IMG/VR virus record: IMGVR_UViG_3300009545_000018 | Coordinates: 310,001 to 374,000 of that record | Length of the DNA stretch: 64,000 bases | Direction: 5' to 3' (one strand) | In this document: positions 1 through 64,000 of the stretch, in pieces | How the letters are laid out: every line of letters starts with the position of its first letter | How positions within the stretch are numbered: the stretch's first letter is position 1 | The notes under the pieces: generated by a model | The model's database searches: none | What the model was told of the DNA's origin: nothing | Seen by the model: the letters and a program-made list of their open reading frames with translations, nothing else | Position numbers and translations under genes: made by a program

Positions 1-2
1 AT

Positions 3-215
3 GGAGAAGTTTGCTGGTTTGATCCAAAACGAGGATTTGGATTTTTACTATGGGAAAAAGAAGGAATAAAACAAACCGATCTTTTCGTTCATTTTAGTGA
101 TGTATCTTGCGAAGGTTATAAAACCCTTTATAAAGGACAAAAAGTTTCTTTTTCTTTAGGTCTAAATAAAATGGGATTGCCAAAAGCAACAGAAGTTCAA
201 ATTCTTAAAAATTAA
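3..215 (+). CDS. Cold-shock domain protein (5' partial; absent from the supplied ORF track)
   Basis: Frame 3 reads GEVCWFDPKRGFGFLLWEKEGIKQTDLFVHFSDVSCEGYKTLYKGQKVSFSLGLNKMGLPKATEVQILKN*, with RNP1 (RGFGF) and RNP2 (LFVHFS) motifs of CspA-family proteins; TAA at 213-215. Confidence 0.93.
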   Translation, partial: GEVCWFDPKRGFGFLLWEKEGIKQTDLFVHFSDVSCEGYKTLYKGQKVSFSLGLNKMGLPKATEVQILKN

Positions 216-613
216 GAACTTTTGTTAATTAAAGGTGGCAAACGATCTTGTTCGGCAATTTCTGCATTTTCATCCGCAAATTGCTCATCAGTTAAGTCTA
301 ATTCTTCATATTTTTCTTGTTTTATTTCAAATAATGAAGTGTGTCGACTAGGAATCTTTTCATCTTTTTTAAACGTAATGGTTGTTGCTTTAATGGTTTC
401 CGGAGCAACAGAACGAACGAATATTTTATCACGTTTTTTATAAATGGAACCACTTTGAACAGATTTTTCTATTTCTTCAATAGTATAATGATAATGTTTA
501 TTATCTAATAAATTTATTGAACTAAAAGCCTTAATTGTTAGATTAAGATCGGCTAAACTAACATTTCTATTAGAAATATTGGTAATCCAGAATTCTTTAT
601 TTTGTTTTTTCAT
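212..613 (-). CDS. Hypothetical protein (133 aa)
   Basis: Clean ORF convergent with the CSP gene; acidic C-terminus; no recognisable motif. Confidence 0.7.
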   Translation of the reverse strand: MKKQNKEFWITNISNRNVSLADLNLTIKAFSSINLLDNKHYHYTIEEIEKSVQSGSIYKKRDKIFVRSVAPETIKATTITFKKDEKIPSRHTSLFEIKQEKYEELDLTDEQFADENAEIAEQDRLPPLINKSS

Positions 614-664
614 AATTAAATGTGTATATATCCAATTAATATTAGAGTATAATGTTGAGGATCC

Positions 665-1006
665 ATGACACAGATACTATATCACAATCCAGGGCAATCT
701 GTAACTATCATTTTAGAAACCCATGATTCCGATGGCTATAGGCAGGATGGATATTTATTTCCAGTAGTTGACAGAATTATTTTACCAAATTTAAATTTAG
801 CAGACGATTATCCTCAATCTATGATTCAATTAGATACAGGATTATATTATTATAAATTTACATTAGGAACTGGAGCGTCTTCTTTTGGAACTTATATTAT
901 AGATGTAACTTATACTGATCCTGCCACCAATAATACTACTACTATAGCATATCAAGTAGTAGTTACCGCTGTTACAGGAAATTTTGGCTTTAGTTCCACA
1001 GCATGA
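665..1006 (+). CDS. Small beta-rich (Ig-like) putative virion protein, paralog 1
   Basis: GAGG RBS upstream; shares D-x-G-L-Y-x-x-x-F-T...G...GTY-I/V-I-x-V/I...DP pattern with the next ORF. Confidence 0.65.
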   Translation: MTQILYHNPGQSVTIILETHDSDGYRQDGYLFPVVDRIILPNLNLADDYPQSMIQLDTGLYYYKFTLGTGASSFGTYIIDVTYTDPATNNTTTIAYQVVVTAVTGNFGFSSTA

Positions 1007-1356
1007 ATAATATTATTTACGCAACCCCTAAACAAATTTTAACTTTGTTCTTTGAAGTGTTTAACTCAAATCAAGAGAGAACAGATGCTCCCACAGATCC
1101 ATTAATTTTAAGTATATATAATCCAAATTTTGATTTATTAGATGGTTATCCTGTTGCTATGACTAATATAGATGTAGGATTATATTCTTTTACATTTACT
1201 GTGCCACCAGGACCTTCTGCCATTGGTACCTATGTTATTAATATTATTTGGGAAGATCCTGATACTTTAAATCAAAAACAAACTTATTATCAAATTATTT
1301 GTAAATCTCCGCCAAATGCTGCCGGAGAATATAATGCTACTATTCCGCATTTATAA
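1003..1356 (+). CDS. Small beta-rich (Ig-like) putative virion protein, paralog 2
   Basis: ATGA overlap with previous gene; DVGLYSFTFTVPPGPSAIGTYVINIIWEDP matches DTGLYYYKFTLGTGASSFGTYIIDVTYTDP. Confidence 0.65.
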   Translation: MNNIIYATPKQILTLFFEVFNSNQERTDAPTDPLILSIYNPNFDLLDGYPVAMTNIDVGLYSFTFTVPPGPSAIGTYVINIIWEDPDTLNQKQTYYQIICKSPPNAAGEYNATIPHL

Positions 1357-1386
1357 TCAATATTTTAATATTTAATATGAGGAACT

Positions 1387-2286
1387 ATGACAATAAAAGC
1401 GCGCGGCGAACTAATTGATGTAACAGATCAAGTTAATCTAACTGTACAATTTAAAGATGGTACAGGTGCGCCGGTAGATATGGATTCATTTCCTCAAGTC
1501 TCTATTATTCAGCCTAGTGGTTTAGTGGCTTTAGCACCAACATCAGCTGGGGTCGCGCATGTAGGTACCGGTAAATATTCTTATATTTTCACCGTTCCAA
1601 TCAATGGTCCTTATGGTGTTTTTATGGATATTTGGACGGGTTACATTAATGGATATAGGGTAGAATCTACTTTTAATTTTGTAGTAGCACATACTCAAAT
1701 GCCAGCTATAAACCAAGATGGTTATATGCATCTAGGGGATGATCCTGGCTTTAATTATTCACAAGTTGCTATCAGAAACATTAACAAACTAATTAAATCT
1801 TTAAGATCTAGATTAAATAGTGCTGGCAAGGCAAGATCTCTTGATTCATATGGAAATGTTATTTATGTAGATTGTGATATTTTTTCTGTGGATATGTTAA
1901 CTACCTTTTTAGCTACTGCTTTATGGGACTTTAATCAAGTACCGTATTTCACATTTTTTCAATTTGATGATACTGACTTTGTAGAACAATTTGGAGAGAT
2001 TTTAGTAGAAGGCGCTACATTATATTCATTAGCTTCTAAAGCTTTAATTGAACGTGGGCGTGAATTTCAAATTACTGATAATGGGTTGTCATTTAATCCA
2101 CCAACTGTTAGTGAGTTGATGCAAACTCAATATAGTACTTTATTAACAGCATATAATGAAAAACTAAAGTATATTAAGAATAGTTTGCGTCCCGCACCTA
2201 AGGCCTTAGGTACGTTCAGTATGAATAGTGGAATCAACCCAGCTTTTGCGCGTTTGAGGCACTTGAGAAGTCGTAGGTTGTACTGA
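1387..2286 (+). CDS. Putative neck / head-tail adaptor protein with N-terminal Ig-like domain
   Basis: GAGG RBS; N-terminal GTGKYSYIFTVP module like the two upstream ORFs; helical C-terminal domain (ALIERGREFQITDNGLSF...YNEKLKYIK) resembles large-phage adaptors; position upstream of the tail genes. Confidence 0.5.
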   Translation: MTIKARGELIDVTDQVNLTVQFKDGTGAPVDMDSFPQVSIIQPSGLVALAPTSAGVAHVGTGKYSYIFTVPINGPYGVFMDIWTGYINGYRVESTFNFVVAHTQMPAINQDGYMHLGDDPGFNYSQVAIRNINKLIKSLRSRLNSAGKARSLDSYGNVIYVDCDIFSVDMLTTFLATALWDFNQVPYFTFFQFDDTDFVEQFGEILVEGATLYSLASKALIERGREFQITDNGLSFNPPTVSELMQTQYSTLLTAYNEKLKYIKNSLRPAPKALGTFSMNSGINPAFARLRHLRSRRLY

Positions 2287-2327
2287 GGGCACGACGAATC
2301 TACTAATATGTTGATATATAGTTTATT

Positions 2328-3329
2328 ATGAAGAAAAATAAACTATTATCCATTTTGACACCTGAACAACTAATTGAAGAATTTAAAAATTTAGGAACCG
2401 TTCCTAAAATCGCTAAAAAATATAATATTAATACTCAAACAGTTTATACTGCTTTCAAGTTAATAAATTATGATTGTAAAGTTAGGCAAGATGTCGCTTC
2501 TCTTGTTAGTAAAGAAATTTTACAAGAATCTTACAATAGATTAAAATCTTTAAAAGCAGTGGGGCGTGAATTAAATATTACATCTGATAGTATCAAAGAC
2601 TACATGGATAAGTTTGGATTAGAATATAAAAAACAAGTAATCTATAATTGTAATCATAGTTTTTTCTCTTCGCAAACAGAAGAATCATTTTATGTGGCTG
2701 GATTTTTAGCGGCTGATGGATGTGTTAAAAATAGAAAAAGTCCAAGTCAAAAATATGGTTCTACTCGGCATGAAGTATATATTGGCTTATCAAAAAATGA
2801 CAAAGAACATTTGTTAAAAATAAAAAAACTGATTGCGGCGGAAACTCCAATTAGAGATTATTTGGTAAAGAATTCTAAAAGAAATCCTAATTGGAATGAT
2901 AGTTGGAAAAGTGAGATTTCAATAACATCTAAAGAAATGTTTGATGACCTAGCAAAATTTAACATAGTCCCACGTAAAAGTCTCATTTATACTATGCCTG
3001 ATTGGATGAAAGATCATCCTTTAAAACATCATTTTCTTAGAGGATATCATGATGGTGATGGTAGCGTTTATAAATCATTAAGTAAAGGAAAAATAGTAGA
3101 ACAATTATGTTTTTCTTTAAGAGGAACACAAGAATTTCTATTAATAGTGCGCGATATACTAGAGAAGGAGTGTGACTTAGATCATCGAAACACTCCAATT
3201 AGAATCTCTAGTGGACATGGTGTTTTAGAATATGGAGGCAATGGAATTGTAAAGAAGATTTGTGATTATCTCTATAGAGATGCTAGTGTTTATTTAGAAA
3301 GAAAATTTAATATTGTAAATGAAGTATGA
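2328..3329 (+). CDS. Free-standing LAGLIDADG homing endonuclease with N-terminal HTH repeats
   Basis: Two LAGLIDADG helices (FYVAGFLAADGCV, HFLRGYHDGDGSV) and C-terminal IYLERK-like motif (VYLERK). Confidence 0.92.
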   Translation: MKKNKLLSILTPEQLIEEFKNLGTVPKIAKKYNINTQTVYTAFKLINYDCKVRQDVASLVSKEILQESYNRLKSLKAVGRELNITSDSIKDYMDKFGLEYKKQVIYNCNHSFFSSQTEESFYVAGFLAADGCVKNRKSPSQKYGSTRHEVYIGLSKNDKEHLLKIKKLIAAETPIRDYLVKNSKRNPNWNDSWKSEISITSKEMFDDLAKFNIVPRKSLIYTMPDWMKDHPLKHHFLRGYHDGDGSVYKSLSKGKIVEQLCFSLRGTQEFLLIVRDILEKECDLDHRNTPIRISSGHGVLEYGGNGIVKKICDYLYRDASVYLERKFNIVNEV

Positions 3330-4041
3330 TGCTATAATTGATAAATATAAAAAATGTTTACTATGTAATAAGAAAACAAAATTTAGTTTTAGAATAAAAG
3401 GATATTCTAAAAATAATACTTATCGTGGAAGTATAAGATATGATTCTGTAAATGATAATTTAAAATACTTACAACTAAGTCCAGAACACAATAAAAAATA
3501 TAAATTAGTAAAAAAATTACTAAATTTGCATATTTTCAATCCTACCGATTATTATAATAATAAAATTTCTGAGAAAAATTTTCACATTGAACAATATAAA
3601 CTATTTATACATTGTCCAACGCATTCACATATAAAAAATGTAAACTACTATCCAGTTTATAATGAAAGTCATTTTTATGTAAATTTAGATGCGCAAACAT
3701 ATGATGGTGTATTTGAATATGAAAGCAAAGAAATAAATTATGTTTTTGTTGATAAAACAGCCGGTCCATATCCATGGATTAAATACGATTATGAGAATGA
3801 ATTATTAACTATGAATAATGATTATAGTTTGTGGGGTAAAATAAATATTAAATTAGAAGATGGTTACTTTAATACTTTAAATGTTAAAACTATAATGAAA
3901 GATCTTATAAAAATTGAGAAAATTGATAATTCAAATTATGCCGCTTCAGAAGAAGGAAGGGAGGCTATATTCAAATATATAATTGGACAATATAATTATA
4001 AAAATCTTAAATCAGCTTTTAAGCTAAAAATATTCAAATAA
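3319..4041 (+). CDS. Hypothetical protein with C-terminal KLKxF tail (ends FKLKIFK)
   Basis: 240 aa ORF, N-terminal CxxC; C-terminus matches the motif of the adjacent minus-strand array. Confidence 0.6.
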   Translation: MKYDAIIDKYKKCLLCNKKTKFSFRIKGYSKNNTYRGSIRYDSVNDNLKYLQLSPEHNKKYKLVKKLLNLHIFNPTDYYNNKISEKNFHIEQYKLFIHCPTHSHIKNVNYYPVYNESHFYVNLDAQTYDGVFEYESKEINYVFVDKTAGPYPWIKYDYENELLTMNNDYSLWGKINIKLEDGYFNTLNVKTIMKDLIKIEKIDNSNYAASEEGREAIFKYIIGQYNYKNLKSAFKLKIFK

Positions 4042-4372
4042 ACAATTTCAATTTACAAAGTTTTTCTACCTTACTTGGATTGTCTTTTATCCAATCGACA
4101 ATTTTATCTAAAGCCACATTATCCACCAGTTTAAGATCATCTTCATTATAATAGAAAATTAAGCATTCATTATACATTGCGGTATCTGTTTCAAAATCAA
4201 AATAATAATACGTACAATAAATAGGTAATGAGTGAACTGTATTTAAATTTGACTGAATATGCTTATTGTCATCTATTACTAATTTTAATTTTAAAATTAA
4301 GTCTATTATAGAATAAACTCTAAGGTCTGTTGAAATAATAAGTTTTGATCTTGTAGGAATAATATTACTCAT
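4034..4372 (-). CDS. Hypothetical protein, KLKxF-tail array 1 (ends WIKDNPSKVEKLCKLKLFI)
   Basis: Coupled by ATGA overlap to the upstream array gene; shared C-terminal motif. Confidence 0.7.
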   Translation of the reverse strand: MSNIIPTRSKLIISTDLRVYSIIDLILKLKLVIDDNKHIQSNLNTVHSLPIYCTYYYFDFETDTAMYNECLIFYYNEDDLKLVDNVALDKIVDWIKDNPSKVEKLCKLKLFI

Positions 4373-4638
4373 ATAAATGATTTTAAATTTAAATATCTTT
4401 GAATTTCTTTTTCTAGTTCTGAGTTTTTTGTTTTATGATTAAGCCAAGCCAAAAATTCTTTATAGCCATCATAAGGGAAATGATCTTCAATTTCATTAAT
4501 ATAATTGATAGGTATAATCCACATTTCATATTTATTTGAATAGATAAATTCTTTATGATTCATAGCATATACTGTTGAATTATGAGTTAAAGTATTATTT
4601 CTAATATCAGATAATATCTGAGCTAATTTAAAATTCAT
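4369..4638 (-). CDS. Hypothetical protein, KLKxF-tail array 1 (ends RYLNLKSFI)
   Basis: Start directly abuts the upstream stop; shared C-terminal motif. Confidence 0.7.
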   Translation of the reverse strand: MNFKLAQILSDIRNNTLTHNSTVYAMNHKEFIYSNKYEMWIIPINYINEIEDHFPYDGYKEFLAWLNHKTKNSELEKEIQRYLNLKSFI

Positions 4639-4980
4639 TTAACAAAATACCTTTAATTTCATTATTCTTTCAAATTCATAAAAATTTTCTTTTATCCAAA
4701 TTGTTAAATCATATGCTGCCCAAGAATCAAATGGTTTTAAATAAGGAATATCTTCGGCACGTTTTTCTTCAAAAGCAATAATTTTGTTATTTATTTTATA
4801 AAGAAAAACACCTGTAAGTTCTTTGTCATGAATAAAATAAAATTCATTAATTAGATAATCTGAAAGATTTCCGGTATTTAATTCTTTTTTTAAGAAGAAG
4901 AAAAATTCTGAAATTTTTTCCAATAATAAAACATCTTTAATAACTTTTTCTTTATTTGTTTCAACAATTATTGTTTTCAT
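4639..4980 (-). CDS. Hypothetical protein, KLKxF-tail array 1 (ends WIKENFYEFERIMKLKVFC)
   Basis: ATGA overlap; shared C-terminal motif. Confidence 0.7.
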   Translation of the reverse strand: MKTIIVETNKEKVIKDVLLLEKISEFFFFLKKELNTGNLSDYLINEFYFIHDKELTGVFLYKINNKIIAFEEKRAEDIPYLKPFDSWAAYDLTIWIKENFYEFERIMKLKVFC

Positions 4981-5267
4981 AAAAATGCTTTTAATTTATT
5001 TGTGGAATCTATTTCTTTTGAATGTAGTTTAATCCAATTAATTAAATTTTCTGCCGAAAAAGATATTTCAAAATGATTTGGCATATGATTTGGATCACAA
5101 AATGGATCTAAATGATAAATAATTTTGGAATCAAAACATTTATATCTAAATAAATGTTTCTTGCGATATTTTGGATAAAAAGAGATATGGTAATTATTAT
5201 CAATATCTGATTTTATATCATTAATAAATACCCATAAATCTTTATAGTATTTGGTTTGGTATTTCAT
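4977..5267 (-). CDS. Hypothetical protein, KLKxF-tail array 1 (ends WIKLHSKEIDSTNKLKAFL)
   Basis: ATGA overlap; shared C-terminal motif. Confidence 0.7.
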   Translation of the reverse strand: MKYQTKYYKDLWVFINDIKSDIDNNYHISFYPKYRKKHLFRYKCFDSKIIYHLDPFCDPNHMPNHFEISFSAENLINWIKLHSKEIDSTNKLKAFL

Positions 5268-5557
5268 GTAAAGGCTTTTAATTTTTCAAATCTTGACAAG
5301 GTATCATGGTTATTTTTGACATATAAGTCTAATTCAATAACATCATCTAACGAAATTATTGGTAATTTAGGAAGATTAAAATTAGTAATTCTGGCAACTA
5401 TATAAAAGCCTGCAGCATCCACATACCTTACTGATGCCGCGTCTGGATTATGAGATACCGCGCTCCAATAGCAATTGACTGAAATATTATGATCTAGTCT
5501 TTCTTTTATTTGAAGTAAAAGACTTAATGTATCAGTAATTATATCTTCTTTATACAT
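5264..5557 (-). CDS. Hypothetical protein, KLKxF-tail array 1 (ends RFEKLKAFT)
   Basis: First gene of the array, 6 nt after the 2H-ParB gene; shared C-terminal motif. Confidence 0.7.
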   Translation of the reverse strand: MYKEDIITDTLSLLLQIKERLDHNISVNCYWSAVSHNPDAASVRYVDAAGFYIVARITNFNLPKLPIISLDDVIELDLYVKNNHDTLSRFEKLKAFT

Positions 5558-5563
5558 AAAATA

Positions 5564-6592
5564 TTATCGATCTTTTTGTCGACGCTCATGAGTTGGTGTT
5601 AAGTAACCATCAGGATCGATAAATGCTAATTTATAAAACATATTAATTTTATCAAATAATGATAATTTTGTTTGATGTGGAGGGGTTTTAACCCAATCAT
5701 TTACTAATGCAGGCACATGAGTATAACCTAATTCTTTAGAAGCTGCTATACGATGAATTCCGTCTATAATGACGAATTTGCCGCCACCATCACGATGTGC
5801 AATTCTTATAGGATCTAGTGTTACTCCATCTTTCATTTTTTGTAACACTACATCATATTTTTCTTTACTCCAAATAGGCTTATCTTCAATGACAGAAATA
5901 GGTATTATATCAAAATAGTATAATCCCCATCCACCATATTGATTATATTCTTCTTGAAGAGCATCATCATCACCATTAAACATTTCTAAAAATCTTTTAA
6001 CAGCCAAATCATCATATTTATAGTGACTTACTTGAGCGGTTTTATAGTAGGATTCAATTTTTGATATTAATTCAGCACGTTTTTCTGGTTTTTTTAATTG
6101 AAAATTGACGAATAAACGACTATCACCATAATCGCCGCCCCATAAAACTATATCTTGAACAGTAAATGTTATGGGATCTATCTTAAATTTTTTAAATTTT
6201 TCTAGCTCTTTATCATAAGCTAGTGTAACATGTGGATTAAAATCTTTAAAATTTTTTTTATAATCAATTTTTTCTTCATCAAATTTTGCTTTGAGCTTAT
6301 CAGAAAGTTTATGAATATCATCACTTTCAACACGAGCAATAATAGGTAAAGGATTATCTTTATATTTAGGAAAGCTATCTACACAATTAATTGTAATAGT
6401 AAATGGCTCTTCTTTATTGACTACTTCATAAGTAGCTTCTAAAGCTTTAGAGACTTCAGTGATTGGCCAATTATCATCAAAACAAAGGATAGTAATATGG
6501 TATTCTGAAGGCGATTCTTTCACCCCAGGTACATCAATTTCCATTAACATTCTCCCCACCTCAGGGGCTATTCTGACACCAAGAAAAGCCAT
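5564..6592 (-). CDS. 2H phosphoesterase (2'-5' RNA ligase-like) fused to a ParB/sulfiredoxin-like domain
   Basis: Paired HxT motifs YHITI and PHVTL in the N-terminal half; IIDGIHRIAA (DGxHR) with upstream LDPIRI and downstream VPALV typical of ParB/Srx domains. Confidence 0.82.
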   Translation of the reverse strand: MAFLGVRIAPEVGRMLMEIDVPGVKESPSEYHITILCFDDNWPITEVSKALEATYEVVNKEEPFTITINCVDSFPKYKDNPLPIIARVESDDIHKLSDKLKAKFDEEKIDYKKNFKDFNPHVTLAYDKELEKFKKFKIDPITFTVQDIVLWGGDYGDSRLFVNFQLKKPEKRAELISKIESYYKTAQVSHYKYDDLAVKRFLEMFNGDDDALQEEYNQYGGWGLYYFDIIPISVIEDKPIWSKEKYDVVLQKMKDGVTLDPIRIAHRDGGGKFVIIDGIHRIAASKELGYTHVPALVNDWVKTPPHQTKLSLFDKINMFYKLAFIDPDGYLTPTHERRQKDR

Positions 6593-6691
6593 AATTTATC
6601 CTTGTTTTTAAATTAATTCTTTTCATTAATATGTCAAGTTATGCGGAGTATTTTTAAATAATAAAAATATTACATAAAATAACATTGTTGT

Positions 6692-7228
6692 ATGGATAAA
6701 CTTGTTTCAGAAGCAAAAAAAGATACATCTTTAACAATGGCTCAAATTAAAAAGCTGCCATTTAAATCTCTTAATCGAATGATTAAAAAAATGAGAGACT
6801 ATCTTAAAAAAGATAAAACAGTGATTGAAATGTTTAAAAAATATGATGTTGATATTGAGGAAATAGATTTAATACCAATGAAATTTGGAAAATTAGATGT
6901 TTCTGCAAAAACAGATCATGGTGTTATTATTTTTAACTATAATTTATTAACAGATGGTGATTTTTTTAAAGATTTTTCTTATGGTGTACATGAGATGACC
7001 CATTGGTTGCAGCAAACTGCCAGGAAAACTGCTACTACTAGTTCTGATGATGGTGATTACTTACATAATAAATTTGAACAAGAAGGCTTTCAAAATCAGG
7101 TGGAATATATAGCTAACCAATTTGGCGATAATGAAGCGGAAAATTATGTAGATGATTTATTAGATCATCATGATAAAAAGGGTAAAGAAAAGAAAGAATT
7201 AGAAGACATTTTATTATCTAAAGTATAA
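6692..7228 (+). CDS. Putative zincin-like metallopeptidase
   Basis: VHEMTHWLQQ (HExxH) with a downstream Glu (FEQEGF) as a likely third ligand. Confidence 0.6.
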   Translation: MDKLVSEAKKDTSLTMAQIKKLPFKSLNRMIKKMRDYLKKDKTVIEMFKKYDVDIEEIDLIPMKFGKLDVSAKTDHGVIIFNYNLLTDGDFFKDFSYGVHEMTHWLQQTARKTATTSSDDGDYLHNKFEQEGFQNQVEYIANQFGDNEAENYVDDLLDHHDKKGKEKKELEDILLSKV

Positions 7229-7279
7229 TATTACCAGTTAAAATTATAAATTATTGAGCTAATAAACTAGAATAACAGT

Positions 7280-8917
7280 ATGGTTTTTTACTTAAATCCA
7301 GTTAGAGCCGGCTTAGATGCTGTTAGAAGTTTAGGTGATGGTACAACTTTCAATTTGAAATGGTATCAGGCATATCCTTCTAATAAATCTAATGGTATTG
7401 CTTATCATATTTATTATTCTATAAATAAAGAGGATGTTTTTACTGAAGGAGTTAAATATATTTCTATAGATGGCTCTTTAGAGGCTAACATAATTGATTT
7501 AGTACCGGGGCAATTATATTTTTTCTCTGTTAGACCTGTGGAATACATTCCACAAACCATGAATAATAGTCAGGGTATTGTTTTAATTAATAATAATGAT
7601 ATTGTATTAATAATTGATGATATTGATTCTCAATTACCAATTGCTTACGATAATTTGCGCGTTTATCCTACTAGCATTTTAAGATCAAATATTACTGATA
7701 CTGATTTAATTATTCCTTTAGCTGATGTAGAAAATTTTCCTAACATAGGAATAGTAAAAATTGGAATTGAATTAGTTCAATATTCTAGTGTTGATAGAGT
7801 AAATAAAAATTTAGTTTTAACTGATTTAGATCAAAGAGGTTATGATAATACTCATGCTTATATTCATAATACAGATGGTTATGATGGGTATAATGTATGG
7901 TCACCATATATTAGTTTATTTATTTCTGGAGAAAGTACAACTTTTGATAGAATATTTATGAGTCAATCAAGATTTGAATATCCAAATTTTGCTTATACTA
8001 CAGTAGATGGTTATCGACAAGTTACAAAAGATAATTTAAATACAGATTTATCTGCTAGTGATTCTGCTAATGTAACTTTTCCAACTTATGATTATGCGGG
8101 TTATCATAGAACAGATCCTGTTCAATTGTTAAATGGTACATGTGTTGGTAGTTATATTGGTGGAGAAATGGGATGTATAGATGGTTATGGTAATATTAAT
8201 TTATTACGTGGATTATCTTTGCAAGATCAGAATAACCAAAGACAAGAAGTACTATTAACAGTAACTGGTCGTCCAGCTGTATTAATTAAAAGAGTACATA
8301 CTGGCATACATTGCTCATGTTATTTAGCATCTAGTGAATATCAAGATGATAGATGTCCTTTATGTTATGGTACAAAATTTGTATTTGGATATGAACAATA
8401 CTTTAATCCAAGAAGATCTGATGGAAGAATATTGGTAAGAACTAGTCCCGCTGATGATAGTGTAAAAATGTATGAAGCCGGTTTGGAATCTGAATTAAAC
8501 TTAGATTTATGGACCTTAACAGTTCCGACTATTCATCAAAGAGATATAGTTGTTTTATTTGATGTTGATGATAATGAAGAATTTAGATATGAAGTAGGTT
8601 CTGTGACCAGAAATAATACTATTATTGGTATGGAAGGTGGTCAGAAATTTAAAGGTATGAGAATTAGAAAAACTGATCCTGCATATCAGATAAGAATTTT
8701 TAGAAATACCGCTATGTTTCCATCAAAATTAACTACAACTATTGGGTTTAGTAGTGGTATTCCTCCCCATACTCATGAAATTGTTATAAATGAGGGAATT
8801 TTAAGTACCAATCAAATAAATCAAACCACTAATGTTGTTCAGGGTCATTCACACCCCATAATTTCAGGTGAAGTAATGGAAGTACTTGGACATAAACATA
8901 ATATTATTCTGGCTTAA
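7280..8917 (+). CDS. Putative head-closure/neck protein with FN3-like N-terminus, Cys motif and His-rich tail
   Basis: N-terminal LKW...YHIYYS...IIDLVPGQLYFFSVRP (fibronectin III pattern); HCSC...RCPLCYGT as seen in large-myovirus head-completion proteins; three HxH motifs at the C-terminus. Confidence 0.55.
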   Translation: MVFYLNPVRAGLDAVRSLGDGTTFNLKWYQAYPSNKSNGIAYHIYYSINKEDVFTEGVKYISIDGSLEANIIDLVPGQLYFFSVRPVEYIPQTMNNSQGIVLINNNDIVLIIDDIDSQLPIAYDNLRVYPTSILRSNITDTDLIIPLADVENFPNIGIVKIGIELVQYSSVDRVNKNLVLTDLDQRGYDNTHAYIHNTDGYDGYNVWSPYISLFISGESTTFDRIFMSQSRFEYPNFAYTTVDGYRQVTKDNLNTDLSASDSANVTFPTYDYAGYHRTDPVQLLNGTCVGSYIGGEMGCIDGYGNINLLRGLSLQDQNNQRQEVLLTVTGRPAVLIKRVHTGIHCSCYLASSEYQDDRCPLCYGTKFVFGYEQYFNPRRSDGRILVRTSPADDSVKMYEAGLESELNLDLWTLTVPTIHQRDIVVLFDVDDNEEFRYEVGSVTRNNTIIGMEGGQKFKGMRIRKTDPAYQIRIFRNTAMFPSKLTTTIGFSSGIPPHTHEIVINEGILSTNQINQTTNVVQGHSHPIISGEVMEVLGHKHNIILA

Positions 8918-8980
8918 GTAAGCAGTATAATAAAAGCTAATAAAAAAGTATAATAATAGTTTTAGAAATGAGAGTGAAAT

Positions 8981-10186
8981 ATGGCAGATCCAATAGTTCC
9001 TAATTTTATAGATGGTGTTGGAAGGCTAGCTACTGATAGGTTTTCTTATGAAAAACATATCAATGGCACTAGTGATAGACATAAAGCCAATCAAATAGAT
9101 TTATTTCCAACAATAGTCATTGGAACACCTCAAAATAATGTACAAGATGCTATTTCAGCCATTGCTACAATTATTGGAACTCCGCCACCAGATGCTACCA
9201 CAACAGTAAAAGGTATTGTTAAATTAGCTGGAGATATTGCTGGAACAGCCACAAATGTAGTAGTTACAAAAATACAAGGTAAACCTATAAGCTCATTGGT
9301 CCCCTCTTCAGGTGACGTATTGACGTGGGATGGTTCAACTTGGAAGCCACAATCTATTTCTGGTACCTTTACAAATTTAAATGTAACTGGAAATACTACT
9401 CTGGGAACTAATAGTAGTAATACATTAGTTGTTAATGCTCAAGTTACTTTATCTAATAACTTAACAGTTAATGGTAATATTGCATTAGGAAATGCTAATT
9501 CTGATTCTACTACAATTCAAGGAATTTTAACAGTATCTGGCGGAAATGTAAGTATTACAGGAGCTACTGCCGCAAATTTTGCATCCAATGGAAGCTTAAC
9601 GTTAGCTGGAACCACTTCTACAGCATTAACATCAGGAGCATCTGTAAATATTTCATCAGGATCAACTACATCCATTAATGCCGCCTCAACTTTATCTATT
9701 AATAGTTCAGGAAATACTACTATAACATCTACTACGGGAGGAATAGTAGTAAATGCACTTTATCAAATATTTAATGCAAATATTCAAGTAAATAATTCAT
9801 ATAATTTAAGTTTAAATACAGGATCTTCATTTTATGTATATCCCGGAGTAAGTTTTACTATGAATTCTTCCATTGTTATGGCAGGATTCTCTAAAATTAA
9901 TAAAAGATATACAAATGGACCAAATTCCAATTCCAATATTTTTCCAGCACAATATGATGTATTTTTTGGAGCAAATCTTACTACCAATAGACAATGGACC
10001 ATTGATGAATCATTTGGTGCTACTTTGCCAGGAATAGATTTTGAGGTTGTTAATAATTCAATTTATACAATTACTATTTATGATCCTACTTTAACCACTC
10101 TTGTTACAATAGGATCTTCACAAGCTTGTACCATATATAGAGACACTACGCTGTGGAAGGTAAAATATAAATATAATATGGTATAA
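8981..10186 (+). CDS. Tail fibre / fibre-like virion protein
   Basis: DATTTVKGIVKLAGD fibre repeat, PSSGDVLTWDGSTWKP motif, long Ser/Thr/Gly/Asn beta-repeat region. Confidence 0.72.
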   Translation: MADPIVPNFIDGVGRLATDRFSYEKHINGTSDRHKANQIDLFPTIVIGTPQNNVQDAISAIATIIGTPPPDATTTVKGIVKLAGDIAGTATNVVVTKIQGKPISSLVPSSGDVLTWDGSTWKPQSISGTFTNLNVTGNTTLGTNSSNTLVVNAQVTLSNNLTVNGNIALGNANSDSTTIQGILTVSGGNVSITGATAANFASNGSLTLAGTTSTALTSGASVNISSGSTTSINAASTLSINSSGNTTITSTTGGIVVNALYQIFNANIQVNNSYNLSLNTGSSFYVYPGVSFTMNSSIVMAGFSKINKRYTNGPNSNSNIFPAQYDVFFGANLTTNRQWTIDESFGATLPGIDFEVVNNSIYTITIYDPTLTTLVTIGSSQACTIYRDTTLWKVKYKYNMV

Positions 10187-10239
10187 TTTGGTAAAATTTA
10201 TGACATATTAATTAAATCGCATAGTTTAAGGAGTTTTAT

Positions 10240-10626
10240 ATGGATACAGTACTTCAGGCACTATTTAGTTGGCAATTTGTTCTTTTTTGTCTTGCAGTAG
10301 CGGCAGTTACTTTTATTGCTAGAAAAATCATTGAATTTGTTTTAGACCATCCAAGCATTCCTGCCTCTAAATCTTCTAAGTTTTGGACAGATTTGTTTTT
10401 ACCAATATTTCCAGTAGTGGGCGGACCATTGGGAGCTTGGTTGGCTCCAGGATACCCATATCCAGATGGATTATCAACGAGTTCTGGAAGAATAATATTT
10501 GGATTAGTTGCGGGTCTTTTATCAGGTTTAGTTTATAGAATTGCTAAGTCTTTTTTAGTGTCTAAAATTACAGGTTTAAGTGATAATGATGCCGAAACTG
10601 TTAGACAATCCATTAATAAGGATTAA
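10240..10626 (+). CDS. Holin-like membrane protein
   Basis: AGGAG RBS; 128 aa with three hydrophobic segments and a charged C-terminus; lies next to a fibre gene. Confidence 0.6.
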   Translation: MDTVLQALFSWQFVLFCLAVAAVTFIARKIIEFVLDHPSIPASKSSKFWTDLFLPIFPVVGGPLGAWLAPGYPYPDGLSTSSGRIIFGLVAGLLSGLVYRIAKSFLVSKITGLSDNDAETVRQSINKD

Positions 10627-10632
10627 TAAAAG

Positions 10633-11376
10633 ATGAGTAATGTTACAAAAATTTTTTATGTTTATTGTTTCCAAAATAAAATAAATAATAAAATGTATAT
10701 TGGTAAAACATCTAATATAGAAAAAAGAAAAAAAGAACATGCTTTAGCAAATGGTGATTGTCCATTATTTCATAACGCTATAAAAAAATATGGAATTGAT
10801 AATTTTAATTTTTTAATTTTATCAGAGCATAATACAGAAAAAGAGGCTTTAGAGTTTGAAATTAAATATATAAAAGAATATAAAACAAATGTTGATAAAT
10901 TTGGTGATAAATTTGGTTACAATTTGACTGATGGTGGAGATGGTGTTTCTGGACATAAACATTTACCAGAAACTATAGATAAAATATCTAAGTCACTCAA
11001 AGGAAGACCAGGAACTAATAAAGGTAAAATATTTAGTGATGATGTTAAATTAAAATTATCTGAAAGTCACATGGGGCAAATAGGTTATTGGAAAGATAAA
11101 GAATTTTCAGAACAACATAAAAAAAACCTTTCTGATTCACATATGGGTCATCCTGGATTTTGGTTGAATAAAAAAAGATCTCCAGAAACTATAGAAAAAA
11201 TTAGAAAATCTAATTCTGGTAAAATAAAACCAAAAATTTTATCCGAGGATAGTATAAAAGAAATTATAAAACTATATAATAGTAATAATTATACTTATAA
11301 TCAACTGGCAATAAAATTTAATGTTGGAAAAACCACCATTTTTAGAATAGTCAAGAATGGAAACAAAAATGAGTAA
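10633..11376 (+). CDS. Free-standing GIY-YIG homing endonuclease with NUMOD3 repeats and C-terminal HTH
   Basis: FYVYCFQNKINNKMYIGKT, GYNLTDGGDG, repeated HLPETIDKIS / SPETIEKIR and LSESHMG / LSDSHMG motifs. Confidence 0.92.
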   Translation: MSNVTKIFYVYCFQNKINNKMYIGKTSNIEKRKKEHALANGDCPLFHNAIKKYGIDNFNFLILSEHNTEKEALEFEIKYIKEYKTNVDKFGDKFGYNLTDGGDGVSGHKHLPETIDKISKSLKGRPGTNKGKIFSDDVKLKLSESHMGQIGYWKDKEFSEQHKKNLSDSHMGHPGFWLNKKRSPETIEKIRKSNSGKIKPKILSEDSIKEIIKLYNSNNYTYNQLAIKFNVGKTTIFRIVKNGNKNE

Positions 11377-14300
11377 ATATCCAAATCAAATAGATTCAGA
11401 TGTTGAATTACCAGTTGTAAATGATAATATTACAGAAATTGGTGCTGAGGCAATTAATGCTTTAAGAGAAGCTGTATTTAATATTGAGCAAGAGGTAGGA
11501 TTAGGCGGATCAGGTAGTTCAGGTACAATTGCTGATAGATTAGGTGTATCTATCTTGCCTGATGGAACAATTAATCCATCAGCTATCATTTCTTTAGGTT
11601 TAGTTACTTTACCCATTACTAATAGTCAAATTTCAAATACAGCCGCTATTCCAGAGTCTAAATTATCACTAGATCATTCTACTGAAGATTTGTATAATAA
11701 TATTTTAAATATAAATACAAATCTTAGTGCTGCAACTGGTTGGATTTCTAGTACAGGTGTTAAACTAGAGCCACATTTAGCTGGAGCAATTTACCGTCAT
11801 ACTTTATTTCAAATTGATGTTACTACAAATCCTGCACAATATTTAAAAAATAAATTTGAAAGCTTGAGAGATAATACCAACTCTTATACATTAATTAATG
11901 ATATTAATAGTGAATTATTAACACATCAATTTAGTGATGGATCACCTATAGGTAATATACAAAATATTACTACATTTAATGGATCTATTTATCCTTCTAA
12001 TTATGGACATACAGCAAGTGGAATATTTTTAGATACAGATCGATTTTCTACTATTCCTCAAACCGCTCAAGATCTCCAAAGTTTTGCTCAATTTGTGGAT
12101 AGTTCTAGTATTTTCTTATATGGAACTAGAATTCAAAATCTATATACAAATGGTATCTCTAGAGCCTCTAGATCTTCTAGTTTAAGTACAGATGGATATG
12201 GTGTGCCTATTGTACCAATCACACCTGCTATTGCATATTTATTAAATACTGGAACAAGCAGTATACCATTTGATGATATTAATACTGGTGATGATATTAT
12301 TGAATTAAAACCTTCTGCAAGTGATTTAGCTAATAATTCTTTTGATGAAAAATTTTCTCTAGTTAAAATTGGTGATATTATTAGGGTTAATTATGGTTCA
12401 ATTGAAGTTGGATTTGTAGTAAAAGAGAAAAAGTATATTCAAAATGGTGGAAACAAAAAGTTTATAATTAGAATTGCTGGAAAAAATCTTTTATATACAA
12501 CCTCTGCTGTTGTTAGAATTGATAGACCATTATATAATAATAACAAATTTGGTGTTTTGACAATTGCTGCTGCAAATAATGAGTTTTCTGAAACACCAAG
12601 TTTAATTATTGGTTCTCCTACTGGAGCTATGGCTCTCGGAAATGGATTTAACCCAGATCAATTAGATTCGGCTCATTATTTACTATATTTAGCATTGTAT
12701 CCAACTGGTCATGCTGAAGATGGTTATGTAGTATTACCAGGAATTGATATTACAGGAAATGCGGGAACAACACCCGGACAATATACATTAGATTCAATTG
12801 TAGAATCTACAAATAATGTATTAAGAAAAGCCGGATATAATTATAGATTTATTTCTTATAGTTATCAGGGAAACTTTGGTATTATGTTAGCAGACTCCTA
12901 TAATAATACTGGATTTTCTATTATCAATGCAGTGGTAGATGGCAGTGGAAATTATGATCAAATTGAAACAAATATTAATTTTCCAAATAATATAGTAGAT
13001 GTATTTGTCAATGTAGATCCTTGCGGTTTTGGCGTAACTGGAGCTAATATAGCAAGTCCATTATATCAAAAAACATATGCATCTCCCGAATCAGCCATTA
13101 TTGCTACCAAACTATTTCTTCCATTAAGAAGAAATAACTTTTATGTAAATGGTGGAGAAAAAGACAAATTAAGTTTAGATATTGGACAAACATTAGATGG
13201 TTATGGTGATGGTTATTGGTTTGCTAGTATTGTAGATCAAAATATTTATCCTGGACCAATACCCGTAGGTAGAGTGCAAACTACTTATAGAGTAATGTTA
13301 GATTTATCAACTAGTGGATTAAAATCCGGTAAAACTTTAGTAGTTCAAGGATTTAATGATTCTACAGTTACCAATTATGGTAGATTTATAATCCAAGATG
13401 TTAATTTCGGTTGCTATCCAAATGTTTATACCGATATTACAGTATTTGACGCTGTACATGCGGCTGGATTTTCTCCTACAAGTACCTTACCTTTAGGTTC
13501 TACGGTTGGATTATATTTTAATTATGATTCAGTTTCTTTTAACTCTGAAAGCGCGACCGATTCAGCTAGTGTAACACCTTTTAAACGATTATTTGAAGTA
13601 TATGTAGATTTAGAGGGAAAAACTTTTACACATGAACGTGCTAGAATAAATGCAAGCCCTTCTAATTTAATTATAAATGGGTCTGTTCCATTATATGGAT
13701 CATCAGAGTTAAGTAAATTAGAAATTATTGATGTTTCTCCTAAATTACGAGGATATCAGTTTGGTTCTGTAACAAAAATAACATTACAGGTATTTAGTTA
13801 TGATGCAATAACTGGATTATTTAGCGGTAGATTATCTTCTTATGATGGTGTTACTCATACTAAGTTAGGACCAATTTCTTATGGTAAACGTGGAGAAATT
13901 GTAAGATTTTATGATGAAACCAATATTGATTATGTAGATTTAATGTTTGATATAAACACTATTGTATTTAATTTTACTAATCAATTATTGGATGTACAAT
14001 TATTTCCAACATTATCTTTTGATGAAGAAATAATGTTGATAGCAAGTTGTCAATTAAATGATTTTACAAATTCTGTTTCTAAAATTAAAGATAGGCGTCA
14101 ATTTGGAAATACTTCTGAAAAAGATTTAAGCACCTCAGCTCTTAATTATATTTCTGCCCCAGAAAGACTATTACACATTAATGGTGTAATAAAGGGTTTT
14201 TCATTAGATTCTACAGTTACTAATCCAAATAATGGACAATTATTTATTAGTGGTGGCATCGCTTTAGTTAATGGCAATTTTATAGATGTTAATCCGCAAA

Positions 14301-16714
14301 CAGTTAACATTCCAATTATTAAAGAAATTAGTGGAATTTTATATGATATAAATTGGGCAATTTGTGTTAATGAAAAAGGTGAAATTCAAAATATTCCACT
14401 TTTGGATTATGATGCTGATTTACCAACACCTACTAATGAATCTAGATTATTTAATGCTTATAATGTTAATAGTGGCTCAACTTATGTTCTTGACTCCAGT
14501 ACTTTTATTAATTTAGTAACTAATAGAAAAGATTTAGTTATACTTTATGTTGTTACTTCAACTGTTACTACACCTAGTGTTAGTATAACATTGAATGTAA
14601 AAGATGCTAGAAAATTTGTTTATAATGAATCAGAAAATATCTCTTTAACATGGGTACCTGGGGACCAAGGAGATAAAGATGTGTCTGGTCATTTCCAAAG
14701 TTTTGAAGCCGTATTATCTTGGATAAATAAATTTGGAAATAGAAATAATTTTATAAAAGTTAAGGGAAATTTTGATCTTGATTCATTAATTGATATGACT
14801 CAATTAAAATTACCGGTAACATTTATAGGTGATGCCGCCACTTTTAATGTAAATTCTAATATTGGATTTTATGTTAAAAAAGATGTGACTTTTGACAATA
14901 TTACATTTAATTATACGCCATCTGGATTTACGAATACAGGAAATATTAATAGTGATAATGGATGTATTTTTAGTCGTACATATGAGGTTGGGGGAGCTGT
15001 AAGTAATATTACTATTAAAAATTGCGTCTTTAATAGTGGAGTAAATAATCATCCTCCATTTATATCATTTAGAGTAGCCTCTAATGAATATGTTGACTTA
15101 GTTAATATCATAGGAAATAAATTTAATGATTCATTATCAGTTAATGATGCAGCTATTGCATTTGTAGGAACAGAAACAAATTATTTTATAGCTAATCCAT
15201 CACTTATTTCTAACATTGTAGTTGCAAATAATTATTGTGCACAAAATCAAGTGTTTTATTTTGCAAATTATTATTCTCCTTCAGGTAATAGCTTTTCTAT
15301 TCCAGGTTTAACTGCAGTCAATGTTCAAATTTATAATAATAAAGCCGGCTATATTGCTTATAATGTATCTGGAAATAATAATTTTAATACAGATATAGAG
15401 GGTCAACAATTATTTTCTATTGAAAGAAATGATTTAATAGCTGTTGTTGGTCCAGTAGATGAGACAGGTAAAACCCCCGCCATTGTGGGTGCAACAGCTA
15501 ATGGATTACCTAGTGGAAATGTAGTAATTTCAGATAACAATTTGAATTTTATTACATGTGATGCTTGTGGCGGATATCCAGAATATGATGGATATGTTGG
15601 AAGTTTAGTAATTGATAATAATAGATTATATGGACATAATTATACAAGCAAAATATATAATATATTTAATATTACTACATATACATCCGAATTATTTGCA
15701 TTAACAGATAAAAATATTGCAATTTCTGTCTATACTAGAACTTATAATCCATACAATGAATCTTCTATTTCAGTTATTGTTAAAAATAACAATATTCAAG
15801 GTAGCAAGATTGATGGAACATATTATGGATATGCTGGAGGCATTAGCATAACCGGGTCTGCATTAGTTGCTGGTAATACTATTAGAGGATTAGTTACAAC
15901 TTCTATTAGTGGTGTGGCACAAGGATTTGGTATATTCTTACAAAAAATTTATGGTCAAAGTTTATTTAGTAAAGTTCATCATAATTCTATTTATCGTAAA
16001 TCAGAAGAGTTATTTGCTTATGTAAGATTGTTTGGTGTAGATGCAGATATAACAGATAATTTTTTTGATAGTTCTTATGTAGATATTGCTCATACCAATG
16101 AAGTAGTAGTTAATATAGAATCTGATACTGGAATTTCTGTTGTTGATAGAAATAAAAATCAAATAACCACGACTATTATTAATGGTATGGACTGGCAAAT
16201 GCAAACTAATGGATATGATTTAGGTTCAGCTGCCACAGGATCAATAATTGGTCCTGTTGGTAATGTTATCATAGCCAGAAAACATAATAGAGATCCTTAT
16301 GATTCTGTTTTAACTCAATTTGATTCATCTTTTTCTTTTAACTCCGGCTCTGTTTCTAATTTTGGTTATTTTGCATATTTATCTTTAAAAGATTATTTGC
16401 CAAAAGGGGTTACTATAATAAGTGGATCTGTTAATGTAGTTTGTGATACTTCTAGCGGTTCAAATGCTATTGATTTAACATTTGCTAGAAAAAAGACACA
16501 TAGCGGATCATATGAAACATATACTGATACACAATCTTTTAGTGGTGGTTATGTTGCTGATACTATAGAAACATTAACTGTTAATTTAAATGCTTATAAT
16601 TGGATGATGGATCCAAATGAATTATTTAATAATGTATTTATTGCGTGGGGAGGAACAGCTACTTCAGCAGCCACAGTATCGGTAGATTGTTTAATATTAA
16701 AATATAAATGGTAA
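11369..16714 (+). CDS. Very large virion structural protein with C-terminal parallel beta-helix-like region
   Basis: About 1780 aa; start moved to MSKYP, right after the GIY-YIG overlap; N-terminal YPNQID...INALREAVFNIE module; C-terminal repeats (ITIKNCVFN, VNIIGNKF, IVVANNY, LVIDNNRL) typical of right-handed beta-helices. Confidence 0.6.
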   Translation: MSKYPNQIDSDVELPVVNDNITEIGAEAINALREAVFNIEQEVGLGGSGSSGTIADRLGVSILPDGTINPSAIISLGLVTLPITNSQISNTAAIPESKLSLDHSTEDLYNNILNINTNLSAATGWISSTGVKLEPHLAGAIYRHTLFQIDVTTNPAQYLKNKFESLRDNTNSYTLINDINSELLTHQFSDGSPIGNIQNITTFNGSIYPSNYGHTASGIFLDTDRFSTIPQTAQDLQSFAQFVDSSSIFLYGTRIQNLYTNGISRASRSSSLSTDGYGVPIVPITPAIAYLLNTGTSSIPFDDINTGDDIIELKPSASDLANNSFDEKFSLVKIGDIIRVNYGSIEVGFVVKEKKYIQNGGNKKFIIRIAGKNLLYTTSAVVRIDRPLYNNNKFGVLTIAAANNEFSETPSLIIGSPTGAMALGNGFNPDQLDSAHYLLYLALYPTGHAEDGYVVLPGIDITGNAGTTPGQYTLDSIVESTNNVLRKAGYNYRFISYSYQGNFGIMLADSYNNTGFSIINAVVDGSGNYDQIETNINFPNNIVDVFVNVDPCGFGVTGANIASPLYQKTYASPESAIIATKLFLPLRRNNFYVNGGEKDKLSLDIGQTLDGYGDGYWFASIVDQNIYPGPIPVGRVQTTYRVMLDLSTSGLKSGKTLVVQGFNDSTVTNYGRFIIQDVNFGCYPNVYTDITVFDAVHAAGFSPTSTLPLGSTVGLYFNYDSVSFNSESATDSASVTPFKRLFEVYVDLEGKTFTHERARINASPSNLIINGSVPLYGSSELSKLEIIDVSPKLRGYQFGSVTKITLQVFSYDAITGLFSGRLSSYDGVTHTKLGPISYGKRGEIVRFYDETNIDYVDLMFDINTIVFNFTNQLLDVQLFPTLSFDEEIMLIASCQLNDFTNSVSKIKDRRQFGNTSEKDLSTSALNYISAPERLLHINGVIKGFSLDSTVTNPNNGQLFISGGIALVNGNFIDVNPQTVNIPIIKEISGILYDINWAICVNEKGEIQNIPLLDYDADLPTPTNESRLFNAYNVNSGSTYVLDSSTFINLVTNRKDLVILYVVTSTVTTPSVSITLNVKDARKFVYNESENISLTWVPGDQGDKDVSGHFQSFEAVLSWINKFGNRNNFIKVKGNFDLDSLIDMTQLKLPVTFIGDAATFNVNSNIGFYVKKDVTFDNITFNYTPSGFTNTGNINSDNGCIFSRTYEVGGAVSNITIKNCVFNSGVNNHPPFISFRVASNEYVDLVNIIGNKFNDSLSVNDAAIAFVGTETNYFIANPSLISNIVVANNYCAQNQVFYFANYYSPSGNSFSIPGLTAVNVQIYNNKAGYIAYNVSGNNNFNTDIEGQQLFSIERNDLIAVVGPVDETGKTPAIVGATANGLPSGNVVISDNNLNFITCDACGGYPEYDGYVGSLVIDNNRLYGHNYTSKIYNIFNITTYTSELFALTDKNIAISVYTRTYNPYNESSISVIVKNNNIQGSKIDGTYYGYAGGISITGSALVAGNTIRGLVTTSISGVAQGFGIFLQKIYGQSLFSKVHHNSIYRKSEELFAYVRLFGVDADITDNFFDSSYVDIAHTNEVVVNIESDTGISVVDRNKNQITTTIINGMDWQMQTNGYDLGSAATGSIIGPVGNVIIARKHNRDPYDSVLTQFDSSFSFNSGSVSNFGYFAYLSLKDYLPKGVTIISGSVNVVCDTSSGSNAIDLTFARKKTHSGSYETYTDTQSFSGGYVADTIETLTVNLNAYNWMMDPNELFNNVFIAWGGTATSAATVSVDCLILKYKW

Positions 16715-16715
16715 T

Positions 16716-17546
16716 ATGAGTGCAAATAATTTTTTTAAAAGTGATCTATATAAAATATATAATATTATTCAAGCTTCAATGTTGGTGTATCCAAAAGAAG
16801 CCATTATTGCTACTTTAAGGGATTTTTTTTCTAAAGATAGTTATTATCATTATTCAAAAGATCAATGGGGATTTGCAAATACTACTGATCATACTGATCT
16901 TCCACCAGGAGCAGATTTACCATATGGTATAGGCTCTCATCCTGAATTAAATAATGGTCCAGAAGGTATATTGAGTACTAGATTATTTATTGGTGAAAAT
17001 TATAGATATGATGGAATTTTTTATCCAGCTATTTTGGTTAAAACTGGCGGTTCTCGTTATGTTCCTATTTCTATAAATAGAGATCAGGGCGCAGTTCAGT
17101 ATGAAGATGCCATATTTGAAGATGGTTATGGCAATCAAACAATAGTTAGTAGACCTAAAACATTTATTACTGCTGGTGCTTGGGAAGGATCTATTGTTAT
17201 TGACATAATTACTAGAAGTTTAAGATCTAGAGATGATTTAGTTGAATTAGTAGCAATGTGTTTTACAGAAATACATTTTGATAGCTTATATGACGTGGGA
17301 GTATTAGTAAAACCGCTTAGTATTGGCTCTCCAACAGAGTCAGATGATAGAAATGATAAGTTATTTAGGCAAAGTATCACATTAGATATAAGAACTGAAT
17401 GGCGCCGTGAAATTCCAGTAGGAAATTTAATAGATGCTATTTTGTTTTCTGTGGAATTTGCTTATTTAGATAATCCAAATTACCCAGCAGCCGCTAATTT
17501 GACTATAAATACAGAAGTTAATGTTGCAGAAGCTTTTGATGATTAA
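16716..17546 (+). CDS. Putative tail terminator / tail-completion protein
   Basis: Directly upstream of the sheath gene; IVIDIITRSLRSRDDLVELV and FRQSITLDIRTEW fit terminator-type folds. Confidence 0.5.
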   Translation: MSANNFFKSDLYKIYNIIQASMLVYPKEAIIATLRDFFSKDSYYHYSKDQWGFANTTDHTDLPPGADLPYGIGSHPELNNGPEGILSTRLFIGENYRYDGIFYPAILVKTGGSRYVPISINRDQGAVQYEDAIFEDGYGNQTIVSRPKTFITAGAWEGSIVIDIITRSLRSRDDLVELVAMCFTEIHFDSLYDVGVLVKPLSIGSPTESDDRNDKLFRQSITLDIRTEWRREIPVGNLIDAILFSVEFAYLDNPNYPAAANLTINTEVNVAEAFDD

Positions 17547-17680
17547 TTTATAAAAATTAGCCCCTTAAATTAAAAAGTTTAAGCCGATCAAGCAATAATT
17601 TGTGTTAATATATCACCAAGAATAGGAATATTAATACATTTTAATGATAGAGTCTCTAATAGTGAGTATAAGGATATAAT

Positions 17681-20479
17681 ATGGCAAACATCCCTGGAGC
17701 AAATAATGTTTTACCTGGAGTTTTCACAGATGTGATTACTCAATCCCGTGGAGTCGCAATTCCTGGTGGTTCTCGTATTGCTGCAATGATTGGTGAGGGT
17801 TCTACAGATGAAACCTTAATATCACAAGCAGTTGGTGGTGGGCAAGATGGTTTAAATCCAAGTTATTCTTCATCATCTGGTGCAGATGGTAGACATTTTA
17901 GATTAAGTGCATTTCCAGTAATTGCTACAAGAACTACATTATTTAAAAATGGTGTACCATTAGTTGGTCTAGAATCTTTAATTGATAATAACCCATTTAG
18001 TAATAAATATGATTATAGAATTGATATTTCAACTGGAAAAATTGAATTACAAAGAGCACATCTTGTTGATCAGGGTGGGGCATTATATGTACCATTATCT
18101 ACAAATACTGGCGATGGTTATTTAAATGGTTTAACATTAGATGATTCTAATGCTCCACCAGAAACCTGGACTATCCGTTGCGTTGGTGTTCAAAGAAATT
18201 CTATGAACCAACCAATACAAAATACAGCTAAATTTATGGCATTTGGATCTGTTTCTGGCGTTATTTCTGATGCTAATGGAAATCCAATTATTTGGATGTC
18301 TAATGGGGAAGAAGTTACTAATAATGTTTTAACTTTTGCAATTTATGAAACTCAAGTTTCTAACGTTTCCACAGCTCCATTTGTTGAAGGTGACGCATTT
18401 ACTATTAAAGTTGCTTCTGGTGTTTTAGTTAGAAGTGATTCTCTAACCGCCAATTATATTCCAACAGCTAATTTAAATGATCCAGTTTTAGTACAAGGAT
18501 TAGGCGATACAGTTAAGAGACATGGACTTCCAAGCACAGACAATAGTTTGTCATTAGGTGCTCAATTAGCTTTTGCTAATAGTGCTCCAGCTTTAATTAC
18601 TGTGCAAGCTGCTCCAGCTATGCCAAGAAGAAGATCTTATGTATTAGAAAATGCAGTGAATTCAACATCAACTAATGATGATGATTTTATATTTCCATTA
18701 CCTGCAGGAGTTACTCCAGATTTTAACTCTAACATTCACTTCTTTGTTACAAATAATACTACTAATGTAGAGACTCAAATTCTTCCTAATAAATTAGATT
18801 TTTATACTTTAGATACTACAGGTTTTCCAACTACAAATCAATTTATTACTAGTAATGTTAATGCACCATCAGGATGGTCATATTACTATACAGTTGTAAA
18901 AAGCTATGAAAGTTTAGCTACAGGTGAAGATGGATATATTGGAAGAGATTTAGCTTTTACAACTAAAGGAACTTTTTCTTCTTCTGTTGATTTTGATTCT
19001 ACTTATGTTGGAAAAACTTTAAAATTAATTGATGCTACAAATACTGCTAATGTAGGAACATATACTGTTAATACTGTTTCGGGCGGAGATTTGTATGTAA
19101 CACGAGTAGGATCTTTCCCAGATTTTACAAATGGAACTGGTAAGACATTTGCAGTAATTGATCCTGCAACTGATACTGCAGTTGTTGGAGGCTCAGCCAC
19201 TAATGGAGCTATAACAGCTAATATTGGTTTAGGAACAGCTACCTTATCTAGTGCCTCTATTAATTTTACTGCTATTACTGGTATTACTGGATATAAATTA
19301 AGAATTTCTGGCAGTGCCACAGATAATGGTTTATATGATATTTCAGCTCCAAGTGGGTCTGGTCCATGGACTATTACTATTACTAAAACAGTGGTAACTG
19401 AAAGTAATATGAGATATGAAGTTGTAGATACTGCAGATGAAAGTAATTATGTAGTTATCAATAAAAATGTGGTTCCAAACGGATATGCATTAAGAGTAAC
19501 TGTAATTGATGAAAAAGAAGCTGATTTTTATGATGCTGGATGGATAAATGCTCTAGAATCATTAGAGACAGTAGAATGTGATATTGTTGTTCCTCTTCCA
19601 AAACAAACCATTTCTGTTATTTTTCAAAATACATTAAACCATTGTAAGGCAATGAGTAATATTCGTAATAAGAAAGAAAGAGTATTATTCTGTGGTGCTA
19701 TTAGCGGGTTAAAACCAGAAAACTTAACTGGAGCTGAATCAGCTGCAGTAGAAGACATTGGAGTATTAGAAGGAATTCAAGGAGAAACTGTTACTGATGT
19801 ATTAGAAGGTAACGTGGAAGATTTAGCTAATTACTCAGTTCCAGATGCTTTTGGAAATACTTTTAGATGTGTATATTTTTACCCAGATCAAATTGTGGTA
19901 CAAGCAGGAACCGAAAATGTATTGATTGATGGTTTCTACTTAGCAGCCGCCGCTGCCGGTTATTTATCTGCAGATGTTAAGATTGAAAATCCATTAACTA
20001 ATAAAGTATTGAGTGGATTTACTATCTTGAGAAATAAACAATTCTCTACAACTACTCTTGAAAGTTTAGCTTCAGCTGGTGTATGTACATTACAACCAGT
20101 TGCAGGTGGTGGACGTGTTATTTGGGGTATTACTACTTCACAAAGTGGATTTCCAGAAGAGCAAGAAATTTCCATTGTGTTTATCAGAGATAGGGTAGCT
20201 AAGATCTTAAGATCTGGATTCCAAGGATTTATTGGTCAAGCTGAATCTCCTGATACTGGTGCAATTTTAAATACTCGTGCTGTAGTTTTATTGAATTCAT
20301 TAATCTCACAAGGATTAATTACAAACTTCAAAGATCTATCGGTTGTTAGAGATGATGTAGATCCAAGACAATGGGACATCACCGTAAGAGTACAGCCCGT
20401 ATATCCTGTCAATTATATTTATATAAGTATCACTTGGGCAATTATAACTAATAAAGAAATGATATATAGTCGTATATGA
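17681..20479 (+). CDS. Contractile tail sheath protein with large internal insertions
   Basis: N-terminal LPGVFTDV; C-terminal sheath core (ISIVFIRDRVAK...DPRQWDITVRVQPVYPVNYIYI); followed by the tube gene. The extreme C-terminus may be frameshifted (see findings). Confidence 0.9.
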   Translation: MANIPGANNVLPGVFTDVITQSRGVAIPGGSRIAAMIGEGSTDETLISQAVGGGQDGLNPSYSSSSGADGRHFRLSAFPVIATRTTLFKNGVPLVGLESLIDNNPFSNKYDYRIDISTGKIELQRAHLVDQGGALYVPLSTNTGDGYLNGLTLDDSNAPPETWTIRCVGVQRNSMNQPIQNTAKFMAFGSVSGVISDANGNPIIWMSNGEEVTNNVLTFAIYETQVSNVSTAPFVEGDAFTIKVASGVLVRSDSLTANYIPTANLNDPVLVQGLGDTVKRHGLPSTDNSLSLGAQLAFANSAPALITVQAAPAMPRRRSYVLENAVNSTSTNDDDFIFPLPAGVTPDFNSNIHFFVTNNTTNVETQILPNKLDFYTLDTTGFPTTNQFITSNVNAPSGWSYYYTVVKSYESLATGEDGYIGRDLAFTTKGTFSSSVDFDSTYVGKTLKLIDATNTANVGTYTVNTVSGGDLYVTRVGSFPDFTNGTGKTFAVIDPATDTAVVGGSATNGAITANIGLGTATLSSASINFTAITGITGYKLRISGSATDNGLYDISAPSGSGPWTITITKTVVTESNMRYEVVDTADESNYVVINKNVVPNGYALRVTVIDEKEADFYDAGWINALESLETVECDIVVPLPKQTISVIFQNTLNHCKAMSNIRNKKERVLFCGAISGLKPENLTGAESAAVEDIGVLEGIQGETVTDVLEGNVEDLANYSVPDAFGNTFRCVYFYPDQIVVQAGTENVLIDGFYLAAAAAGYLSADVKIENPLTNKVLSGFTILRNKQFSTTTLESLASAGVCTLQPVAGGGRVIWGITTSQSGFPEEQEISIVFIRDRVAKILRSGFQGFIGQAESPDTGAILNTRAVVLLNSLISQGLITNFKDLSVVRDDVDPRQWDITVRVQPVYPVNYIYISITWAIITNKEMIYSRI

Positions 20480-21509
20480 AAAGTCGACTATCTCAAGAAC
20501 AATTAGATAAAATTCTCATATACTATAATAAAGGTTTAAGCGCCTCTGAAATAGAAAAATTGTTAGAAATTTCACATCAAACAATGTGGAGAATTTCCAA
20601 ACAATTAAATCTTACTTTTAAAAAAGGAACAAAATCAAGTCTAACTCAAGAACAATTAGATAAAATAAAAGAATTGGCACCAATACATACAGCCGCTGAA
20701 ATAGCTGAAATTGTTGGAGTTTCTTATCGAATTATTCAAACAGGTTTTAAAAATTTAGGATTAAAACCTAAGGGTGCTAAATTAGATCCTCTTACAGAAG
20801 ATCAGAAGATCAGAATAATAGAGTAATAGAATTATTTAATCAGGGAATAGGTACAAGAAATATAGCAAAAGAACTGAATGTTTCAAGAGATGCTATAAAT
20901 AATGCTTTTAAAGATTTAAATTTAGATAATTCTGGCAGATCTATGAGAAGAATTGCATATTTAGCTACTGAAAAAACATGTAAAATATGTTGTGAAACAT
21001 TATCAATTGACAATTTTAGAAAAAGAATAAAGGGCGATAGGGTTTCTTATGAACCATATTGTTTAGAATGTGAATATAATTTAAATTTAAATAAATCAAA
21101 AATTTATGCTAAAATTCGTAGAAAAATAGATCCTGGATACTGTCTTAGAAAGAATATATCATTTTCCATATGGTATGCTTTAAAATTATCAAATTCAAGC
21201 AAAAATAACGAAAGTTGTATGAAATATTTGCCATACTCAATAAATGAATTAAAACAACATTTAGAATCACTATTTGAGTCTTGGATGACTTGGAATAATT
21301 ATGGAACATTTATATCTGATGTTTGGACTGATAATGATCCAAAAACATGGACTTGGCAATTAGATCATATTATTCCTCAATCAGACTTGCCCTATACAAG
21401 TATGACAGATGATAACTTTAAGAAGTGCTAGGCATTAGAGAATTTAAGACCATTAAGTTCTAAACAAAATTTATTAGATGGAGTTAATAAAATAAGGCAT
21501 AATAAGTAA
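20476..21509 (+). pseudogene. Decayed HNH homing endonuclease with three HTH repeats
   Basis: An 8-bp duplication (cagaagat, 20795-20810) shifts the frame between the two supplied ORFs. TAG at 21429-21431 stands where the paralog at 26635 has Trp, and the frame continues ALENLRPLSSKQNLLDG to TAA at 21509. LDHIIPQS HNH motif. Confidence 0.85.
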
Positions 21510-21548
21510 TAATATATAGTTAGTTTATTAGTTTTAACTGGAGCACAC

Positions 21549-22247
21549 ATGGCTTTTGCAGCAAATACACAGTCTACTTTAACATTACCAAATGGTGTTA
21601 ATAAGACCAGTACAGCCGTATCAACAAACATAATCATTTTGGTCAATAATACACCAGTCGGTGCAGTTCAATCGTTAGCAATTAGCGAAAAAAGATCAAT
21701 AAAGATGATTGATGAGGTAGGAAATGACGGTCATGTTGATTCAGTGCCAAATCAATCTACAAATATTACTGGCACTTGTCAAAGAGTTAGATTTGATAGA
21801 CTAAGAATTACTGAAGCCTTTAGTAGAGGCTTTTTACATGCTCATGCACAAGTATATCCTTTTGATATCGTTATTTTAGATAAACAAAAGAGAGATACTG
21901 GCAGCCAAATTTCTACAGTAATTAAAAATGTTTGGATTTCCGGACTAGATTATACTTACTCTGCTACGGATTGGGTTATTACAGATGGTATGCAATGGGA
22001 AGCTGAATCAATCTTTAGCATACTAAATGGCGGCTCTTCTCCAATTCCTGGTGGAGTTCCAGCAGCCGTTGGTGGAGAAAGAGGCATTAAGCATATGGGT
22101 GCGGGTCCAAATGGTATTGTTACTATTCAGAGTGGTGACGGTCTCGTTAACATAGAACAACTTGCTGACACCGGGTCTGGTGGTAGACGTGGGTCTCTCG
22201 ATGCTGCTGGTTTGATCGATATTGGTAGTGCGGGCGATCTTTTTTGA
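21549..22247 (+). CDS. Tail tube protein
   Basis: GGAG RBS; follows the sheath gene; VGAVQSLAISEKR...ITGTCQRVRFD...PFDIVILD pattern of tube proteins. Confidence 0.8.
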   Translation: MAFAANTQSTLTLPNGVNKTSTAVSTNIIILVNNTPVGAVQSLAISEKRSIKMIDEVGNDGHVDSVPNQSTNITGTCQRVRFDRLRITEAFSRGFLHAHAQVYPFDIVILDKQKRDTGSQISTVIKNVWISGLDYTYSATDWVITDGMQWEAESIFSILNGGSSPIPGGVPAAVGGERGIKHMGAGPNGIVTIQSGDGLVNIEQLADTGSGGRRGSLDAAGLIDIGSAGDLF

Positions 22248-22280
22248 TATAATTTAAGTTAGTTTTAAACAAGATATATA

Positions 22281-22311
22281 AAAGAGGGACAACATAATGT
22301 TGTCCCTTTTA
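22281..22311 (+). terminator. Rho-independent terminator after the tube gene
   Basis: Perfect 10-bp stem agggacaaca / tgttgtccct with a taa loop, followed by a T run. Confidence 0.75.
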
Positions 22312-22314
22312 ATT

Positions 22315-22449
22315 TATGCGCCAAATGATTATAATGATATTTGTAAACAAACCTTTGGTGAACTCTATAATAAAACAATTAAAAGAGAAAATTTACTTAA
22401 AGAGGCTGGATTTACCTTGATGATAAAATGGGAAACTGAAAAATTATAA
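22315..22449 (+). pseudogene. 3' relic of a Vsr/DUF559-like (PD-(D/E)xK) endonuclease
   Basis: Start-less frame YAPNDYNDICKQTFGELYNKTIKRENLLKEAGFTLMIKWETEKL* resembles the C-terminal TFGELYxKTxxRExxLKxxGYxxxxIWE signature of these phage endonucleases. Confidence 0.6.
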
Positions 22450-22465
22450 ATAAAGTTATAATATG

Positions 22466-22496
22466 GCTCACAATTGTTATATAATCAATTGTGAGC
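22466..22496. promoter_or_regulatory. Perfect 11-bp inverted repeat with a TATAAT-containing loop, upstream of the chaperone gene
   Basis: gctcacaattg-ttatataat-caattgtgagc, followed by tttgttttt and an RBS; could be a terminator, an operator or a hairpin promoter. Confidence 0.5.
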
Positions 22497-22516
22497 TTTG
22501 TTTTTAGGGAGTAAAA

Positions 22517-23233
22517 ATGCCGGAATTTAAAAGTACAATAGGTGGCAGACAATTTCAAGGAAAACAATTGAGAGAGTTTGACGTTCCAGATGGAAATGAT
22601 GATGCGCCTCAATTTAACGTAGAGGAAGCCATTACTAGTGGACAATTTAAAAAATTAAATGCTGAAGAAATTGCTGATTTTCAACAAAGATTAAATGGAA
22701 TTAATATTGAAGAAGAGGACAATTATCGTCCAGTAGCAAGACAGCAGGCTCCTAGAATGACTTATAAAAGCGATTTAGAGGCAACTGAAGAGGTATATCA
22801 AAATCGTAAGAAAGGCGTTAGTAGGCTGTCTGTTGGGGCTAAAAAACGTATAGAAATGCTCCTTGGAATTACTCGTTCTACCAGAGAAATTAATGTTAAT
22901 AATACTAAATTTACTTTAAAAACATTATTGTCAAAAGAAATGAGAGAAGCTATTGCTTTAGCCTCACAATTTGATGGCAATGTACAATCTCCCTTTGAAA
23001 TAAGAACTCAATTTTTAGCCCGTTCAATATCAGAAATTGATGGAATTACTATTGAAGAATTTATTGGATCTAATCTTATTGAAGATAAAATATTTTTTAT
23101 TAATGAATTGGATGATATATTTTTAAATAGATTATATGAAGAATATTTAATTTTAACTAAAGAAGCTAAACAAAAATACGCAATATCTACAAAATCAGAG
23201 GCTGAGGAGGTCTCTGAAGATTTAAAAAAATAA
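22517..23233 (+). CDS. Tail assembly chaperone (G-type)
   Basis: GGAG RBS; between tube and tape measure genes; ends at slippery sequence gat tta aaa aaa taa. Confidence 0.7.
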   Translation: MPEFKSTIGGRQFQGKQLREFDVPDGNDDAPQFNVEEAITSGQFKKLNAEEIADFQQRLNGINIEEEDNYRPVARQQAPRMTYKSDLEATEEVYQNRKKGVSRLSVGAKKRIEMLLGITRSTREINVNNTKFTLKTLLSKEMREAIALASQFDGNVQSPFEIRTQFLARSISEIDGITIEEFIGSNLIEDKIFFINELDDIFLNRLYEEYLILTKEAKQKYAISTKSEAEEVSEDLKK

Positions 23234-23583
23234 TATATGAACCGGAACATCGATTTCTGTGGTATTTATGTAAACATGTATATAATACTACTCCAGATGA
23301 TCCACGTATTGTAAATATGGACCCGGTTCAAAAAAGATGGATGTATGAAAATTGGGTAGCAGACCAAAATGATGAGATAGAACTAGCTAAAAATCACGCA
23401 TATTTATTAGCTTCCTTCTACAATCCAGAAGCTGTAAAAAAGATCATGAAAGGTAACGATTATGAATCTACAGATGAGGAATTCGAAGAAAGTACAGAAA
23501 TTGTAAGAAAAGCTCGCGTTAATTCAGAACAAAAGGTACAAGAGCCTATTAAAAGAACTAGACGTCGCAAATTACAAGGATAA
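23221..23583 (+). CDS. -1 frameshift extension of the tail chaperone (GT-type product 22517..23583)
   Basis: T TTA AAA heptamer at 23221-23227; the -1 frame is open from the slip site (FKKIIYEPEHRFLWYLCKHVYNTTPDDPRIVN) into the supplied 23317 ORF. Confidence 0.8.
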   Translation, partial: FKKIIYEPEHRFLWYLCKHVYNTTPDDPRIVNMDPVQKRWMYENWVADQNDEIELAKNHAYLLASFYNPEAVKKIMKGNDYESTDEEFEESTEIVRKARVNSEQKVQEPIKRTRRRKLQG

Positions 23584-23586
23584 TAA

Positions 23587-25740
23587 ATGGCTGATGATTC
23601 AAACGTTATAACTCAGGAAACAGTAGATGCTGCTACAAATGCATCTAATGCTATGAATTTGTATTCAACAGCTTTAGATGCTGTAAAAGAAAAAATTGAA
23701 TCTTATTCTAGAACCCTTAATGATACTAAAAATGTTCTAAATCAAAATCAGCAATTAACAGAGAAACAGGCTCATGTATTTAATGCATTAAGTATTGAGG
23801 TTCTTGGAGCACGTACGGCTTTTGATAGATTAAATAATATTGATACTTCTGGATTAAATACATTTACTAATCAATATCAAAATTTAAAAAATATAATACA
23901 AAATTCTCCTTTAAATAAAACATTGATCAGAGATTCTTTAGAATCAATTTCTAAAGCTACTGGTAAAGTTATAGATTCAGATGCTTTAGAACAAGCAATG
24001 AGTAAGGGTAAAGAAGCGGTTTTATCTTTTGCAGAAACTTTTTTAACTAGCGCTGATAATGGACTACGTTTACAGAATGCTTATTTACAATTATCAGCTG
24101 CTACAGGTAATTTGGATAATGTTTTTCAGGCGGCTTCTCCCAATTTAAGTAATTTAAATAATTTATTACAAAAACAACAAGACATTGTAAGTGCTACAGC
24201 TAAAGCTACTAATGTACCAACAGAAGTGGTTGAAAATTATTATTCACAATTGGGGTCCATTCCATTAGCACTAAATTCTGTGGTTAAGAGTTCAGGTGAT
24301 ACTACTAAAGAAGTTAGTATGTTAACTGCAACTATTCAATTAGCTACAGGATCTGGAAGAAAATATGCGGATGTTGTTGATGATTTAAGATCTGCCTTTA
24401 GAAATTATAATATTAGCGGAGAAGATGCCTTACAATTCACTGCTAGAATTAGTGAAATTTCTGGAAAATATGGAATAGAATTAGAAGATGTACGATCTGC
24501 TCTTAGAAGTACTTCTGTAGATTTTAGAATGTTTGGAAATGAGGCAGAAGGTGCTTCAGCTATATTGAACCAATATGTAGGAGCCTTAAAAAATACTGGA
24601 ATTAATGGATCTGTTGCTGTTGATATTGTTAAAGGTATGACATCTCAACTTAAAGATTTAACTATTGCTCAGAAAGGTTTTCTATCAGCGCAAACTGGTG
24701 GACCGGGCGGCTTAATGGGAGCCTTCCAGATAGAAAAAGAATTAAGAGAAGGTAAACTTGATAAAGTTTTTGATAGAGTTAGACAAACAATGTCAAAACA
24801 ATTTGGAAATATTGTTAGCTTAGAAGAAGCCTCTCAAAGTCAAAACGCAGCAGCGCAATTAACTAAACAAATAATGATTTTACGTCAAGGTCCTCTTGGA
24901 CAATTTGCTAAGTCAGATCAAGAAGCTATTAGAATTTTAGAATCATTTAAAAATGTAAATAGTGGAAAGCAGCCTGCTACCACTTTAGGCAAAGATATTG
25001 TAACTGATACAATGGAAAAGGGCAATCAAATTTCTGACAGAAGCTATACTGCAATTGCTAAATCTAATTCTATTTTAGAAGAAATTAGAAACAATACTAG
25101 TATAATGTCCCTTAATGCTGCACAAAAGGGATTTACAGCAGCGGCGCCTAAACTTGGGGTGGATGAAAATTTTGATACTTTATCTGAATATAGAGATAAT
25201 CTGAAACAATTTAAACAAAATGCAGGAGAAAAACGCACTAAAGAAAATGTAGATCTAAACTCTACAGATAAAACAAGAGTGGTAGCGTTTGATTCATTAA
25301 AAAATGTTGCAGGAGTAATAGATGATGTTAAAAACTTCATGCCAAAAGTAAAAGAAGTTATTAATGGCACTGCAACTAAGAATGAAAATAAAATTAATGT
25401 TGTATCATCATCTCCAACACCAACTTTTAATTTAGCTGAAGTTGCCCAAACTCCCCAACAAAATTTTGGGGATTTTACGGCTCAAGCTATTAATTCTGGT
25501 AATATACCAAATACTTCTCGTTCTCAATTAGGTGGAATTGCATCTCAAGCTACTAGTTTAGCCGGTACCCCTCTTTCAAAAAACCCAACCCCTACAATAA
25601 CTACTGTTGCAGCTTCAACTAATGAAGTTAATGGTGAGATTACAGTGCATGTAGAAGGGTTTTGTTTAGACTGTGGTGAAAAAATCAAGGGACATAACCA
25701 AAGCTACTCTGTTAATACGGCACAAAGAGCAAAAAAATAA
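23587..25740 (+). CDS. Tape measure protein
   Basis: 717 aa, largely helical Ala/Gln/Ser-rich, directly after the G/GT chaperone pair. Confidence 0.72.
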   Translation: MADDSNVITQETVDAATNASNAMNLYSTALDAVKEKIESYSRTLNDTKNVLNQNQQLTEKQAHVFNALSIEVLGARTAFDRLNNIDTSGLNTFTNQYQNLKNIIQNSPLNKTLIRDSLESISKATGKVIDSDALEQAMSKGKEAVLSFAETFLTSADNGLRLQNAYLQLSAATGNLDNVFQAASPNLSNLNNLLQKQQDIVSATAKATNVPTEVVENYYSQLGSIPLALNSVVKSSGDTTKEVSMLTATIQLATGSGRKYADVVDDLRSAFRNYNISGEDALQFTARISEISGKYGIELEDVRSALRSTSVDFRMFGNEAEGASAILNQYVGALKNTGINGSVAVDIVKGMTSQLKDLTIAQKGFLSAQTGGPGGLMGAFQIEKELREGKLDKVFDRVRQTMSKQFGNIVSLEEASQSQNAAAQLTKQIMILRQGPLGQFAKSDQEAIRILESFKNVNSGKQPATTLGKDIVTDTMEKGNQISDRSYTAIAKSNSILEEIRNNTSIMSLNAAQKGFTAAAPKLGVDENFDTLSEYRDNLKQFKQNAGEKRTKENVDLNSTDKTRVVAFDSLKNVAGVIDDVKNFMPKVKEVINGTATKNENKINVVSSSPTPTFNLAEVAQTPQQNFGDFTAQAINSGNIPNTSRSQLGGIASQATSLAGTPLSKNPTPTITTVAASTNEVNGEITVHVEGFCLDCGEKIKGHNQSYSVNTAQRAKK

Positions 25741-25748
25741 GGTGACAT

Positions 25749-26633
25749 ATGGCTAATTTTTTAGATAGTGCAATCAAAACTCTTGATCAAACTCAACAAG
25801 CATTAAATAATAACACTCCACTAAATCAAAATAATTTAAGTAATGGATTTAATTTGCCACCCAGTTATTCAGCTGATGGTAATGGTTTACCTTATTCTAA
25901 AGTTCCGAGTAATAAAGATTCTCAAATGAAGAGAAATATTGTAACTTGGTTTGTTCCAGAATTTGGAATTGTTAGAATGTATATTAATCCTTCGGCTATT
26001 ACATATAATCATAAAAAACTTATTTCAAAAGATAAAACCAAAGGCGGTTTTAATCTTCAATATTGGGGAGAAGATTTAACATCACTTAATATTTCTGGTA
26101 CTACAGGAAGTTCTGGTATTGAAGGAATTAATGTACTTTATGAAATTTATAGAGCAGAACAATATGCTTTTGATGGATTAGGATTAAGTTTAGCTGCAAA
26201 TAATGCTGCAGCTGATATTGCTAACAATTTAGTACAAGGAGCAGGTGGGGCTTTAGGAAATTCTATAAATAGTTTGTTTGGAGGTAATACTAATAGTCCA
26301 ACAGCAGGTGCAATGGGCGCCGGCTTATTAGGTGGTATTTTAGGTTTAGATTCTCCTAATAATAATTTATCAGCAAAAAATATTCCATCATTAGCTCAAT
26401 TAGCATTTACTGTGGAAATGTATTATGCTGGCAAAGTTTTTAGAGGTTTCTTTGAAAATATGATAATAAATGAACGCGCAGATAATCGTCTTATGGAATA
26501 CCAATTAACATTTACTGCAACACAAATTCGAGGATATAGAGTTAACATGTTTCCTTGGGAACGTTCAGCTAAAGATGGACCATCATCTTATACTTCTCCA
26601 AGCTCCTTTTCAGGAAACGTAAATGTAGGATAA
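25749..26633 (+). CDS. Baseplate tube-initiator (tube-fold) protein
   Basis: MYINPSAITYNHKK...QYWGEDLTSLNISGTTG pattern typical of tube-initiator proteins that follow the tape measure gene. Confidence 0.55.
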   Translation: MANFLDSAIKTLDQTQQALNNNTPLNQNNLSNGFNLPPSYSADGNGLPYSKVPSNKDSQMKRNIVTWFVPEFGIVRMYINPSAITYNHKKLISKDKTKGGFNLQYWGEDLTSLNISGTTGSSGIEGINVLYEIYRAEQYAFDGLGLSLAANNAAADIANNLVQGAGGALGNSINSLFGGNTNSPTAGAMGAGLLGGILGLDSPNNNLSAKNIPSLAQLAFTVEMYYAGKVFRGFFENMIINERADNRLMEYQLTFTATQIRGYRVNMFPWERSAKDGPSSYTSPSSFSGNVNVG

Positions 26634-26634
26634 A

Positions 26635-27378
26635 ATGATTGAAAAAACGTGTAAGAAATGCGGAGAAACGAAGGACATTTTGTGCTTTTCAAAAAATCAA
26701 AGAGTTTGTAAAGACTGTAATAAAAGATATCGTGAAATCCACAAAAAAGAAATAAAAGAGTATAAGGATGTTTATTATTTGGAAAATAAAAATATCATTT
26801 TAGAAAAAAGTGCACTTTATTATGAAGAAAATAAAGATTATATTTTAGAAATTAACAAAATCTATTATGAACAAAATAAAGAAACAATATTAGATAGGGC
26901 AAAGGAATATTATTTTGAAAATAAAGAAAGTATAAAAGAATATCAAAAAAAATATAATGTTGAAAACAAAGAAGAAATAAATTTATATAAATCTAACTGG
27001 AGTAAAGATAAATGGGAAAATGATCCTATTTTTAAATTAAGAAGAACAGTTTCTAAAGAGGTGTGGACTGCATTAAAGAAAAATAAAAACAATTTATCAA
27101 TTCTAGAATATTTAACGTATTCAATGAAAGAATTAAAACAGCATTTGGAGTCTTTATTTGAGCCTTGGATGAATTGGAATAATTGGGGAGTTTATAATCC
27201 TAAAACTTGGGATGACAATAATAGTTTAACTTGGACGTGGAATATAGATCATATTATTCCTCAAAGTAAACTACCATATAGTTCTATGGAAGATGATAAT
27301 TTTAGAAAGATTTGGTCGCTTGATAACTTACGACCATTATCTGCTAAAGAAAATATAATTGAAGGAAATAGAAGGTAA
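26635..27378 (+). CDS. Free-standing HNH homing endonuclease
   Basis: N-terminal CxxC...CxxC, repeated YYxxNKExI helices, WNIDHIIPQS...LDNLRPLSAKEN HNH core. Confidence 0.88.
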   Translation: MIEKTCKKCGETKDILCFSKNQRVCKDCNKRYREIHKKEIKEYKDVYYLENKNIILEKSALYYEENKDYILEINKIYYEQNKETILDRAKEYYFENKESIKEYQKKYNVENKEEINLYKSNWSKDKWENDPIFKLRRTVSKEVWTALKKNKNNLSILEYLTYSMKELKQHLESLFEPWMNWNNWGVYNPKTWDDNNSLTWTWNIDHIIPQSKLPYSSMEDDNFRKIWSLDNLRPLSAKENIIEGNRR

Positions 27379-27379
27379 T

Positions 27380-30300
27380 ATGTCTTTTTTAGCAACTCTA
27401 GCACAACAAATAAATAACCAGTTTTCTGTAGGAGAAAATACTACTCATACACTAGATGCTGTAGTTAATGGTCAAAATGTAAAATATGGAAGTCTGGGTG
27501 ACTTATCTAAGCGTATAGATCAATCTGCTGAACGTCGATATGTAGAGGAAGGATATCTTAGAAAAGATCCTTATAATGTTGATCCAAAGCAGTTTGAAAT
27601 TTTAATGCAGGAACCTAATGCGACTGTGTTAATTAAAAAGAAAATGTTTTCTTCTATTGGAGAAAATTTTCGTCCTGATTTTATGGATAGTGATGAAAAA
27701 CTTTACTATAAGGCTATTAGAATTTTATTTCAAAATAAATGTCGACAAATATCGGCACTAGAAAAATTATCCAAGATTCAAAAAATTACATCAGCTGTGG
27801 GAAATATTTCTGAACAACTGATTCCAATTATTGCAAGCTTAACAGATGATGCGGGAAGTGGATTTAGTGTAGGTGGACCAGATTTATTTGGCGGCATTAA
27901 TTCTAATGGTGAAATTAGCAATTTTACTAAAGTTATAGATAGAATTAGAAGAATTTATGCTTTTAATACTTCGGCAGAAACTACTAGTTGGATAACTGAT
28001 AGTACAAATTTATTTCAATCACAATTTGGACAAGGAACTGGTGTAATAGAAATTACAGGATTTACTAATATTAGTACGCTTACTACTCTTGATATTGGAT
28101 CTCCAGGAAATGTTAGTTTGACTGTATCAGATCCATATCAAGCTATGTTAATAACAGAATATGATATTGAAAAGGCAATTAGTGACGCCACTAATTCATT
28201 CTATAGTCATAAGATATTTCAATTTGGAAAAGAAAGTGCAGATCAAAATATTAATGATTTAAAAGTTAGGCTTAATCAATTAAGATCTGATAGAAAAGCC
28301 AGTCCAATTTCATTTAGAGTGTCTCCAGATACCTTATTAGGAAATAAAGTAACTGCTATTATTGATCGATTAGGTACTACCATCTTATTTACATATAATA
28401 GTGGTTTTGGAGGTGTAGGTGGGGGAGTATCTGTTGCTGATGAATATTTAAAGGGAGGAGACATAGCAGGATATGATGGATTAGAAATATCTCAACAACC
28501 TACTTTTGGATCTAATAGTAATGTAAAAAAATTATTTCCAGATTCTGAACTATCTGTGTTTAAAAGATTAGTTATTGCAATTTTTAATAAATTACAATTA
28601 GAGGCAAATTCTCATAATACTTTCCAAATTAATAATAATAAAACCAATTATGCTCGACGAAAATTAAGACAAAATTTTGCTGGTAAACTTATTATTCAAC
28701 CTATGGATACTGTCCATATTTACGTGAATTCTAAAACTAGATATGATGGAAAATTATCATCGGGCTTAAACAATATGTTTAGCGGTGCCGGTATTTTGCA
28801 AAATCTTAATAAAACATTTACAGATTTAAAAAATGCAGCAGATACTTTATTTAACCCTGCAGGAAGTGTAAATTTTCAATTAGAAAAAACCACATATGTG
28901 GGTCCAGATTTTCCTAATTATTTGTGGGCTTTAATTAGAAATCAATTTATTAGTGAAAAAGAAGGCACCCATGTTTTTGGTGGCATTGTTGATGCTGCTG
29001 TAGATAATTGGTCTGATGGAAAATATATGGTCAATATAAGAGGTAGAGATAATACGGCTTATTTTGATATGGGTAAAGTTAATTTTAAGCCAGGAATTGA
29101 TACATTTAATGGATCTTTATTTGACCCATTAACGCCATTTAAAACAAGATTTGATAGAATTAGTAGTAATGTAAAAGACGATACTCCAGAGCTATTAGAT
29201 GAAAATAAATATCTGTTAGGCAATTCACAAGATACTGATTCTCCATTAGTTAAATTTAAATTAGGACCCAATGCAGGACAAAGGGCAACACAAGATAATT
29301 ATATTCAAGATAGAAGTGTTGATTCCAATACTGGTTTTATTACTAAAACATTTTATGCTCCAGATGGTTTAGTTTATAAATGGAAAGAGGGCATTGGAGT
29401 ATTAGTTCAATTTGGAAACTCTCTTGATTTAAATGATCCAAGTAGAGTTGGAACTCCTAGTATAACAAAAGAACCATTTGCAGGACAAGATGTAATGAAT
29501 GTTTTATCATTGTTAATTTCTGGGCAACCATATAATTTTGCTAATTATTGGAAGGCAGTAGCTAACTTTGATGGTTTTGCAAGAGACCCACAAAGTCAAC
29601 AAGACTCTGCTTATTCTTATTATGATTCTTTAAAAAATGATTTAACTAAAAATAATATTATTTGGGGAAACTTTATTCCATTTAAAAATTTAGTAATGGA
29701 TGAGCAATCTTATGCTCAAGTACTTCAAGCTCAATTTAAAGCGCAGCAACGTAATGCAGATTTAGATGCTAAGTTACAAAAACTTTCAGAACTAAATAAA
29801 CAAATTATGTTAATGGGTGCAGGAGCTTCTTTATTTACCCAATCTGATATTTCTTTTAGTTCTGATAGAGATAAAGTTAGAAAGCAATTTGATTTATTAG
29901 CTACTGAAACTAAAAGTATAATTCAAGAAATGCAAAAGGCAGATAAAAGTTTTTCTGCATTAAAAAATATTGGTAATGATACTTCAATTGATTTTAATCA
30001 ATTTATTGATTCTAGCAAGTCAAGCAAGCAAGCATCTGATCCACAAATAAGAAAATTAATTAGAAGACAAATTAATAATCTAACTAGACGTATGTCTTAT
30101 AATGTTAGAGGTAATGAAGATAAAAATCTTTTTATTGTTGATGATTTTTACGATAAAGATTATGATATATTGGCTTATGAACAATCATTAACAGATGGTA
30201 TTAAACTTTATAATAATGAATTTACCAGTGTAAGAGATAAAATAGCTGCGACCGCCGACTTATTAAATTTAGAAGTTTTTTGTGATACCCAAGGACATAT

Positions 30301-32320
30301 TAGAGTAAGACCATCTCAATATAATAGAATGCCAAGTTCTGTTTTTTATAAGATGATGTATCTAAAAAAATCTTATAATATTCAAATTTTCCCCCAATTT
30401 CTAGAAGATTTATTTACAGATCAATTGACTGCATTGAAACAAAGACTAGAGATTTTAGAAGATCAAATTAGATTAGATTGTGCAGTTTTAGGAATTAATA
30501 CTGACTCGGCTGCTGTAGAATTTATTTTGGGAAGTAACGTTACGGGCGGCTCTGGAGATACTTTTTCATTTTTATCTAAAGAAGATAGCGGACAAATTAG
30601 TCAAATTAATGAAATTTTATCTCAAGCTCAACCAGATCAAAGAGATGATTTGCAAAGAAATGATTTTAATTCTATCTCACAACAAGCCAATTCAACAAAA
30701 GATATTTTTTCTAATGCTCAACGTTCTACAATTATTTTAGATTCTATAGAAAAACACAAATTAAGTCAATCAGGTTATGGAATTAATGATATTCAATCTT
30801 TTGAAGATAATGATAGGGTAGATGAATTAATTGCACGAATACAAACCGTATCAGGTCAGAAAATTCCAAAATCATCTTATATAACTACTTTGGAAAATGT
30901 TGCAGTTAATGGAACCTCAATACCATTGGCTAAGAATATTGATATTTTTAAAGTTACTAATGAAATTGCAGATAAAATTAGAGAAAGACAAAAAATACTT
31001 AAATTATTTTTTAATTCAATTAAAAATGCTGCCGAATATAAATCTTTAGATTCAAATAATGATAGTAGTAATGCTTTGTTGGTCCCAGGTAATTTTAGTA
31101 ATACTAATATTCCAGAAGTATTTGAACATATGATTGAAGATGAAAGTTATGATGATTATGGTCCTGGTTCTGGATCTAGATATATTATTAGGAGGGCTCA
31201 AATACTTAATTTAAGTATTCAAGAAAATCCTCCTAGATTTAATTCGGTTATTGTTCAAGGGGTATTAAATCCACTTGCACCTACAGCCTTACCAGAAGGA
31301 TTAAATTCATTTCCATCTAATGGTAATGGAATGGTAACTGCGGCAGCAGTTGATTATGATATGTGGCGAAATTATGGATTATTACAGACCAGTCCAATTA
31401 ATGTGCCTTTTTTAAGTGATCCAAATACTCAATGTGCACCTTATGCGAGTATGATTTTGAGTAGAGCAAGAAGAGAAGTTTTAAGAGGATCAGTAACATT
31501 AGTTGGTAATGAATATATGCAGCCAGGTGAGGTTGTTTTTCTAGAAGATAGAGGATTACTATTTTATGTATCATCAGTTAAACATGATTATTCTCAAGGT
31601 AGTTCATTTACTACTACTTTAGAATTAACTTATGGTCATACTCCGGGAGATTATATTCCAATTCCACTAGATGTAATAGGTAAATTAATTTATAATAATA
31701 AAGATTCATCTAGTTTTATTATTCAAAGACAATCTAGTTCTGCTAATGATTCAAGTATTGGAGTAGTGCAAAGAGACCCTTCTTCTGCAAATCCAAATCA
31801 AGTACTTGATACTGGAGAAAAAAATAGTTTTACTACATCTTTTACTGCAGTTAATACTCAAACTATAAATAATATCTTATATACATCAGCATATATTATT
31901 AATTCTAATAATACACAAGGCAATACCATTAAAGCTTCAGTAGAATTAAGAATTTATTATGATGATAACACTCCACTTAATAATGATTTGTTGATTTTTG
32001 CAAATAATGTTCAAGAAACATTAACAATAGAAAATTTAGGTCCAAAACAAATTGCTACTTCTAATACTGGTAACTCTAGAACTGTTACTTTAAATAAAGA
32101 TGATGTTAAAATAGTTCAAGTTAATATGAGTGATGATAATGAAAGAAGCTCTCCTTCCCAAAAGGCAATTGATGCTGCCCGAAATCAGATTAATGGATAT
32201 AGTAGCAATGAGAGCGCCATTAAAGATAGAATAAGGATCGCTTTATTTAATAATATTGTTGACTGTTGGATTAAATTTGAACAAGTTTCAACAGAACAAG
32301 CTAATTTGATTGTAGGTTAA
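27380..32320 (+). CDS. Baseplate hub protein (gp27/gp44-like) with large insertions
   Basis: Start taken at MSFL after the HNH stop; hub signature RGSVTLVGNEYMQPGEVVFL...FYVSSVKHDY...FTTTLELTYG; position before the spike. Confidence 0.65.
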   Translation: MSFLATLAQQINNQFSVGENTTHTLDAVVNGQNVKYGSLGDLSKRIDQSAERRYVEEGYLRKDPYNVDPKQFEILMQEPNATVLIKKKMFSSIGENFRPDFMDSDEKLYYKAIRILFQNKCRQISALEKLSKIQKITSAVGNISEQLIPIIASLTDDAGSGFSVGGPDLFGGINSNGEISNFTKVIDRIRRIYAFNTSAETTSWITDSTNLFQSQFGQGTGVIEITGFTNISTLTTLDIGSPGNVSLTVSDPYQAMLITEYDIEKAISDATNSFYSHKIFQFGKESADQNINDLKVRLNQLRSDRKASPISFRVSPDTLLGNKVTAIIDRLGTTILFTYNSGFGGVGGGVSVADEYLKGGDIAGYDGLEISQQPTFGSNSNVKKLFPDSELSVFKRLVIAIFNKLQLEANSHNTFQINNNKTNYARRKLRQNFAGKLIIQPMDTVHIYVNSKTRYDGKLSSGLNNMFSGAGILQNLNKTFTDLKNAADTLFNPAGSVNFQLEKTTYVGPDFPNYLWALIRNQFISEKEGTHVFGGIVDAAVDNWSDGKYMVNIRGRDNTAYFDMGKVNFKPGIDTFNGSLFDPLTPFKTRFDRISSNVKDDTPELLDENKYLLGNSQDTDSPLVKFKLGPNAGQRATQDNYIQDRSVDSNTGFITKTFYAPDGLVYKWKEGIGVLVQFGNSLDLNDPSRVGTPSITKEPFAGQDVMNVLSLLISGQPYNFANYWKAVANFDGFARDPQSQQDSAYSYYDSLKNDLTKNNIIWGNFIPFKNLVMDEQSYAQVLQAQFKAQQRNADLDAKLQKLSELNKQIMLMGAGASLFTQSDISFSSDRDKVRKQFDLLATETKSIIQEMQKADKSFSALKNIGNDTSIDFNQFIDSSKSSKQASDPQIRKLIRRQINNLTRRMSYNVRGNEDKNLFIVDDFYDKDYDILAYEQSLTDGIKLYNNEFTSVRDKIAATADLLNLEVFCDTQGHIRVRPSQYNRMPSSVFYKMMYLKKSYNIQIFPQFLEDLFTDQLTALKQRLEILEDQIRLDCAVLGINTDSAAVEFILGSNVTGGSGDTFSFLSKEDSGQISQINEILSQAQPDQRDDLQRNDFNSISQQANSTKDIFSNAQRSTIILDSIEKHKLSQSGYGINDIQSFEDNDRVDELIARIQTVSGQKIPKSSYITTLENVAVNGTSIPLAKNIDIFKVTNEIADKIRERQKILKLFFNSIKNAAEYKSLDSNNDSSNALLVPGNFSNTNIPEVFEHMIEDESYDDYGPGSGSRYIIRRAQILNLSIQENPPRFNSVIVQGVLNPLAPTALPEGLNSFPSNGNGMVTAAAVDYDMWRNYGLLQTSPINVPFLSDPNTQCAPYASMILSRARREVLRGSVTLVGNEYMQPGEVVFLEDRGLLFYVSSVKHDYSQGSSFTTTLELTYGHTPGDYIPIPLDVIGKLIYNNKDSSSFIIQRQSSSANDSSIGVVQRDPSSANPNQVLDTGEKNSFTTSFTAVNTQTINNILYTSAYIINSNNTQGNTIKASVELRIYYDDNTPLNNDLLIFANNVQETLTIENLGPKQIATSNTGNSRTVTLNKDDVKIVQVNMSDDNERSSPSQKAIDAARNQINGYSSNESAIKDRIRIALFNNIVDCWIKFEQVSTEQANLIVG

Positions 32321-32392
32321 TTATGAGAAAATCTAATAAACAAAATATATTAAGTTTTTCTAATAAAAACAAATCCTCTAAAGAGGAAAACA

Positions 32393-34402
32393 ATGGGTGA
32401 CACTAATATATTTAATGAATCAGTAGGTCTTTTAAGACGGGGAGCTATTGAAAGTTTTGATGAAGCTAAAGGTGTAATTAAAGTTAAATTAAATAATGCT
32501 ACTATTGGTAGCAATAACCCGCCAGTAGAGATTCCAGCTCCTCATGCTTTATTTTACAATAATGGTTTATTTATTGGATCAAGACCAAAATCAGGAACAC
32601 CTGTAGTAGTGGGGCAAGGTAGTGGAGGACAATACTATTTCGTTTCATTTTTGGCAGAAAATTTACCTAAAGTACCATCTTTAAAATTGGATGAATTACT
32701 ATTACAATCTAATGATAATTCTTACATTAAATTAGATATTAAAACTAATATTAATATTGGATCGGACAATAACAGAATTCATATAAATGCTGTAGAAAAT
32801 TATATTAGTACTAATTTTTATAATCAATTTGATTTTACTCAAGCATCTAGAAAAGTAGAAGGGCTAGTTAAAAGAGATAAAATTGTCAACACTAATTTTG
32901 ATGAAAATTTAAAATTAGAGGATGATAGTTATAATTCTAAATTTTATACAATTGGTTTAGATCCTTCAACATCTCCTAATTCTAGTGTAACTGGTTCTTC
33001 AAAAAATCCACCATTTGTTGAACAAAGAGAGTTAATTTATGAATTTCAATATTCATCAGACATTGATGATGATCTAAATGAATCAATCCTTTATAATGGC
33101 GGAGGCACCAATAATAGGAATTATATTTTACCAAATCGTCGTAAAAGTCGTGCTGATACCTTAAGTTTAACATTGGCAGCTCCCAATTATTTAATGGAAA
33201 CCATTAAGGGAACAATAGTTGATATATTTGGTAATATTTTAGATATTAACAGGAACCCAATTCCAATTGGTGCAGACCAAAATACTATTAGGGCAGAAAA
33301 ATCTAGCGATAAATCTGCGGCATTTTTGAGAATTAAAGAGTTAGAAAGAAAAAGTTTAGCATATCATTTTGAAATTAATGCTAGAAAAGATCTTTCTGGT
33401 CAAAATGGAAAAATTACTTTACCAGATATAAATTCTAACAGTGATTATGCCAGAAATAGAAGTAGGTTTTTTATTGATATTGATAAAGAGGGTCAATTTA
33501 AAATTAATGTACCAGCATCTAGTGAAACTGGTAACGTTTCTTTATTAACAAGATATGAAAATTATTCTACTTTTGGATCAGAAGATAATAATAATCCAAA
33601 TAAATTAATATTTAGAGATGATAATTTAGATATTTTTCATGATTCTTTTGCGGCTCCAAAATCCACACCTATAAATACGGGTTTTTCATATACAAATAAT
33701 CGCGGATCAATTCAAATTAAAAATGGTACTGCAGATGGTGCGCCACTTGATAGAATAACTCAAGAACATATCAAACATGGTACAGCATATCATGATATTT
33801 TACAAACCTGTTATGTTCATCAAAATAATGATTTTATTAATTATCAAGCCGGCACAAGCACACATACTACCATAGATATTAATAGTATTACAGAATTAAA
33901 TGATGTAGTATCTTCTACTATTAATATTTCTGGTGATAATGCAAATGCCGGAGGTAGAAGTGGATCAGTTAATTTTGATGGATCCTTAGAAATGAATATT
34001 GGAGCTAATACTGTTGATAGACAATCTTTATGGTTAGACATGGCAGGTGGATTAGTAGCTAATATTGGTAGAGACCTTAAAAATAGAAGCGCTATGATTT
34101 CTATGAATGGAGATTTAGTTATACAAGTTGGAGGATTTGGTGTTGTTGGAGATAGTAGATTTATAAAATCAAATAACGGAAGTATAGGGGCAGTGTTAGA
34201 TTTAAGAGTTTTTACTTCTGGTGGGTATGTACATATGGTACGATGTGATAATAATGGAATAACAATAATGACTCCCGGAAATTTAGCAGTACATGCTAAA
34301 GGTAATATGAAATTTTCTAGTGATTCTAATATGGAATTTGAAGCAGAAACGGTTACTATACAAAATAGAGTTGTTAATAAAATTTTTGGTGGAAGTATTT
34401 AA
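32393..34402 (+). CDS. Baseplate central spike (gp5/gpV-like)
   Basis: N-terminal OB-fold pattern (GAIESFDEAKGVIKVKL...PKSGTPVVV) and C-terminal beta-helix repeats (GNLAVHAKGNMKFSSDSNMEFEAETVTI). Confidence 0.65.
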   Translation: MGDTNIFNESVGLLRRGAIESFDEAKGVIKVKLNNATIGSNNPPVEIPAPHALFYNNGLFIGSRPKSGTPVVVGQGSGGQYYFVSFLAENLPKVPSLKLDELLLQSNDNSYIKLDIKTNINIGSDNNRIHINAVENYISTNFYNQFDFTQASRKVEGLVKRDKIVNTNFDENLKLEDDSYNSKFYTIGLDPSTSPNSSVTGSSKNPPFVEQRELIYEFQYSSDIDDDLNESILYNGGGTNNRNYILPNRRKSRADTLSLTLAAPNYLMETIKGTIVDIFGNILDINRNPIPIGADQNTIRAEKSSDKSAAFLRIKELERKSLAYHFEINARKDLSGQNGKITLPDINSNSDYARNRSRFFIDIDKEGQFKINVPASSETGNVSLLTRYENYSTFGSEDNNNPNKLIFRDDNLDIFHDSFAAPKSTPINTGFSYTNNRGSIQIKNGTADGAPLDRITQEHIKHGTAYHDILQTCYVHQNNDFINYQAGTSTHTTIDINSITELNDVVSSTINISGDNANAGGRSGSVNFDGSLEMNIGANTVDRQSLWLDMAGGLVANIGRDLKNRSAMISMNGDLVIQVGGFGVVGDSRFIKSNNGSIGAVLDLRVFTSGGYVHMVRCDNNGITIMTPGNLAVHAKGNMKFSSDSNMEFEAETVTIQNRVVNKIFGGSI

Positions 34403-34412
34403 AGGATATAAT

Positions 34413-34769
34413 ATGAAAAAATTAAATCAAGTAATTTATGAAAAATTAATTTTACAAGCAGAAGAGGCTAAAGAACAAAATATGACAAAATTAGCTAATG
34501 CTATTTTGGGATCTTTAACTACCACCCCAGCAATTGAGGATGAATTATATTCAGTTGCTGATTTGAATCGTGATATTTATCAAGATTTATGGAAAGTAGC
34601 CACTAATGTGCTAAAATATCATGATTTAAAAAGTGTTAATGCTGAAAAGGTTGATGAAGTAGTAGAGATATTTGCAGAAAAATTTATTAATGAGTTAGAA
34701 CAAGCTTTAAGCATACCAGCAGGAACTATTGGACCATTAGAACCTAAATTACTCGGTGAATCAAAATAA
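34413..34769 (+). CDS. Hypothetical helical protein
   Basis: AAGGA RBS before ATG at 34413 (MKKLNQ); the longer supplied start overlaps the spike gene. Confidence 0.65.
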   Translation: MKKLNQVIYEKLILQAEEAKEQNMTKLANAILGSLTTTPAIEDELYSVADLNRDIYQDLWKVATNVLKYHDLKSVNAEKVDEVVEIFAEKFINELEQALSIPAGTIGPLEPKLLGESK

Positions 34770-34804
34770 ACTTGATATATAATAAATAAAGAAGGTAATT
34801 TAAA

Positions 34805-37021
34805 ATGTGTCCCTGCAGCCCAAATGATGTTTCAATTCAAGTACCAGATGGTCCTTCGGGACCTCCAATACCTGGTTTTGGAATACCTTTTGCTTTAAAA
34901 ATACCAGACATTACTCCTGTACCAAACGGATTTCCAGAAGATCTTTTAGATATTTTAGATAAATTACAATTATTAATTCCTCCAGGAATTATTAAGCCGG
35001 CTCTTAATCCTAATTTTGGAAAAGATGTGTTTGATGGTATTATGAAGCTATTAGACCAATTTTTTCCATTTTTGATGCTTTATAAATTTTTTCTACCCGT
35101 TCTTAACTTAATTATTTGTATTATTGAAGTATTATGTGCTATTCCAAATCCCTTTAAATTAATTAGGGCAATGAGAAGATTATTTAGAAATTGTATACCA
35201 GCTTTCTTGAATTTATTTCCAATTTTTGCATTAATTATTATGATAATTTCTTTATTATTGCTATTATTAGCTTTAATTGAATATATTATTGCTCAAATAT
35301 TAAAATTAGTTGAAGCTATGTTAAGAAATATTAATGCTTTAACCAAAGCATTTACTGATGGAGATCAGACTTCTGTTTTAGCAATTGCCAAAAAATTGGG
35401 TGCCTTATTATGTATCTTTCAAAATTTATTTGTTCTTCTTTCACTATTTAATATTATTATTGAAGTCATTAAAAATATTTTAAGAGTAACCTTCTCTATT
35501 CCTCCTTGTGACGATAGTGGCACAGGAGATGCTGATGGTTGTTGTACTCCAGATGTTTGTCCTACTATTGTTAAATCTCCATATACAAGATCAAGTGGGC
35601 ATATTCAATATTTAAGAGAATTAGAATTAAGACCTACTACTCCTATTCCTGGTTTAGCAACTTTTGGAACAGTAATAAGAAATGAAAGTTTAATTATTTA
35701 TGATGAACAACAAGAAATTGGACAGGCTTTCATAAATATTGTTGATGGATATGATGTGCCAGTTCAAAATTCTTTTGGTTATACCTCTAAACCAGTATTT
35801 TTTCCGACTGATGTAAATTATAATTCTGGAACCTCTCCACGACAAGCGGCATATACTGTCGATCTTAGAGTTTTTTATAATCCTGCTAATTTTGATAGAC
35901 AAACTGGTTTACCAGGAGTTGGATTACCAAGATATATCAGATTTACTAATTGTATAGTAACTAATATTCCAAACAGAACTTATACTAGAAATGATGGAAC
36001 AATTGTTAATATTAGTAATGGTGCATTACCATTAGCAGGAGGTTTAGGATATGAAGATGATGGTACAACTATATTAACTGGTTTTGGAAGTGATGGTATT
36101 ACTCCAATTTCTAATCAGGCAACTTTAGAAAATTTTATTAATAAGCCAGCTCGATATTCTACTATTGGAACAATTCCGGCAATTCCATCTGATGGATATG
36201 TTTTTGATGAAGTTAATTATACCTTTAGACCTAATTTAGAAACATTACTCAATAAACAATTAATTACATTAGGATGTGAACCATCATTAGCTTTAAATAA
36301 AGCTTTTATTAATAGTGCTTTTGCTGGTGATGCTGCAATTAAAACACAATTGCTTGGCAATTTGCTTAATAGTACTAATAATCAGAGTAATAATCAAACT
36401 TTTCCAGATATTGATGCAGCTTTATTATGTTTGCAAAATGCATTATCTGGGTTAAGGGGCAATTTAACACCTGTTGGTGTAGCGCAATTTCAAGCTCAAA
36501 CATCTTTATGTTTAGAAAAGTTACGAGATGATTCCAAAAATGCATTAGCAACATTGATTGGTATAGGTTTTGATGCGTGTAGTAGTGATTTTAATTTAAC
36601 TCCACAAAAACAGTTTACTAGTAAGCCAATTGAAGTAAAAGTTAATTTAAAAGAACATAATGGTATTAATTTATCTGCTGGATTACCACTGGATGTTGGT
36701 AATAATATTGCTAAAAATATTAAAGCACATATTACTTTCGGTAATATTTCTCAATTTAAATATGATGGATATCAATCTTTTACAGCAAATTTGGAAAGTC
36801 AACTTCCAGGCAAAGGATCAGTAATGATATCATTTGAAAACAATATTTTCTGCACAAATACAATCCCTGTAGACAATACAATTGATCCTATGCATACTTT
36901 ACAAAGTATTGATTATCAATTTATTTATGTTGGAAGCTCGGGTGCAGTACCAACTGCTGATGGTGATTTTGATGGAACGCCAAGACGTGATGCTGGTGAT
37001 TTATCTAGGGATGGCACTTAA
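34805..37021 (+). CDS. Cys-rich putative baseplate/tail-tip protein with long hydrophobic helices and a C-terminal Ig-like domain
   Basis: MCPCSP start; hydrophobic IFALIIMIISLLLLLLALIEYIIAQIL segment; beta-sandwich-like C-terminus; located between spike and gp25. Confidence 0.55.
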   Translation: MCPCSPNDVSIQVPDGPSGPPIPGFGIPFALKIPDITPVPNGFPEDLLDILDKLQLLIPPGIIKPALNPNFGKDVFDGIMKLLDQFFPFLMLYKFFLPVLNLIICIIEVLCAIPNPFKLIRAMRRLFRNCIPAFLNLFPIFALIIMIISLLLLLLALIEYIIAQILKLVEAMLRNINALTKAFTDGDQTSVLAIAKKLGALLCIFQNLFVLLSLFNIIIEVIKNILRVTFSIPPCDDSGTGDADGCCTPDVCPTIVKSPYTRSSGHIQYLRELELRPTTPIPGLATFGTVIRNESLIIYDEQQEIGQAFINIVDGYDVPVQNSFGYTSKPVFFPTDVNYNSGTSPRQAAYTVDLRVFYNPANFDRQTGLPGVGLPRYIRFTNCIVTNIPNRTYTRNDGTIVNISNGALPLAGGLGYEDDGTTILTGFGSDGITPISNQATLENFINKPARYSTIGTIPAIPSDGYVFDEVNYTFRPNLETLLNKQLITLGCEPSLALNKAFINSAFAGDAAIKTQLLGNLLNSTNNQSNNQTFPDIDAALLCLQNALSGLRGNLTPVGVAQFQAQTSLCLEKLRDDSKNALATLIGIGFDACSSDFNLTPQKQFTSKPIEVKVNLKEHNGINLSAGLPLDVGNNIAKNIKAHITFGNISQFKYDGYQSFTANLESQLPGKGSVMISFENNIFCTNTIPVDNTIDPMHTLQSIDYQFIYVGSSGAVPTADGDFDGTPRRDAGDLSRDGT

Positions 37022-38676
37022 TGGATAATATTCCTAATCAAGCTAATTTTTTGGATGAACAAAATTTTGATATCGATCTTGATAAATTATATTCTGATTT
37101 TATTCAAGAAATTGATAATAATAGAAGTATAGTAAATACATCTAATCAAGGAAACCAATCTTTTTTAAAGATATTAAAAAAAGAGACTATTACTAGTCTA
37201 GCTAAATTAGTAAAAGTAGAAACAACGCCTCAAGAAAGTCGATGCCACGCATTTTTTAGATTAGTAGGATTTCCAGTGATTTCTAAAGATTTAAGATTTT
37301 ATAATCCTGGTTTTGATATTATTAAAGATGCAAATAGAAAAATATCATTGGATACTAAAATAGATATTGCAAATAATACATTTGATGGATTTTTTAATTT
37401 ATCATTTAAAAGAGAAAGTTATGTTAATTCAATATTACAAACTTTTTCTCAAAATAATGGTATTACTGCGACAGCTTTAGCTTTGTCATCTGGAGCTCAA
37501 ATACGCAATTTTTCTGATTCTATTAAAAATTTAGATCCATTTGATATGGTGCCTACTAATCAATCATATACTGCTAATTTTAAAGGACAAATTGGAAACA
37601 ATGATTCAGTTAAATTAACTGAATATAAAGATGAAAATGGAAATGTTCCAAATTCTTCACAATTAAATCAAATAAGATTTCATATCATAAAACCATTTAT
37701 TGTAGATCCAAAAATTGATTTTACAGTAGCTCCATCTTCTAAAAGAATAGCTGTTCCATTTGCTATTAATAAAAGTAACCTTTTGGTTGCGGAAAATACT
37801 TTTGTTAAAAGACCATTAATAGAAAAAGTTATCAGAGATAGATTTTATGTGAATAATCAAAGCAATGTTGGATCAGCAGAAAGTATTAAAAATTATATTT
37901 TAAGCATTCCTTCAGTAAAAGATGAAAGTCTTATTAAACAAATGACGTCTGATGTCTATAATATTTCTGAACAACAACAATTTAAAAAATATATTAATAT
38001 TATTAGGGCAATGTGTAAAAAATTAGTTGAATCACAGCTGATTATACAAAAAGTACAATCTCTATATTATTGGGCGCCTATTACTTCCTCTGTAGGTCCA
38101 GAAGGCGGAAGTTCTGTTAGAGATGTTATTATTTCTAATAATTTTCCTTTAGATTATTTGACAAATTTTGATAAGTCATTAATTAATAATATTTTAAAAC
38201 AAACATCAAATCAAATTAACATTCAAGCAGCTAATGTGGAAGGAATTCCTGATGTGGGAGGATTTGCTTTTGATAGTTTCAAAAATACATTTGATAATCA
38301 AACTAGTGATTCTTTAGGTGATGTCATTACAGATACAGTTACTAAATCTTTAAATAATAGAAAACAATACATGAATAATGCAAATAATGCTCTTAAAACC
38401 ATCGAAATTATAATGGGAGAATTTAGTGGTTTAGGACTTTGTGATATTATTGCTGTTATGGGGGCATTATATATAATGCCTAAGGAAGATTTATTGGGAT
38501 TTTTAGATGTAGATTCTTTTGCTAGAATGACTAAAACGGTAAATTACATTCCAAATGATGTATCACAAAGTTCTATTACAAATACTGCAAGCTCATTTTT
38601 AACTAGCGTAGCAGGATATTATAATTTAATGGATAAAATTTATCAAGATTTGCGTGAAAATAACGGTTTGTCATAA
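37021..38676 (+). CDS. Hypothetical virion protein of the baseplate cluster
   Basis: TAATG coupling with the previous gene; 551 aa; no clear motif. Confidence 0.6.
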   Translation: MDNIPNQANFLDEQNFDIDLDKLYSDFIQEIDNNRSIVNTSNQGNQSFLKILKKETITSLAKLVKVETTPQESRCHAFFRLVGFPVISKDLRFYNPGFDIIKDANRKISLDTKIDIANNTFDGFFNLSFKRESYVNSILQTFSQNNGITATALALSSGAQIRNFSDSIKNLDPFDMVPTNQSYTANFKGQIGNNDSVKLTEYKDENGNVPNSSQLNQIRFHIIKPFIVDPKIDFTVAPSSKRIAVPFAINKSNLLVAENTFVKRPLIEKVIRDRFYVNNQSNVGSAESIKNYILSIPSVKDESLIKQMTSDVYNISEQQQFKKYINIIRAMCKKLVESQLIIQKVQSLYYWAPITSSVGPEGGSSVRDVIISNNFPLDYLTNFDKSLINNILKQTSNQINIQAANVEGIPDVGGFAFDSFKNTFDNQTSDSLGDVITDTVTKSLNNRKQYMNNANNALKTIEIIMGEFSGLGLCDIIAVMGALYIMPKEDLLGFLDVDSFARMTKTVNYIPNDVSQSSITNTASSFLTSVAGYYNLMDKIYQDLRENNGLS

Positions 38677-38728
38677 TTTAGATTTTATTGATTTATCTAA
38701 TAATTAAGCATACTAAAGACAGGAGTTT

Positions 38729-39163
38729 ATGATGTCTTTTGACCTAAAACTAGATAGTGGAGATCTAGTTATAAAAAACGGATTACTTCAAACTGTAGTA
38801 GATTCAGAAAAGCTAGTACAAGATATTTTGAAAATGTGTTTAACAACAGCTGGTACAAATGCCCTTCACCCCTGGTATGGGTCTTTTATTTCTAGGACTA
38901 TCGTTGGAAACCCTATGTACAGCTCTATTTTAGTACAAATTGCTAAATCTCAATTAAATACAGCACTAGATAATCTTAAGAATTTACAAGGAATTCAAGT
39001 AAAATCTTTTCAAAGAGTTAGTGCTGATGAACAAATTAGTGCTATTTTGGATATATCTATAATTAGAAACCAAATAGATCCAAGACTTTTTGATGTAAAA
39101 CTTAAAATAATGTCTAAGGGTTATAAACCAATAACTCCTTCTTTTACGGTTTCAACTATATAA
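38729..39163 (+). CDS. Baseplate wedge gp25-like protein
   Basis: AGGAG RBS; LVQDILKMCLTTAGTNALHPWYGS matches the gp25 T-x-x-G-x-x-x-x-x-P-x-Y-G motif. Confidence 0.8.
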   Translation: MMSFDLKLDSGDLVIKNGLLQTVVDSEKLVQDILKMCLTTAGTNALHPWYGSFISRTIVGNPMYSSILVQIAKSQLNTALDNLKNLQGIQVKSFQRVSADEQISAILDISIIRNQIDPRLFDVKLKIMSKGYKPITPSFTVSTI

Positions 39164-39176
39164 TAGGGAAATATAA

Positions 39177-42100
39177 ATGGTTTCAATTAGAAGTGTCAAT
39201 GAAATAATATTAAGCCTAATAGATTTTTATAGGGTGGCTCAACCAGATCTTGACGTCAAACCAGGAACTGTAGCTAGAGATTTATTTGTTGATGGACCTT
39301 CTAGTCAATTAGCTTTACTTTACGATGAATTATCTTCAGTATCTAATCAGCAGTCTATGAGATTAGTAATTGGTTCGGATTTAGATAAACTTGCTAAAAA
39401 TTTCGGAATTATTAGAAAACAAGCCACCCCTTCTACTGGAATAGCACTTTTAACATTTTCTTCTATTAATGCTAATATTAATATTAATAAGGGAGATAAT
39501 ATTGTTGCTAATAATGGATTTTCCTTTACCGTTTCAAATGGTATTGCTGTTTCTGCGACATCATCTAATTATTATAGATCAATAGCCTCTAAATTTAGGG
39601 ATCAGTTAGATTTTGCTGGAATTTCCGATGAATTTGCTGTTGAAGTAACTGTTATTGCATCTACTGCCGGAAGTGCTGGTAACATTGGATCCTACTCATT
39701 AAATAGAACAAGTATTGCTGGTGTTTCTAATGTTACAAATATAAATTCTTTTAGAGGTGGAAATGACCAAGAAAGTGATTCTGCTTTTAGAAACAGAGTC
39801 TTATCTTCATTTAGTGGCTCAAGTGTCGGTACTTCTTTGGGATATTTAAATGTCGCTTTAAGTACTTCTGGCGTTTCTGATGCTACCGTTATTGAACCTG
39901 GTGACCCATTAATGACTAGGGATGGCACTATAGTTAATATTTCATCTGATGGAACTCATACAATCATTTCAGAAGGTACTGGTGGTAAAGTAGATGTTAT
40001 TGTTTTAGGTTCCAATTTAATAGAAAATACTGATAGTTTTATTTATAGAGATAAAAGTAATAATAATGATCCTTCTAGTGTAAAAAATGATGTTGTATTG
40101 GGTCAAATTGCCGCCGATGCTGGTAAAACCATTAATAGAAAAAGAATTGATGATATTAAAAATGGTGTTTTACCATCCCAACCTATAGATACTTTATTAC
40201 AAGTGACAGGATCAATTAGTGGCGGTAATTTTGTTGAAAAAAGTATAGATTCATATGGCAGATCTTCTGGCAACTTTGAATTAATTAAAGATCAAGGAGT
40301 TTATGGTGGAAGTCCTTTTGGATTTGATACTTTTCATTGGGTATCAGATAGAATATCAGATTTTAGTGAAGATAAAATTAAGGGGCAATTTAATGGGCAA
40401 GATGCTGTTACCTTTACTGATGTAACAGAAATTTCTAATGTTCAACAAAATTTATCTATTACTAATGAAAATAGTATAGTAACTTCGGATCGTTCAATTA
40501 TTCAATTATTACATACCCCCATCACTAATGTTACTAGGGTTTTTAACGTTAATACAGGGGAAAGATATATTATATCAAATCAAAATTTAGATCAAACTGG
40601 AACATTTAATACTACGGGTAGAATTAAAATTGCCGGAAATACATTACCTACAGCATCTGATACTTTACAAGTTGACTATAGTTGGATTGTTAATTATGAT
40701 CAATATTCTGATTTTGATGGATTGCTTGGAACATTTAATCCCAGATCTGTTACAGATAGTATTGATTGGGGATATGCATCAATTGTAAAAGATGAAAAAA
40801 TTAAATTTGATTTAAATATTGGCAATAATTTTTTTCAAGGAACATCTTCTCAGCCCATTGCTAGTATTCTATATGCTAATAAATTTTTAGAAACTGATGG
40901 TTATGTAGAACAAGTAACATCTGGAACTTTTGTTGGTAGATTGTCTGTTGTTATTAACAAATTACAAATACTTACTTCTAGTGTAGATTCGGTAACATTA
41001 AAGAATAGTAATGTAGAATTATATTCAACAGCACAAGGCAATTCCTTTGTTAGTACAGCTACTGAAGTTGTTGGAATAGAAATCTTATATGTTACAACCA
41101 TAATTTTACCATCTGATACTACGGCTATAATAGGAGATAAGGTAACAGTAATATTAAATAGTCAAAATGTATTTTCTTCAGGCTTAGTTTCTGGTAGTAA
41201 TAATGGTAATCAAATTACTATACCATCCACATTAATTGATACTCCTGCAACTTCAATAATATTAAGGGTTACTTATGTTTCTGGTGTTTCAGATTTGTTA
41301 TCAAATGCTACAACATCTTTGCCTGCTAGTAGAAATGGCAATGGATTTAATTTATTAAGTAACAATGGATTTACTAATTTTAGTGTTGTAAATATGGTTA
41401 GAAGAGAACATCAGGTTGTTCAAAAAAATCTAAGCAACCAATATTATGTTGAATTAAATTTACCCAGCACGGAATTTACTTTAAATTCTGATCAAATAAT
41501 TTCAGCTATTAGATTATCTGATAATTTAGAATTATGGAACTTTAGTAATGTCGGATTAGTATCTATTGGAACGTCTGGAAATTTTCAATTAATTTTTAAT
41601 GGTGTTAATTCTCCTGTTATTGGAGATAGAGTATTAGTTATATATTATGCCACTGATTCTAGAAAATTTCAACCTTTTAGTTTCAGTAATTCATTGATAA
41701 AAACAAAAATAAATGAATTGTCCATTGATTCTCCGAATAAATTTAATGTTTCTATTAATGAGTTTGTTAATCAAGGATCAGGATTATCATTTAATATAAT
41801 AGAGCCAAATACTAACATTATTTTATATGGAGTGACTGATGGTTATTTATCCAATACCTTAGTGAATGGTGTTGCTGACATTTCTAGTTTAACAGTTAAT
41901 TTTTCATCTACTAATGATATTTTATATAAAAAAATTGTAATAACTGGAGCCAATACTGCAAATAATAATGGAATATATGATATTATTGCTTATGATAATT
42001 TAACTAATAAAATAAAAATAACAAATACATTAAATAATATAAAACATGATCAAATATCTATTGTAAGAATATTAGATGGACAAGAATTATGGAATTATTC

Positions 42101-43277
42101 TGGAACAATAGATATTGCTAATAATAAGTTAATATTTAATGAGACAAACTCTAGTCATGTTAATGATGGAGTTTTTGTTATGTTTTTTAACTATAATAAT
42201 TTAAGAAAAGCTCCGACAAGAATTATTGGAAATATCGTGGATCAAATTAATAATACTGGAGTAGTTTCTATTGCAGGAACTTCTTTATCAATTGCAAAAG
42301 ATATTATTTTTACTGCCACTAATACTGGGTTAAAGTTAAATTTATCAGAGGCTTTAAGAAAAACTTTAAATATTAGTTCGACAGCACCATTATCTAGCGG
42401 ATATAAAATTGCTAAAATTATAAAAGTAGAAAAAGTAATTACTGCCAGTGCTACTGATGATACAGTTTTAAAAGTTTTAAGTACATATGATGTTAAAAAT
42501 ACAATAATACAAAATAATTTATTATATTCTGATTTTATGTTAGGAGATTTATCTTTACAAAATCTTGATTTTATTTTACCAAGTACACAAAACAATACTT
42601 TAGATGTAGAAACACATAATTTACCTAAATTAGGAGATAAAATAAGGATCACTTTTTATTATACTTATGATAATGACTCTGAAAACCTTTCATATACTAG
42701 AAATGGAACATTATATAGTAATAAAAAATTTGCATTAATAAATAAGATTTATATTTCTAGTGGATTTAAATCGTCACAATCTACAAAATTTACTGTAACT
42801 TCATTTACCCAACCCAGCTTGGGTGCTAGATATAAAGTCTTTTATGACTACTTAGCTCCAAAGCAAAATGAAAGAATTATAGTTAAATATAATTATAATA
42901 AATTGTTGGGAGATGTTACTTTTAATTTAGAAGATGCTAGACCTATTAATGCAGATGTTTTAGCTAGAGAAGCAAAATTAACTGAGTTGAATCTTACTAT
43001 GAATGTAGTGATTGATAATGATTATAAGTCGTCTACTAATACGGTGTTACAGAATTTAAGAGATAAATTAACTACAGCGCTGACTACCAATACTTTGGGC
43101 AATGTTATTGACGCTGTAACTTTAATAAATACTGCTCAAGCAGTTGCGGGCATTGCAAGAGCTAGAATATTATATTTTAATAAAGTTGGTGGAATTGGGC
43201 AAGTACTTAAAGTGCAAGCACAAAAAGATGAATATTTTGCTCCAAACAATGTTATAATTAATACTGAGACTAGATAA
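39177..43277 (+). CDS. Baseplate J-like (gp6) wedge protein with large insertion
   Basis: LDVKPGTVARDL, DLDKLAKNFGIIRKQATPSTG, AGSAGNIG, GGNDQESDSAFRNR baseplate-J motifs; follows gp25. Confidence 0.85.
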   Translation: MVSIRSVNEIILSLIDFYRVAQPDLDVKPGTVARDLFVDGPSSQLALLYDELSSVSNQQSMRLVIGSDLDKLAKNFGIIRKQATPSTGIALLTFSSINANININKGDNIVANNGFSFTVSNGIAVSATSSNYYRSIASKFRDQLDFAGISDEFAVEVTVIASTAGSAGNIGSYSLNRTSIAGVSNVTNINSFRGGNDQESDSAFRNRVLSSFSGSSVGTSLGYLNVALSTSGVSDATVIEPGDPLMTRDGTIVNISSDGTHTIISEGTGGKVDVIVLGSNLIENTDSFIYRDKSNNNDPSSVKNDVVLGQIAADAGKTINRKRIDDIKNGVLPSQPIDTLLQVTGSISGGNFVEKSIDSYGRSSGNFELIKDQGVYGGSPFGFDTFHWVSDRISDFSEDKIKGQFNGQDAVTFTDVTEISNVQQNLSITNENSIVTSDRSIIQLLHTPITNVTRVFNVNTGERYIISNQNLDQTGTFNTTGRIKIAGNTLPTASDTLQVDYSWIVNYDQYSDFDGLLGTFNPRSVTDSIDWGYASIVKDEKIKFDLNIGNNFFQGTSSQPIASILYANKFLETDGYVEQVTSGTFVGRLSVVINKLQILTSSVDSVTLKNSNVELYSTAQGNSFVSTATEVVGIEILYVTTIILPSDTTAIIGDKVTVILNSQNVFSSGLVSGSNNGNQITIPSTLIDTPATSIILRVTYVSGVSDLLSNATTSLPASRNGNGFNLLSNNGFTNFSVVNMVRREHQVVQKNLSNQYYVELNLPSTEFTLNSDQIISAIRLSDNLELWNFSNVGLVSIGTSGNFQLIFNGVNSPVIGDRVLVIYYATDSRKFQPFSFSNSLIKTKINELSIDSPNKFNVSINEFVNQGSGLSFNIIEPNTNIILYGVTDGYLSNTLVNGVADISSLTVNFSSTNDILYKKIVITGANTANNNGIYDIIAYDNLTNKIKITNTLNNIKHDQISIVRILDGQELWNYSGTIDIANNKLIFNETNSSHVNDGVFVMFFNYNNLRKAPTRIIGNIVDQINNTGVVSIAGTSLSIAKDIIFTATNTGLKLNLSEALRKTLNISSTAPLSSGYKIAKIIKVEKVITASATDDTVLKVLSTYDVKNTIIQNNLLYSDFMLGDLSLQNLDFILPSTQNNTLDVETHNLPKLGDKIRITFYYTYDNDSENLSYTRNGTLYSNKKFALINKIYISSGFKSSQSTKFTVTSFTQPSLGARYKVFYDYLAPKQNERIIVKYNYNKLLGDVTFNLEDARPINADVLAREAKLTELNLTMNVVIDNDYKSSTNTVLQNLRDKLTTALTTNTLGNVIDAVTLINTAQAVAGIARARILYFNKVGGIGQVLKVQAQKDEYFAPNNVIINTETR

Positions 43278-46200
43278 TGGGTAACCTTAGAATACAAAAT
43301 GTAGAAGTAATAGACGTTTCTAATATTAAAGTAGTATTTACCGAAGATTTAAATACTAATTTAGTAATTGAAAACATTTCTATCATATCTGATACTAATA
43401 ATGTTCCAAATGCAGAAGTATTAAGTTTGAAAATTAAAGGAAATACTTTAACATTTAAATGTTTGCCTTTAAGCCCTTTAGCATCATATTTTTTAACATT
43501 TCAATCTATTAATTTACATCCATTTACTTCCTTGCATGGAGATTATAGATTAGCTGAAGATGGTATTACAAATAAATATTTAATTATAGCTCCATTATCT
43601 CCAGACAATCCCGTTCAAAATTATTTTGGTTCTTTTTATAAAGATAATATTTATAATATAGATGATGATACTACTTTAGTTGGAAAATATATTCAATCAT
43701 TATCTGTAATTTTATCTAGAGCTTTATATGATATTAGACAAGTTAAAAACGAAAATTATTTGTCTTTTGATGTAATTGATGAAAAAAAAGTTCGTGGAGC
43801 AGGACCTTTTGATCGACTTGATGAAGAGGGGGCTTATGAAATTGTACGTTTAGGACGAGCCCCAAGCTCTAACAAGGGAGCTGCTAAGTTTCAATATGAT
43901 GAATTTCCACGATTTCCTATTACTTTACAAAAAAATGTGGCAAATGAAAACATTTTACCAAATTCAACCAATGATATTGGTATTTTTAATGTTAATACTT
44001 TAATATTAAATCTTGGCTCTTTTCCCATTACTAAAGTTACAAGTATTGTATTTTTACAAAGTACATCAACTCCAAAGATCATATATGATATTTCTTCATT
44101 AGGATATCAAATAAAAGACTCTCGTTATGATCAAGATTATGCTTTTAGTTATGCTACATTAGAAGATAATCAAATTAAACTTAATGATAAAATTCTTGAA
44201 AATTCTAATTTTTCTTTAGATTCTATTATTAGAGTAGAAGTTATTTATGAATATAAAAATTTGGGTGTTGTTGTTGATCCAAATAGTGTTAAAGTAACTA
44301 CAATATTTGATGTGATTAGAGAAGAATTGCCTCCAATTATTAATATTTTTAATTTAAAAAACTCTCCAATTGTAGATTCTAATGGAGATATTTCTGGATT
44401 GGGAGGCGTTACATTTACTGATCCAAATAATAATATTATAAATTCCTTACATCCTGCATTTAAAAAAGAAATTGTATTTAGATTAAATGGTTTGCCATCT
44501 TTGCCTGGACAATATGCTATTGATTATGAAACCGGAACAGTTTATGTATATGGTGAAGATTTAAATAATAATGGAACTGGACCATATCCACCGCTGGCTA
44601 CATATAAATACAAATACACTTTTAAATCTGATCAAGATTATACTTATGATTCTAGTTTGTTTGATTTAGTTGCTCTTCCTTTAGGAAATTTAATAAATGA
44701 GGATGGGACTATTGTTTTTAATTATGAAGAAGTTTTGATTCCAGGATTAGATTATAATGCGGCTTTACATCAAGAAGAACTTTCTGAAAGAATAGAAAAT
44801 AGGTTAGTGGCATTAAATGCCTTTAGAACAATTCATTCTCCTATCACTAATGTATTTAGAATTTTTAATGAAACATCAGGAGAAATATATACTCTTAGTA
44901 GATGGAATGATGATAAAATATATTTTAGATATAATAATCCTCCTAAAGTAATTTCTCAAATTGGTGAACGGTCTTCATTTGCATCTCAAATAAATGAAAT
45001 GTTATTTGCAAATACAGTACTACAAAATGCATTGCCATTAAGAATATTTAAAATATTTTTAAATAACAATACAATTATCTCTTCAACTGAAGATAGTGTT
45101 GGTTCATCATTTAATTCTAGTGTTACTTTTACTAATGGTAATATATTTATAATTGAACGATGGTTTGATAAAGATGCTACTGAATCAGTAAATATTAATA
45201 GACTAACAAATATAGGAGATTATGTTATAGATTATATTAATGGTATAGTTTATATTGCTGTAAGTAGTACTCAAGATTTTAATTTAGGAAGTATTAGTTA
45301 TAAATATAATAGTATTAAACCCACTTATCCACATGTAATTAGTGTTGAAGATATTTATTATCGTTTTAGTTCATTAGTACCTAAAAATAAAAATTTTAAG
45401 TATACTTCATTTGATGATGGTAGTATAGTTCCAGAAAACATTGACAGTGCGGATGAATTATATTTAAATGAAAATTCATCTGCGCCTTATCAAATTTACA
45501 ATAATTCTGTGGGCATTTTTTTCAATTCTTCTTTTGTGCCAGGAGTTACTAATCAAGTAAAATTTGTACGTAGTATTTTTGAGCACAATGATCTATTAAA
45601 TAATACTAATCCTATTAATTTTGCTAATTATAGCGTATCTAATGGATTTAATATTACTGTGGGAGAAATTAATAAACAAGTATTTGATACTGTTAAATAT
45701 GATGGATATAATTATTACGTTAATGTTAATGAAAATATTCCATATTTATCTCCAAATATTAATTTTTATTTTAATGTTACTAGAGCTTCTGATGGTCAAA
45801 ATTTGTGGGATAATGCTGGAATAATAGAAGAGGGAAATATATTAAAGCTTATTTTGTCAGGAGTAAATTCACCATCTATTGGTGATTTAGTTACAATTAA
45901 TTATATTTTCTCAATAAATAATTTGTCTAGAATTGTCATAGATTATAATAAAGGCGATTTATTTGTAGATTATACTTATGTGGCAGATGAAATTATTGTT
46001 AGTTATGAATATGGTGATAATATTATTGATTTTAGATCTAGCAAATCTCTTTCGGCAAATACCGAATATTATGCCAGTTATAAAGTAGGTGCTTTAAGAG
46101 ATGCTCTATTAAAAAACTTTGGAACTTTAGTTAATATTCCAGAATTAACTAATTTTGATGTTGATTTTAATAGAGAAAGATATCGTGATTCTTTAATGGC

Positions 46201-49200
46201 AGCCTTATCTTCTTTCATTCAAGGACCCACATTAAATGCTATTAAAAATATTGGAAAAACTATTTCTCATATTGAGCCTGAGGTTATTGAATCAATATTT
46301 GAAGGCTGGTCTTTGGGTAATAGTTTATTGTTTCCACAAGAAATTAAAACTGAAGGAAATTTTACTTTATCACCAGCCAAATATGGTAATGGGGCTTTAA
46401 TTAATGATCCAGATCAAAAAATTAGTTTACCAGTTTCTTCTAATATAAGATTAGAGGAGGGTACTTTTGAGACTTGGATCTATCCACAATGGAGTGGTTT
46501 AGATAATGATTCCAATTTAACTTTTATTATTACTAAAGATGGATATTCAATTGATCCATCAGAAGTTTTTGTAGGACCTGCAGAATATCATCCGAATTTT
46601 GTTTCAGGAAAATTTACTATAAATAAAAACAGTAATGTAGAAGGTCAGCCTCATTTTAATAAAGATGGTTTATTTATATACTATGATATAGATCCTTCTG
46701 GTACTTTTAAAAGATGGTATGTTAATTTGTTAGATGGATATGTTTCTACCAATACATCTAATTATAAAATTAAAATTGAAACAGATGGTTCTTTTTATGA
46801 TGTTAAAACTTTAGTTTTACCTAAACAAAGTAATGTTTTTCTATTTAGTGGCATTAATTCTGTTACATTAAGTTTTAATGGTGGCGGTACCATTGATGAT
46901 GGCATAACATTTGTTTCTGATATTGATCATTATATAATGGATTTTGGAGAAAACACTACTAAGAGTAGGCTATCTATTTTTAAAGATATTAGTGGATATT
47001 TAAATTTTAGAGTATACGATAAAAATAAAACATCATATATAGTTAGTTCAGATGTATCTTCTTGGAATTTAGGTGAACCACATCATATTGCCGCTTCTTG
47101 GAAACTAAATACTCAAAATGATAGAGATGAAATCCATTTATTCATTGATGGATTAGAGGTACCAAATATAATTAAATATGGACAAAAGCTTAGACCATAT
47201 TTACATGAAAAATTTAGAACTATTAATCCAGAAGAAATTGTAGGATTAACAGGAAAAGATATTGTATCATCAATTGATTTACATACAGTATTAAATAGTA
47301 ATGTGGTTACTTCTAGTTTAAATTTTAGTGCTTATAATATATCAATAGGTGATATTATTTATATAGATGAAGACGGATTTAATACTGCGGGTTATACTAT
47401 AACCAATATATTGGGGCAATCTTTAACATTAAATTCTCCTATGCCTATTTCTTTAACTAATGGCAGATTTTCTATTAATAGAACTCAGTATACTATTACT
47501 TCAGAAATAGACATTTTTCCAAATATAGCAATATCTACAATTCATGTATTTATTAATAACAATAATTTATCAGGATCAATAAATGGTAACACTGTTACCT
47601 CAATAGGATCAAATTTTGAAACAAATGGTGTATTGCCTGGTTATTTAATTAGAATTAATGGGGACTCAGAACTGCCATTAGCTGTAACTATATTGCAGGT
47701 TTCTGGGGATACATTAGTTATTGACGCGGAATTGTCAGTTAATCTTAGTAATACTGATTTTTGGATTTATTCAAATATAGAAGAAGAGATTCCTGGGGTC
47801 AGGGCGCTATTTCCATCTTATTCTATTTCTAAAGATAGTAGCTTTAATAATATTTTAACAATTTCTAATAATGTCTTTGCCGATGATTTAATTTTGATTA
47901 GAACTTTAGGTTTAAATTTTAGAAAAATTAATCGTGATTATTATGTATGGGGACATGATCAAGAAAATATCTTGATGACAAAAATGCCACCTCCCATATC
48001 TTTAGATGAAGTAAAAATATATAAAAACATTTTACCTAAAACTGCTATAAATTCTAATAATGCAACCTATTCAGCAGGTTTATATACTTCTAGCAACTTA
48101 ATTACGGCTCAACCATCTAATTCACAAATTGGTAGAACTATTAGTGTAACTATAGCTGGAAACAATGTAGATTTCTCGGCGCCTGTATATGTGTATATTC
48201 AAGGCGTATCAGGAATTACACCAACATCTGAGTTTATATCATTTAGTGATTATGGAACCTTAGATTTTACAAATATGTATGTGTCTATTGATTTTGTAAG
48301 TGTTATTGTAAAGCCAATAAATTTAAATAGGGACGCTGTATCAATAGAAATAAAAGAAAAATACATTATCACACACAGCGAGTTAAGTGGAGAGGTTCCT
48401 GTTATTAGATTTAGTTATCAAATGAATCATGGTGAAAATTTATATAATGATACTGCTTTTACAGTAAGAGATGACAATAACTTATTTAGCTACTCTGATA
48501 TAGGAAATTATTTATTAATTCAACAGCCAATTAATGTGGCTGGATACTATAAAATTACTAATATTTCTGAAGACAGAAAAACTTTATATATAGAATCAAC
48601 AGTAGCTTCTTTTATTCAACCTTTAGATAATTTTAGTGGTGGTGTTTATCAAATATTAAATACTACAGCTTATAGGAGTGGATTACAAAGCGGATATTTT
48701 ACTTTAGAATCAGAATTATTGCCAAGTGTGGGATACATGTTGTCAAGAGGATTCTATGAAATAGAATATACAACATACTGTACTATTAAGTTTGATCCTT
48801 TACATAAAAATGTATTTTTTGGAAGTGATTTTAATGGCAATAAACAATTAAATGCCATTATGGATCAAATAAAAGTATATTCAATAATGTTAACTGACAC
48901 TAGAGTTGGAGAAAGTATACCAAGTAATCAAAGATCAATTACTAAAGATTTTAATTCATTAAAGGCACTTAAATCTGATAAAAATACACTTCTTTTAATT
49001 AATTTTGATGAATTTCCATTTGTAAATGAGGCAGATAAATATATAGAAAAAGATATTGTTAAACATCACTTTTTCTCTCCCGTAGTTGTTAATGAAAATT
49101 TTGGCAACAGTGTGGTAATACAAAATAATCCAATTATCTTATCTAATGATGGAATTTTAGATACAAGAAAAGAAGGAAGTATTGAGTTTTGGGTTAATCC

Positions 49201-50407
49201 AATTTACGATACTGGCAATGATCCTGTAGAAAGATATTATTTTGACGCATTTGGTGCTGTAATAGAAAATGTTGTTAGTATTAATGATGTTACTGTGAAA
49301 GTAAAAGGATCAGTAAGTAAAATATTAAATGTTAAATTAGAAAATGGAGATAATAAAACAGATTATTTTGCTGGTGGCAAAGTTGAAATTGATTCTCAAA
49401 GATCTATACAAGAAAATAGTATAAGTATAGGTAATAGTACAGCACAATCCTCTAAACAAATATTACAAGTAATTTCTGTAAAAATTGTTGGAGATAGAAC
49501 TAATACAGATTATTTTACAAATGGTACGGTTGGTTCAGATAAAAAAACTATTTATCTGGGCAAAACTTTACCATCTATTAACTTACCTATTATTATTACA
49601 TATCAGCCCACAGAAAGTGGATCCGATACCATTAATACTCAAGTTATTAGATTAAATAAAATTTTACCATATCAAAATACTAAAGTAACCGTTACTTATA
49701 TTCCTAAGGGTCTTCAAGGTGATCGAATTTCTATTTATAAAGATAAGTTTGGGTTTATTAATTTTGGTATTACAGCCTCTGGAACTGATTATTTAGTTAA
49801 AGCTCCTACTTTTTGGGTCCATAATACTTGGCATCGAGTTAAAGCAAGTTATAAAATTAATGGTGGAATAAGTTCTGATGAAATTAGATTATTTGTAGAT
49901 GGCTATGAATTTTCAAAAACTTTATTTGGTGTTGGTCTTATTTCAAATGATTTATTTTCAGATCAAGTTAGCTTTAATATGAGTGATGGTTATAATATCA
50001 AATTTAAAGATCCTATAAATTACTTATTTATAGGATCTGAGTTTACTCAAAGAAAGCCAATTTTTAGTTTGATTGATAATTTTAGAATCAGCAATATTTC
50101 TAGACCTATTTATCAGCCATACGGAGAGCCCATAGATGTGAATTATAGCAGCAATTTAAATGCTGTATTGCCTGTTACACATGATTTGTATACTACATAT
50201 TTATTAGATTTAGATAATACAAGAATTAAAAATACTGATTTTTCTCTAATTAAGAATAAAGAAACAGGATTATTTAGCTTTTTAGTAAATATTTTTGATT
50301 CCTTTGGTATAATAAATAGTAGTCCTAAAGTTCAAGAAGTATTGGAAAAATTAATAAAAATACTTAAGCCCGCTAACTCTAGGGTATTTATTAAGTATTA
50401 TAGGTGA
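43277..50407 (+). CDS. Giant baseplate wedge protein (gp7/gpI-like) with LamG/concanavalin-like domains
   Basis: QGPTLNAIK wedge motif; LamG patterns EGTFETWIYPQW...HHIAASW...HLFIDG and EGSIEFWVNP...WHRVKASY...RLFVDG; terminal LKPANSRVFIKY. Confidence 0.7.
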   Translation: MGNLRIQNVEVIDVSNIKVVFTEDLNTNLVIENISIISDTNNVPNAEVLSLKIKGNTLTFKCLPLSPLASYFLTFQSINLHPFTSLHGDYRLAEDGITNKYLIIAPLSPDNPVQNYFGSFYKDNIYNIDDDTTLVGKYIQSLSVILSRALYDIRQVKNENYLSFDVIDEKKVRGAGPFDRLDEEGAYEIVRLGRAPSSNKGAAKFQYDEFPRFPITLQKNVANENILPNSTNDIGIFNVNTLILNLGSFPITKVTSIVFLQSTSTPKIIYDISSLGYQIKDSRYDQDYAFSYATLEDNQIKLNDKILENSNFSLDSIIRVEVIYEYKNLGVVVDPNSVKVTTIFDVIREELPPIINIFNLKNSPIVDSNGDISGLGGVTFTDPNNNIINSLHPAFKKEIVFRLNGLPSLPGQYAIDYETGTVYVYGEDLNNNGTGPYPPLATYKYKYTFKSDQDYTYDSSLFDLVALPLGNLINEDGTIVFNYEEVLIPGLDYNAALHQEELSERIENRLVALNAFRTIHSPITNVFRIFNETSGEIYTLSRWNDDKIYFRYNNPPKVISQIGERSSFASQINEMLFANTVLQNALPLRIFKIFLNNNTIISSTEDSVGSSFNSSVTFTNGNIFIIERWFDKDATESVNINRLTNIGDYVIDYINGIVYIAVSSTQDFNLGSISYKYNSIKPTYPHVISVEDIYYRFSSLVPKNKNFKYTSFDDGSIVPENIDSADELYLNENSSAPYQIYNNSVGIFFNSSFVPGVTNQVKFVRSIFEHNDLLNNTNPINFANYSVSNGFNITVGEINKQVFDTVKYDGYNYYVNVNENIPYLSPNINFYFNVTRASDGQNLWDNAGIIEEGNILKLILSGVNSPSIGDLVTINYIFSINNLSRIVIDYNKGDLFVDYTYVADEIIVSYEYGDNIIDFRSSKSLSANTEYYASYKVGALRDALLKNFGTLVNIPELTNFDVDFNRERYRDSLMAALSSFIQGPTLNAIKNIGKTISHIEPEVIESIFEGWSLGNSLLFPQEIKTEGNFTLSPAKYGNGALINDPDQKISLPVSSNIRLEEGTFETWIYPQWSGLDNDSNLTFIITKDGYSIDPSEVFVGPAEYHPNFVSGKFTINKNSNVEGQPHFNKDGLFIYYDIDPSGTFKRWYVNLLDGYVSTNTSNYKIKIETDGSFYDVKTLVLPKQSNVFLFSGINSVTLSFNGGGTIDDGITFVSDIDHYIMDFGENTTKSRLSIFKDISGYLNFRVYDKNKTSYIVSSDVSSWNLGEPHHIAASWKLNTQNDRDEIHLFIDGLEVPNIIKYGQKLRPYLHEKFRTINPEEIVGLTGKDIVSSIDLHTVLNSNVVTSSLNFSAYNISIGDIIYIDEDGFNTAGYTITNILGQSLTLNSPMPISLTNGRFSINRTQYTITSEIDIFPNIAISTIHVFINNNNLSGSINGNTVTSIGSNFETNGVLPGYLIRINGDSELPLAVTILQVSGDTLVIDAELSVNLSNTDFWIYSNIEEEIPGVRALFPSYSISKDSSFNNILTISNNVFADDLILIRTLGLNFRKINRDYYVWGHDQENILMTKMPPPISLDEVKIYKNILPKTAINSNNATYSAGLYTSSNLITAQPSNSQIGRTISVTIAGNNVDFSAPVYVYIQGVSGITPTSEFISFSDYGTLDFTNMYVSIDFVSVIVKPINLNRDAVSIEIKEKYIITHSELSGEVPVIRFSYQMNHGENLYNDTAFTVRDDNNLFSYSDIGNYLLIQQPINVAGYYKITNISEDRKTLYIESTVASFIQPLDNFSGGVYQILNTTAYRSGLQSGYFTLESELLPSVGYMLSRGFYEIEYTTYCTIKFDPLHKNVFFGSDFNGNKQLNAIMDQIKVYSIMLTDTRVGESIPSNQRSITKDFNSLKALKSDKNTLLLINFDEFPFVNEADKYIEKDIVKHHFFSPVVVNENFGNSVVIQNNPIILSNDGILDTRKEGSIEFWVNPIYDTGNDPVERYYFDAFGAVIENVVSINDVTVKVKGSVSKILNVKLENGDNKTDYFAGGKVEIDSQRSIQENSISIGNSTAQSSKQILQVISVKIVGDRTNTDYFTNGTVGSDKKTIYLGKTLPSINLPIIITYQPTESGSDTINTQVIRLNKILPYQNTKVTVTYIPKGLQGDRISIYKDKFGFINFGITASGTDYLVKAPTFWVHNTWHRVKASYKINGGISSDEIRLFVDGYEFSKTLFGVGLISNDLFSDQVSFNMSDGYNIKFKDPINYLFIGSEFTQRKPIFSLIDNFRISNISRPIYQPYGEPIDVNYSSNLNAVLPVTHDLYTTYLLDLDNTRIKNTDFSLIKNKETGLFSFLVNIFDSFGIINSSPKVQEVLEKLIKILKPANSRVFIKYYR

Positions 50408-50414
50408 GATAAAT

Positions 50415-53400
50415 ATGACTAAAAGAATCCCAGTATCTGGAACACAAAATATTTGGTTTGATACAGAACAAATAGACAATAATGATTTAAGTTTAGAACA
50501 AAATTATAATGATACTGTAACTTCTGGTATCATTAATAATCATATTGGAAGCGGCATATTATCTGAATCTTTAGAACAAAATACTATATTTGATTCTTTA
50601 TTAACTAATACTTTTTTAGATGGTATAGCTGTTAATCCACAAAATCAACCAACTGATAATAATTTTGGTAATCAATTAGAAATAACACTTACCAATTCAA
50701 AAGTTGCTTCAAAAAAGACTGTAAAAGTTGGTATAATAGGATTAGATTTTGAAGGAAATCTTCAATTTGAAACCTTTTATTTTAGAGTAAATGAAACACA
50801 AATAAGTAGAAAACATTTTGCCAGTATTTTAATACTTTTATTTAATGACTTTATAGGAGATCCTGATCTTTCTATGAACTTAGGTGGTAGAATTCTTATT
50901 AGAGAAGCTAAGCCTATGACTTTGTCAAGAGATCCTATAATGGTTGCTCAAGATGTAGAACCTAATTTGTTTTTTAGAGACTTTTTTCTTAATGGCTCTA
51001 TTTCCTTGCAAGCTTTATTACAGAATGCCTTACCAACATATAATATTGATTCTTTAAATATATTTACTGGAGAAAAAGATAATAAGGTATTATTAAATGG
51101 AGATGTTACTACACAAATAGGACAAAAATTTGTTGCAACAACTAATAATATTCAAAAAATCACTCTTTTATTATCAGTAAGAAACTTAGATTTAAATAAT
51201 GAAAATGATTTAGTATGGAATGGTGACTTGGTTGTTAGTGTTTATCCATTACAATCTGACATTGATTGCCCAAGTGATATTTCTCCAAGTTTACCAATTG
51301 ATTTTGCTCCATCTAATATTCCATTGGCACAACTTAGTGTGAATTATAATTCACTATTAGCTAATGGAATTGAACTTGGTTCTGTGCCACAGCCTGTAGA
51401 TTTTGTTTTTAGTAATAGTTTAGTTGCCACAGGAAATGTTCTTGTGCCAGGAAATTATTATGCCATAGCAGTTAAAAGATCTGGTTCGGCAAACAAATGT
51501 GATATTTTATTTTCTGTAGGTAGTGATAGGGTTCCAAACTCTAGAATTACTTCTTTTACTGGTGATCTATGGGTTGATATTCCAGAAGAAGATTTATGGT
51601 TTAAAATTTGGACCGACTCTGCCAAAGTATCTGATGGACAAGCATATGATACTGGTCATGGAATTACTATAACAAAAACTATTATTGATGAAGAATCGCA
51701 ATCAACTATTGATTATTGTTTTGATGATATTCAATTTGTTGGAAATGATGTATATAAAGCGGTTGTATCAGCCACTACATTAGAATCTGTACCAGTACCA
51801 GATCAAAGTACTGGAAATCCAGTTTTGAGTAGAAAACAATTTGTTCCAAAAGTTGACTTGTTAAATACTTTAGATATAGAAAATTTAGATGTAGCATCAG
51901 AGCCTTTATTAATTGGATCAATTTCTGATAAAAACAGAAAATTTTATGATTCTATTTCTGCTAACTTAAGTTCAATTTTATATTCTGCCACTATGGCAGA
52001 GGATGAACTATTGATTAAAGTAATTGATGACCCCACTGATGTTACAAGATACAATACTACTGTAACTGCATTAGTCACTAATTTAATAAATGGTGATTTT
52101 ATAGGAGCAAAAATTACTCCTAATGCCAATAATCCCTCAGTTTTTTATAGGGTAGCCAGCGCTCGTTTGTGTTCAATGATTGTTGGTGACGTTAATGGTG
52201 ACGGTATTATAGATAATGATGATTTAGATTTATTAAATTCTTATTTAGGATATAATCTAAATGTAGGTTTACCTTTACATGCCAGTGTAACGACTGATGG
52301 ATATACTACATCTTTTATAAATGGATATAAAACATATATTCAGCCATTTACTAATTTATTTTCTGTAAATTTTCAATTAATTGATCCAAATACTGGAGAC
52401 ATTGTTGCTGCTGGAATAGATGGTGTTTTAGTTGCAAATCCAACAGATCCAAGATTAGCTGAACTAACTAGTTCATCGGTAGATTTTAGTTCTATTGTTG
52501 GATTGAGTAGTTATAAATTAGTTATATTTGCTGGTGGTAATGACGCTGACCAGGGCGGATTTGATGTAACTTCTGTTGATACATTATCAAATGTAATTAC
52601 TATTAGAAAAGTAATTTTAAATGGAGATGTTTTATCTCAACTATTACGTGCGGACATTGATGGAGATTTTCATATTACATATACTGATGGTTATTTATTA
52701 CAAAGTTATATAAACAAACTTAGTTTAGATATGCCTCCACCAACTCCATATCCTGCTCCTACCAGTAATCCTTATGATAAAATTGGTACTAGATTTAATG
52801 TTTTAAGATTTAAATTAGAAAAATTTGTAGATAGAGATGATGATTATACTAATTTAAGTACTGGTCGAGCTGCTGGAATACATGTTCCTCAAGATATTTT
52901 TTCTGAGGATGGTTATTTTTCATCGCATGATTTTTATACTTCACCCGTACCAATATCATTTGATAAACAGCTTACTTGGAGTGAATCATTAATTGTAACT
53001 AACAGTAGGGCAAAATTAGTTCCAACTGTTTTTACTACACAAACTGGTTTTAGTCAAAATGACTGTGCTATAAAAGGCACTAGTTGTGAAATTTATCCTT
53101 CAATACCAGATTTTGATTCTGGTAGAGTAGATTATTTTGTTCCTAATAATTTAATTATTGGAGATGGCGGAGAACTTAAAAAACCGGATGGTAATTTTTA
53201 CAAGGTAGATTTTGAAGTAGGGACAGTAATACTTGAAATTCCTGATGGATTTTTTGGTTCAGAGAAAACTCTTAATATTATGGATGATTTTGTGGTAGAT
53301 TATACAGGAGACGGTGTAACACGTTTAGGTTTTCCTGCTATGAAATTTGCTGATTGTTCTTATGTTAACAATACGGCTTTGCTTAATGATCAGGTTAGAT

Positions 53401-54152
53401 TTTCTGTTTCAGTACAATCTTTTTCACCTAATATCAATGGTTTGAGTACAGACGGTTATGCCGGAATTATCGTGGATGGTAAAATTGGAGTGTCAGTAGA
53501 TTATACTACCGGATTAATCACATTAAATTTTAGCAATTTATTTCAAGATGAGATTCTTAAAACATTAAGCACCAAAATTCAAATACATGTTTATTTGAAA
53601 AAGGGTGGATTTAATAACTCTCCTCTTTTCATAAATTCTACTAAAGTACAAAATTTATTAAACTTAACCAATTCTTTTAGTGATGCAAACAGCACATCAG
53701 ATTCGGGTGATGCTGGTACTATTGGTATGGTTGTTGGTGGAGCTAGTGCAACCACCAGTATTAATAGTGGCGTTTATGTTCCATTATCAGGCACTTATAG
53801 TTATACTGGTGGAGATGTATTTACTTTAGGACCAAATTGTAAATTAACATATAATGGATTAATAGCAAGAGATTTTATTGTTACTTGCGTATTATCTTTA
53901 AATAAAGATGTATCTTCTGGGTTTGAGATAGATGGAAGTATATCTCTTAGTAATGATTATTTGGGAACTACATCTTCTCCTTGGTTTCAATCTGTAGATA
54001 CTACAGTTAATAAAAGAGCCAATTTAACATTTAATAGATATGTAACATTAACTCCAGGAGCTACAATTTCTCCCATTGTATATGTGCCTGGCGGAACAGT
54101 AAGTGGAAATATTGTTACATTAAATGTTACTATGACCGTTCAGTCTGCCTAA
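50415..54152 (+). CDS. Tail/baseplate-associated protein with dockerin-like Ca2+-binding repeats
   Basis: GDVNGDGIIDNDDLDLLNSYL and ADIDGDFHITYTDGYLLQSYI match dockerin EF-hand repeats; last gene of the baseplate block. Confidence 0.6.
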   Translation: MTKRIPVSGTQNIWFDTEQIDNNDLSLEQNYNDTVTSGIINNHIGSGILSESLEQNTIFDSLLTNTFLDGIAVNPQNQPTDNNFGNQLEITLTNSKVASKKTVKVGIIGLDFEGNLQFETFYFRVNETQISRKHFASILILLFNDFIGDPDLSMNLGGRILIREAKPMTLSRDPIMVAQDVEPNLFFRDFFLNGSISLQALLQNALPTYNIDSLNIFTGEKDNKVLLNGDVTTQIGQKFVATTNNIQKITLLLSVRNLDLNNENDLVWNGDLVVSVYPLQSDIDCPSDISPSLPIDFAPSNIPLAQLSVNYNSLLANGIELGSVPQPVDFVFSNSLVATGNVLVPGNYYAIAVKRSGSANKCDILFSVGSDRVPNSRITSFTGDLWVDIPEEDLWFKIWTDSAKVSDGQAYDTGHGITITKTIIDEESQSTIDYCFDDIQFVGNDVYKAVVSATTLESVPVPDQSTGNPVLSRKQFVPKVDLLNTLDIENLDVASEPLLIGSISDKNRKFYDSISANLSSILYSATMAEDELLIKVIDDPTDVTRYNTTVTALVTNLINGDFIGAKITPNANNPSVFYRVASARLCSMIVGDVNGDGIIDNDDLDLLNSYLGYNLNVGLPLHASVTTDGYTTSFINGYKTYIQPFTNLFSVNFQLIDPNTGDIVAAGIDGVLVANPTDPRLAELTSSSVDFSSIVGLSSYKLVIFAGGNDADQGGFDVTSVDTLSNVITIRKVILNGDVLSQLLRADIDGDFHITYTDGYLLQSYINKLSLDMPPPTPYPAPTSNPYDKIGTRFNVLRFKLEKFVDRDDDYTNLSTGRAAGIHVPQDIFSEDGYFSSHDFYTSPVPISFDKQLTWSESLIVTNSRAKLVPTVFTTQTGFSQNDCAIKGTSCEIYPSIPDFDSGRVDYFVPNNLIIGDGGELKKPDGNFYKVDFEVGTVILEIPDGFFGSEKTLNIMDDFVVDYTGDGVTRLGFPAMKFADCSYVNNTALLNDQVRFSVSVQSFSPNINGLSTDGYAGIIVDGKIGVSVDYTTGLITLNFSNLFQDEILKTLSTKIQIHVYLKKGGFNNSPLFINSTKVQNLLNLTNSFSDANSTSDSGDAGTIGMVVGGASATTSINSGVYVPLSGTYSYTGGDVFTLGPNCKLTYNGLIARDFIVTCVLSLNKDVSSGFEIDGSISLSNDYLGTTSSPWFQSVDTTVNKRANLTFNRYVTLTPGATISPIVYVPGGTVSGNIVTLNVTMTVQSA

Positions 54153-54170
54153 TTAATTTTATATTTGGGG

Positions 54171-54198
54171 TTGACATTAACAGACTTGGTGTTACTAT
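54171..54198 (+). promoter_or_regulatory. Sigma70-type promoter
   Basis: TTGACA (54171-54176), 16-nt spacer, TGn-TACTAT extended -10 (54190-54198), 8 nt before the ATG at 54207. Confidence 0.6.
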
Positions 54199-54206
54199 CG
54201 TAAATA

Positions 54207-54986
54207 ATGAAAAAAAGAAATATTTTTATTATTTTGTTAGCGCTGTGTGGCTGTACACAAAATAAAAATTTAGATACTAAATTATCTATAACAACAATTC
54301 AAGAGCAGTTTATTGTTCCAACTTGTGCACCAGAAATGTTACACATTACTGGCACATATTGTACACAAGTTATTCAATTGTGTAAATCTTATATGGAGCC
54401 ACCCGAAACTACTCCCTTTGCCAGATGTTTAGAATTTAATAAAAGTAAATGCATTGGTAAAAATGTAGAAATGAATTTTTGTATAGATAAAGAAGAATAT
54501 TTCAATCCGATAGATCGCATTCCATTATCCAATGTATCTTGGACAATAGCAAAATCACTTTGTGAAAAACAGAACAAAAGATTATGTTCGGAGCCAGAAT
54601 GGAATTTTGCTTGTGAAGGAGAAGAAATATATCCATATACTACCGGCTATTCAAGACCATCCAAACAATGCAATATAGATACAGTGAAAGATATTATTTG
54701 CAATAATGGACTGTGTGATCATAGAAATTCAGTGGTTCAAAACCCTGAATGTTTGTCACCATTTGGTGTGCATAATATGTCTGGCAACGTTGACGAATGG
54801 GTTGAAGTTCCAAAATATCAACATAGTAAAATTCCAGATTTATGGATGAGATCATCTTTAAAAGGCGGGCATTGGTTACCAGTAAGAAATAGATGCCGCC
54901 CCAAAACAGATGATCATGATGAATCATTTCATCAAATTTCGGTAGGATTTAGATGCTGTAAGGATAGTGATGATTTACTTAAATAA
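54207..54986 (+). CDS. Lipoprotein with FGE-sulfatase (SUMF1 / C-type lectin fold) domain
   Basis: Signal peptide MKKRNIFIILLALCGC with lipobox; RLCSEPEWNFAC, SPFGVHNMSGNVDEWV and GFRCC motifs. Confidence 0.88.
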   Translation: MKKRNIFIILLALCGCTQNKNLDTKLSITTIQEQFIVPTCAPEMLHITGTYCTQVIQLCKSYMEPPETTPFARCLEFNKSKCIGKNVEMNFCIDKEEYFNPIDRIPLSNVSWTIAKSLCEKQNKRLCSEPEWNFACEGEEIYPYTTGYSRPSKQCNIDTVKDIICNNGLCDHRNSVVQNPECLSPFGVHNMSGNVDEWVEVPKYQHSKIPDLWMRSSLKGGHWLPVRNRCRPKTDDHDESFHQISVGFRCCKDSDDLLK

Positions 54987-55701
54987 AATATTTAAAATTC
55001 CCGGTCCTAAAGATTTAGGCATGTCTGATTCAAATAATGCAATGCCTATAGCTTGTTTTTCTAATGATGAGTCTGCTACATGGGAAGATTATTATGCTAA
55101 AGTAAAAAAAGAATATCCTATCAAATATTTTATAGCAGCAACCTTTATTGGATGCTTTGTATCTTTATTTCAAAGAAATAAAAGAAGAATTCAAGAATTT
55201 ATTTATTGGATTAAATGTAATTATTTTAATAAATATAAATACCACATGTTAGACTTACGACAAAGAAAAAATATTACTTATGTTAATAATGGCATTACTA
55301 AATCTATTAAAAATCCAGATTATTATCAATATGGATGGCTAGATGTAGATGATAGAATGTTATATGCAATATTCGGACTATTAAATAGCTTTGTTGAAAA
55401 TGAATTGAATACAATTAAAGTATCAGAAAATGACGTTCAAACAAATCCATTTCTTGCTAAACAAAAAGTTGCTCAGGATGAAATATTAAGTATTTATAAT
55501 TGGTGGAATAATGATCGTTTTGTTGAAATGGAAGAGATAAATAAACTTAGATATAAATGGTCCTCTTTATCAAAATTAAAAAGAATAAATGCCAAACAAC
55601 GAGCTTTGAATCAACTTATGATTAAAGAAAAAGAATTTGAAGATAAAACTGATGAAATGGTTGAAAAATTAATGAAAGTTAGACGTACCTTATGGTCGTG
55701 A
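54967..55701 (+). CDS. Hypothetical protein
   Basis: 244 aa ORF with coiled-coil C-terminus; start uncertain. Confidence 0.6.
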   Translation: MMIYLNKIFKIPGPKDLGMSDSNNAMPIACFSNDESATWEDYYAKVKKEYPIKYFIAATFIGCFVSLFQRNKRRIQEFIYWIKCNYFNKYKYHMLDLRQRKNITYVNNGITKSIKNPDYYQYGWLDVDDRMLYAIFGLLNSFVENELNTIKVSENDVQTNPFLAKQKVAQDEILSIYNWWNNDRFVEMEEINKLRYKWSSLSKLKRINAKQRALNQLMIKEKEFEDKTDEMVEKLMKVRRTLWS

Positions 55702-55714
55702 TATAGTATCATCT

Positions 55715-56854
55715 ATGAAAATATGTTGGTATGGTTTTTTAGCTAAGAATCACTCGTGGAGTATAGTTGCGCAAAACATTTCTAGGGAATTAATCCGTAA
55801 AGGACATCAAGTAGATTTGTTTTCAACCAATGGTATTAATCATTTTCCACAAGATTTGATTCCTAATTTAAAAGGATTTGTTGAAGAAAATACTGCATTA
55901 ACTCCCGATTCTTTTAAAGAATTAGTAGAAAATAAATTAGACAAAGAGTATGATATGCAGCTATCATATACTGCTTTGAAAAATTTCGGGCATCATTTTA
56001 TTCGTGGATCCAAAAATAGATTTGGAATTTGGAATTATGAAACAACAGTTATTCCATCTTCATTTATTAAATATTATAAGTGCGTAGATAAAGTTTTACC
56101 ATCCTCTCAATTTAGTAAGAAAATTTTTACTGATAATGGAATGCCTGAGTCAGCGCAAATAGTAATTCCACATGGCATTCATTTAGATAGATTTAATAAT
56201 TTGGGTAAATATCCAATTAAATCTGACAAAAAATACAAAATATTATGTAATATTGCTCAGCCTCATTTAAGAAAAAATATCCCAGGATTATTTAAGGCTT
56301 GGGGACAAGCCTTTACTAACAAGGATGATGTTTCATTAGTATTAAAAATTTCTAAAAAGGGTGCTAATGGTAAAAGTGACATTAACTTTGATGATATTTT
56401 TAGAAATTTTAAAAAACAATATAAAAATCACGCCGAAGTTAAAATAATTGATACTTTTATAGATGATATAGAGCCATTATATAATGCATGTGATGTAGTG
56501 ATGACTATGAGTTTAGCCGAATGCTATTGGTTACCAGGGCTTGAAAGTTTTGCAGCAAATAAAGTAACAGTGGCTCCTCGTTATGGTGGTCAACTGGACT
56601 ATATGAATAATGATAATTCTATTCTTATAGATGGTAAGGAGATTAAAGCCGATTATAGTATGCAATATTGGGAACCATCTCCATATGCAAAAGCCTTTGA
56701 ACCAAGTCCAGCTGATTGTGCAGCCAAATTACAAGATCTAATTAAGAATTATGATTCTTATCACGCTAAGTTCTCGCCTAAAATGAAAGAGGTGGCTCAA
56801 GAACATACGTGGTCCAAGGTTGCTGACCGCATTTTAGATTTATGTGAGGAATAA
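55715..56854 (+). CDS. Glycosyltransferase, GT-B fold (GT4-like)
   Basis: VIPHGIHL, PHLRKNIPGL, YNACDVVMTMSLAECYWLPGLESFA motifs of GT4 enzymes. Confidence 0.88.
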   Translation: MKICWYGFLAKNHSWSIVAQNISRELIRKGHQVDLFSTNGINHFPQDLIPNLKGFVEENTALTPDSFKELVENKLDKEYDMQLSYTALKNFGHHFIRGSKNRFGIWNYETTVIPSSFIKYYKCVDKVLPSSQFSKKIFTDNGMPESAQIVIPHGIHLDRFNNLGKYPIKSDKKYKILCNIAQPHLRKNIPGLFKAWGQAFTNKDDVSLVLKISKKGANGKSDINFDDIFRNFKKQYKNHAEVKIIDTFIDDIEPLYNACDVVMTMSLAECYWLPGLESFAANKVTVAPRYGGQLDYMNNDNSILIDGKEIKADYSMQYWEPSPYAKAFEPSPADCAAKLQDLIKNYDSYHAKFSPKMKEVAQEHTWSKVADRILDLCEE

Positions 56855-57576
56855 TGTTGTCTATAGTAATACCAGTGTTTAATAAATGGAACTTTACTGA
56901 AGCTTGTTTAAATGATTTGCGCAGTCTTCCGCATAATACACATGAAATTATTGTTGTAGATAACAATAGTACAGATGAAACTCAGCATAAATTATTAAAT
57001 TTATTTTGTACTGAATATGAAGAGATTCGATATCATAAAAACCCTGAGAACTTAGGTTTTGCCAAGGCTTGTAATATAGGTTATTCATTGTCCAAACACC
57101 CTAATGTTATGTTCTTAAATAATGATATAAGAGTTAAATCTAATAAAAATAATTGGACAGACAAGATAATTGAGAAATGTAGTGAGGGATTAGTAGGACC
57201 TACTATGGGACAATTAGACTCTCAATTAAAATTTATTAAAGAATCTAATTGTGTATTACCTGGCAATTCTTATTTATCAGGCTGGTGTATTGCTGGTTCT
57301 AAAGAAACATGGAATAAGTTAGAAATTCCAAGAAAAGCAACTCAACAATTTTCTAATGCCAATGTACCGCAAATATTCTCAGAAGAATATGGCTTAGCAT
57401 ATTTTGAAGATACGGATTTAGGATTTCGTGCACGAAAATTAGGAATTAAAACAAATGTAGTTGATATACCGGTTATACATTTTGGCAAACAAAGTAGTTC
57501 CCAGATTAATACTTATGCACTTTATTCTTATGCAAGATCTATTTTTGTAAAGAAATGGACAAATAAAGTGCCCTAA
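56854..57576 (+). CDS. Glycosyltransferase family 2
   Basis: LSIVIPVFN, IIVVDNNSTD, NLGFAKACNIG, FLNND, YFEDTDLGFR. Confidence 0.92.
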   Translation: MLSIVIPVFNKWNFTEACLNDLRSLPHNTHEIIVVDNNSTDETQHKLLNLFCTEYEEIRYHKNPENLGFAKACNIGYSLSKHPNVMFLNNDIRVKSNKNNWTDKIIEKCSEGLVGPTMGQLDSQLKFIKESNCVLPGNSYLSGWCIAGSKETWNKLEIPRKATQQFSNANVPQIFSEEYGLAYFEDTDLGFRARKLGIKTNVVDIPVIHFGKQSSSQINTYALYSYARSIFVKKWTNKVP

Positions 57577-57914
57577 TGGAAATTGTTTTTAATGCTGTAA
57601 CGTATAATTTAACAAATTGGAAATTTTCTTATGAGGGTAGCGGTGGACAACCAATTCCAACATCTGTTAGTCGTTCTGTAATAGATCTAAAAAATCCATA
57701 TCCAGTATTAAAAGATGAGATTGGATTTTTTATACCTTTAACTAGTCCTGATATTATTTATCAAGTTTATGGGCAAGGATCTTTAACAGATTTTGCAATG
57801 ATATATAGTCGTGCCTTTAATAATATTTCTTATAAGCAAAAAGATCTTAATAAAGCTATGATTCATTTAGATGATTTTTTATTAAAATTAACAAAATTTA
57901 GTTGTTATTTATAG
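57576..57914 (+). CDS. Hypothetical protein, KLKxF-tail array 2 (ends DDFLLKLTKFSCYL)
   Basis: TAATG coupling; N-terminal YNLTNW motif shared across the array. Confidence 0.7.
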   Translation: MEIVFNAVTYNLTNWKFSYEGSGGQPIPTSVSRSVIDLKNPYPVLKDEIGFFIPLTSPDIIYQVYGQGSLTDFAMIYSRAFNNISYKQKDLNKAMIHLDDFLLKLTKFSCYL

Positions 57915-57918
57915 AACG

Positions 57919-58257
57919 ATGAAATTAAAATTTAATAAACAAGAATTTGTACTTTCACACTGGAAAGTGATGAATAACTGTTATTGTAGAGTTTTATATG
58001 TCCCATCCTCTTGTTGTGATTTTATTATAAAACATCGGTCTGTTGGAGCGACTAATTTTTATATAAATAATCATTATATTTATATATCTGGATTAGATAT
58101 TTTAACAATTAGCGGCGAAGGTTATTTGTCAAAAATAGCATATCAGTTTAATAATATTTATAAAGATCGTAAATACAAAATAAAAGAATTAGAAATAGCC
58201 AAAATGGATGTTACTAATTTTATTTTAAAGTATACAAAACTATATTCATTTACATGA
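57919..58257 (+). CDS. Hypothetical protein, KLKxF-tail array 2 (ends NFILKYTKLYSFT)
   Basis: N-terminal FVLSHW motif; shared C-terminal helix. Confidence 0.7.
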   Translation: MKLKFNKQEFVLSHWKVMNNCYCRVLYVPSSCCDFIIKHRSVGATNFYINNHYIYISGLDILTISGEGYLSKIAYQFNNIYKDRKYKIKELEIAKMDVTNFILKYTKLYSFT

Positions 58258-58604
58258 TATTAACGGTAAAAACCAATAATCATACTTTTGTTTTCTCTAA
58301 ATGGATGAAATTCAGAACAAAACATGATTTTAAAAACTCTTATCCAGATTATATTAGATTGAGCGATGATTTTCCTTACTGGGATGTTGAAATAGGATTT
58401 AAATTAATTAGTTCAGAAATAGAGTGGCAACACAACCAGAGTACTGGCATTTGGGAAGCATTCTCTACTCCAGAATTTTACCATGTAATAAAGATTTATA
58501 AAAATCTTTATGGCAGTAAGGTATCATATGATGATATCGAAGCTGCTAAATCAAAAATGGATGAGTTATTAATTAAATATGATAAATTGGGGTGTTTTTT
58601 ATGA
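58254..58604 (+). CDS. Hypothetical protein, KLKxF-tail array 2 (ends DELLIKYDKLGCFL)
   Basis: ATGA overlap; N-terminal FVFSKW motif. Confidence 0.7.
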   Translation: MILTVKTNNHTFVFSKWMKFRTKHDFKNSYPDYIRLSDDFPYWDVEIGFKLISSEIEWQHNQSTGIWEAFSTPEFYHVIKIYKNLYGSKVSYDDIEAAKSKMDELLIKYDKLGCFL

Positions 58605-58918
58605 TTTTTTATTATAAAGAAAAAGAATATTGTTTAACAGATTGGACAATATCTCATCAAGGTTACCATTATTGGCGCAGGTTAGTTATGTCTGATGGAA
58701 AACCCTCCACTTATGATTTTATTGGTTATAGAATTTGGAAAGATAAAGAATATACTTTAGCATCTAGTGGTTTATTTGTAGAAATTCATAAGTTATATAT
58801 TATGTATGATAATACTGCTGGAAAACCTGTAAGAATTGATGATAACACCTTATATCCTTTTAAAGAAAAATTAGATGATTTCTTATTACGAGTTAATAAA
58901 CTAAAGGTGTTTATATGA
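58601..58918 (+). CDS. Hypothetical protein, KLKxF-tail array 2 (ends DDFLLRVNKLKVFI)
   Basis: Start taken at the ATGA overlap; N-terminal YCLTDW motif. Confidence 0.7.
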   Translation: MIFYYKEKEYCLTDWTISHQGYHYWRRLVMSDGKPSTYDFIGYRIWKDKEYTLASSGLFVEIHKLYIMYDNTAGKPVRIDDNTLYPFKEKLDDFLLRVNKLKVFI

Positions 58919-59220
58919 GTATAATCATTGCAAATATAACAATTGGTGATTGGGAAGGCTTTGGTTCAGATGGTTATATTTGGAATTTTTGGAGATTCTC
59001 TTCTGGTAGTTTAGGAATTGGTTTATTAGTTGATAATTCAGATTGGTTTAAATTACAGCCCAATACCGCTACTTGGTCATTGATTTTTCATTCACCATTA
59101 TATTTTTTACAAGATCACTTTAAAGATATTGACTTCGTGAAATATTCAGAATTAGAGTTAACAAAAAAAGAAATAGATTTAAGGCTTGATAAAATTTCAA
59201 AACTTAAAAGTTTTTTATGA
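58915..59220 (+). CDS. Hypothetical protein, KLKxF-tail array 2 (ends RLDKISKLKSFL)
   Basis: ATGA overlap; N-terminal ITIGDW motif. Confidence 0.7.
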   Translation: MSIIIANITIGDWEGFGSDGYIWNFWRFSSGSLGIGLLVDNSDWFKLQPNTATWSLIFHSPLYFLQDHFKDIDFVKYSELELTKKEIDLRLDKISKLKSFL

Positions 59221-59270
59221 ATTTTTAATTCAAGCCATTGACAATTAAATTAATAAAATTAAGCTAACAC

Positions 59271-59313
59271 AATTATCAAGACATAGAATACAATCTAACT
59301 GATTGGGAAGTCC
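59271..59313 (+). pseudogene. Truncated 5' fragment of a further array-2 member
   Basis: Frame reads NYQDIEYNLTDWEV, matching YNLTNW / EYCLTDW of array 2, and stops being family-like exactly at the LAGLIDADG stop codon (59314). Confidence 0.5.
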
Positions 59314-60033
59314 TTAATCTTTAAATTTGAATACATGATTTTCACAATATAACTTATATATATTATGTTTTCTGTCTAAATAAATATTTGCATCTTTATA
59401 AAGCCATTCACAAAAACGTTTGACTTGGCGACTTCCTCCAAAACACAATTTATATGTATTGTTTTTATATCTTTCTGGGTGATATATTTGCCCCCTAATA
59501 TTTAAATTTGATAAAATATTGTTTATTGAAATACACATTTCTTGTGTTGAAGCAAATTCAATATTTAATTGATCTTGATGTATATAGATACTCCCATCAC
59601 CATCAAAATATCCTCTAATAAAATGTTGAATCAAATGATTATCAATCCATTCTGGAAATGTAATATTAAAACTTTTAGCGCCATGACGCCCCTTTTTTAT
59701 TAATGATGTAGACAAATATCTACTGTTTAATTCAAGTCTATATGCAACGTATTTACCTTTATTTTTTAGTTGTTTAAATGGCGGGCGTGGTTTGCCAAAA
59801 AAATTTGCACATTTAACTAAATGATTTTGATCCATTTCTTGTAATTCTATAATAATTTGTCCGGTTTTTTCCTTATTATAAGCATCTGCATAAAAGAAAC
59901 CCAACCAATATGCTTTTTCTTCACAATTAATTTCGTCCATTAAATTTTCTGTTATAATATATTTTCTCACTATAGGATATAAAATTATGCCCAAGATACC
60001 TGAAGTTAAAATAAATTTTGTAGGAGGTCCCAT
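59314..60033 (-). CDS. Free-standing LAGLIDADG homing endonuclease (true start probably the GTG at 59970 or nearby)
   Basis: EEKAYWLGFFYADAY and HFIRGYFDGDGSI motifs, IYLDRK tail; oriented opposite to its neighbours. Confidence 0.9.
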   Translation of the reverse strand: MGPPTKFILTSGILGIILYPIVRKYIITENLMDEINCEEKAYWLGFFYADAYNKEKTGQIIIELQEMDQNHLVKCANFFGKPRPPFKQLKNKGKYVAYRLELNSRYLSTSLIKKGRHGAKSFNITFPEWIDNHLIQHFIRGYFDGDGSIYIHQDQLNIEFASTQEMCISINNILSNLNIRGQIYHPERYKNNTYKLCFGGSRQVKRFCEWLYKDANIYLDRKHNIYKLYCENHVFKFKD

Positions 60034-60869
60034 TGCCGGAAGGAGTTGAGCTAAGAATCAGTAAAGATTTGTTACAACCATTGGTTGTTAATAAGGTTGT
60101 AATGCAAGCCAATACTTGTCTTAAAGGCAGATATGCTTATGATAAAAGTGGTTTAGGTAAATTAAATCAATTAATATCTGAATTACCTTTAACAGTTTCT
60201 GAGGTGAATGTTAAAGGTAAATTTATGTATTGGGTATTTTCCAAAGATGATATAACTTTATTTTATATGTTTTCCACTTTTGGCATGACTGGTCAATGGA
60301 GTTATATTGAAGGTAAACATCCCTGTTTTGAATTTCAATTTTCGGATGGTTCTAAAATATTTTTTAATGATCCGCGCCATTTTGGAACTATTAAGTTTAC
60401 AAATAATAAGCAAGATTTACAAAATAAATTAAATGATTTGGGCTGGGATCCCTTTACTCCATTTAAAGATAATAAAAATTTTATAATAAATGCTCTTAAA
60501 TATAGTAATAAAACTATTAGTGAAGATTTGATGAATCAGAAATTATTTTGTGGTGTTGGCAATTACATACGGGCTGAGGCTTTATATGATTGTAAAATAT
60601 CTCCTTGGTGTTTAAGTAAACATTTAACTGAAGATAATATAATTAAATTATGCGAATCTATTATAAAAGTTATGGAGGAGTCATATAAGCATCAGGGCGC
60701 TACCATTAGCACTTATAAAGACGCTTATGGTGCTGAAGGAAAATATACTAGTTGTTTTAAGGTTTATGGTAAAAAGATTGATACTAATGGTTATAATATT
60801 ATAAAAGAAAAGAGTGGTGACGGTAGGACTATTCATTGGTGCCCCGACATACAAAAAATTGGGAGTTAA
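60033..60869 (+). CDS. mutM: Fpg/Nei family DNA glycosylase-AP lyase
   Basis: TTG start with AGGAGG RBS; PE N-terminus, KGKFMY, FGMTGQW, NDPRHFG, H2TH motif LMNQKLFCGVGNYIRAE, GRTIHWCP finger. Confidence 0.92.
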   Translation: MPEGVELRISKDLLQPLVVNKVVMQANTCLKGRYAYDKSGLGKLNQLISELPLTVSEVNVKGKFMYWVFSKDDITLFYMFSTFGMTGQWSYIEGKHPCFEFQFSDGSKIFFNDPRHFGTIKFTNNKQDLQNKLNDLGWDPFTPFKDNKNFIINALKYSNKTISEDLMNQKLFCGVGNYIRAEALYDCKISPWCLSKHLTEDNIIKLCESIIKVMEESYKHQGATISTYKDAYGAEGKYTSCFKVYGKKIDTNGYNIIKEKSGDGRTIHWCPDIQKIGS

Positions 60870-60870
60870 T

Positions 60871-61866
60871 ATGACTACTTTTCAAAAAATATTGCTTACT
60901 TTAGGAGTAGTTATTGCTCTTTTATTAGGATTTGTTATTTATCAGCAAAAACAAAATTCTGATCAACAAAATGCTATTGAAAAGCAAGTGGTTTTACAAA
61001 AAGAGTTAAATGATAAAATAGTAAGGGCTCAAGCAGAATATGCCACTAAAAATGATTTAGAAAATTTTATTAAAACAAACGGCATAGATTTAAAAGTAAT
61101 TCAAAATGATTTAGATAAATTATCTGCCGATTTAACTAGTACAAACAAAGTAGTTGTAAATAGTAATGGAGTAAAATCTGATCATGTAGAAAGTACTAGC
61201 TCAGAAATTAAGAACCCTAATCCAACCTTACCTACCTGTAAGGATGGTACAATTTGTCCTAATGCTGACCCATTTGGGTATTTGTCCAAACAACAAAACC
61301 TTAAATTAAATGAGCCTTTTGGAGATACTAATGTTCCAATAGGTGAAGTAGGCTTTAGTGCTTGGCAGGATAAACCATGGAATCTTAATATTTCTCCTCG
61401 TGAATATGATTTAATTACTGTAGTTGGTGAGGATGAAAATCAAAGACAATATTTTTACAACAAATTTAAAGTAAAAGTAGATGGTAAAGAGTATGATGTT
61501 AAGATTAACACATCACAATCTAAACAAGAATATCCAACAGCCAAATTTAGTTTTTGGAACCCACGTCTATTTTTAGGCATTGATAGTGGATTAAATATTC
61601 AAAGTTTTAGGGGAGAATTCGCCCCCACTCTTAATTTACAAATTATGTCATATGGGCAATTTAAGAGTCAGCCTGATTTTTCTATTTTACAAGCTGGCAT
61701 TGGTTATGGTATAGTTAGTAAAAAAATACAATTTGTATTAACTCCAGTTGCTTATAATATCGGTAAACATTTGCCGTTAATAAACAATTTATATGTAGGA
61801 CCATCTATCATGGTTAATACTCAAGGAGATATATCGATTATGGGAGCTATTAGAGTAGGATTATAA
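60871..61866 (+). CDS. Membrane-anchored coiled-coil protein with C-terminal beta-strand array (spanin-like)
   Basis: GGAG RBS before ATG at 60871; N-terminal TM helix (ILLTLGVVIALLLGFVIY), coiled coil, then amphipathic beta-strands (LQAGIGYG...IMGAIRVGL). Confidence 0.45.
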   Translation: MTTFQKILLTLGVVIALLLGFVIYQQKQNSDQQNAIEKQVVLQKELNDKIVRAQAEYATKNDLENFIKTNGIDLKVIQNDLDKLSADLTSTNKVVVNSNGVKSDHVESTSSEIKNPNPTLPTCKDGTICPNADPFGYLSKQQNLKLNEPFGDTNVPIGEVGFSAWQDKPWNLNISPREYDLITVVGEDENQRQYFYNKFKVKVDGKEYDVKINTSQSKQEYPTAKFSFWNPRLFLGIDSGLNIQSFRGEFAPTLNLQIMSYGQFKSQPDFSILQAGIGYGIVSKKIQFVLTPVAYNIGKHLPLINNLYVGPSIMVNTQGDISIMGAIRVGL

Positions 61867-62699
61867 TGCATATTAATGTTTTTACGCTTAATTGGAATGG
61901 AAAAGATAAGTTACAAACTTTATACCCAACTTTAATTAATTCATTATCAGATTTGAATTATACATGGTTTGTAAAAGATAATGGTTCTAAAGATGATTCT
62001 GTTAGTTATTTAAATTCATTAAATGATGACAAGATAAAATGTATTGCTTATAAAAATAATTTGCAAAATTTTGCAACTGGTATGAACTATTTGTTTGCTG
62101 AAGCTGCTCCGAATGATGAAGACTTAATAGTGTTACTTAATAATGATGTTATTTTTAATGATAGTAATTCATTAAAATACATGATGTCAATCATTAATAA
62201 TGATCCAAATGTTGGTGTAGTGGGCGCCCGTCTGTTATATACTGGTACAAAAAAAATACAACATGCTGGAGTAGTAATTGATAATAAGCATAAGATGCCA
62301 ATGCATTATCGAGCACATCAGGAAATAGATAAAGATTCTGAAAAGAATAGAGAATTTCAGTCCGTAACAGCTGCAGTTGTATTAACTAAAGCTAAATATT
62401 TTAAAAACATATGTACTACTAATAAGTCTGGAATTAATGGAATGGATGAAAACTTTCATTGGGCATTTGAAGATGTCTCTATGTGTTTATCTATCAAATA
62501 TAATATGAATAAGAAAATTGTATATTGTGGTAATACTAATATTTATCATGAGGAAAGCGCTTCATTAAAAAAAGTACCATCGAATAAATTGTTTATGCCA
62601 CATAACACCAATTATTTTCTTAAATTATGGGCTGATAGATATACTTTAGATCATGATGCTTATAAGAATAATAGTAAGTATCAATTGTATGAGAAATAA
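61866..62699 (+). CDS. Glycosyltransferase family 2
   Basis: VKDNGSKD, LLNNDV, VGARLLY...IQHAG, VTAAVVL, FEDVSMCL. Confidence 0.92.
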   Translation: MHINVFTLNWNGKDKLQTLYPTLINSLSDLNYTWFVKDNGSKDDSVSYLNSLNDDKIKCIAYKNNLQNFATGMNYLFAEAAPNDEDLIVLLNNDVIFNDSNSLKYMMSIINNDPNVGVVGARLLYTGTKKIQHAGVVIDNKHKMPMHYRAHQEIDKDSEKNREFQSVTAAVVLTKAKYFKNICTTNKSGINGMDENFHWAFEDVSMCLSIKYNMNKKIVYCGNTNIYHEESASLKKVPSNKLFMPHNTNYFLKLWADRYTLDHDAYKNNSKYQLYEK

Positions 62700-62702
62700 A
62701 AT

Positions 62703-63665
62703 ATGAAGAAGAAATTACTAGTTACTGGAAGTTGTGGATTTATTTTTGGTAATTTTATCAGAAAAGTAATTTATAATTATAAAGAAAAATATGATGTAGT
62801 TAGCGTTGATAAGGTACAAAATAATGCTATCAATTCTATTTATAATAATAAAAATCATGTGTTTCATATCGCTGATATTACCGATCAACATGTTATGGAT
62901 GTTATCTTTCAATTTGAAAGACCAGATATTGTAATTCATGGCGCCGCAGAGAGTCACGTTGATACTTCATTAAAAACCCCTAATGCTTTTGTGAATTCTA
63001 ATGTATTAGGAACGCAAAATATTATTAATTCTTGCGTTAAACATAATGTAGAAAAATTAATTTATATATCAACTGATGAGGTATATGGATCTTTAACATC
63101 GGAAAATGATGTAGCTTGGGATGAAACTGCTCCCCTAAACCCTAAAAACCCTTATGCCGCCACTAAAGCTGCCGGAGAACTCTTAGTAAAAGCCGCTCAC
63201 CAAGCTCATGGGTTAATTTATAATATTACCAGAAGCTCTAATAACTATGGACCCCGCCAATTCCCCGAAAAGCTTATCCCAAAGGCGATAAAATGCATTT
63301 TGGAAAATAAAAAAATACCTATTTATGGTCAGGGATTACAAATTAGAGATTGGACCCACGTCTTTGATAATTGTCAAGCTTTAATAAATATTTTAGAGAA
63401 TGGTAAAGATAATGAGGTTTATAATATTTCTGCTAATCAAGAGTTTACCAATATTGAAGTGATACAAAAAATTTGTAATACTTTAAATAAAGGACATGAG
63501 TTAGTCGAATTTATTAAAGACCCTCGTGGAAACTCTCATGATTTTAGATATTCTGTTAACTCAAGTAAATTAAGAAGTCTAGGGTGGAAACCATCTTACA
63601 AATTTAAGGATGGAATTGTTGATACCATCGAATGGTATACCACCAATAGTTGGTTTTTAAAATGA
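62703..63665 (+). CDS. rfbB: dTDP-glucose 4,6-dehydratase
   Basis: LLVTGSCGFI, HGAAESHVD, YISTDEVYG, PYAATKA (YxxxK), SNNYGPRQFPEKLIP, IRDWTHV, RYSVN. Confidence 0.93.
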   Translation: MKKKLLVTGSCGFIFGNFIRKVIYNYKEKYDVVSVDKVQNNAINSIYNNKNHVFHIADITDQHVMDVIFQFERPDIVIHGAAESHVDTSLKTPNAFVNSNVLGTQNIINSCVKHNVEKLIYISTDEVYGSLTSENDVAWDETAPLNPKNPYAATKAAGELLVKAAHQAHGLIYNITRSSNNYGPRQFPEKLIPKAIKCILENKKIPIYGQGLQIRDWTHVFDNCQALINILENGKDNEVYNISANQEFTNIEVIQKICNTLNKGHELVEFIKDPRGNSHDFRYSVNSSKLRSLGWKPSYKFKDGIVDTIEWYTTNSWFLK

Positions 63666-63868
63666 CTTTATCAGAAGCTGCTTCTGCATTAAATATACAA
63701 TATAAAAATTTATTTACATCTAATTATCATAATACTATGATGGTTGGTATTGATGAATTTAATATAATAGTTTATCTGAATAATAAAAATAATATAAATG
63801 AACTACCGACCGAGTTTGAAGGCTATCCAGTGGATATAAAAGTTATCGGTGAAATTGTTCCAGCGTAA
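63662..63868 (+). CDS. Small hypothetical protein
   Basis: ATGA overlap with rfbB; 68 aa ending LPTEFEGYPVDIKVIGEIVPA. Confidence 0.6.
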   Translation: MTLSEAASALNIQYKNLFTSNYHNTMMVGIDEFNIIVYLNNKNNINELPTEFEGYPVDIKVIGEIVPA

Positions 63869-63879
63869 TGGAGAAAAGT

Positions 63880-64000
63880 ATGTCAGCTACATCAATAACA
63901 GAAGAAGACAAAAAAGAAGAAATTGTAGATAATATTTCAAATGAAGAAGCTGTTGATATGAACAAGTTAGCAGCTCTCAAAGCAAAAAATCAAGCCAAAC
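63880..64000 (+). CDS. Hypothetical protein, 3' truncated by the window end
   Basis: GGAG RBS; open frame MSATSITEEDKKEEIVDNISNEEAVDMNKLAALKAKNQAK to the end of the window. Confidence 0.6.
   Translation, partial: MSATSITEEDKKEEIVDNISNEEAVDMNKLAALKAKNQAK

What the first reader, a model, noticed from the sequence alone, without database searches (positions are those of the whole stretch)
3319..5557. Array 1 of orphan proteins sharing a C-terminal K-L-K-x-F-hydrophobic tail
Six otherwise dissimilar ORFs end in the same motif: KLKIFK, KLKLFI, NLKSFI, KLKVFC, KLKAFL, KLKAFT. Five are translationally coupled on the minus strand and one converges from the plus strand. Most also carry W-I-K-x-N about 12-15 residues before the motif. 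The same tail ends five more genes about 52 kb away. A shared terminal amphipathic helix (h-x-x-L-x-x-F-h-COOH) on variable N-terminal cargo suggests a docking or addressing system I do not recognise from any described family. Candidate roles (inference) are a packaging or ejection tag, a membrane-targeting helix, a sliding-clamp-type L-x-x-F-h peptide, or a C-terminal degron that sets effector lifetime. This is the best candidate here for a new system.
Basis: partly seen in the sequence, partly recalled or inferred. Interest (0 to 1): 0.82.

Follow-up and report, generated by a model that had tools for sequence, protein, structure and literature searches.

The report
Shared C-terminal tail on phage proteins
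Dozens of small, otherwise unrelated proteins of an uncultivated 448-kb soil phage all end in the same eleven-residue tail (…KLKxF + one residue), which is real, selected at the protein level and undescribed, and most likely serves as a common docking handle, although its partner is still unknown.

Summary
Six ORFs at 3319-5557 end [KN]LKxF plus one residue. Eight of 52 window genes do so, against 0.004 expected from composition. Synonymous codons vary, so selection acts on the protein.

The five minus-strand genes are not "otherwise dissimilar". They are full-length paralogues of a new, unannotated family. A profile search of 1.84 billion proteins found 22 representatives, all ending in the tail. 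The AF2 model (pLDDT 86) is beta-alpha-beta-beta-beta plus C-terminal helices.

The same tail ends at least 25 genes of this genome, on bodies that share nothing else: families A, B, C, D, a zinc-ribbon family, a repeat family, and orphan A0. With the last 14 residues removed, profile-profile comparison finds no similarity. Most repeat-family homologues elsewhere carry other C-termini.

Arrays sit in fast-turnover islands. The array 1 site holds 2, 5, 7 or 8 copies in relatives, always behind a 2H phosphoesterase gene.

Best reading (about 0.38): a modular docking handle that plugs Leu-4 and Phe-1 into a shared partner. No candidate role could be tested, and a purely structural helix remains a serious rival.

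The parts
5564..6592 (-). 2H phosphoesterase (LigT/Acb1-like, residues 32-152) fused to a ParB_N-like domain. It is the first gene of the minus-strand operon, 6 nt upstream of the first tail-bearing gene. It is the conserved upstream neighbour of A-family genes in relatives.
   Evidence: Pfam hits 2_5_RNA_ligase2 at 1.5e-11 and LigT_PEase at 6.4e-10; ParB_N at 0.0026. Synteny in L002, L006, L007 and L023.
5264..5557 (-). A5, an A-family paralogue of 97 aa ending KLKAFT.
   Evidence: HMM 92.6 bits. AF2 pLDDT 86, pTM 0.79, topology beta-alpha-beta-beta-beta plus helices 70-74, 76-82 and 84-96. Orthologues are 42-53% identical.
4977..5267 (-). A4, an A-family paralogue of 96 aa with WIKLH, ending KLKAFL. 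ATGA overlap with A5.
   Evidence: 98 bits.
4639..4980 (-). A3, an A-family paralogue of 113 aa with WIKEN, ending KLKVFC.
   Evidence: 66 bits.
4369..4638 (-). A2, an A-family paralogue of 89 aa with WLNHK, ending NLKSFI.
   Evidence: 38 bits. Orthologue at L007 2435-2710.
4034..4372 (-). A1, an A-family paralogue of 112 aa with WIKDN, ending KLKLFI. It is the last gene of the array and has no co-oriented downstream gene.
   Evidence: 84 bits.
3319..4041 (+). A0, a 240-aa orphan ending KLKIFK. Its body is unrelated to the A family. It converges on A1 with an 8-nt overlap, and its start overlaps the stop of the homing endonuclease gene.
   Evidence: No hit to the A-family HMM. No relatives found.
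2328..3329 (+). LAGLIDADG homing endonuclease that abuts array 1. It is absent from the relative L002 at this site.
   Evidence: Pfam LAGLIDADG_3 at 1.2e-09.
57576..57914 (+). B1, a B-family gene of 112 aa with the degenerate tail TKFSCYL.
57919..58257 (+). B2, a B-family gene of 112 aa with tail TKLYSFT.
58254..58604 (+). B3, a B-family gene of 116 aa with tail DKLGCFL.
58601..58918 (+). B4, a B-family gene of 105 aa from the ATG in the ATGA overlap (ORF listing gives a GTG start at 58592). Tail NKLKVFI.
   Evidence: the database holds the 105-aa form. AF2 is low confidence: five strands plus helix 81-104.
58915..59220 (+). B5, a B-family gene of 101 aa with tail SKLKSFL. It is the last gene of the array and is followed by a convergent endonuclease gene.
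59314..60033 (-). Second LAGLIDADG homing endonuclease, abutting array 2. The B array, this gene and the Fpg gene are all missing from relatives L004 and L005.
   Evidence: Pfam LAGLIDADG_3 at 4.8e-12.

Best explanation
The KLKxF tail is the end of a short, autonomous C-terminal interaction module. The module is about 11 residues: h-[ED]-[KR]-h-x-K-L-K-[ASV]-F-h-COOH. In the A family, and in some members of the repeat family, a WIKxN helix precedes it.

This phage lineage has recombined the module onto many unrelated small protein bodies. The bodies are the variable, specificity-giving parts, probably binders or inhibitors used in host takeover or counter-defence. They diversify in tandem arrays inside fast-turnover accessory islands.

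The tail acts as a common docking handle. The invariant Leu at -4 and Phe at -1, together with the nearby free carboxylate, plug into a hydrophobic pocket on one shared partner. The conserved Lys/Arg at -8, -5 and -3 supply electrostatic steering.

Shown:
- The motif exists and is statistically extreme.
- Selection acts at the protein level.
- The register relative to the C-terminus is fixed.
- The motif occurs on at least six bodies that are not detectably related.
- It is separable from its body.
- Array copy number turns over between relatives.
- The A family has its own fold.

Inferred:
- The tail binds a partner at all.
- The identity of that partner. Candidates are the capsid interior or scaffold for co-packaging and injection, a sliding clamp, or a protease/unfoldase.
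- The bodies are anti-host effectors.
For: Chance and DNA-level causes are excluded.
- 8 of 52 genes carry the motif against 0.004 expected.
- Leu at -4 is encoded by TTA, TTG, CTA, CTT and CTG, with Met, Ile and Val as replacements. Lys is AAA or AAG and Phe is TTT or TTC. These frequencies are no more uniform than genome codon usage.
- A relative with GC 0.40 writes the tail as AAA CTC AAA GCC TTC TTA.
- Genes at the ends of arrays, with no downstream gene, also carry the tail.

The tail is modular.
- Profile-profile comparisons among families A, B, C, D and Z align only the last 11-29 columns, in register with the C-terminus. Probability falls to 0.3% or less once 14 residues are trimmed.
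- The A-family HMM gives 38-98 bits on A1-A6 and at most 9 bits, tail only, on everything else.
- Of 65 homologues of the HRxDGPAxE-repeat body, about 9-13 end in an EEFERLIKLKAFW-type tail. The rest have unrelated ends.

The register is fixed. An aromatic residue sits at the penultimate position in 39 of 39 collected tails and in all 22 A-family representatives.

The pattern does not look like a plain amphipathic alpha-helix. Hydrophobic periodicity of the last 11-14 residues peaks at 120-125 degrees (moment 1.3), against 0.57 at 100 degrees.

The tail is abundant. At least 25 tail-bearing genes were found in about 100 kb of sampled genome.

The arrays turn over.
- The site behind the phosphoesterase gene holds 2, 5, 7 or 8 A-family genes in four relatives, with changed order.
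- The B array is absent from relatives L004 and L005.

There is a precedent for the logic. [quoted passage not shown]
Against: - No partner was identified and no binding was tested.
- In the confident AF2 model of A5 (pTM 0.79) residues 84-96 form a helix inside a compact fold, with pLDDT 95 for residues 81-90 and 76 for 91-97. Leu-4 and Phe-1 may therefore simply be core residues.
- In L025, more than 16 repeat-family paralogues keep the tail as an ordinary family feature.
- Within A5 orthologues the body is at least as conserved as the tail.
- The fixed end could reflect gene compaction (ATGA coupling) rather than recognition of the carboxylate.
- No transcript or protein evidence exists.
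Confidence: 0.38

Rival explanations
1. The tail is a structural helix only. It is the last core helix that closes small beta-sheet domains. It persists because it nucleates folding and was carried along by duplication and by recombination at array junctions. It addresses nothing.
For: - AF2 places the helix at 84-96 inside a compact A5 fold with pTM 0.79.
- A1-A5 are full-length paralogues.
- A, B and the repeat family all look like a beta-sheet followed by a C-terminal helix.
- A hydrophobic arc wider than 180 degrees fits a helix lying in a curved sheet.
- The L025 paralogues keep the tail as a family trait.
Against: - The same K-L-K-x-F-x ending occurs on bodies with no detectable homology, including zinc-ribbon-like and repeat bodies.
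- Conserved Lys/Arg at -8, -5 and -3, which would be surface residues, are not explained by packing.
- Homologous repeat bodies fold with quite different C-termini.
- The aromatic residue is at the penultimate position in 39 of 39 tails.
Confidence: 0.25
2. The tail is an oligomerisation handle. The C-terminal helix, or the WIKxN-plus-tail hairpin, pairs with the same element of another copy or another paralogue, building homo- or hetero-oligomers such as four-helix bundles.
For: - A two-helix C-terminal unit is predicted at residues 70-82 and 84-96.
- Many co-expressed, translationally coupled paralogues carry an identical handle.
- A single beta-alpha-beta-beta-beta module normally pairs with a second one in the VOC fold, which it weakly resembles.
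Against: - There is no heptad pattern. Lys occupies the position expected for a core residue (-3), and periodicity is 3.0 rather than 3.5.
- A fixed distance to the C-terminus is not required for helix pairing.
Confidence: 0.15
3. The tail is a membrane-targeting amphipathic helix of the MinD/FtsA type. It would hold small effectors at the inner face of the cytoplasmic membrane.
For: The tail is C-terminal, Lys-rich and carries Leu/Phe, with a net charge of about +2.3 over the last ten residues. This resembles MinD/FtsA tails by general knowledge.
Against: - The hydrophobic moment at the alpha-helical angle is less than half that at 120 degrees. Lys-8 and Lys-3 fall within the hydrophobic arc of an ideal alpha-helix.
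- The end position is strict, which membrane anchors do not need.
- AF2 packs the helix on the domain.
Confidence: 0.08
4. The tail is a C-terminal degron. The non-polar end ([ASV]-F-[LI]-COOH) with upstream basic residues is read by a host or phage AAA+ protease, so that these proteins are short-lived.
For: The last three residues are non-polar in most tails. It is established knowledge that non-polar C-termini (the ssrA LAA type) and basic-hydrophobic ends (the MuA type) are ClpX signals.
Against: - The strongest constraints are at -1, -4 and -5, not on the last three residues as a set. The final residue can be K, T, S or W.
- There is no experimental handle, and the host is unknown.
Confidence: 0.08
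5. The motif is a DNA- or translation-level signal. The conserved 3' sequence would serve translational coupling or initiation of the next gene, or act as a recombination junction between cassettes. The peptide would be a by-product.
For: Most array genes overlap the next start by ATGA. No Shine-Dalgarno sequences are present.
Against: - Synonymous sites in the tail are as variable as, or more variable than, genome background.
- Replacements are conservative at the amino-acid level (L/M/I/V, K/R).
- Codons are GC-richer in L023.
- The tail is present on A0, A1 and B5, which have no co-oriented downstream gene.
Confidence: 0.02

Closest known systems
T4 capsid-targeting sequence (CTS) of the T-even internal proteins
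   Same: Polymorphic loci of small, mutually unrelated phage proteins share only a short conserved terminal peptide. The variable bodies are counter-defence proteins (PMC3012670). Here too, unrelated small bodies in hypervariable arrays share only a terminal peptide.
   Different: The CTS is N-terminal and is removed by the prohead protease. This tail is C-terminal, with a fixed distance to the free carboxylate, and no cleavage motif was recognised. Packaging was not tested. Tail-bearing genes also lie in the replication module, not only next to the structural module.
PIP-box and other clamp-binding peptides (Q-x-x-h-x-x-a-a; bacterial QL[SD]LF)
   Same: The spacing is the same: Leu at -4, Phe at -1, a hydrophobic last residue, and flanking basic residues. 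The location is often the extreme C-terminus. The 3-residue hydrophobic periodicity recalls the 3-10 turn of PIP peptides. This comparison rests on general knowledge.
   Different: There is no Gln at the defining position (-7 is L/I/Y/V; -5 is K). The last residue is aromatic in only 2 of 39 tails. No clamp gene was seen in the sampled part of the genome. More than 25 clamp clients in one phage would be unprecedented.
HbYX motif of proteasome activators, and HslU C-terminal tails
   Same: The pattern hydrophobic, aromatic, any residue lies at the very C-terminus, with an obligatory register relative to the carboxylate. Such tails dock into pockets of a ring-shaped partner (general knowledge).
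   Different: The aromatic residue is Phe, not Tyr (Tyr in 1 of the window's 11 tails). The motif extends upstream to -10. The host and any ring partner are unknown.
MinD/FtsA membrane-targeting sequences
   Same: Short, basic, Leu/Phe-containing helices at the C-terminus.
   Different: Alpha-helical amphipathicity is poor. The end register is strict. The helix is predicted to be part of the fold.
VOC/glyoxalase beta-alpha-beta-beta-beta module (body of the A family only)
   Same: The order of secondary-structure elements at residues 4-57 matches. The best Foldseek hits are glyoxalase/bleomycin-resistance proteins and integron-cassette proteins over about 58 residues.
   Different: E-values are only 0.04 and TM-scores 0.32-0.38. 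There is a single module with three extra helices and no sequence signal. Metal ligands were not examined.

Membership tests
PIP-box (PCNA-interacting peptide) | Gln at position 1, three residues before the aliphatic position | tested here: not met
   Position -7 is L10, I10, Y6, V3, T2, A2, F1 among 39 tails, with no Gln.
PIP-box (PCNA-interacting peptide) | Aliphatic residue at position 4 and two aromatic residues at positions 7 and 8 | tested here: inconclusive
   L/M at -4 in 37 of 39 tails and F at -1 in 39 of 39. The last residue is aromatic in only 2 of 39.
PIP-box (PCNA-interacting peptide) | Binds the hydrophobic pocket of a sliding clamp | not testable with these tools
   No multimer prediction was available, and no clamp gene was found in the sampled loci.
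Bacterial beta-clamp motif QL[SD]LF | Q-L-x-L-F pentapeptide | tested here: not met
   The aligned positions read K-L-K-[ASV]-F. Gln is replaced by Lys, and the second Leu by a small residue.
T4-type capsid-targeting sequence | N-terminal peptide removed by the prohead protease after an L/I-x-E site | tested here: not met
   The shared peptide is C-terminal. The N-termini of the families are unrelated.
T4-type capsid-targeting sequence | Cargo is found inside the virion | not testable with these tools
   The phage is uncultivated and no proteome exists.
HbYX C-terminal docking motif | Hydrophobic-Tyr-X at the extreme C-terminus | tested here: inconclusive
   The penultimate residue is always aromatic, but it is Phe. 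Tyr occurs only in B1. Position -2 is A/S/V/I/L.
MinD/FtsA-type membrane-targeting helix | Strong alpha-helical amphipathicity of the terminal segment | tested here: not met
   The moment is 0.57 at 100 degrees against 1.3 at 120-125 degrees for the mean profile of 22 tails.
PDZ-type C-terminal ligand | Specificity residues at positions 0 and -2 | tested here: not met
   The invariant positions are -1, -4 and -5. Position 0 varies among L, I, T, S, W, K and C.
VOC/glyoxalase superfamily (A-family body) | Paired beta-alpha-beta-beta-beta modules with significant structural or sequence match | tested here: inconclusive
   Foldseek best E-value is 0.04 and TM-score 0.32-0.38 over about 58 residues. 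There is no Pfam or PDB sequence hit. Only a single module is present.
Any curated family (Pfam, PHROGs, NCBIfam, PADLOC) | Score above the curated cut-off or a significant E-value | tested here: not met
   Searches gave nothing above threshold for A0-A5, B1-B5 or the 32-member alignment.

The most novel reading that the evidence does not exclude
A phage-encoded C-terminal address code. The h-E-K-h-x-K-L-K-x-F-h-COOH tail would be a C-terminal counterpart of the T4 capsid-targeting sequence, or a HbYX/PIP-like plug. It would route several dozen rapidly diversifying small effectors of a 448-kb phage to a single hub. One possible hub is the capsid interior, so that the effectors are co-injected with the DNA as a pre-made counter-defence arsenal.
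Probability: 0.15. Interest if true: 0.85.

Novelty: new variant of a known kind. Interest (0 to 1): 0.58.

Why it matters
If the tail is a docking or addressing handle, it would give a one-line sequence rule for finding the accessory effector repertoire of a whole clade of uncultivated giant phages. It would also give a portable tag for sending proteins to whatever the hub is, whether capsid, replisome or protease.

The variable bodies, which turn over between close relatives and sit behind a 2H phosphoesterase gene, would then be a catalogue of candidate host-takeover or anti-defence binders.

Even on the modest reading, the work defines three things:
- a new small-protein family with a confident fold;
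- a new C-terminal motif;
- a clear case of one short module spread over unrelated bodies within a single phage genome.

Tried and rejected
- **Compositional artefact: rejected.** Expected 0.004, observed 8. Among the 166 six-frame ORFs of 40 aa or more, only these eight genic ORFs match the strict motif.
- **DNA-level or coupling signal: rejected.** Codons are diverse, a relative uses GC-richer codons, and the terminal genes of arrays keep the tail.
- **Known families.** Pfam, PHROGs, NCBIfam and PADLOC gave nothing. PDB sequence profiles of the family and of the 34-residue C-terminal module gave only noise.
- **GenBank phages.** No match for the DNA, for A3 or for A0. The tail sheath matches only distantly.
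- **Word-index protein search.** A3 and the B alignment found only themselves.
- **ESM Atlas.** Scores were 0.8 or below and the Atlas models are poor. The DUF7716/Imm8 lead was not confirmed by Pfam.
- **Foldseek on the A5 model.** Only weak VOC-like hits, plus Acb4 at TM about 0.3. BFVD gave nothing.
- **AF2 of the B family.** With 5 sequences pLDDT was 52, so the model was not searched.
- **Literature.** A search for the peptide strings found nothing relevant.
- **RNA runs.** None was listed.
- **Genome walk past the window end.** It returned a gene table without DNA, so no whole-genome census of the tail was possible.


Full report
**Context**

The window is positions 310001-374000 of IMGVR_UViG_3300009545_000018, a 447,763-bp contig from a rhizosphere metagenome. 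GC content is about 29%.

It is a very divergent contractile-tailed jumbo phage. ORF 17681-20479 matches tail-sheath PHROGs and, distantly, the sheaths of Bacillus phage G and others. No GenBank phage is close.

Nearly all of 6.7-57.6 kb is one plus-strand block of very large genes that holds the tail sheath, so it is probably the structural module; it ends in FGE-sulfatase-like and glycosyltransferase genes.

**The observation**

All six ORFs exist at the stated coordinates with the stated endings.
- The minus-strand genes follow a 2H-phosphoesterase/ParB_N gene (5564-6592) after a 6-nt gap. They are linked by ATGA overlaps or by TAA directly followed by ATG.
- [KN]LKxF occurs exactly one residue from the C-terminus in 8 of 52 genes. 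Composition predicts 0.004. Only two internal copies occur in 20,669 residues, and among the 166 six-frame ORFs of 40 aa or more only these eight genic ORFs match the strict motif.
- The second array (57576-59220) has two strict tails and three degenerate tails that still fit K-[LF]-x-x-[FY]-x-COOH.

**Protein, not DNA**

- Across 39 collected tails, the Leu is written TTA, TTG, CTA, CTT or CTG, or is replaced by Met, Ile or Val. Lys is AAA or AAG and Phe is TTT or TTC. These proportions are no more uniform than genome-wide codon usage.
- A relative with GC 0.40 encodes KLKAFL as AAA CTC AAA GCC TTC TTA.
- A0, A1 and B5 have no co-oriented downstream gene, so the tail is not merely a coupling signal.

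**Array 1 is a real family**

The pairwise similarity of A1-A5 is weak. A profile of eight sequences, searched against 1.84 billion cluster representatives, found 22 proteins of 89-119 aa. Every one matched end to end, and every one ended [KNRSD]-[LIMV]-x-x-F plus one residue. The family has three landmarks:
- a conserved N-terminal helix (L-x-L-x-L-K-x-x-x-D);
- the WIKxN helix;
- the tail.

AlphaFold2 on A5 with only eight sequences gave pLDDT 86 and pTM 0.79. The elements are strand 4-7, helix 10-22, strands 27-34, 41-47 and 52-57, and helices 70-74, 76-82 and 84-96.

The first 58 residues weakly resemble one beta-alpha-beta-beta-beta module of VOC/glyoxalase proteins (best E 0.04, TM 0.32-0.38). 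BFVD, Pfam, PHROGs, NCBIfam, PADLOC and PDB sequences give nothing. So "otherwise dissimilar" is wrong for the five minus-strand genes.

**The same tail on unrelated bodies**

A0 (240 aa) and B1-B5 do not match the A-family HMM except at the tail. The B family is found only in this genome. Its low-confidence model is five strands followed by a long C-terminal helix, with no N-terminal helix.

A DNA-pattern scan and the flanks of fetched loci revealed more tail-bearing genes in the same contig.
- A sixth A member, two genes C1 and C2, and a repeat protein lie among the UvsW-like helicase, DnaC-like and DnaB genes just past the window end.
- Three zinc-ribbon-like genes (Z) and five D genes lie at contig 51.9-58.6 kb.
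- Two HRxDGPAxE-repeat genes lie at 411-421 kb.

That makes at least 25 tails in about 100 kb.

hhalign between families A, B, C, D and Z aligns only the last 11-29 columns, in register with the end. After the last 14 residues are removed, probabilities are 0.3% or less.

The repeat family gives a natural experiment. Of 65 homologues, about 9-13 end in an (S)QEEFERLIKLKAFW-type tail. The others have unrelated C-termini. Some of those others end with a WIKNNNI...LKFG module that recalls the A-family C-terminus.

The tail is therefore a separable module. It also occurs in other large AT-rich phages (L014, L016, L018, L024, L025). In L025, sixteen or more tandem repeat-family genes all end ...LIKLK[AV]LW.

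**Locus dynamics**

The site between the phosphoesterase gene and a conserved 299-aa gene varies between relatives.
- The window has 5 A-family genes.
- L002 has 2, in swapped order, plus one gene without the tail. It lacks the endonuclease, A0 and A1-A3.
- L007 has 7 tail-bearing genes.
- L006 has 8 tail-bearing genes.
- A distant relative with a shorter phosphoesterase still has one tail-bearing A-like gene right behind it.
- The B array, its endonuclease and the Fpg gene are absent from L004 and L005.

Within the A5 orthologue group (42-53% identity) the body is well conserved (C-x-W-S-A-T-S-x-N-P, L-P-x-I-S-x-D-D). Each paralogue therefore has its own maintained function.

**Anatomy of the motif**

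The consensus over 39 tails is:

| Position | Residues |
|---|---|
| -10 | hydrophobic |
| -9 | E/D |
| -8 | K/R (35/39) |
| -7 | hydrophobic |
| -5 | K (31) |
| -4 | L/M (37) |
| -3 | K (29) |
| -2 | A/S/V |
| -1 | F (39/39) |
| 0 | L/I/T/W and others |

- Net charge over the last ten residues is about +2.3.
- Hydrophobic periodicity of the last 11-14 residues peaks at 120-125 degrees (1.3) against 0.57 at 100 degrees. This is not the signature of a simple amphipathic alpha-helix or a heptad coiled coil. It fits either a helix buried over more than half its circumference or an h-x-x-h-x-x-a-a peptide of the PIP type.

**Mechanism**

I favour an autonomous docking handle (0.38).
- For it: modularity, the conserved surface charges and the invariant register to the carboxylate point to recognition by something outside the body.
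- Against it: the confident A5 model keeps the helix within the fold, so a purely structural role (0.25) is a serious rival.
- Other rivals: oligomerisation (0.15), membrane targeting (0.08), degron (0.08) and a DNA-level signal (0.02).
- Partner candidates cannot be ranked with the data. No clamp gene was seen in the sampled replication region. No virion data exist, and no RNA run was listed.

**Comparison with known systems**

- The closest logic is the T-even internal-protein system. There, diverse counter-defence proteins share only the capsid-targeting sequence (PMC3012670). That peptide is N-terminal and cleaved, so membership fails.
- PIP and beta-clamp motifs share the Leu-x-x-Phe-h spacing and the C-terminal position but lack the defining Gln.
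- HbYX shares the penultimate aromatic residue and the carboxylate register, but it uses Tyr.
- PDZ ligands and MinD-type helices do not fit the constrained positions.
- No paper mentions the peptide.

**Verdict**

The feature is real, statistically extreme and undescribed.
- Part of it is an ordinary story: a new, rapidly evolving paralogue family in an accessory island.
- Part of it is unusual: one short C-terminal module on many unrelated small proteins of one phage.
- Function remains inference.

Noticed in passing
window 5564-6592 (-): A 2H phosphoesterase (LigT/Acb1-like) is fused to a ParB_N-like domain. It lies directly upstream of A-family genes in every relative examined. More distant relatives (L021-L023) carry a 206-213-aa version without the ParB_N part. 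It could be a cyclic- or 2'-5'-oligonucleotide-degrading counter-defence enzyme.
   Followed up: partly
window 2328-3329 (+) and 59314-60033 (-): Two LAGLIDADG homing endonuclease genes abut the two arrays. Both are absent from the corresponding sites of relatives (L002; L004/L005). This suggests that endonuclease-driven insertion or rearrangement contributes to the turnover of the islands.
   Followed up: partly
window 60033-60869 (+): An Fpg/Nei-type DNA glycosylase (H2TH and Fapy_DNA_glyco domains) with a TTG start and the catalytic N-terminal Pro. It is absent from relatives L004 and L005.
   Followed up: partly
L003 17015-18373 (window-equivalent about 63868-65226, just past the window end): A TubZ-like tubulin gene (Tubulin 4.6e-15, TubZ-like_C 2.6e-09). 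It is followed by a UvsW-like helicase, a DnaC-like loader, DnaB, a sigma-like protein and ribonucleotide reductase. Whether this phage builds a compartment or a spindle is unknown.
   Followed up: partly
L010 (contig 51855-58610): 26-874 and 3060-4890: Two further tandem arrays in the same genome carry the same tail. One has three zinc-ribbon-like genes and the other five D-family genes.
   Followed up: partly
L025 374-12335: Another AT-rich phage contig (GC 0.33) carries sixteen or more tandem HRxDGPAxE-repeat genes that all end SSQEEFERLIKLK[AV]LW. This is a large lineage-specific expansion with Leu instead of Phe at the penultimate position.
   Followed up: partly
window-wide; starts of array genes: No Shine-Dalgarno-like sequence lies upstream of the array genes, and TAG is a rare stop (2 of 52). 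This hints at a host with Shine-Dalgarno-independent initiation (for example Bacteroidota). This is inference only.
   Followed up: no
L002 11080-12024 compared with window 4977-5557: The orthologues of A4 and A5 are in the opposite order in the relative L002. They are preceded there by a 110-aa gene without the tail.
   Followed up: no
window 54207-57576 and 61866-63665: An FGE-sulfatase-like protein, three glycosyltransferases and a nucleotide-sugar epimerase flank array 2 at the end of the structural module. They may be a virion- or DNA-glycosylation cluster.
   Followed up: no
window 11357-16714, 27359-32320, 39177-54152: There are five giant ORFs of 1245-2376 aa on the plus strand. The three searched neighbours of similar position had no PHROG match. 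They are presumably tail, baseplate or fibre proteins of a very divergent lineage.
   Followed up: no

Follow-up and report, generated by a model that had tools for sequence, protein, structure and literature searches.

We analyzed a 64-kb window of DNA (64,000 nt), bases 310,001-374,000 of an IMG/VR record of 447,763 bp that is judged complete and has a GC content of ~30%. The sole sequencing run matching this 64-kb stretch is a rhizosphere metagenome. On the minus strand of the window lies a gene for a 342-aa protein in which a 2H phosphoesterase domain is joined to a ParB/Srx module. The plus-strand genes around it encode a tail sheath homologue and a tape-measure-like protein, which identify the region as the tail block of a jumbo myovirus. 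The features of the locus are the following, in window coordinates:

4034-5557, minus strand: five small ORFs of 97, 96, 113, 89 and 112 aa, each ending [K/N]-L-K-x-F-x (ORF list).
5564-6592, minus strand: the whole gene, 342 aa, comprising a 2H phosphoesterase, a ParB/Srx module and an ancestral tail (ORF, Pfam, orthologues).
5564-5677, minus strand: ancestral 2H tail, aa 306-342 plus stop, with copy 2 of a paired peptide, KINMFYKLA (nt 5624-5650), and YLTPxxERR (alignment with the homologue P0012, PSSM).
5678-6031, minus strand: ParB/Srx-fold core, aa 188-305 (profile matches and models).
5750-5764, minus strand: D277-G-I-H-R281, the Srx/SerK/SbnI-type counterpart of the ParB GERR phosphate-binding motif (alignment).
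6032-6088, minus strand: head helix of the module, aa 169-187, containing copy 1, KIESYYKTA (nt 6035-6061; helix pLDDT ~86).
6089-6592, minus strand: 2H phosphoesterase domain, LigT/ThpR-like, aa 1-168 (Pfam, AF2 model, fold matches).
6224-6232, minus strand: second HxT motif, H121-V-T123.
6491-6499, minus strand: first HxT motif, H32-I-T34.
6599-6637, minus strand: upstream signals, a -35-like TTGACA (6632-6637) and an AAGGA Shine-Dalgarno sequence (6599-6603), read from the sequence.

The ATG start codon (6592-6590) follows the AAGGA by 6 nt, and the N-terminal residues MAFLG are invariant in 28 aligned homologues, which supports the start call; the standard genetic code sufficed throughout. 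A promoter scan found no full sigma-70 site upstream of the gene and no good -10 element. The protein has no cultured relative to anchor its function, since tblastn against 50,697 cultured-phage records (INPHARED) returned no match, and the literature that we searched gave no account of a 2H-ParB/Srx fusion. The fusion is rare (~15 clusters among billions of proteins), so we considered that an assembly chimera or a frameshift had joined two genes. This reading is refuted and its probability is practically nil: five further full-length clusters from independent samples, drawn from JGI, ENA and Logan assemblies, share the architecture at 340-344 aa and 68-83% identity; the frame is open with conserved residues all along; and two other fused architectures exist, 2H-tail-ParB (P0013-15 and P0114) and 2H-tail-ParB-ParB (P0007-11, ~470 aa). 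A 2H enzyme is genuinely fused to a ParB/Srx domain here, and the first-pass annotation, which had read both domains from the letters of this gene, was correct on this point, including the intact pair of HxT motifs.

The N-terminal domain is a predicted LigT/ThpR-like 2H phosphoesterase, catalytically intact as judged by its HxT motifs. H32, H121 and T123 are invariant across an alignment of 28 homologues. Among the Pfam models, PF13563 (2_5_RNA_ligase2) reaches 45 bits (cut-off 27), and LigT_PEase and AKAP7_NLS likewise exceed their cut-offs. An AlphaFold model built on the 28 homologues has a pLDDT of ~90 for aa 1-165 and shows the bilobed 2H fold; its pTM for the full-length protein is 0.51, and the geometry between the two domains is not confident. 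We compared this fold with those of Acb1 and LigT, as the first-pass annotation had proposed. The LigT type came out nearest, with drCPDase, TT0787 and LigT as the top matches (Foldseek, VIA), and Acb1 ranked below LigT, Usb1, AKAP18, VP3 and ns2 in fold similarity. LigT/ThpR is the nearest family by fold only, as the best NCBIfam match, TIGR02258 (RNA 2',3'-cyclic phosphodiesterase), reaches 41.5 bits, below the equivalog cut-off of 65.7. The Pfam Acb1 model (PF23474) gives 20.4 bits (E 4e-4), below its gathering cut-off of 27. The Pfam scores, both HxT motifs and the model thus point to a full-size LigT/ThpR-like domain rather than a member of the Acb1 family. Identity to the cellular LigT/ThpR CPDases (E. 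coli LigT, 5ldm; D. radiodurans CPDase, 5h7e; T. thermophilus TT0787, 1iuh) is 13-22%, and unlike these enzymes the phage-encoded 2H protein falls below the TIGR02258 equivalog cut-off, has a conserved helix-YLTPxxERR tail and here carries a ParB/Srx module.

Membership of the second domain in the ParB/Srx fold is marginal by sequence (Pfam ParB_N, 18.2 bits, below the gathering cut-off of 26.3) and clear at the level of the predicted fold. PHROG ParB-like families match it at E 2e-5, and a profile of 19 fused modules searched against the PDB retrieves SbnI, Noc, SerK and ParB at E 4e-5 to 5e-3. In these alignments D-G-I-H-R pairs with IDGVHR of SbnI and GERR of Noc. The motif is invariant across the 19 fused modules, and in 109 module relatives its G and R never vary, while conservation of its D and H is 90% or higher. 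These 109 relatives served to build a second model, covering aa 165-342, which has a pLDDT of 86-98 over aa 165-305. According to Pfam and the models, the module is a bare Srx-like core of ~135 aa with no HTH or dimerization domain. It would bind an NTP, and its H-R motif, which is shared with Srx, SerK and SbnI, the members that use ATP, and stands in place of the E-R-R of CTP clamps, makes ATP more probable than CTP.

These traits set the module apart from its best-known relatives. The ParB/Noc/KorB CTP clamps share the fold of their N-terminal nucleotide-binding domain with it, and Noc is among its best sequence matches; unlike them, the phage module has HR instead of ERR, no HTH, no dimerization domain and no neighboring ParA. 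The genes next to the fusion are unrelated small ORFs and p178, with no adjacent parA. SerK and SbnI have a C-terminal domain that the phage module lacks, and it scores far below the cut-offs of their equivalogs (29 vs 380 bits). Unlike SerK, SbnI and sulfiredoxin, it has an extra N-terminal helix, an HYxxD motif and a 2H fusion partner. A search of the whole genome with the ddrB-ParB model PF18763, allowing E values up to 10, gave no match. A sequence word search with the ParB module alone returned no matches, so an exhaustive profile search was needed to find relatives; it recovered 447 representative clusters, 127 of them at E ≤1e-10. Some of these relatives are built into polyvalent giants, including a Mu-type portal fusion (P0131), a protein with LPD22 and ART-PolyVal domains (P0202) and one with four module copies and a SprT-like domain (P0196). 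Matches among viral structures (BFVD) include giants with tail-lysozyme and acetyltransferase domains.

The ParB domain is bracketed by two similar peptides, KIESYYKTA (copy 1, aa 178-186) and KINMFYKLA (copy 2, aa 315-323). The first-pass annotation had pointed out this pair, which is real, and had proposed either an insertion with duplication or a repeated processing or targeting signal. The second proposal found no support within the genome: a six-frame translation of the 447,763 bp contains only two occurrences of KIxx[FY]YKxA (shuffle expectation 0.0), both in the 2H-ParB ORF, and we therefore rejected KIxxFYKxA as a genome-wide signal. The first proposal was essentially right, with copy 2 corresponding to the native 2H tail and copy 1 resembling the N-terminal helix of ParB-like proteins. 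Stand-alone 2H homologues (~90 clusters, 205 aa, 50-83% identical over the 2H part) share a tail in which a helix of the L-F-D-K-I-N-M-F-Y-K-L-A type precedes YLTPxxERR, and from copy 2 to the end the fusion repeats, nearly letter for letter, the C-terminus of a close solo homologue (P0012). The closest stand-alone ParB-like proteins (120-150 aa), for their part, begin with a helix like copy 1 that is followed, after 3-4 residues, by HYxxD; copy 1 in the fusion likewise precedes HYKYD. At the start of the head helix, PEKRAEL continues the homology to solo 2H proteins, and the remainder matches the N-termini of ParB proteins.

We scored these helices with a PSSM built from 2H tails, taking the shuffled 95th percentile as the reference. 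The ancestral tail scored +25, copy 1 +10.6 and the ParB heads of P0132 and P0115 +10.7 and +5.9, respectively; 7 of 30 ParB heads exceeded the reference. More distant, high-GC ParB-like relatives have only a generic amphipathic helix at the N-terminus. The helix shared by 2H tails and ParB heads is itself moderately amphipathic (~90th-95th percentile). In the deep-alignment model the head helix (aa 169-187) is confidently helical, and the tail has a pLDDT from <50 to ~60. As judged from these alignments and models, the ParB module sits in frame inside the disordered C-terminal tail of a 2H protein, bracketed by similar peptides because its own N-terminal helix resembles the 2H tail helix. The simplest reading would be that a ParB cassette, together with its head helix, entered the 2H gene in frame through a crossover inside the similar tail helix. 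The same helix type, L-F-D-K-I-N-x-F-Y-K-L-A, thus stands at the C-terminus of 2H enzymes and at the N-terminus of ParB-like proteins. It also occurs at the N-terminus of a J-domain protein and of other small proteins from the region around the 2H gene; the J-domain protein has a single close relative, and its case stays an anecdote.

The module has come and gone repeatedly within the 2H family. On a quick, unrooted maximum-likelihood tree of 90 2H domains, fused forms fall in ~5 places, and the starred branches force at least three changes, so that the ParB module was gained or lost at least three times. Two solo proteins (P0012 and P0016) are nested within the clade of the 2H-ParB fusion on this tree, which could be explained by precise excision of the helix-flanked insert through recombination between the two helices. 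That these 2H and ParB modules were joined more than once argues for a coupled function. We rejected the ParB protein as an obligatory partner of solo 2H enzymes, as only one of ~19 large relatives with a solo 2H has a strong module match elsewhere.

We further investigated the genomic setting of the gene in related phages. At 28 IMG/VR loci the order p299 / 2H / p178 / p545 is kept, with the 2H gene alone on the opposite strand. A conserved 299-aa gene flanks it in convergent orientation on one side, and a conserved block, p178-p545-p401, in divergent orientation on the other. For a count of presence and absence, loci were fetched via the 299-aa gene, and 39 of them showed both flanks. A full 2H gene is present in 22 of the 39 loci, a truncated 80-aa remnant in four and none in 13, and in some of the loci without 2H the flanking genes abut directly. 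Five large relatives without 2H at the locus have none elsewhere in the genome either, and three of these five are at least 97% complete. Together with the 13 empty loci, this led us to reject the 2H gene as a core gene of the clade. In other relatives the interval holds LAGLIDADG endonucleases, a glycosyltransferase, a J-domain protein or small ORFs of unknown function, and in some a 109-aa mini ParB/Srx protein with DGRHR. In this clade of uncultured jumbo myoviruses, the 2H gene is dispensable cargo of a variable island that lies on the opposite strand, flanked by two conserved genes of the tail module. Such dispensability within a variable island fits a conflict-related role better than housekeeping. 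An accessory role of the counter-defense type, which the first-pass annotation had suggested for the fusion, is in keeping with this position and with the absence of the gene from complete relatives.

The same annotation had placed the gene at the head of an operon with the five downstream ORFs and taken the linkage as a hint that these encode host-takeover effectors. The packing is indeed tight and co-directional: the gaps from the 2H gene through the five ORFs are 6, -4, -4, 0 and -4 nt, no terminator-like site was found between them, and co-transcription is plausible from this layout. The linkage is not conserved. Only two of the five array ORFs have orthologues, solely in the closest relative (L016) and in another order. 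In relatives the 2H gene is followed directly by the next structural gene, by 0, 1, 3 or 8 unrelated small ORFs, or by a homing endonuclease. As relatives carry different genes or none after 2H, guilt by association with the array is weak, and so is the hint on array function. The KLKxF genes, as their distribution indicates, are lineage-specific cargo and form no conserved operon. They belong to a genome-wide family, in which 48 ORFs end [K/N/R]-L-K-x-F-x (48 of 54 motif occurrences are C-terminal); the linkage of a lineage-specific array drawn from such a family to 2H therefore says little about either partner. Synonymous codon use in the motif matches background, which places the constraint on the protein and led us to reject the idea that KLKxF is a palindrome or a signal in the DNA. 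A MinD-like amphipathic membrane helix at the KLKxF C-terminus was unsupported, with a mean hydrophobic moment of 0.24 vs 0.30 for other C-termini.

What the protein does has to be approached through its relatives. Both ParB/Srx and 2H domains are recurrent parts of phage polyvalent proteins, which act early, are often packaged in the virion and are encoded near virion genes, and phage 2H domains unlinked to RNA ligases have been proposed to degrade defense nucleotides or to act as RNases (PMC5512222). The fusion itself carries two effector-type domains in a tail-gene block, and relatives of its module occur in portal, ART-PolyVal, LPD22 and SprT giants; unlike these polyvalent proteins, it has two domains only, lacks MuF, portal and peptidase domains and has no PF18763 match. 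Viral 2H PDEs have diverse and narrow messenger specificities that follow the structure group, and some structure groups cleaved none of 18 messengers (Doherty et al., 10.1101/2025.08.21.671373). Thirteen multidomain viral 2H cases in the same preprint are not described as ParB fusions, and the 2025 survey of ParB folds (PMC12704722) mentions no 2H partner in its text or in the supplements that we covered. The fusion resembles Acb1 (T4 gp57B; FBB1 Acb1, 7t26) in being a viral 2H protein, in its catalytic motifs and in the logic of an accessory gene that would act against immunity. It is also akin, in motifs and logic, to other viral 2H PDEs such as rotavirus VP3, MHV ns2 and BCSR5 PDE-9 (9q2g).

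We tentatively favor, at a little less than an even chance, an accessory counter-defense phosphodiesterase with an NTP-binding ParB module. The bond cleaved by its 2H domain would be a 2',3'-cyclic, 2'-5' or 3'-5' phosphodiester, either within a small nucleotide or at the end of an RNA, and this cleavage would counter host immunity. Between degradation of oligonucleotide or cyclic-nucleotide messengers and the healing of RNA ends, we consider messengers somewhat more likely. The ParB/Srx module would bind an NTP and either gate the phosphodiesterase or add a second nucleotide-directed activity. By analogy with the module relatives built into phage polyvalent proteins, the protein may act very early in infection, possibly as virion cargo. 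The fold does not by itself name the substrate, since viral 2H specificity is narrow and depends on the structure group, with some groups cleaving none. Two observations count against the messenger reading: the nearest structural neighbors of the modeled 2H domain are cellular RNA 2',3'-cyclic phosphodiesterases, not Acb1, and the genome's own RNA-repair kit favors a role in RNA healing.

The kinase and CPDase activities of the fungal and plant tRNA ligase make up its healing half, and a comparable pairing is one way to read the fusion. RNA cut by host anticodon nucleases or by toxin RNases carries 2',3'-cyclic phosphate ends, which the 2H domain would open; the ParB/Srx module would add an NTP-dependent step, such as 5'-phosphorylation, and the two together would feed the RNA ligases of the phage. 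TIGR02258 as the best NCBIfam match of the 2H domain agrees with this, as does the fact that the sequences in the PDB nearest to the ParB module are the kinases SbnI and SerK. Among the genes of the phage, moreover, are two for Pnkp-like kinase-phosphatases and three for RNA-ligase-family proteins. However, the TIGR02258 score remains short of the equivalog cut-off, ~115 kb separate the 2H gene from those for the ligases and Pnkp homologues, it never adjoins a ligase in relatives, and the Pnkp homologues already supply kinase and phosphatase. The genome also lacks RtcB, as well as Tpt1 for removal of the junction 2'-phosphate, and most relatives carry 2H without the ParB module, or in some cases no 2H at all. 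We therefore consider RNA-end healing unlikely. An NAD ligase is also encoded in the genome, away from the 2H gene. Less probable still is a strict Acb1-type anti-CBASS nuclease, in which the 2H domain would hydrolyze 3'3'-cGAMP and similar CBASS signals while the ParB module sequesters or hydrolyzes a second messenger; this is close to the dual anti-defense enzyme that the first-pass annotation had suggested. The accessory distribution of the gene would suit it, as would the weak Pfam Acb1 match and weak precomputed Acb1 matches in many homologues. That match is nevertheless below the gathering cut-off, Acb1 ranks behind the other 2H enzymes in fold similarity, the core is of the full-size LigT type (~168 aa vs 137-140 residues in the matched solved Acb1 chains), and we found no messenger role for the ParB/Srx fold in the literature searched.

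The module might instead act on DNA, as a ParB-like nicking nuclease, an NTPase or a clamp, directed against the DNA of the host or of a rival or serving to mark that of the phage, with the 2H domain as an unrelated passenger. Relatives carry the PHROG label "ParB-like partition nuclease," and NTP-regulated DNase roles have been argued for phage ParB domains (Iyer et al., PMC5512222). The bare Srx-like core, with neither HTH nor dimerization domain, and an HR motif in place of the ERR of clamp-forming CTPases speak against this, as does the repeated joining to the same 2H family, and we regard it as very unlikely. A further, speculative idea, to which we give little credence, combines a "cut and modify" inactivator with the shared helix as a portable docking tag. 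In a first step the 2H domain would cut a phosphodiester of a defense messenger or an RNA end; in a second, the ParB/Srx module, using an NTP, would process the product so that the cut becomes irreversible. The L-F-D-K-I-N-x-F-Y-K-L-A helix would bring a range of accessory effectors to a partner shared by all of them, such as a hub in the virion or in early infection, and might be processed by the neighboring HExxH protein p178.

Evidence is growing that viral 2H PDEs regulate nucleotide-based immunity broadly and that the ParB/Srx fold is a versatile NTP switch. The natural, recurrent fusion of the two suggests that phosphodiester cleavage is coupled to NTP binding, a link described so far in neither field. 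The fusion combines known kinds of domain and is no wholly new kind of system; if its true function is ordinary RNA-end trimming, it would be a modest addition to known domain architectures. The fusion exists as three architectures, with repeated gain and loss, and one enzyme family in solo, single-ParB and double-ParB form makes a ready experimental system. Altogether, the locus shows an accessory island in a jumbo-phage tail module that swaps counter-defense-like cargo.

ORFs ending in the KLKxF motif form a large paralogous family of small proteins in this phage. Across the whole genome, [K/N/R]-L-K-x-F-x followed directly by a stop terminates 48 ORFs, each encoding 74-240 aa, and the motif is C-terminal in 48 of its 54 occurrences. 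Codon use in these ORFs indicates that constraint acts on the protein. Several members have in common an extended stretch at the C terminus, for example QEEFEKLLKLKAFW; the related phages L018, L025 and L028 have it too. We looked for an amphipathic alpha helix in the C-terminal tail, which is not one. Within the window, KLKxF-ended ORFs lie at:

4034-5557, minus strand, the array that follows the 2H phosphoesterase gene
3319-4041, plus strand, KLKxF-ended ORF
58601-59220, plus strand, KLKxF-ended ORF

On its other side, the 2H gene has a divergent neighbor in conserved synteny, p178 (6692-7228, plus strand). All 28 of 28 p178 orthologues carry HExxH (aa 100-104) and a conserved Glu129, residues that make p178 a probable small zinc metallopeptidase. 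Neither Pfam nor PHROG gave a match, and an Atlas search returned only weak leads, to the M78 and SprT-like families.

Two homing endonuclease ORFs, their types read from the translations, bracket the 2H locus, and homing endonuclease genes occupy the same places in relatives:

2328-3329, plus strand, LAGLIDADG-type
10633-11376, plus strand, GIY-YIG-type

In the relatives' loci L118-L121 (about 7133-8196, minus strand), a 2H gene remnant comprising the N-terminal 80 aa sits directly behind a 273-aa LAGLIDADG-type ORF and appears to be a 2H copy that decayed at this same locus.

Elsewhere, the phage genome has genes for two Pnkp-like kinase-phosphatases, with DxDGT motifs that were identified by eye, along with three proteins of the RNA ligase family and one NAD-dependent DNA ligase; neither RtcB nor Tpt1 was found in this genome. 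Genome coordinates of this set of genes, taken together, are:

194030-197160
44083-45183
140845-141471
201065-201712
161373-163241

Of about 19 large relatives with solo 2H, only one, contig G013 with locus L046, combines its 2H gene with a strong stand-alone ParB-module gene (21926-22207; E 7e-23), the two being separated by ∼9.5 kb.

The helix in the 2H tail is also found at the N terminus of other proteins encoded in the same variable island of relatives:

L138, 8790-9485, plus strand, island protein starting with the helix
L141, 7080-7409, plus strand, island protein starting with the helix
L019, 6639-7022, plus strand, island protein starting with the helix

Among these proteins, a J-domain protein begins with LFDKINLFFKLAS, near-equal to the 2H tail helix; a 109-aa mini ParB/Srx protein with DGRHR and a 127-aa protein of no known kind likewise start with the helix. 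The 2H-tail helix may be a portable peptide common to unrelated accessory proteins.

What the first reader, a model, noticed from the sequence alone, without database searches (positions are those of the whole stretch)
55715..63665. Phage glycosylation locus: GT4, two GT2 and an RmlB-type dehydratase next to the virion genes
Three glycosyltransferases plus the enzyme making dTDP-4-keto-6-deoxyglucose suggest the phage builds its own 6-deoxysugar glycan. Possible targets are virion proteins (capsid and tail glycosylation is known in some actinophages), the host surface (receptor masking) or DNA; a DNA glycosylase lies within the locus. The RmlB nucleotide-binding loop is atypical (GSCGFIF instead of GxxGFIG).
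Basis: partly seen in the sequence, partly recalled or inferred. Interest (0 to 1): 0.6.

Follow-up and report, generated by a model that had tools for sequence, protein, structure and literature searches.

The report
Megaphage rhamnose glycan module beside tail fibres
A 448-kb uncultured soil phage carries, at the end of its tail-fibre genes, a conserved set of three sugar-transferring enzymes, a membrane protein and a sugar dehydratase; with two genes elsewhere in the genome these give it its own route to L-rhamnose, and what gets decorated is still unknown.

Summary
Window 55715-63665 encodes a GT-B (GT4-like) transferase, two GT2 transferases, an Fpg/Nei DNA glycosylase and a dTDP-glucose 4,6-dehydratase (RmlB). 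The RmlB cofactor loop reads GSCGFIF.

The window lies in a 447,763-bp phage record. Its locus sits at the far end of a contractile-tail module: sheath, baseplate J, then 2376-aa and 1245-aa giants.

New points:
- **Accessory genes.** Fpg, a LAGLIDADG endonuclease and five small tandem ORFs are dispensable.
- **Rest of the pathway.** About 157 kb upstream lie an RmlA-type thymidylyltransferase and a reductase. The reductase matches plant and mimivirus bifunctional 3,5-epimerase/4-reductases far better than bacterial RmlD. That explains the missing RmlC and points to NDP-L-rhamnose.
- **DNA as target is unlikely.** The only ThyA homologue is canonical, and no TET/JBP or C5-methylase was found.

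Target: I favour a phage-encoded acceptor such as the tail fibres (about 0.45). Host-surface remodelling is the main rival (about 0.3).

Novelty: a new variant of a known kind. Interest is moderate.

The parts
55715..56854 (+). GT-B fold glycosyltransferase (GT4-like, probably retaining); core gene 1
   Evidence: phrog_2170 E 2.6e-27. PDB profile hit 7mi0 E 1.4e-8. Invariant E269-x7-E277. Pfam GT4/GT1 hits just below their cut-offs. 63-69% identical in 14 loci.
56854..57576 (+). GT2 (GT-A) glycosyltransferase 'GT2a', no TM segment; core gene 2. Its start overlaps the GT4 stop.
   Evidence: PF00535 72.9 bits. Invariant DNxSxD, NND and EDTD motifs. Present in all 15 related loci.
57576..59220 (+). 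Five tandem small ORFs (101-116 aa) sharing a C-terminal K..(L/M)D.(F/L)L.K..KL..F(L/I) motif. Insertion unique to this genome, not part of the module.
   Evidence: No family hits. No homologue in the 14 loci. Shared motif seen in the translations.
59314..60033 (-). LAGLIDADG homing endonuclease (mobile element)
   Evidence: PF14528 46.4 bits. Six paralogues elsewhere in the genome. Same slot in L016/L017.
60033..60869 (+). Fpg/Nei-family DNA glycosylase with a TTG start. Long-standing but dispensable resident of the locus.
   Evidence: H2TH 55.6 bits, Fapy_DNA_glyco 42.2 bits. TIGR00577 144.6 bits, below the 203.3 cut-off. Pro2-Glu3 present, only two Cys in the C-terminal part. Present in 8 of 14 loci and in L041.
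60871..61866 (+). u331: conserved unknown protein. N-terminal TM helix, helical stalk, S/T/P/N-rich NPNP linker with paired Cys, beta-rich domain, C-terminal small beta-barrel. Core gene 3.
   Evidence: In all 15 loci. 679 unannotated homologues. AF2 pLDDT 73.8 and 82.4. C-terminus Z 9.5 to a designed barrel, Z about 5 to OmpA/OprF/OmpW-type barrels. Cys are present as 2 or 0.
61866..62699 (+). GT2 (GT-A) glycosyltransferase 'GT2b', no TM segment; core gene 4. Its start overlaps the u331 stop.
   Evidence: PF00535 36.9 bits, PF13712 26.3 bits. Invariant DNxSxD and NND. No solved relative by profile.
62703..63665 (+). RmlB-type NDP-glucose 4,6-dehydratase with loop GSCGFIF; core gene 5
   Evidence: TIGR01181 354.4 bits. 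Ten best solved matches named (d)TDP-glucose 4,6-dehydratases. TDE and YxxxK present. F/M at the third-Gly position across the clade.
54207..54986 (+). Variable neighbour: predicted lipoprotein with an FGE-sulfatase (GldK/PorK-like) domain
   Evidence: PF03781 68.8 bits. TIGR03525 GldK weak. N-terminal lipobox-like LALCGC. Found only in L023 among relatives.
54967..55701 (+). Variable neighbour u244, unknown, with one hydrophobic segment
   Evidence: 34-41% identical in 10 of 14 loci. No family. Sequence.
50415..54152 (+). 1245-aa giant, probable fibre/receptor-binding protein with a variable C-terminal 100-150 aa
   Evidence: Relatives align only to residues 1 to about 1090-1148. It follows the baseplate genes.
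43277..50407 (+). 2376-aa giant with a ConA-like lectin domain, probable baseplate/fibre protein
   Evidence: PF13385 34.3 bits. Conserved upstream of the module in all loci that reach it.
39177..43277 (+). Baseplate wedge (gp6/J-like) protein
   Evidence: PF04865 82.9 bits. phrog_6 E 2.2e-32.
63868..64000 (+). Start of a TubZ/PhuZ-like tubulin gene, which bounds the module downstream
   Evidence: PF00091 and PF22453 on G000 373868-375226. A 451-458-aa ORF follows RmlB, directly or after one to three short ORFs, in all 12 loci that reach that far; its homology to the tubulin gene was not tested.

Best explanation
The locus is the transferase half of a phage-encoded L-rhamnose glycan system.

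Shown:
- Five genes (GT-B transferase, GT2a, the membrane/beta-barrel protein u331, GT2b, RmlB) form a tightly packed, same-strand block.
- A whole clade of roughly 380-490-kb phages keeps this block directly after the baseplate and giant fibre genes.
- The genome also encodes an RmlA-type glucose-1-phosphate thymidylyltransferase, and next to it a UGER/NRS-ER-type bifunctional 3,5-epimerase/4-reductase. These lie at G000 214735-216313, outside the window.

Inferred pathway: glucose-1-P -> (d)TDP/UDP-glucose (RmlA-like) -> NDP-4-keto-6-deoxyglucose (RmlB) -> NDP-L-rhamnose (epimerase-reductase). No RmlC is needed. The three soluble transferases then build a short rhamnose-containing glycan in the cytoplasm.

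Inferred target (weakest step): a phage-encoded acceptor, most likely the giant tail-fibre/baseplate proteins encoded just upstream. This would parallel mimivirus fibrils, chlorovirus capsids and mycobacteriophage capsid/tail glycans. Fpg, the homing endonuclease and the five small ORFs are passengers.
For: **Enzyme identities:**

**Conserved order** in 14 loci at 63-69% GT4 identity and in a distant locus at 34-48%.

**Start/stop overlaps:** 56854, 57576, 61866.

**Pathway completion:**
- RmlA-like: the 21 best solved matches are named glucose-1-phosphate thymidylyltransferases, best 183.5 bits.
- Reductase P0137: 135 bits to Arabidopsis NRS/ER 4QQR and 110 bits to mimivirus L780 7JID, against at most 46 bits to any bacterial RmlD.
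- P0137 keeps the GCIF Cys and the Lys that align with L780 Cys108/Lys175 (residues per PMC9614988).
- L780 accepts dTDP as well as UDP substrates (PMC9614988).
- No RmlC, no DegT aminotransferase, and only these two extended SDRs in the genome.
- The RmlA-ER pair is conserved in the relatives G001 and G002.

**Why a phage-encoded acceptor:**
- The transferase set is constant and more conserved (GT4 63-69%) than the neighbouring fibre genes. The fibre tip, u244 and the FGE protein vary.
- Homing endonucleases and an intein inside RmlB (L021) target the locus, as they typically do conserved phage genes.
- The genome has no priming phosphoglycosyl transferase and no protein with more than six predicted TM segments, such as Wzx, Wzy, WaaL or GT-C enzymes have.
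Against: - No glycan, acceptor or expression data exist. No RNA run holds the locus.
- Soluble GT2 and GT4 enzymes of this size are also the standard builders of O-antigen and capsule units on host lipid carriers. Their solubility therefore does not discriminate.
- Neighbours carry envelope signals: the FGE-domain lipoprotein, and u331 with a TM helix, a probable disulfide and an OMP-like barrel. This fits a cell-surface role.
- Iyer et al. 2021 (PMC7824862) read comparable jumbo-phage clusters as host polysaccharide modification.
- The fibre proteins show no obvious Ser/Thr-rich glycosylation tracts.
- RmlB falls just below the NCBIfam equivalog cut-off and has an unusual cofactor loop.
- The RmlB homologue in L041 has YxxxM instead of YxxxK.
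Confidence: 0.45

Rival explanations
1. Host-surface remodelling. The three transferases add rhamnose-containing residues to the host's own lipid-linked O-antigen, capsule or cell-wall glycan units. Host flippase, polymerase and ligase export them. This masks the receptor against superinfection or stops progeny sticking to debris. u331 and the FGE lipoprotein act in the envelope in the same programme.
For: - GT2/GT4 sizes and lack of TM segments fit O-unit transferases.
- GT2a hits EPS/teichuronic/rhamnosyl-transferase models weakly and phrog_841 'GtrB-like O-antigen conversion'.
- Envelope-targeted neighbours.
- Two single-EamA small membrane proteins elsewhere in the genome, of the size of lipid-linked-sugar flippase subunits.
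- Published reading of jumbo-phage sugar clusters (PMC7824862).
Against: - The transferase content is invariant across phages about 35-60% diverged whose receptor-binding tips differ. Host glycans would be expected to differ between their hosts.
- No priming transferase, Wzx, Wzy, WaaL, GtrA or GT-C is encoded.
- The locus is core and intein/HE-targeted, not sporadic like a moron.
Confidence: 0.3
2. u331 itself is the acceptor or a partner. The transferases glycosylate its S/T/P/N-rich NPNP linker before export, as cytoplasmic transferases do for some autotransporter adhesins. Alternatively the module builds an envelope-spanning glycoconjugate together with it.
For: - u331 lies between GT2a and GT2b in all 15 loci, with its stop overlapping the GT2b start.
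- Disordered linker rich in S/T/P/N with an invariant NPxP.
- Glycoprotein genes are often clustered with their dedicated transferases (general knowledge).
Against: - The linker is replaced by a charged stretch in L041 while the transferases stay.
- Topology is ambiguous.
- The fold matches are weak apart from a designed barrel.
Confidence: 0.1
3. DNA glycosylation. The transferases decorate modified bases in phage DNA, and Fpg is functionally linked to them.
For: A DNA glycosylase sits in the locus in 8 of 14 relatives and in the distant L041. Phage GT-A and GT-B enzymes do glycosylate DNA elsewhere (10.1101/2023.12.21.572611; PMC13326640).
Against: - The only ThyA-family gene scores 329 bits to PF00303, and its listed solved matches are named thymidylate synthases or DHFR-TS fusions, apart from a few unnamed or mislabelled entries.
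- No C5 DNA methylase, with a working control.
- No TET/JBP, though that control was silent.
- Fpg is absent from 6 of 14 relatives that keep every transferase.
- No known DNA glycan uses dTDP-6-deoxyhexoses (my knowledge).
Confidence: 0.03
4. No joint function. The genes are unrelated auxiliary genes that merely share an operon end.
For: The function of u331 is unknown. The other pathway genes lie 157 kb away.
Against: Fifteen loci spanning deep divergence keep the same five genes in the same order, while everything between them turns over. A sugar-nucleotide enzyme next to three transferases is a coherent biochemical unit.
Confidence: 0.05

Closest known systems
Mimivirus fibril glycosylation (R141 UGD in the glycosylation cluster, L780 UGER elsewhere, plus cluster transferases)
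   Same: - The virus encodes its own 4,6-dehydratase and a single bifunctional epimerase-reductase for L-rhamnose.
- The dehydratase sits with the transferases and the epimerase-reductase lies elsewhere in the genome (PMC9614988).
- P0137 scores 110 bits to L780.
   Different: - The host is a bacterium.
- The dehydratase here is nearer bacterial/archaeal RmlB (256 bits) than R141 (173 bits).
- It is paired with an RmlA-type thymidylyltransferase, so the pathway is a mosaic.
- The acceptor is unknown.
Bacterial rml pathway (RmlA-RmlB-RmlC-RmlD) with O-antigen/CPS transferases
   Same: RmlA-like and RmlB-like enzymes, and soluble GT2/GT4 transferases.
   Different: - No RmlC.
- The reductase is of the UGER type, not RmlD.
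- No priming transferase, flippase, polymerase or ligase.
- The genes are split between two loci.
Jumbo-phage (cyanophage) sugar/glycosyltransferase clusters described by Iyer et al. 2021 (PMC7824862)
   Same: NAD-dependent epimerase/dehydratase, nucleotidyltransferase and several transferases in a large phage genome.
   Different: Those clusters are sporadic and polymorphic and often include cupin isomerases. This module is invariant, attached to the tail-fibre genes, and contains a conserved membrane/beta-barrel protein.
Mycobacteriophage virion glycosylation (Freeman et al. 2023, as cited in PMC12619734)
   Same: Phage-encoded GT2-type transferases, with a methyltransferase in some relatives (L019), possibly acting on virion proteins.
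   Different: - There is no sequence relationship beyond the superfamily.
- Those phages use host sugar nucleotides.
- Those glycans sit on capsid and tail-tube C-termini, which was not examined here.

Membership tests
dTDP-glucose 4,6-dehydratase (RmlB, extended SDR) | Score at or above the NCBIfam TIGR01181 equivalog cut-off | tested here: not met
   354.4 bits against a cut-off of 365.1. A narrow miss, and the next family (GalE) scores only 138.6.
dTDP-glucose 4,6-dehydratase (RmlB, extended SDR) | Catalytic Thr-Asp-Glu and Tyr-x-x-x-Lys | tested here: met
   STDEVYG and YAATK are in the translation and align with 2hun.
dTDP-glucose 4,6-dehydratase (RmlB, extended SDR) | Rossmann motif G-x-x-G-x-x-G | tested here: not met
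   GSCGFIF: the third Gly is Phe. It is F or M in all 12 clade members and in L041. A conserved variant, not damage.
dTDP-glucose 4,6-dehydratase (RmlB, extended SDR) | Closest solved relatives are RmlB enzymes | tested here: met
   The ten best solved matches are named (d)TDP-glucose 4,6-dehydratases, 173-256 bits.
UGER / NRS-ER bifunctional NDP-4-keto-6-deoxyglucose 3,5-epimerase/4-reductase (P0137, outside the window) | Closer to characterised UGERs than to RmlD | tested here: met
   4QQR 135.2 bits and 7JID 110.1 bits, against a best RmlD of 46.1 bits. JGI labels several homologues '3,5-epimerase/4-reductase'.
UGER / NRS-ER bifunctional NDP-4-keto-6-deoxyglucose 3,5-epimerase/4-reductase (P0137, outside the window) | Epimerisation acid/base pair (L780 Cys108, Lys175) plus YxxxK | tested here: met
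   GSGCIF Cys, NLLNK Lys and YSKTK align with the L780/NRS-ER residues (residue roles from PMC9614988).
UGER / NRS-ER bifunctional NDP-4-keto-6-deoxyglucose 3,5-epimerase/4-reductase (P0137, outside the window) | Makes NDP-L-rhamnose in vitro | not testable with these tools
   Needs an enzyme assay.
Glucose-1-phosphate thymidylyltransferase (RmlA; P0138, outside the window) | Family score and closest solved relatives | tested here: inconclusive
   The 21 best solved matches are named G1P thymidylyltransferases, best 183.5 bits. NCBIfam scores are below the equivalog cut-offs: 180.5 of 320 and 157 of 361. Nucleotide specificity is not shown.
GT2 (GT-A fold, inverting) | PF00535 above the gathering score, and conserved DxD-type motifs | tested here: met
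   72.9 and 36.9 bits against a cut-off of 23.3. Invariant DNxSxD and NND in both families.
GT4 (GT-B fold, retaining) | Pfam GT4/GT1 above the gathering score | tested here: not met
   26.9 of 28.5, 25.0 of 26.4 and 23.0 of 27. It just reaches 26.4 'with its neighbours in the frame'.
GT4 (GT-B fold, retaining) | E-x7-E motif and GT-B homology | tested here: met
   E269 and E277 are invariant and kept in L041. 7mi0 E 1.4e-8. phrog_2170 E 2.6e-27. CAZy family membership itself is inferred.
Fpg/Nei DNA glycosylase | Both Pfam domains, N-terminal Pro-Glu, four-Cys zinc finger | tested here: inconclusive
   Domains are above their cut-offs and Pro2-Glu3 are present. Only two Cys lie in the C-terminal part, so it may be a zincless finger. 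TIGR00577 scores 144.6, below 203.3.
Phage DNA-glycosylation systems | An enzyme that makes the acceptor base (hm/ho-pyrimidine synthase, or C5-methylase plus TET) | tested here: not met
   The TET control did not ring, so that single absence is weak.
Seroconversion / O-antigen modification cassettes (Gtr-type or Wzy-type) | Polytopic flippase, GT-C or polymerase, or a priming transferase | tested here: not met
   A hydropathy scan of all 695 ORFs of 80 aa or more found none with more than six predicted TM segments. The small TM proteins are not GtrA. No Bac_transf.
Virion glycosylation systems | Glycan found on structural proteins | not testable with these tools
   Needs virions. There is no cultured relative.

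The most novel reading that the evidence does not exclude
A widespread clade of 380-490-kb soil and freshwater megaphages glycosylates its own giant tail fibres with L-rhamnose. It would do so through a self-contained mosaic pathway: bacterial-type RmlA and RmlB plus the epimerase-reductase otherwise known from plants, fungi and mimivirus. u331 would be a new membrane/beta-barrel component of the process. This would be a bacteriophage counterpart of giant-virus fibril glycosylation, and the first phage use of the UGER route.
Probability: 0.3. Interest if true: 0.7.

Novelty: new variant of a known kind. Interest (0 to 1): 0.5.

Why it matters
Virus-encoded glycosylation that does not rely on host sugar nucleotides is well documented in giant eukaryotic viruses. 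In phages it is known mainly as scattered clusters of uncertain purpose.

Here a large uncultured megaphage clade keeps one fixed module at the end of its tail-fibre genes. It completes the rhamnose route with a single epimerase-reductase of the type so far tied to eukaryotes and mimivirus (10.1101/854612).

If the fibres are the target, several things follow:
- It bears on how huge phages recognise hosts and evade binding or immune factors.
- It offers three compact transferases and a two-enzyme keto-sugar-to-rhamnose step for glycoengineering.
- It gives a testable role to u331, a protein family of about 680 members with no annotation.

If the host surface is the target instead, the module is an unusually conserved exclusion system.

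Tried and rejected
- **DNA similarity to GenBank phages:** only a 40-bp chance hit.
- **GT4 in GenBank phages:** distant (21-25%) Streptomyces and Microcystis phage transferases only. The Kenrey neighbourhood gave no clue to a target.
- **u331:**
  - no Pfam or PHROG family;
  - no hit in GenBank phages even at E 1;
  - none in 185,579 species genomes;
  - Foldseek against PDB gave nothing at E 0.001 or better;
  - BFVD gave one uncharacterised homologue and weak hits to a Cellulophaga 'structural protein' and phage OMP-barrel proteins;
  - the ESM Atlas gave only viral hypotheticals and DUF6549 at 0.87.
- **GT2b profile:** no solved relative.
- **Promoter/terminator scan:** fewer promoter-like sites than in shuffles, so uninformative.
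- **RNA evidence:** the only public run holding the locus is the source DNA sample.
- **Fibre proteins:** no strong Ser/Thr tracts.
- **Fpg as a recent insertion:** rejected, because the distant L041 has it in the same slot.
- **Rejected readings:** a second genetic code (all ORFs are open under table 11), and a missing RmlC as evidence of an incomplete pathway.
- **Not used:** the large representative-protein search and the complex predictor. No claim here rests on absence of relatives or on a specific binding pair.

Full report
**Setting.** The window is bases 310001-374000 of a 447,763-bp IMG/VR virus record, rated complete by CheckV. GC is about 29%. The only public run that holds the locus is a rhizosphere metagenome, probably the source sample. 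Its separate assembly covers 56500-62400 in one 89,748-bp contig with no differences. All genes read open under table 11.

**What is at 55715-63665.**
- 55715-56854 is a GT-B fold transferase. Its Pfam GT4/GT1 hits fall just under the gathering scores. It matches phrog_2170 'glycosyltransferase' over its full length (E 2.6e-27). Its family profile finds the GT-B structure 7mi0 (E 1.4e-8). The E-x7-E pair is invariant.
- 56854-57576 and 61866-62699 are GT2 enzymes (72.9 and 36.9 bits). Both keep invariant DNxSxD and NND motifs and have no membrane segment.
- 60033-60869 is an Fpg/Nei glycosylase. Pro2-Glu3 are present, but only two Cys lie in the C-terminal part.
- 62703-63665 is an RmlB-type dehydratase. 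TIGR01181 scores 354.4 against 365.1. Its ten best solved matches are named (d)TDP-glucose 4,6-dehydratases. TDE and YxxxK are present.

The odd loop is real. GSCGFIF aligns without gaps to GGMGFIG. F or M at that position is shared by all twelve clade sequences and by a distant relative. It is therefore a fixed feature under selection, not decay.

- A LAGLIDADG homing endonuclease lies on the minus strand at 59314-60033. It has six paralogues in the genome.
- Five tandem ORFs of 101-116 aa lie at 57576-59220. They share a C-terminal motif and occur in no relative.
- A conserved 331-aa ORF, u331, lies at 60871-61866. Its likely ATG is two bases after the Fpg stop.

**Context.** Upstream the window carries a contractile-tail module in the usual order:
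- sheath at 17681-20479 and a weak tape-measure-like hit at 23587-25740;
- baseplate J/gp6 at 39177-43277;
- a 2376-aa protein with a ConA-like lectin domain, then a 1245-aa protein.

Downstream, a TubZ/PhuZ-like tubulin gene begins at 63868, followed by helicases and a DnaB-family helicase. The locus is thus the last block of the tail operon.

**Comparative evidence.** Fourteen IMG/VR loci, on contigs up to 480,838 bp, carry the GT4 homologue at 63-69% identity. All of them keep the same order:
- the two giants;
- optionally u244 or the FGE-sulfatase protein;
- GT4 and GT2a;
- a variable slot;
- u331, GT2b and RmlB; L019's contig ends inside GT2b, so its RmlB is not seen.

A 451-458-aa ORF follows RmlB, directly or after one to three short ORFs, in the 12 loci that reach that far. 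I take it for the tubulin gene on position and length only.

The variable slot holds Fpg in 8 of 14 loci. It also holds LAGLIDADG, GIY-YIG or DUF4379 endonucleases, and in L019 a methyltransferase. In L021 the RmlB gene carries an intein inside the AAESHVD motif.

A much more distant phage contig keeps the same order, including Fpg, at 28-48% identity. It is 383,427 bp and is binned with a Chitinophagales MAG.

The core genes are at least as conserved as the fibre genes. GT4 is 63-69% identical and RmlB 56-73%. The 1245-aa protein is 58-66% identical, and only over its first 1090-1148 residues. u244 is only 34-41% identical.

**The rest of the pathway.**
- An RmlA-type gene lies at G000 214735-215466. 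Its 21 best solved matches are named glucose-1-phosphate thymidylyltransferases.
- No RmlC was found.
- Directly after the RmlA-type gene lies a 270-aa reductase, P0137.

P0137 is not an ordinary RmlD. It scores 135 bits to the Arabidopsis 3,5-epimerase/4-reductase 4QQR and 110 bits to the mimivirus UDP-L-rhamnose synthase L780 (7JID). No bacterial RmlD scores above 46 bits. It keeps the Cys and Lys that L780 uses for epimerisation (PMC9614988).

L780 accepts dTDP as well as UDP substrates (PMC9614988). The genome has no sugar aminotransferase and no other extended SDR.

The simplest reading is a three-enzyme route from glucose-1-P to NDP-L-rhamnose. The RmlA-ER pair is conserved in two relatives. 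P0137 has 922 homologues, on contigs up to 462 kb, and several are labelled '3,5-epimerase/4-reductase' by JGI.

A survey preprint reports this 'udp-type' enzyme only in eukaryotes and mimivirus, and the rml route in bacteria, archaea and phages (10.1101/854612). The mosaic seen here is therefore unusual. As in mimivirus, the dehydratase sits with the transferases and the epimerase-reductase lies elsewhere.

**u331.** It has 679 homologues, none annotated. It has no match in GenBank phages or in species-representative genomes.

The models (pLDDT 73.8 for the whole protein, 82.4 for residues 84-331) show five parts:
- an N-terminal TM helix;
- a helical stalk;
- a disordered S/T/P/N-rich linker with an invariant NPxP;
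- a beta-rich domain;
- a roughly 100-residue C-terminal barrel.

The barrel matches a designed barrel at Z 9.5. It matches eight-stranded outer-membrane barrels only at Z about 5, which is no more than a common arrangement.

The linker has either two Cys (10 of 13 sequences) or none (3 of 13), which suggests a disulfide and an extracytoplasmic location. I cannot assign it a function. It may be an envelope protein of the infected cell, a virion component, or the acceptor.

**Target.**

DNA is unlikely. The single ThyA homologue is a canonical thymidylate synthase. No C5-methylase or TET/JBP (control silent) was found. Fpg is dispensable.

Between virion and host surface the evidence is indirect. 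For a phage-encoded acceptor:
- the transferase set is invariant while the receptor-binding end varies;
- the module is a core part of the tail operon;
- selfish elements target it, as they do conserved phage genes;
- the genome lacks every lipid-carrier step: no Bac_transf, and no protein with more than six predicted TM segments.

For the host surface:
- these are the usual enzyme types for O-unit assembly;
- the neighbours carry envelope signals, namely the FGE-domain protein with a lipobox-like N-terminus and u331;
- two single-EamA membrane proteins lie elsewhere in the genome;
- Iyer et al. read similar clusters this way (PMC7824862).

I put the phage-acceptor (virion) reading at about 0.45, host remodelling at 0.3, u331-centred variants at 0.1, DNA at 0.03 and no joint function at 0.05.

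**Comparison and novelty.** Sugar-nucleotide plus transferase clusters in large phages are known, and so is virus-autonomous rhamnose synthesis in mimivirus. Three things are new here:
- a fixed five-gene module welded to the tail-fibre genes across a large megaphage clade;
- a conserved unknown membrane/beta-barrel member of that module;
- a mosaic rhamnose route using a UGER-type enzyme in a bacteriophage.

I rate it a new variant of a known kind, with interest 0.5.

**Limits.**
- There is no expression, glycan or host data.
- Nucleotide specificity (dTDP or UDP) is not settled.
- The CAZy family of the GT-B enzyme is inferred.
- The Chitinophagales link rests on one MAG bin.
- Read laying was kept to 5901 letters.

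Noticed in passing
L021:15397-17385 (IMGVR_UViG_3300005826_000037): The RmlB homologue is 662 aa because an intein of about 340 aa sits inside the conserved AAESHVD motif (Ser1 ... His-Asn | Thr+1). The Pfam Intein_splicing hit is weak, 25.2 bits. Inteins in sugar-nucleotide enzymes are unusual.
   Followed up: partly
window 57576-59220: Five tandem ORFs of 101-116 aa share a C-terminal K..(L/M)D.(F/L)L.K..KL..F(L/I) motif. They match no family and are absent from all related loci. This is a genome-specific expansion of a small gene family inserted into the module.
   Followed up: partly
window 54207-54986: An FGE-sulfatase-domain protein (GldK/PorK-like) with a lipoprotein-type N-terminus (…LALCGC) lies directly after the putative receptor-binding protein. 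This is the position of superinfection-exclusion lipoproteins in T5-like phages. It is present in only one relative (L023).
   Followed up: partly
G000 203495-208407 (L007:3495-8407): A second glycan-type locus: a GT92-like transferase, a beta-phosphoglucomutase-like HAD fused to a sugar-1-P nucleotidyltransferase, a methyltransferase fused to DUF7796, and a lone DUF7796 protein. A further GT2 (372 aa) lies at G000 393998-395116 on the minus strand.
   Followed up: partly
G000 62109-62516 and 130065-130538 (L034:109-516, L035:65-538): Two small single-EamA-domain membrane proteins (135 and 157 aa, 4-5 TM). They are the size of the ArnE/ArnF-type lipid-linked-sugar flippase subunits. They could matter for the host-surface reading.
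   Followed up: no
G000 214200-214718, 208980-209765, 373868-375226: The phage encodes translation initiation factor IF3, a Thg1-like tRNA-His guanylyltransferase and a TubZ/PhuZ-like tubulin. IF3 sits directly upstream of the RmlA-ER pair, also in relative G001.
   Followed up: no
L041:13395-14348 (contig JAIXLO010000160.1, 383,427 bp, binned as Chitinophagales MAG): A distant megaphage contig with the same module. Its RmlB homologue reads SDE and YxxxM in place of TDE and YxxxK, so it may be inactive or altered. Its u331 lacks the NPNP/Cys linker. The bin is a weak hint at a Bacteroidota host.
   Followed up: partly
window 59314-60033 (-) and G000 123384-313314 (six places): Seven LAGLIDADG endonuclease genes in one genome (28-41% identical). 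Relatives carry GIY-YIG and DUF4379 endonucleases in the same intergenic slots of the module.
   Followed up: partly
window 60033-60869: The Fpg/Nei homologue starts at TTG and keeps Pro2-Glu3. It has only two Cys where the zinc finger should be, so it may be a zincless-finger Nei like those of eukaryotes and mimivirus.
   Followed up: no
window 26635-27378: An endonuclease VII / HNH-like gene sits inside the tail module, another mobile-element-type gene among the structural genes.
   Followed up: no

Follow-up and report, generated by a model that had tools for sequence, protein, structure and literature searches.

A family of small proteins in a megaphage and the C-terminal tag that it shares with about one gene in six

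The stretch of DNA considered here (the window, 64,000 nucleotides, positions 310,001 to 374,000 of IMG/VR record IMGVR_UViG_3300009545_000018) belongs to an uncultured 448-kb phage and contains five coupled open reading frames (57576-59220, + strand) that encode small proteins of one family. The block is flanked on the left by a gene of a family-2 glycosyltransferase, GT2 (56854-57576, +; Pfam Glycos_transf_2, E 3.8e-20), and on the right by a gene of Fpg/Nei DNA glycosylase with a TTG start (60033-60869, +; Pfam H2TH and Fapy_DNA_glyco). Between the array and Fpg, a LAGLIDADG homing endonuclease of 239 aa is inserted (59314-60033, −; Pfam LAGLIDADG_3, E 4.8e-12), and its ATG overlaps the TTG start of Fpg (CATTG). 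A sigma-70-like promoter match (TTGACA, 16 nt, TG-n-TACTAT) was found at 54171-54198 (+), in the only sizeable gap upstream of the gene run 54207-59220, but this is a consensus match only, and promoter-like sites are not enriched in the region (39 found, 49 expected).

Copy 1 (57576-57914, +, 112 aa, subtype 1, YNLTNW ... DEIGFFIPLTSP ... KFSCYL) overlaps the GT2 stop codon with its start (TAATG). It was detected with E 6e-14 by a profile built only from foreign homologs without their tails (see below), and it is sister to gene a1 of the related contig L007 (support 100/85, 44% identity). Copy 2 (57919-58257, +, 112 aa, subtype 2, FVLSHWKV ... KLYSFT; E 9.7e-14) lies in a clade with the L007 a3-like gene and database protein P0060 (support 98/92) and is 52% identical to L007 a3. 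Copy 3 (58254-58604, +, 116 aa, subtype 3, FVFSKW ... YPDYIRLSDDFPYWDVEIGF ... KLGCFL; E 1.7e-11) lies in a clade with database protein P0016 (support 100/99), and this protein was used for modelling. Copy 4 (58601-58918, +, 105 aa, subtype 4, EYCLTDW ... KLKVFI; E 1.7e-12) groups with L007 a4 and with gene b6 of another related contig, L009 (support 98/91). The longest reading frame of copy 4 starts at GTG 58592 and gives 108 aa, but the ATG at 58601 is the likelier start, since it gives an ATGA overlap and corresponds to the 105-aa form held in the protein database (P0004). Copy 5 (58915-59220, +, 101 aa, subtype 5, ITIGDWEGFGSDGYIWNFWRF ... KLKSFL; E 5.4e-12) groups with L009 b5 and L007 a5 (support 99/93). 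Three junctions in the array are ATGA overlaps.

A remnant of a sixth copy follows at 59268-59312 (+) as an open stretch HNYQDIEYNLTDWEV without a start codon, cut at the 3' end of the homing-endonuclease gene. In three-frame translation the open stretch reads HNYQDIEYNLTDWEVLNL (59268-59321), aligns at the DNA level with the 5' ends of family genes and abuts the stop of the LAGLIDADG gene at 59314-59316. L009 has an intact sixth gene here, and the endonuclease is absent at this position in both L007 and L009.

The observation made in the preliminary description, that five coupled genes share an N-terminal aromatic-x-hydrophobic-S/T/G-x-W motif and a C-terminal KLKxF-type helix and are followed by a truncated sixth copy, was confirmed. 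The N-terminal x-h-[STG]-x-W motif and the C-terminal D-x-F-L-x-K-x-x-K-L-x-x-F-h motif are both present. A profile made from 73 foreign homologs, from which the last 14 residues had been removed, found exactly these five reading frames plus one distant copy at genome position 51554-51883, with E values of 2e-15 to 2e-11, while the next hit had 0.1. A HMMER profile of the six own copies found 74 foreign cluster representatives, matched over their full length, and 72 of these 74 carry the C-terminal tag. In an alignment of 83 family sequences, W17 and D103 are the only columns conserved at 90% or more. The middle parts, which had been called hypervariable, are divergent and contain indels but hold conserved core positions (IG, W, G, Y..Y), so they are not hypervariable. 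The family has no conserved 7-mer.

No Pfam family was found at E<=0.1 for any of the five copies, and the best PHROG hit (E 0.0058) concerned one copy only and a family of unknown function. Pfam and PHROG searches with the proteins of arrays 1 and 2, and Pfam searches with nine larger tagged proteins, gave nothing usable. No close DNA relatives were found among GenBank phages, and a word-indexed protein search returned self hits only. AlphaFold2 gives a confident model of copy 3 (pLDDT 91.1, pTM 0.83), in which a six- to seven-stranded beta-sheet is packed by two helices. The terminal helix covers residues 92-112, the last four residues are coil, and pLDDT falls from 95-98 to 75 in the last block. 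The predicted fold has no significant match among known structures. The best Foldseek E values were 1.1 in PDB, 0.2 in BFVD and 0.2 in AFDB, TM in the ESM Atlas was at most 0.43, and searches of this atlas by features and by shape gave nothing above chance. The top structural neighbours, RWD-like alpha+beta domains (Ctf19/Mcm21, Knl1, GCN2 RWD), also have an antiparallel sheet followed by helices, but they share no sequence similarity with the model, and their VIA-align Z of 5.0-5.5 is below the level of 7-8 at which the tool places noise.

The interpretation given in the preliminary description was only partly supported. The five genes are true paralogs with one fold, conserved ends and a shared tail, and a sixth copy was truncated at the endonuclease insertion. 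They evolve faster than their neighbours, as orthologs are 36-52% identical, against 64-88% for the flanking GT4, GT2 and Fpg (71-77% for GT2 and 64-69% for Fpg in L007 and L009). However, tandem amplification in the sense of a recent or lineage-specific expansion was not supported, because in the maximum-likelihood tree each of the six own copies lies in a different supported clade with orthologs from other phages, and L007 and L009 carry 5- and 6-gene arrays at the same GT2-Fpg position. The idea of a diversifying specificity cassette was not supported either. The longest direct repeat in 57400-59400 is 29 nt at 79% identity, no template-like repeat was found, local alignments between the paralogs reach only 22-38% identity, and every copy has older orthologs.

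The suggestion that two families share one tail was likewise not supported, since the tail is shared far more widely. Array 1 of the same window (4034-5557, −) consists of five coupled reading frames of 89-113 aa that end in KLKLFI, NLKSFI, KLKVFC, KLKAFL and KLKAFT. They are not members of the array-2 family (best E against its profile 4.3), and their tail is kept in the orthologs of the relative G003. A neighbouring 240-aa protein (3319-4041, +), which is related to a Zn-ribbon family and has no Pfam hit, ends in the tag variant KLKIFK. Across the genome, a regular expression for the tail found 81 of 726 genes, against about 3 expected, and an iterated position-specific score found 124 of about 726 at a false-positive rate of 0.1%, against 0.7 expected by chance. 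The consensus of this nine-residue tag is [KR]-h-x-K-[LMI]-K-[AVS]-F-h-COOH. K or R at position −8 was not part of the seed expression, yet it is present in 106 of 128 tagged genes. In the DNA, 27 exact KLKAFx-stop sites occur, against 0 for the reversed control pattern. With the tail removed, the tagged proteins fall into two 14-member families, three pairs and about 47 singletons. The 124 tagged genes come from at least 50 unrelated N-terminal families. A profile-profile comparison (hhalign) of array 2 with the Zn-ribbon family aligned only the last 18-22 columns, and a model of a second family shows the same layout of a beta domain, one terminal helix and an AFL coil.

The tag is selected at the protein level, as codon use at its Leu, Lys, Phe and Ala positions equals genome-wide usage. 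It is kept in 16 of 17 orthologs in G003 and in 9 of 11 in another relative, G001, at 30-50% overall identity. Tagged genes look like an accessory set. None of them has a transmembrane-like segment, their bodies are slightly acidic, 91 of 128 sit next to another tagged gene, and only 9% have a homolog in G001, against 29% of untagged small genes. Bacillus phage G and the 485-kb uncultured phage LR745208.1 lack the tag expansion, with 1 and 0 KLKAFx-stop sites. As for the host, a genome scan with the epimerase found only a 23% match, the tail sheath is 24-30% identical to those of Bacillus phage G, Lysinibacillus phages and an Eggerthella phage, and the Shine-Dalgarno signal is weak, which gives only a faint hint of a Firmicute host. 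In the literature, no paper was found that holds KLKAF in a relevant context or describes a shared C-terminal tag in phages, and a jumbo-phage review mentions phage ClpP only briefly.

In our opinion, array 2 is a block of five old paralogs, plus one decayed and one dispersed copy, of a phage-restricted family of about 105 aa, each predicted to be a small soluble domain, and the terminal helix with its 3-4 residue coil is a portable module that the phage has put on about 124 small, mostly unrelated, fast-turning-over proteins. We read this module as a docking tag for one common partner, with a probability of about 0.45. In this view, the hydrophobic stripe of the helix would pack on the protein's own domain, the lysines, the penultimate Phe and the free carboxylate would be left exposed for the receptor, and the variable body of each protein would bind a different target. 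This geometry is inferred from the sequence pattern, and the exposure of Phe only from the coil state and the lower pLDDT. The analysis itself establishes the family, its fold model and its age, together with the statistics of the tag, the protein-level selection acting on it and its retention in orthologs, whereas the existence of a single receptor, its identity, and any binding to ClpX or degradation by ClpXP remain matters of inference.

The route that seems most likely to us, although it is doubtful in itself, is coupling to an AAA+ unfoldase and Clp protease, where the tag would act either as a degron limiting the lifetime of these proteins or as a tether, similar to the SspB tail (L-x-x-h-x-COOH), that brings bound host proteins to the protease. 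The phage encodes a tandem pair of an inactive ClpR-like subunit (Ser to Asn, His to Gly) and an active ClpP, conserved in G001 and G003, with a 463-aa ORF downstream of them. On the other hand, no ClpX-type AAA_2 unfoldase was found in the phage (the hit is a MoxR-like ATPase), and its YjoB/Cdc48-like AAA protein has no obvious ClpP-docking loop and ends in IYE, an HbYX-like end that is not conserved in orthologs. ClpP/ClpR is also present in G001 with only 29 tagged genes, so its presence does not track tag number. Moreover, arrays 1 and 2 lie inside a structural and glycosylation region, which fits a virion-related role at least as well as proteolysis. No receptor was identified. Searches of the phage for other receptor candidates revealed no beta clamp, no proteasome and no Hsp70, although the search for a T4-type clamp was not validated by its own controls.

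Among known systems, ClpX-directed C-terminal signals, such as the ssrA/LAA and MuA-type (RRKKAI) degrons and the SspB XB docking tail (…LRVVK-COOH), are also short peptides at the extreme C-terminus, portable between unrelated proteins, with basic residues followed by small hydrophobic ones, and the SspB tail likewise has L at −4 and a hydrophobic residue at −1. The pattern L(-4)-x-x-F(-1)-h(0) preceded by K/R is compatible with them but is not the known consensus, it has a nearly invariant penultimate Phe, and it sits on 17% of a viral proteome rather than on a few substrates. The HbYX motif of proteasomal ATPases and the HslU tail (…LSRFIL) share the penultimate aromatic residue, a small hydrophobic residue before it, a variable last residue and an implied dependence on a free C-terminus. 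Here, however, the penultimate residue is Phe in 123 of 128 tagged genes and Tyr in 2, the proteins are small and not ATPases, and no PF00227 match was found in the phage, although a host partner cannot be excluded. The tag does not fit the sliding-clamp motifs (QL[SD]LF or the PIP box Qxx[LIM]xx[FY][FY]), because Gln is not among the seven commonest residues at −7, which is mostly Y, L, I or F. Encapsulin cargo-loading peptides and the coat-binding helices of P22 and herpesvirus scaffolds address unrelated proteins to one shell protein of the HK97 lineage through a short C-terminal helix or peptide, but they show no sequence similarity to the tag, tagged genes are not next to a capsid gene, and there are far more tagged proteins here. 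A functional analogy without homology is provided by the PRANC/F-box-like modules of poxvirus ankyrin proteins, where a large virus attaches one small C-terminal adaptor to a large, fast-evolving set of variable binding domains. PRANC, however, is a folded domain of about 40-50 aa acting in a different domain of life and with different machinery, while the present module is a helix and tail of 9-20 residues.

Other explanations seem less likely. The terminal helix and tail may be only a structural element capping a small beta domain, inherited by descent or spread by recombination among small genes and kept for folding or solubility. In both models, which are beta domains, the terminal helix is part of the fold (pLDDT 90-98), and hydrophobic positions −14, −11/−10, −7 and −4 have the 3-4 spacing of a packing helix. 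This reading is unlikely, because helix-wheel reasoning from that spacing places lysines −8, −5 and −3 off the packing stripe and the A-F-h coil lies outside the helix, yet these positions are the best conserved (K-5 in 92, K-8 plus R-8 in 106 and F-1 in 123 of 128). In addition, MORN-like repeat proteins, Zn-ribbon proteins and array 1 carry the same tail without detected similarity outside it, and a variable last residue after a nearly invariant penultimate one is typical of recognition of a free C-terminus. It is also possible, but still more doubtful, that the basic amphipathic helix and tail would bind the inside of the procapsid or a scaffold, so that the tagged proteins would be packaged and delivered with the DNA. 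The tag is short, basic plus hydrophobic, and sits on many unrelated cargo-like soluble proteins, and both arrays lie in the window that holds the tail sheath, tape-measure-like and fibre-like genes. However, most tagged genes lie far from the structural module, in long runs of small ORFs at 18-175 kb and 375-433 kb, the major capsid protein was not identified, and 124 different packaged species would be unprecedented.

Assembly of the five proteins with each other or with themselves through their C-terminal helices, with translational coupling serving stoichiometry, is quite improbable. The ATGA coupling and the weak similarity to RWD-like kinetochore dimerisation modules speak for it, but that similarity is below noise. 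Array content and order differ between relatives (L007 lacks subtype 3, L009 lacks subtype 2, and subtypes 4 and 5 are swapped), which argues against a fixed hetero-complex, and one family member lies 316 kb away. A homodimer prediction for copy 3 gave a score of 0.00, which counts neither for nor against. Finally, a DNA or RNA element at the gene ends (a promoter, a ribosome landing site for the next gene, a terminator or a recombination site) is already disfavoured and remains a remote possibility. Tagged genes are followed within 20 nt by the next gene more often than other small genes (72% against 52%), and the last codon is often NNA before TGA, which creates the next ATG. Nevertheless, synonymous codons follow genome-wide usage (for example, Leu is encoded by TTA 41, TTG 13, CTA 13, CTT 7 and CTG 3 times), and every KLKAFx-stop site listed coincides with the 3' end of a reading frame.

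A bolder reading, which is unlikely but not excluded, is that this megaphage lineage runs its own protein-addressing system, in which a phage-encoded receptor co-evolving with the tag would route more than 100 variable small effectors to one machine, which could be a protease, a particle or a compartment. Related lineages use tag variants such as KLKALW, which fits co-evolution. This would be the first proteome-wide sorting or degradation code described for a bacterial virus.

Huge phages carry hundreds of small genes that nobody can annotate, and here about 124 of them share one short, strongly selected C-terminal peptide. This converts a mass of orphan genes into one testable system, and once the binder of the peptide is found, the role of a sixth of the genome becomes approachable. 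The array-2 family adds a new small predicted fold that is conserved across related phages as a set of distinct, long-lived paralogs. If the tag is a degron or a protease tether, it would be a viral counterpart of targeted-degradation adaptors and a ready-made portable tag for the still unknown host, and if it is a packaging signal, it would define the delivered proteome of a megaphage.

The studied window (bases 310001-374000) belongs to a 447,763-bp IMG/VR virus record; its GC content is 31%, and CheckV rates it as complete. The only sequencing run listed as holding this virus is a rhizosphere metagenome. The window carries tail-sheath, tape-measure-like and very large fibre-like genes. By tail sheath, the nearest cultured phages are Bacillus phage G, Lysinibacillus phages and an Eggerthella phage, all of them only 24-30% identical. 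One of the fibre-like proteins, consisting of 1245 aa and encoded at 50415-54152 (+), contains two dockerin or EF-hand-like stretches, GDVNGDGIIDNDDLDLL and ADIDGDFHITYTDGYLL, seen in the translation only. Two uncultured relatives were used for comparison. The first of them, G001, is a 452-kb genome with terminal repeats that shares 270 proteins with this phage at a mean of 51% identity, whereas the second, G003, is a 127-kb fragment sharing 155 proteins at a mean of 66% identity.

Five same-strand ORFs of 101-116 aa fill the positions 57576-59220 of the window. Three of their junctions are ATGA overlaps, and the first ORF overlaps the stop of the upstream glycosyltransferase gene. Copy 4 most likely starts at ATG 58601 (105 aa) rather than at the upstream GTG. 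The N-terminal motif h-[STG]-x-W and the C-terminal motif D-x-F-L-x-K-x-x-K-L-x-x-F-h are present; the observation made in the preliminary description of this region was confirmed. The best sigma-70-like match in the region, with an extended -10 element, is located at 54171-54198 (+), in the 54-nt gap before the gene run 54207-59220 that ends with the array. This hints that the array is transcribed together with the glycosyltransferases from a host-type promoter.

After copy 5 there is a 93-nt spacer that holds an open stretch, HNYQDIEYNLTDWEV..., having no start codon. This stretch aligns at the DNA level with the 5' ends of the family genes and ends at the stop codon of a minus-strand LAGLIDADG endonuclease gene (59314-60033), which has a Pfam match and whose ATG overlaps the TTG start of Fpg on the other strand (CATTG). 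The endonuclease is absent from the related contigs L007 and L009, where Fpg is preceded either by an intact sixth gene (L009) or by a 70-nt spacer (L007). Therefore, the earlier claim of a sixth copy cut off at this insertion is right. Another LAGLIDADG-type gene, judged from its sequence motifs only, was found at 2328-3329 (+), so that one such gene lies next to each of the two tail-bearing arrays of the window.

BLASTP between the copies with their tails removed found nothing at E 1e-3, and local alignments between the copies reached only 22-38% identity over 75-99 residues. Nevertheless, a HMMER profile of the copies, searched against 1.84 billion cluster representatives, returned 74 foreign proteins of 71-135 aa, nearly all matched over their full length. 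As the decisive control, a profile was built from 73 of those foreign proteins with the last 14 residues deleted and was searched against the whole tail-deleted proteome of the phage. It hit exactly the five array genes and one further gene at genome positions 51554-51883, at E 2e-15 to 2e-11, while the next hit scored 0.1. Array 1, the other tail-bearing array of the window, and all other tail-bearing proteins are not members of this family.

Using the 83-sequence alignment, AlphaFold2 modelled copy 3 at pLDDT 91 and pTM 0.83. The model has six to seven strands, a short helix, a 14-residue helix and a terminal helix covering residues 92-112, with the last four residues predicted as coil, where the confidence drops. 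No match above noise was obtained in any of the libraries searched. The best Foldseek results were E 1.1 in PDB, E 0.2 in BFVD and E 0.2 in AFDB clusters. VIA-align against PDB representatives gave at best Z 5.5, for RWD-like kinetochore domains, although this tool places noise at 7-8, and the TM in the ESM Atlas was at most 0.43. The predicted fold was therefore not assigned to any of those in these libraries.

Related contigs carry the same arrangement of GT4, GT2, an array and then Fpg, with five array genes in L007 and six in L009. A more distant relative (contigs L011 and L010, IMGVR 3300032233_003207 and 3300034198_027699; GT2 64% identical) lacks both the array and Fpg and goes straight from GT2 to the 340-aa protein that lies downstream of Fpg in this phage, and the array and Fpg together therefore behave as one insertion or deletion unit. 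In a maximum-likelihood tree, each of the six own copies falls in a separate clade with foreign orthologs, and no two own copies are sisters. Ultrafast-bootstrap/SH-aLRT supports run from 98/91 to 100/99, and copy 1 pairs with the gene a1 of L007 at 100/85. Gene content and order differ between the relatives: subtype 3 is missing in L007, subtype 2 is missing in L009, extra subtypes occur in both, and subtypes 4 and 5 are swapped in L009. Orthologs are 36-52% identical, while the flanking genes are 64-88% identical, and so the family evolves faster than its neighbours, but under constraint. The copies share no DNA repeat longer than 29 nt. This is an old, maintained set of paralogs with gain and loss, and not a recent amplification or a mutagenic cassette. 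The interpretation proposed in the preliminary description was partly right.

The tail was found to be genome-wide. A simple end-anchored regular expression found it in 81 of 726 non-overlapping ORFs, against about 3 expected from internal positions. K or R at position -8, which was not included in this expression, turned out to be conserved as well. An iterated position-specific score over the last ten residues, with internal positions as the null and at a false-positive rate of 0.1%, found 124 tagged genes of 726 in this phage (0.7 expected by chance), 29 of 685 in G001 (0.7 expected), 5 of 157 in the G003 fragment (0.2 expected) and 0 of 62 in G005, another fragment (0.1 expected). A quarter of all proteins of 200 aa or fewer in this phage have Phe as the penultimate residue. 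The consensus is [KR](-8) h(-7) x K(-5) [LMI](-4) K(-3) [AVS](-2) F(-1) h(0).

With the tails removed, the tagged proteins fall into a 14-member CCCH Zn-ribbon family, a 14-member family of MORN-like repeat proteins, three pairs and about 47 singletons. More Zn-ribbon members were added by the position-specific score, and this large family of small proteins (MxCPxC...C...H) has about 25-30 tagged members in several arrays, at genome positions 428939-433054, 41190-42918 and 51014-52728. Profile-profile comparison (hhalign) of the array-2 alignment with the Zn-ribbon alignment aligned only the last 18-22 columns. The AlphaFold2 model of the Zn-ribbon family (pLDDT 88.5) again shows a beta domain, one terminal helix and an A-F-L coil, and its only structural neighbours are non-significant polo-box domains (E >= 0.2).

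Codon choice at the conserved Leu, Lys, Phe and Ala positions mirrors genome-wide usage. There are 27 exact KLKAFx-stop sites, every one listed coinciding with an ORF end, against none for the reversed control pattern, and the constraint is therefore on the peptide. The identity of the last residue is, however, partly set by gene overlap. When the stop is TGA and the next gene overlaps (ATGA), as at 58254, 58601 and 58915 of the window, the last codon is NNA (TTA, ATA, ACA, CTA), so that the variable last residue of the tag depends in part on the start codon of the next gene. TGA stops make up 35% among tagged genes, against 25% overall. The tag is present in 72 of 74 foreign members of the array-2 family, and orthologs of tagged genes keep it in 16 of 17 cases in G003 and in 9 of 11 cases in G001, despite 30-50% overall identity.

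Tagged proteins are soluble, with no transmembrane-like segments, and have slightly acidic bodies. Their genes are clustered, since 91 of 128 are adjacent to another tagged gene, and are poorly conserved between this phage and G001, where 9% have a homolog, against 29% of other small genes. In IMG/VR, only a handful of contigs show multiple tags, and several of them come from a single metagenome. One 6-kb contig (L033, IMGVR_UViG_3300005537_000138) has at 177-5618 nine tandem MORN-like paralogs that all end in KLKALW, KLKVLW or KLKFLW, a lineage variant of the tag with Leu instead of Phe at the penultimate position and a fixed final Trp. Bacillus phage G and the 485-kb uncultured phage LR745208.1 lack the expansion.

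The family, its age, the statistics of the tag and its constraint at the peptide level follow from the analyses, while any function, including binding to a receptor or degradation, is inferred. In our opinion, a strictly C-terminal position, a nearly invariant penultimate aromatic residue with a variable last residue, conserved lysines that helix-wheel reasoning places off the packing stripe, and portability across unrelated domains are together the signature of a docking or sorting peptide read by one receptor, rather than of a fold element. The phage-encoded machinery that could connect to such a tag is a conserved gene block including a ClpR-like subunit, a predicted active ClpP, a 463-aa helical ORF, a DUF192 protein, an FtsK-like ATPase, topoisomerase IA and a YjoB/Cdc48-like AAA protein. 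The tandem Clp protease genes (Pfam CLP_protease, 155 and 169 bits) are located outside the window, at genome positions 221802-222981 (3802-4978 of the locus L114), and are conserved in G001 and G003. When read by eye against the E. coli ClpP motifs, the catalytic Ser and His of the first appear to be replaced by Asn and Gly, whereas the second keeps Ser, His and Asp. They are followed by the coupled 463-aa ORF, which has no Pfam hit. The AAA protein (453 aa; genome 229774-231135, L114:11774-13132) is closest to B. subtilis YjoB (E 9e-35) and to Cdc48/VAT, has an N-terminal region of about 200 aa without assignment, and is well conserved in G001 and G003 (60-72% identity), being a candidate unfoldase or receptor by sequence alone. 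No ClpX, clamp, proteasome or Hsp70 was found in the phage.

Thus, the tail may tentatively be considered a docking tag, its most likely use being to couple the small proteins to an unfoldase and Clp protease, either as a degron or as an SspB-like tether. Capsid loading and a purely structural role are the main rivals of this reading, whereas a DNA-level element is effectively excluded; the homodimer prediction gave no answer and is not used as evidence in either direction. Summarizing these data, it may be concluded that the finding is larger than the one first described and represents a new phage protein family embedded in a proteome-wide C-terminal tag system, the reader of which is so far only inferred.
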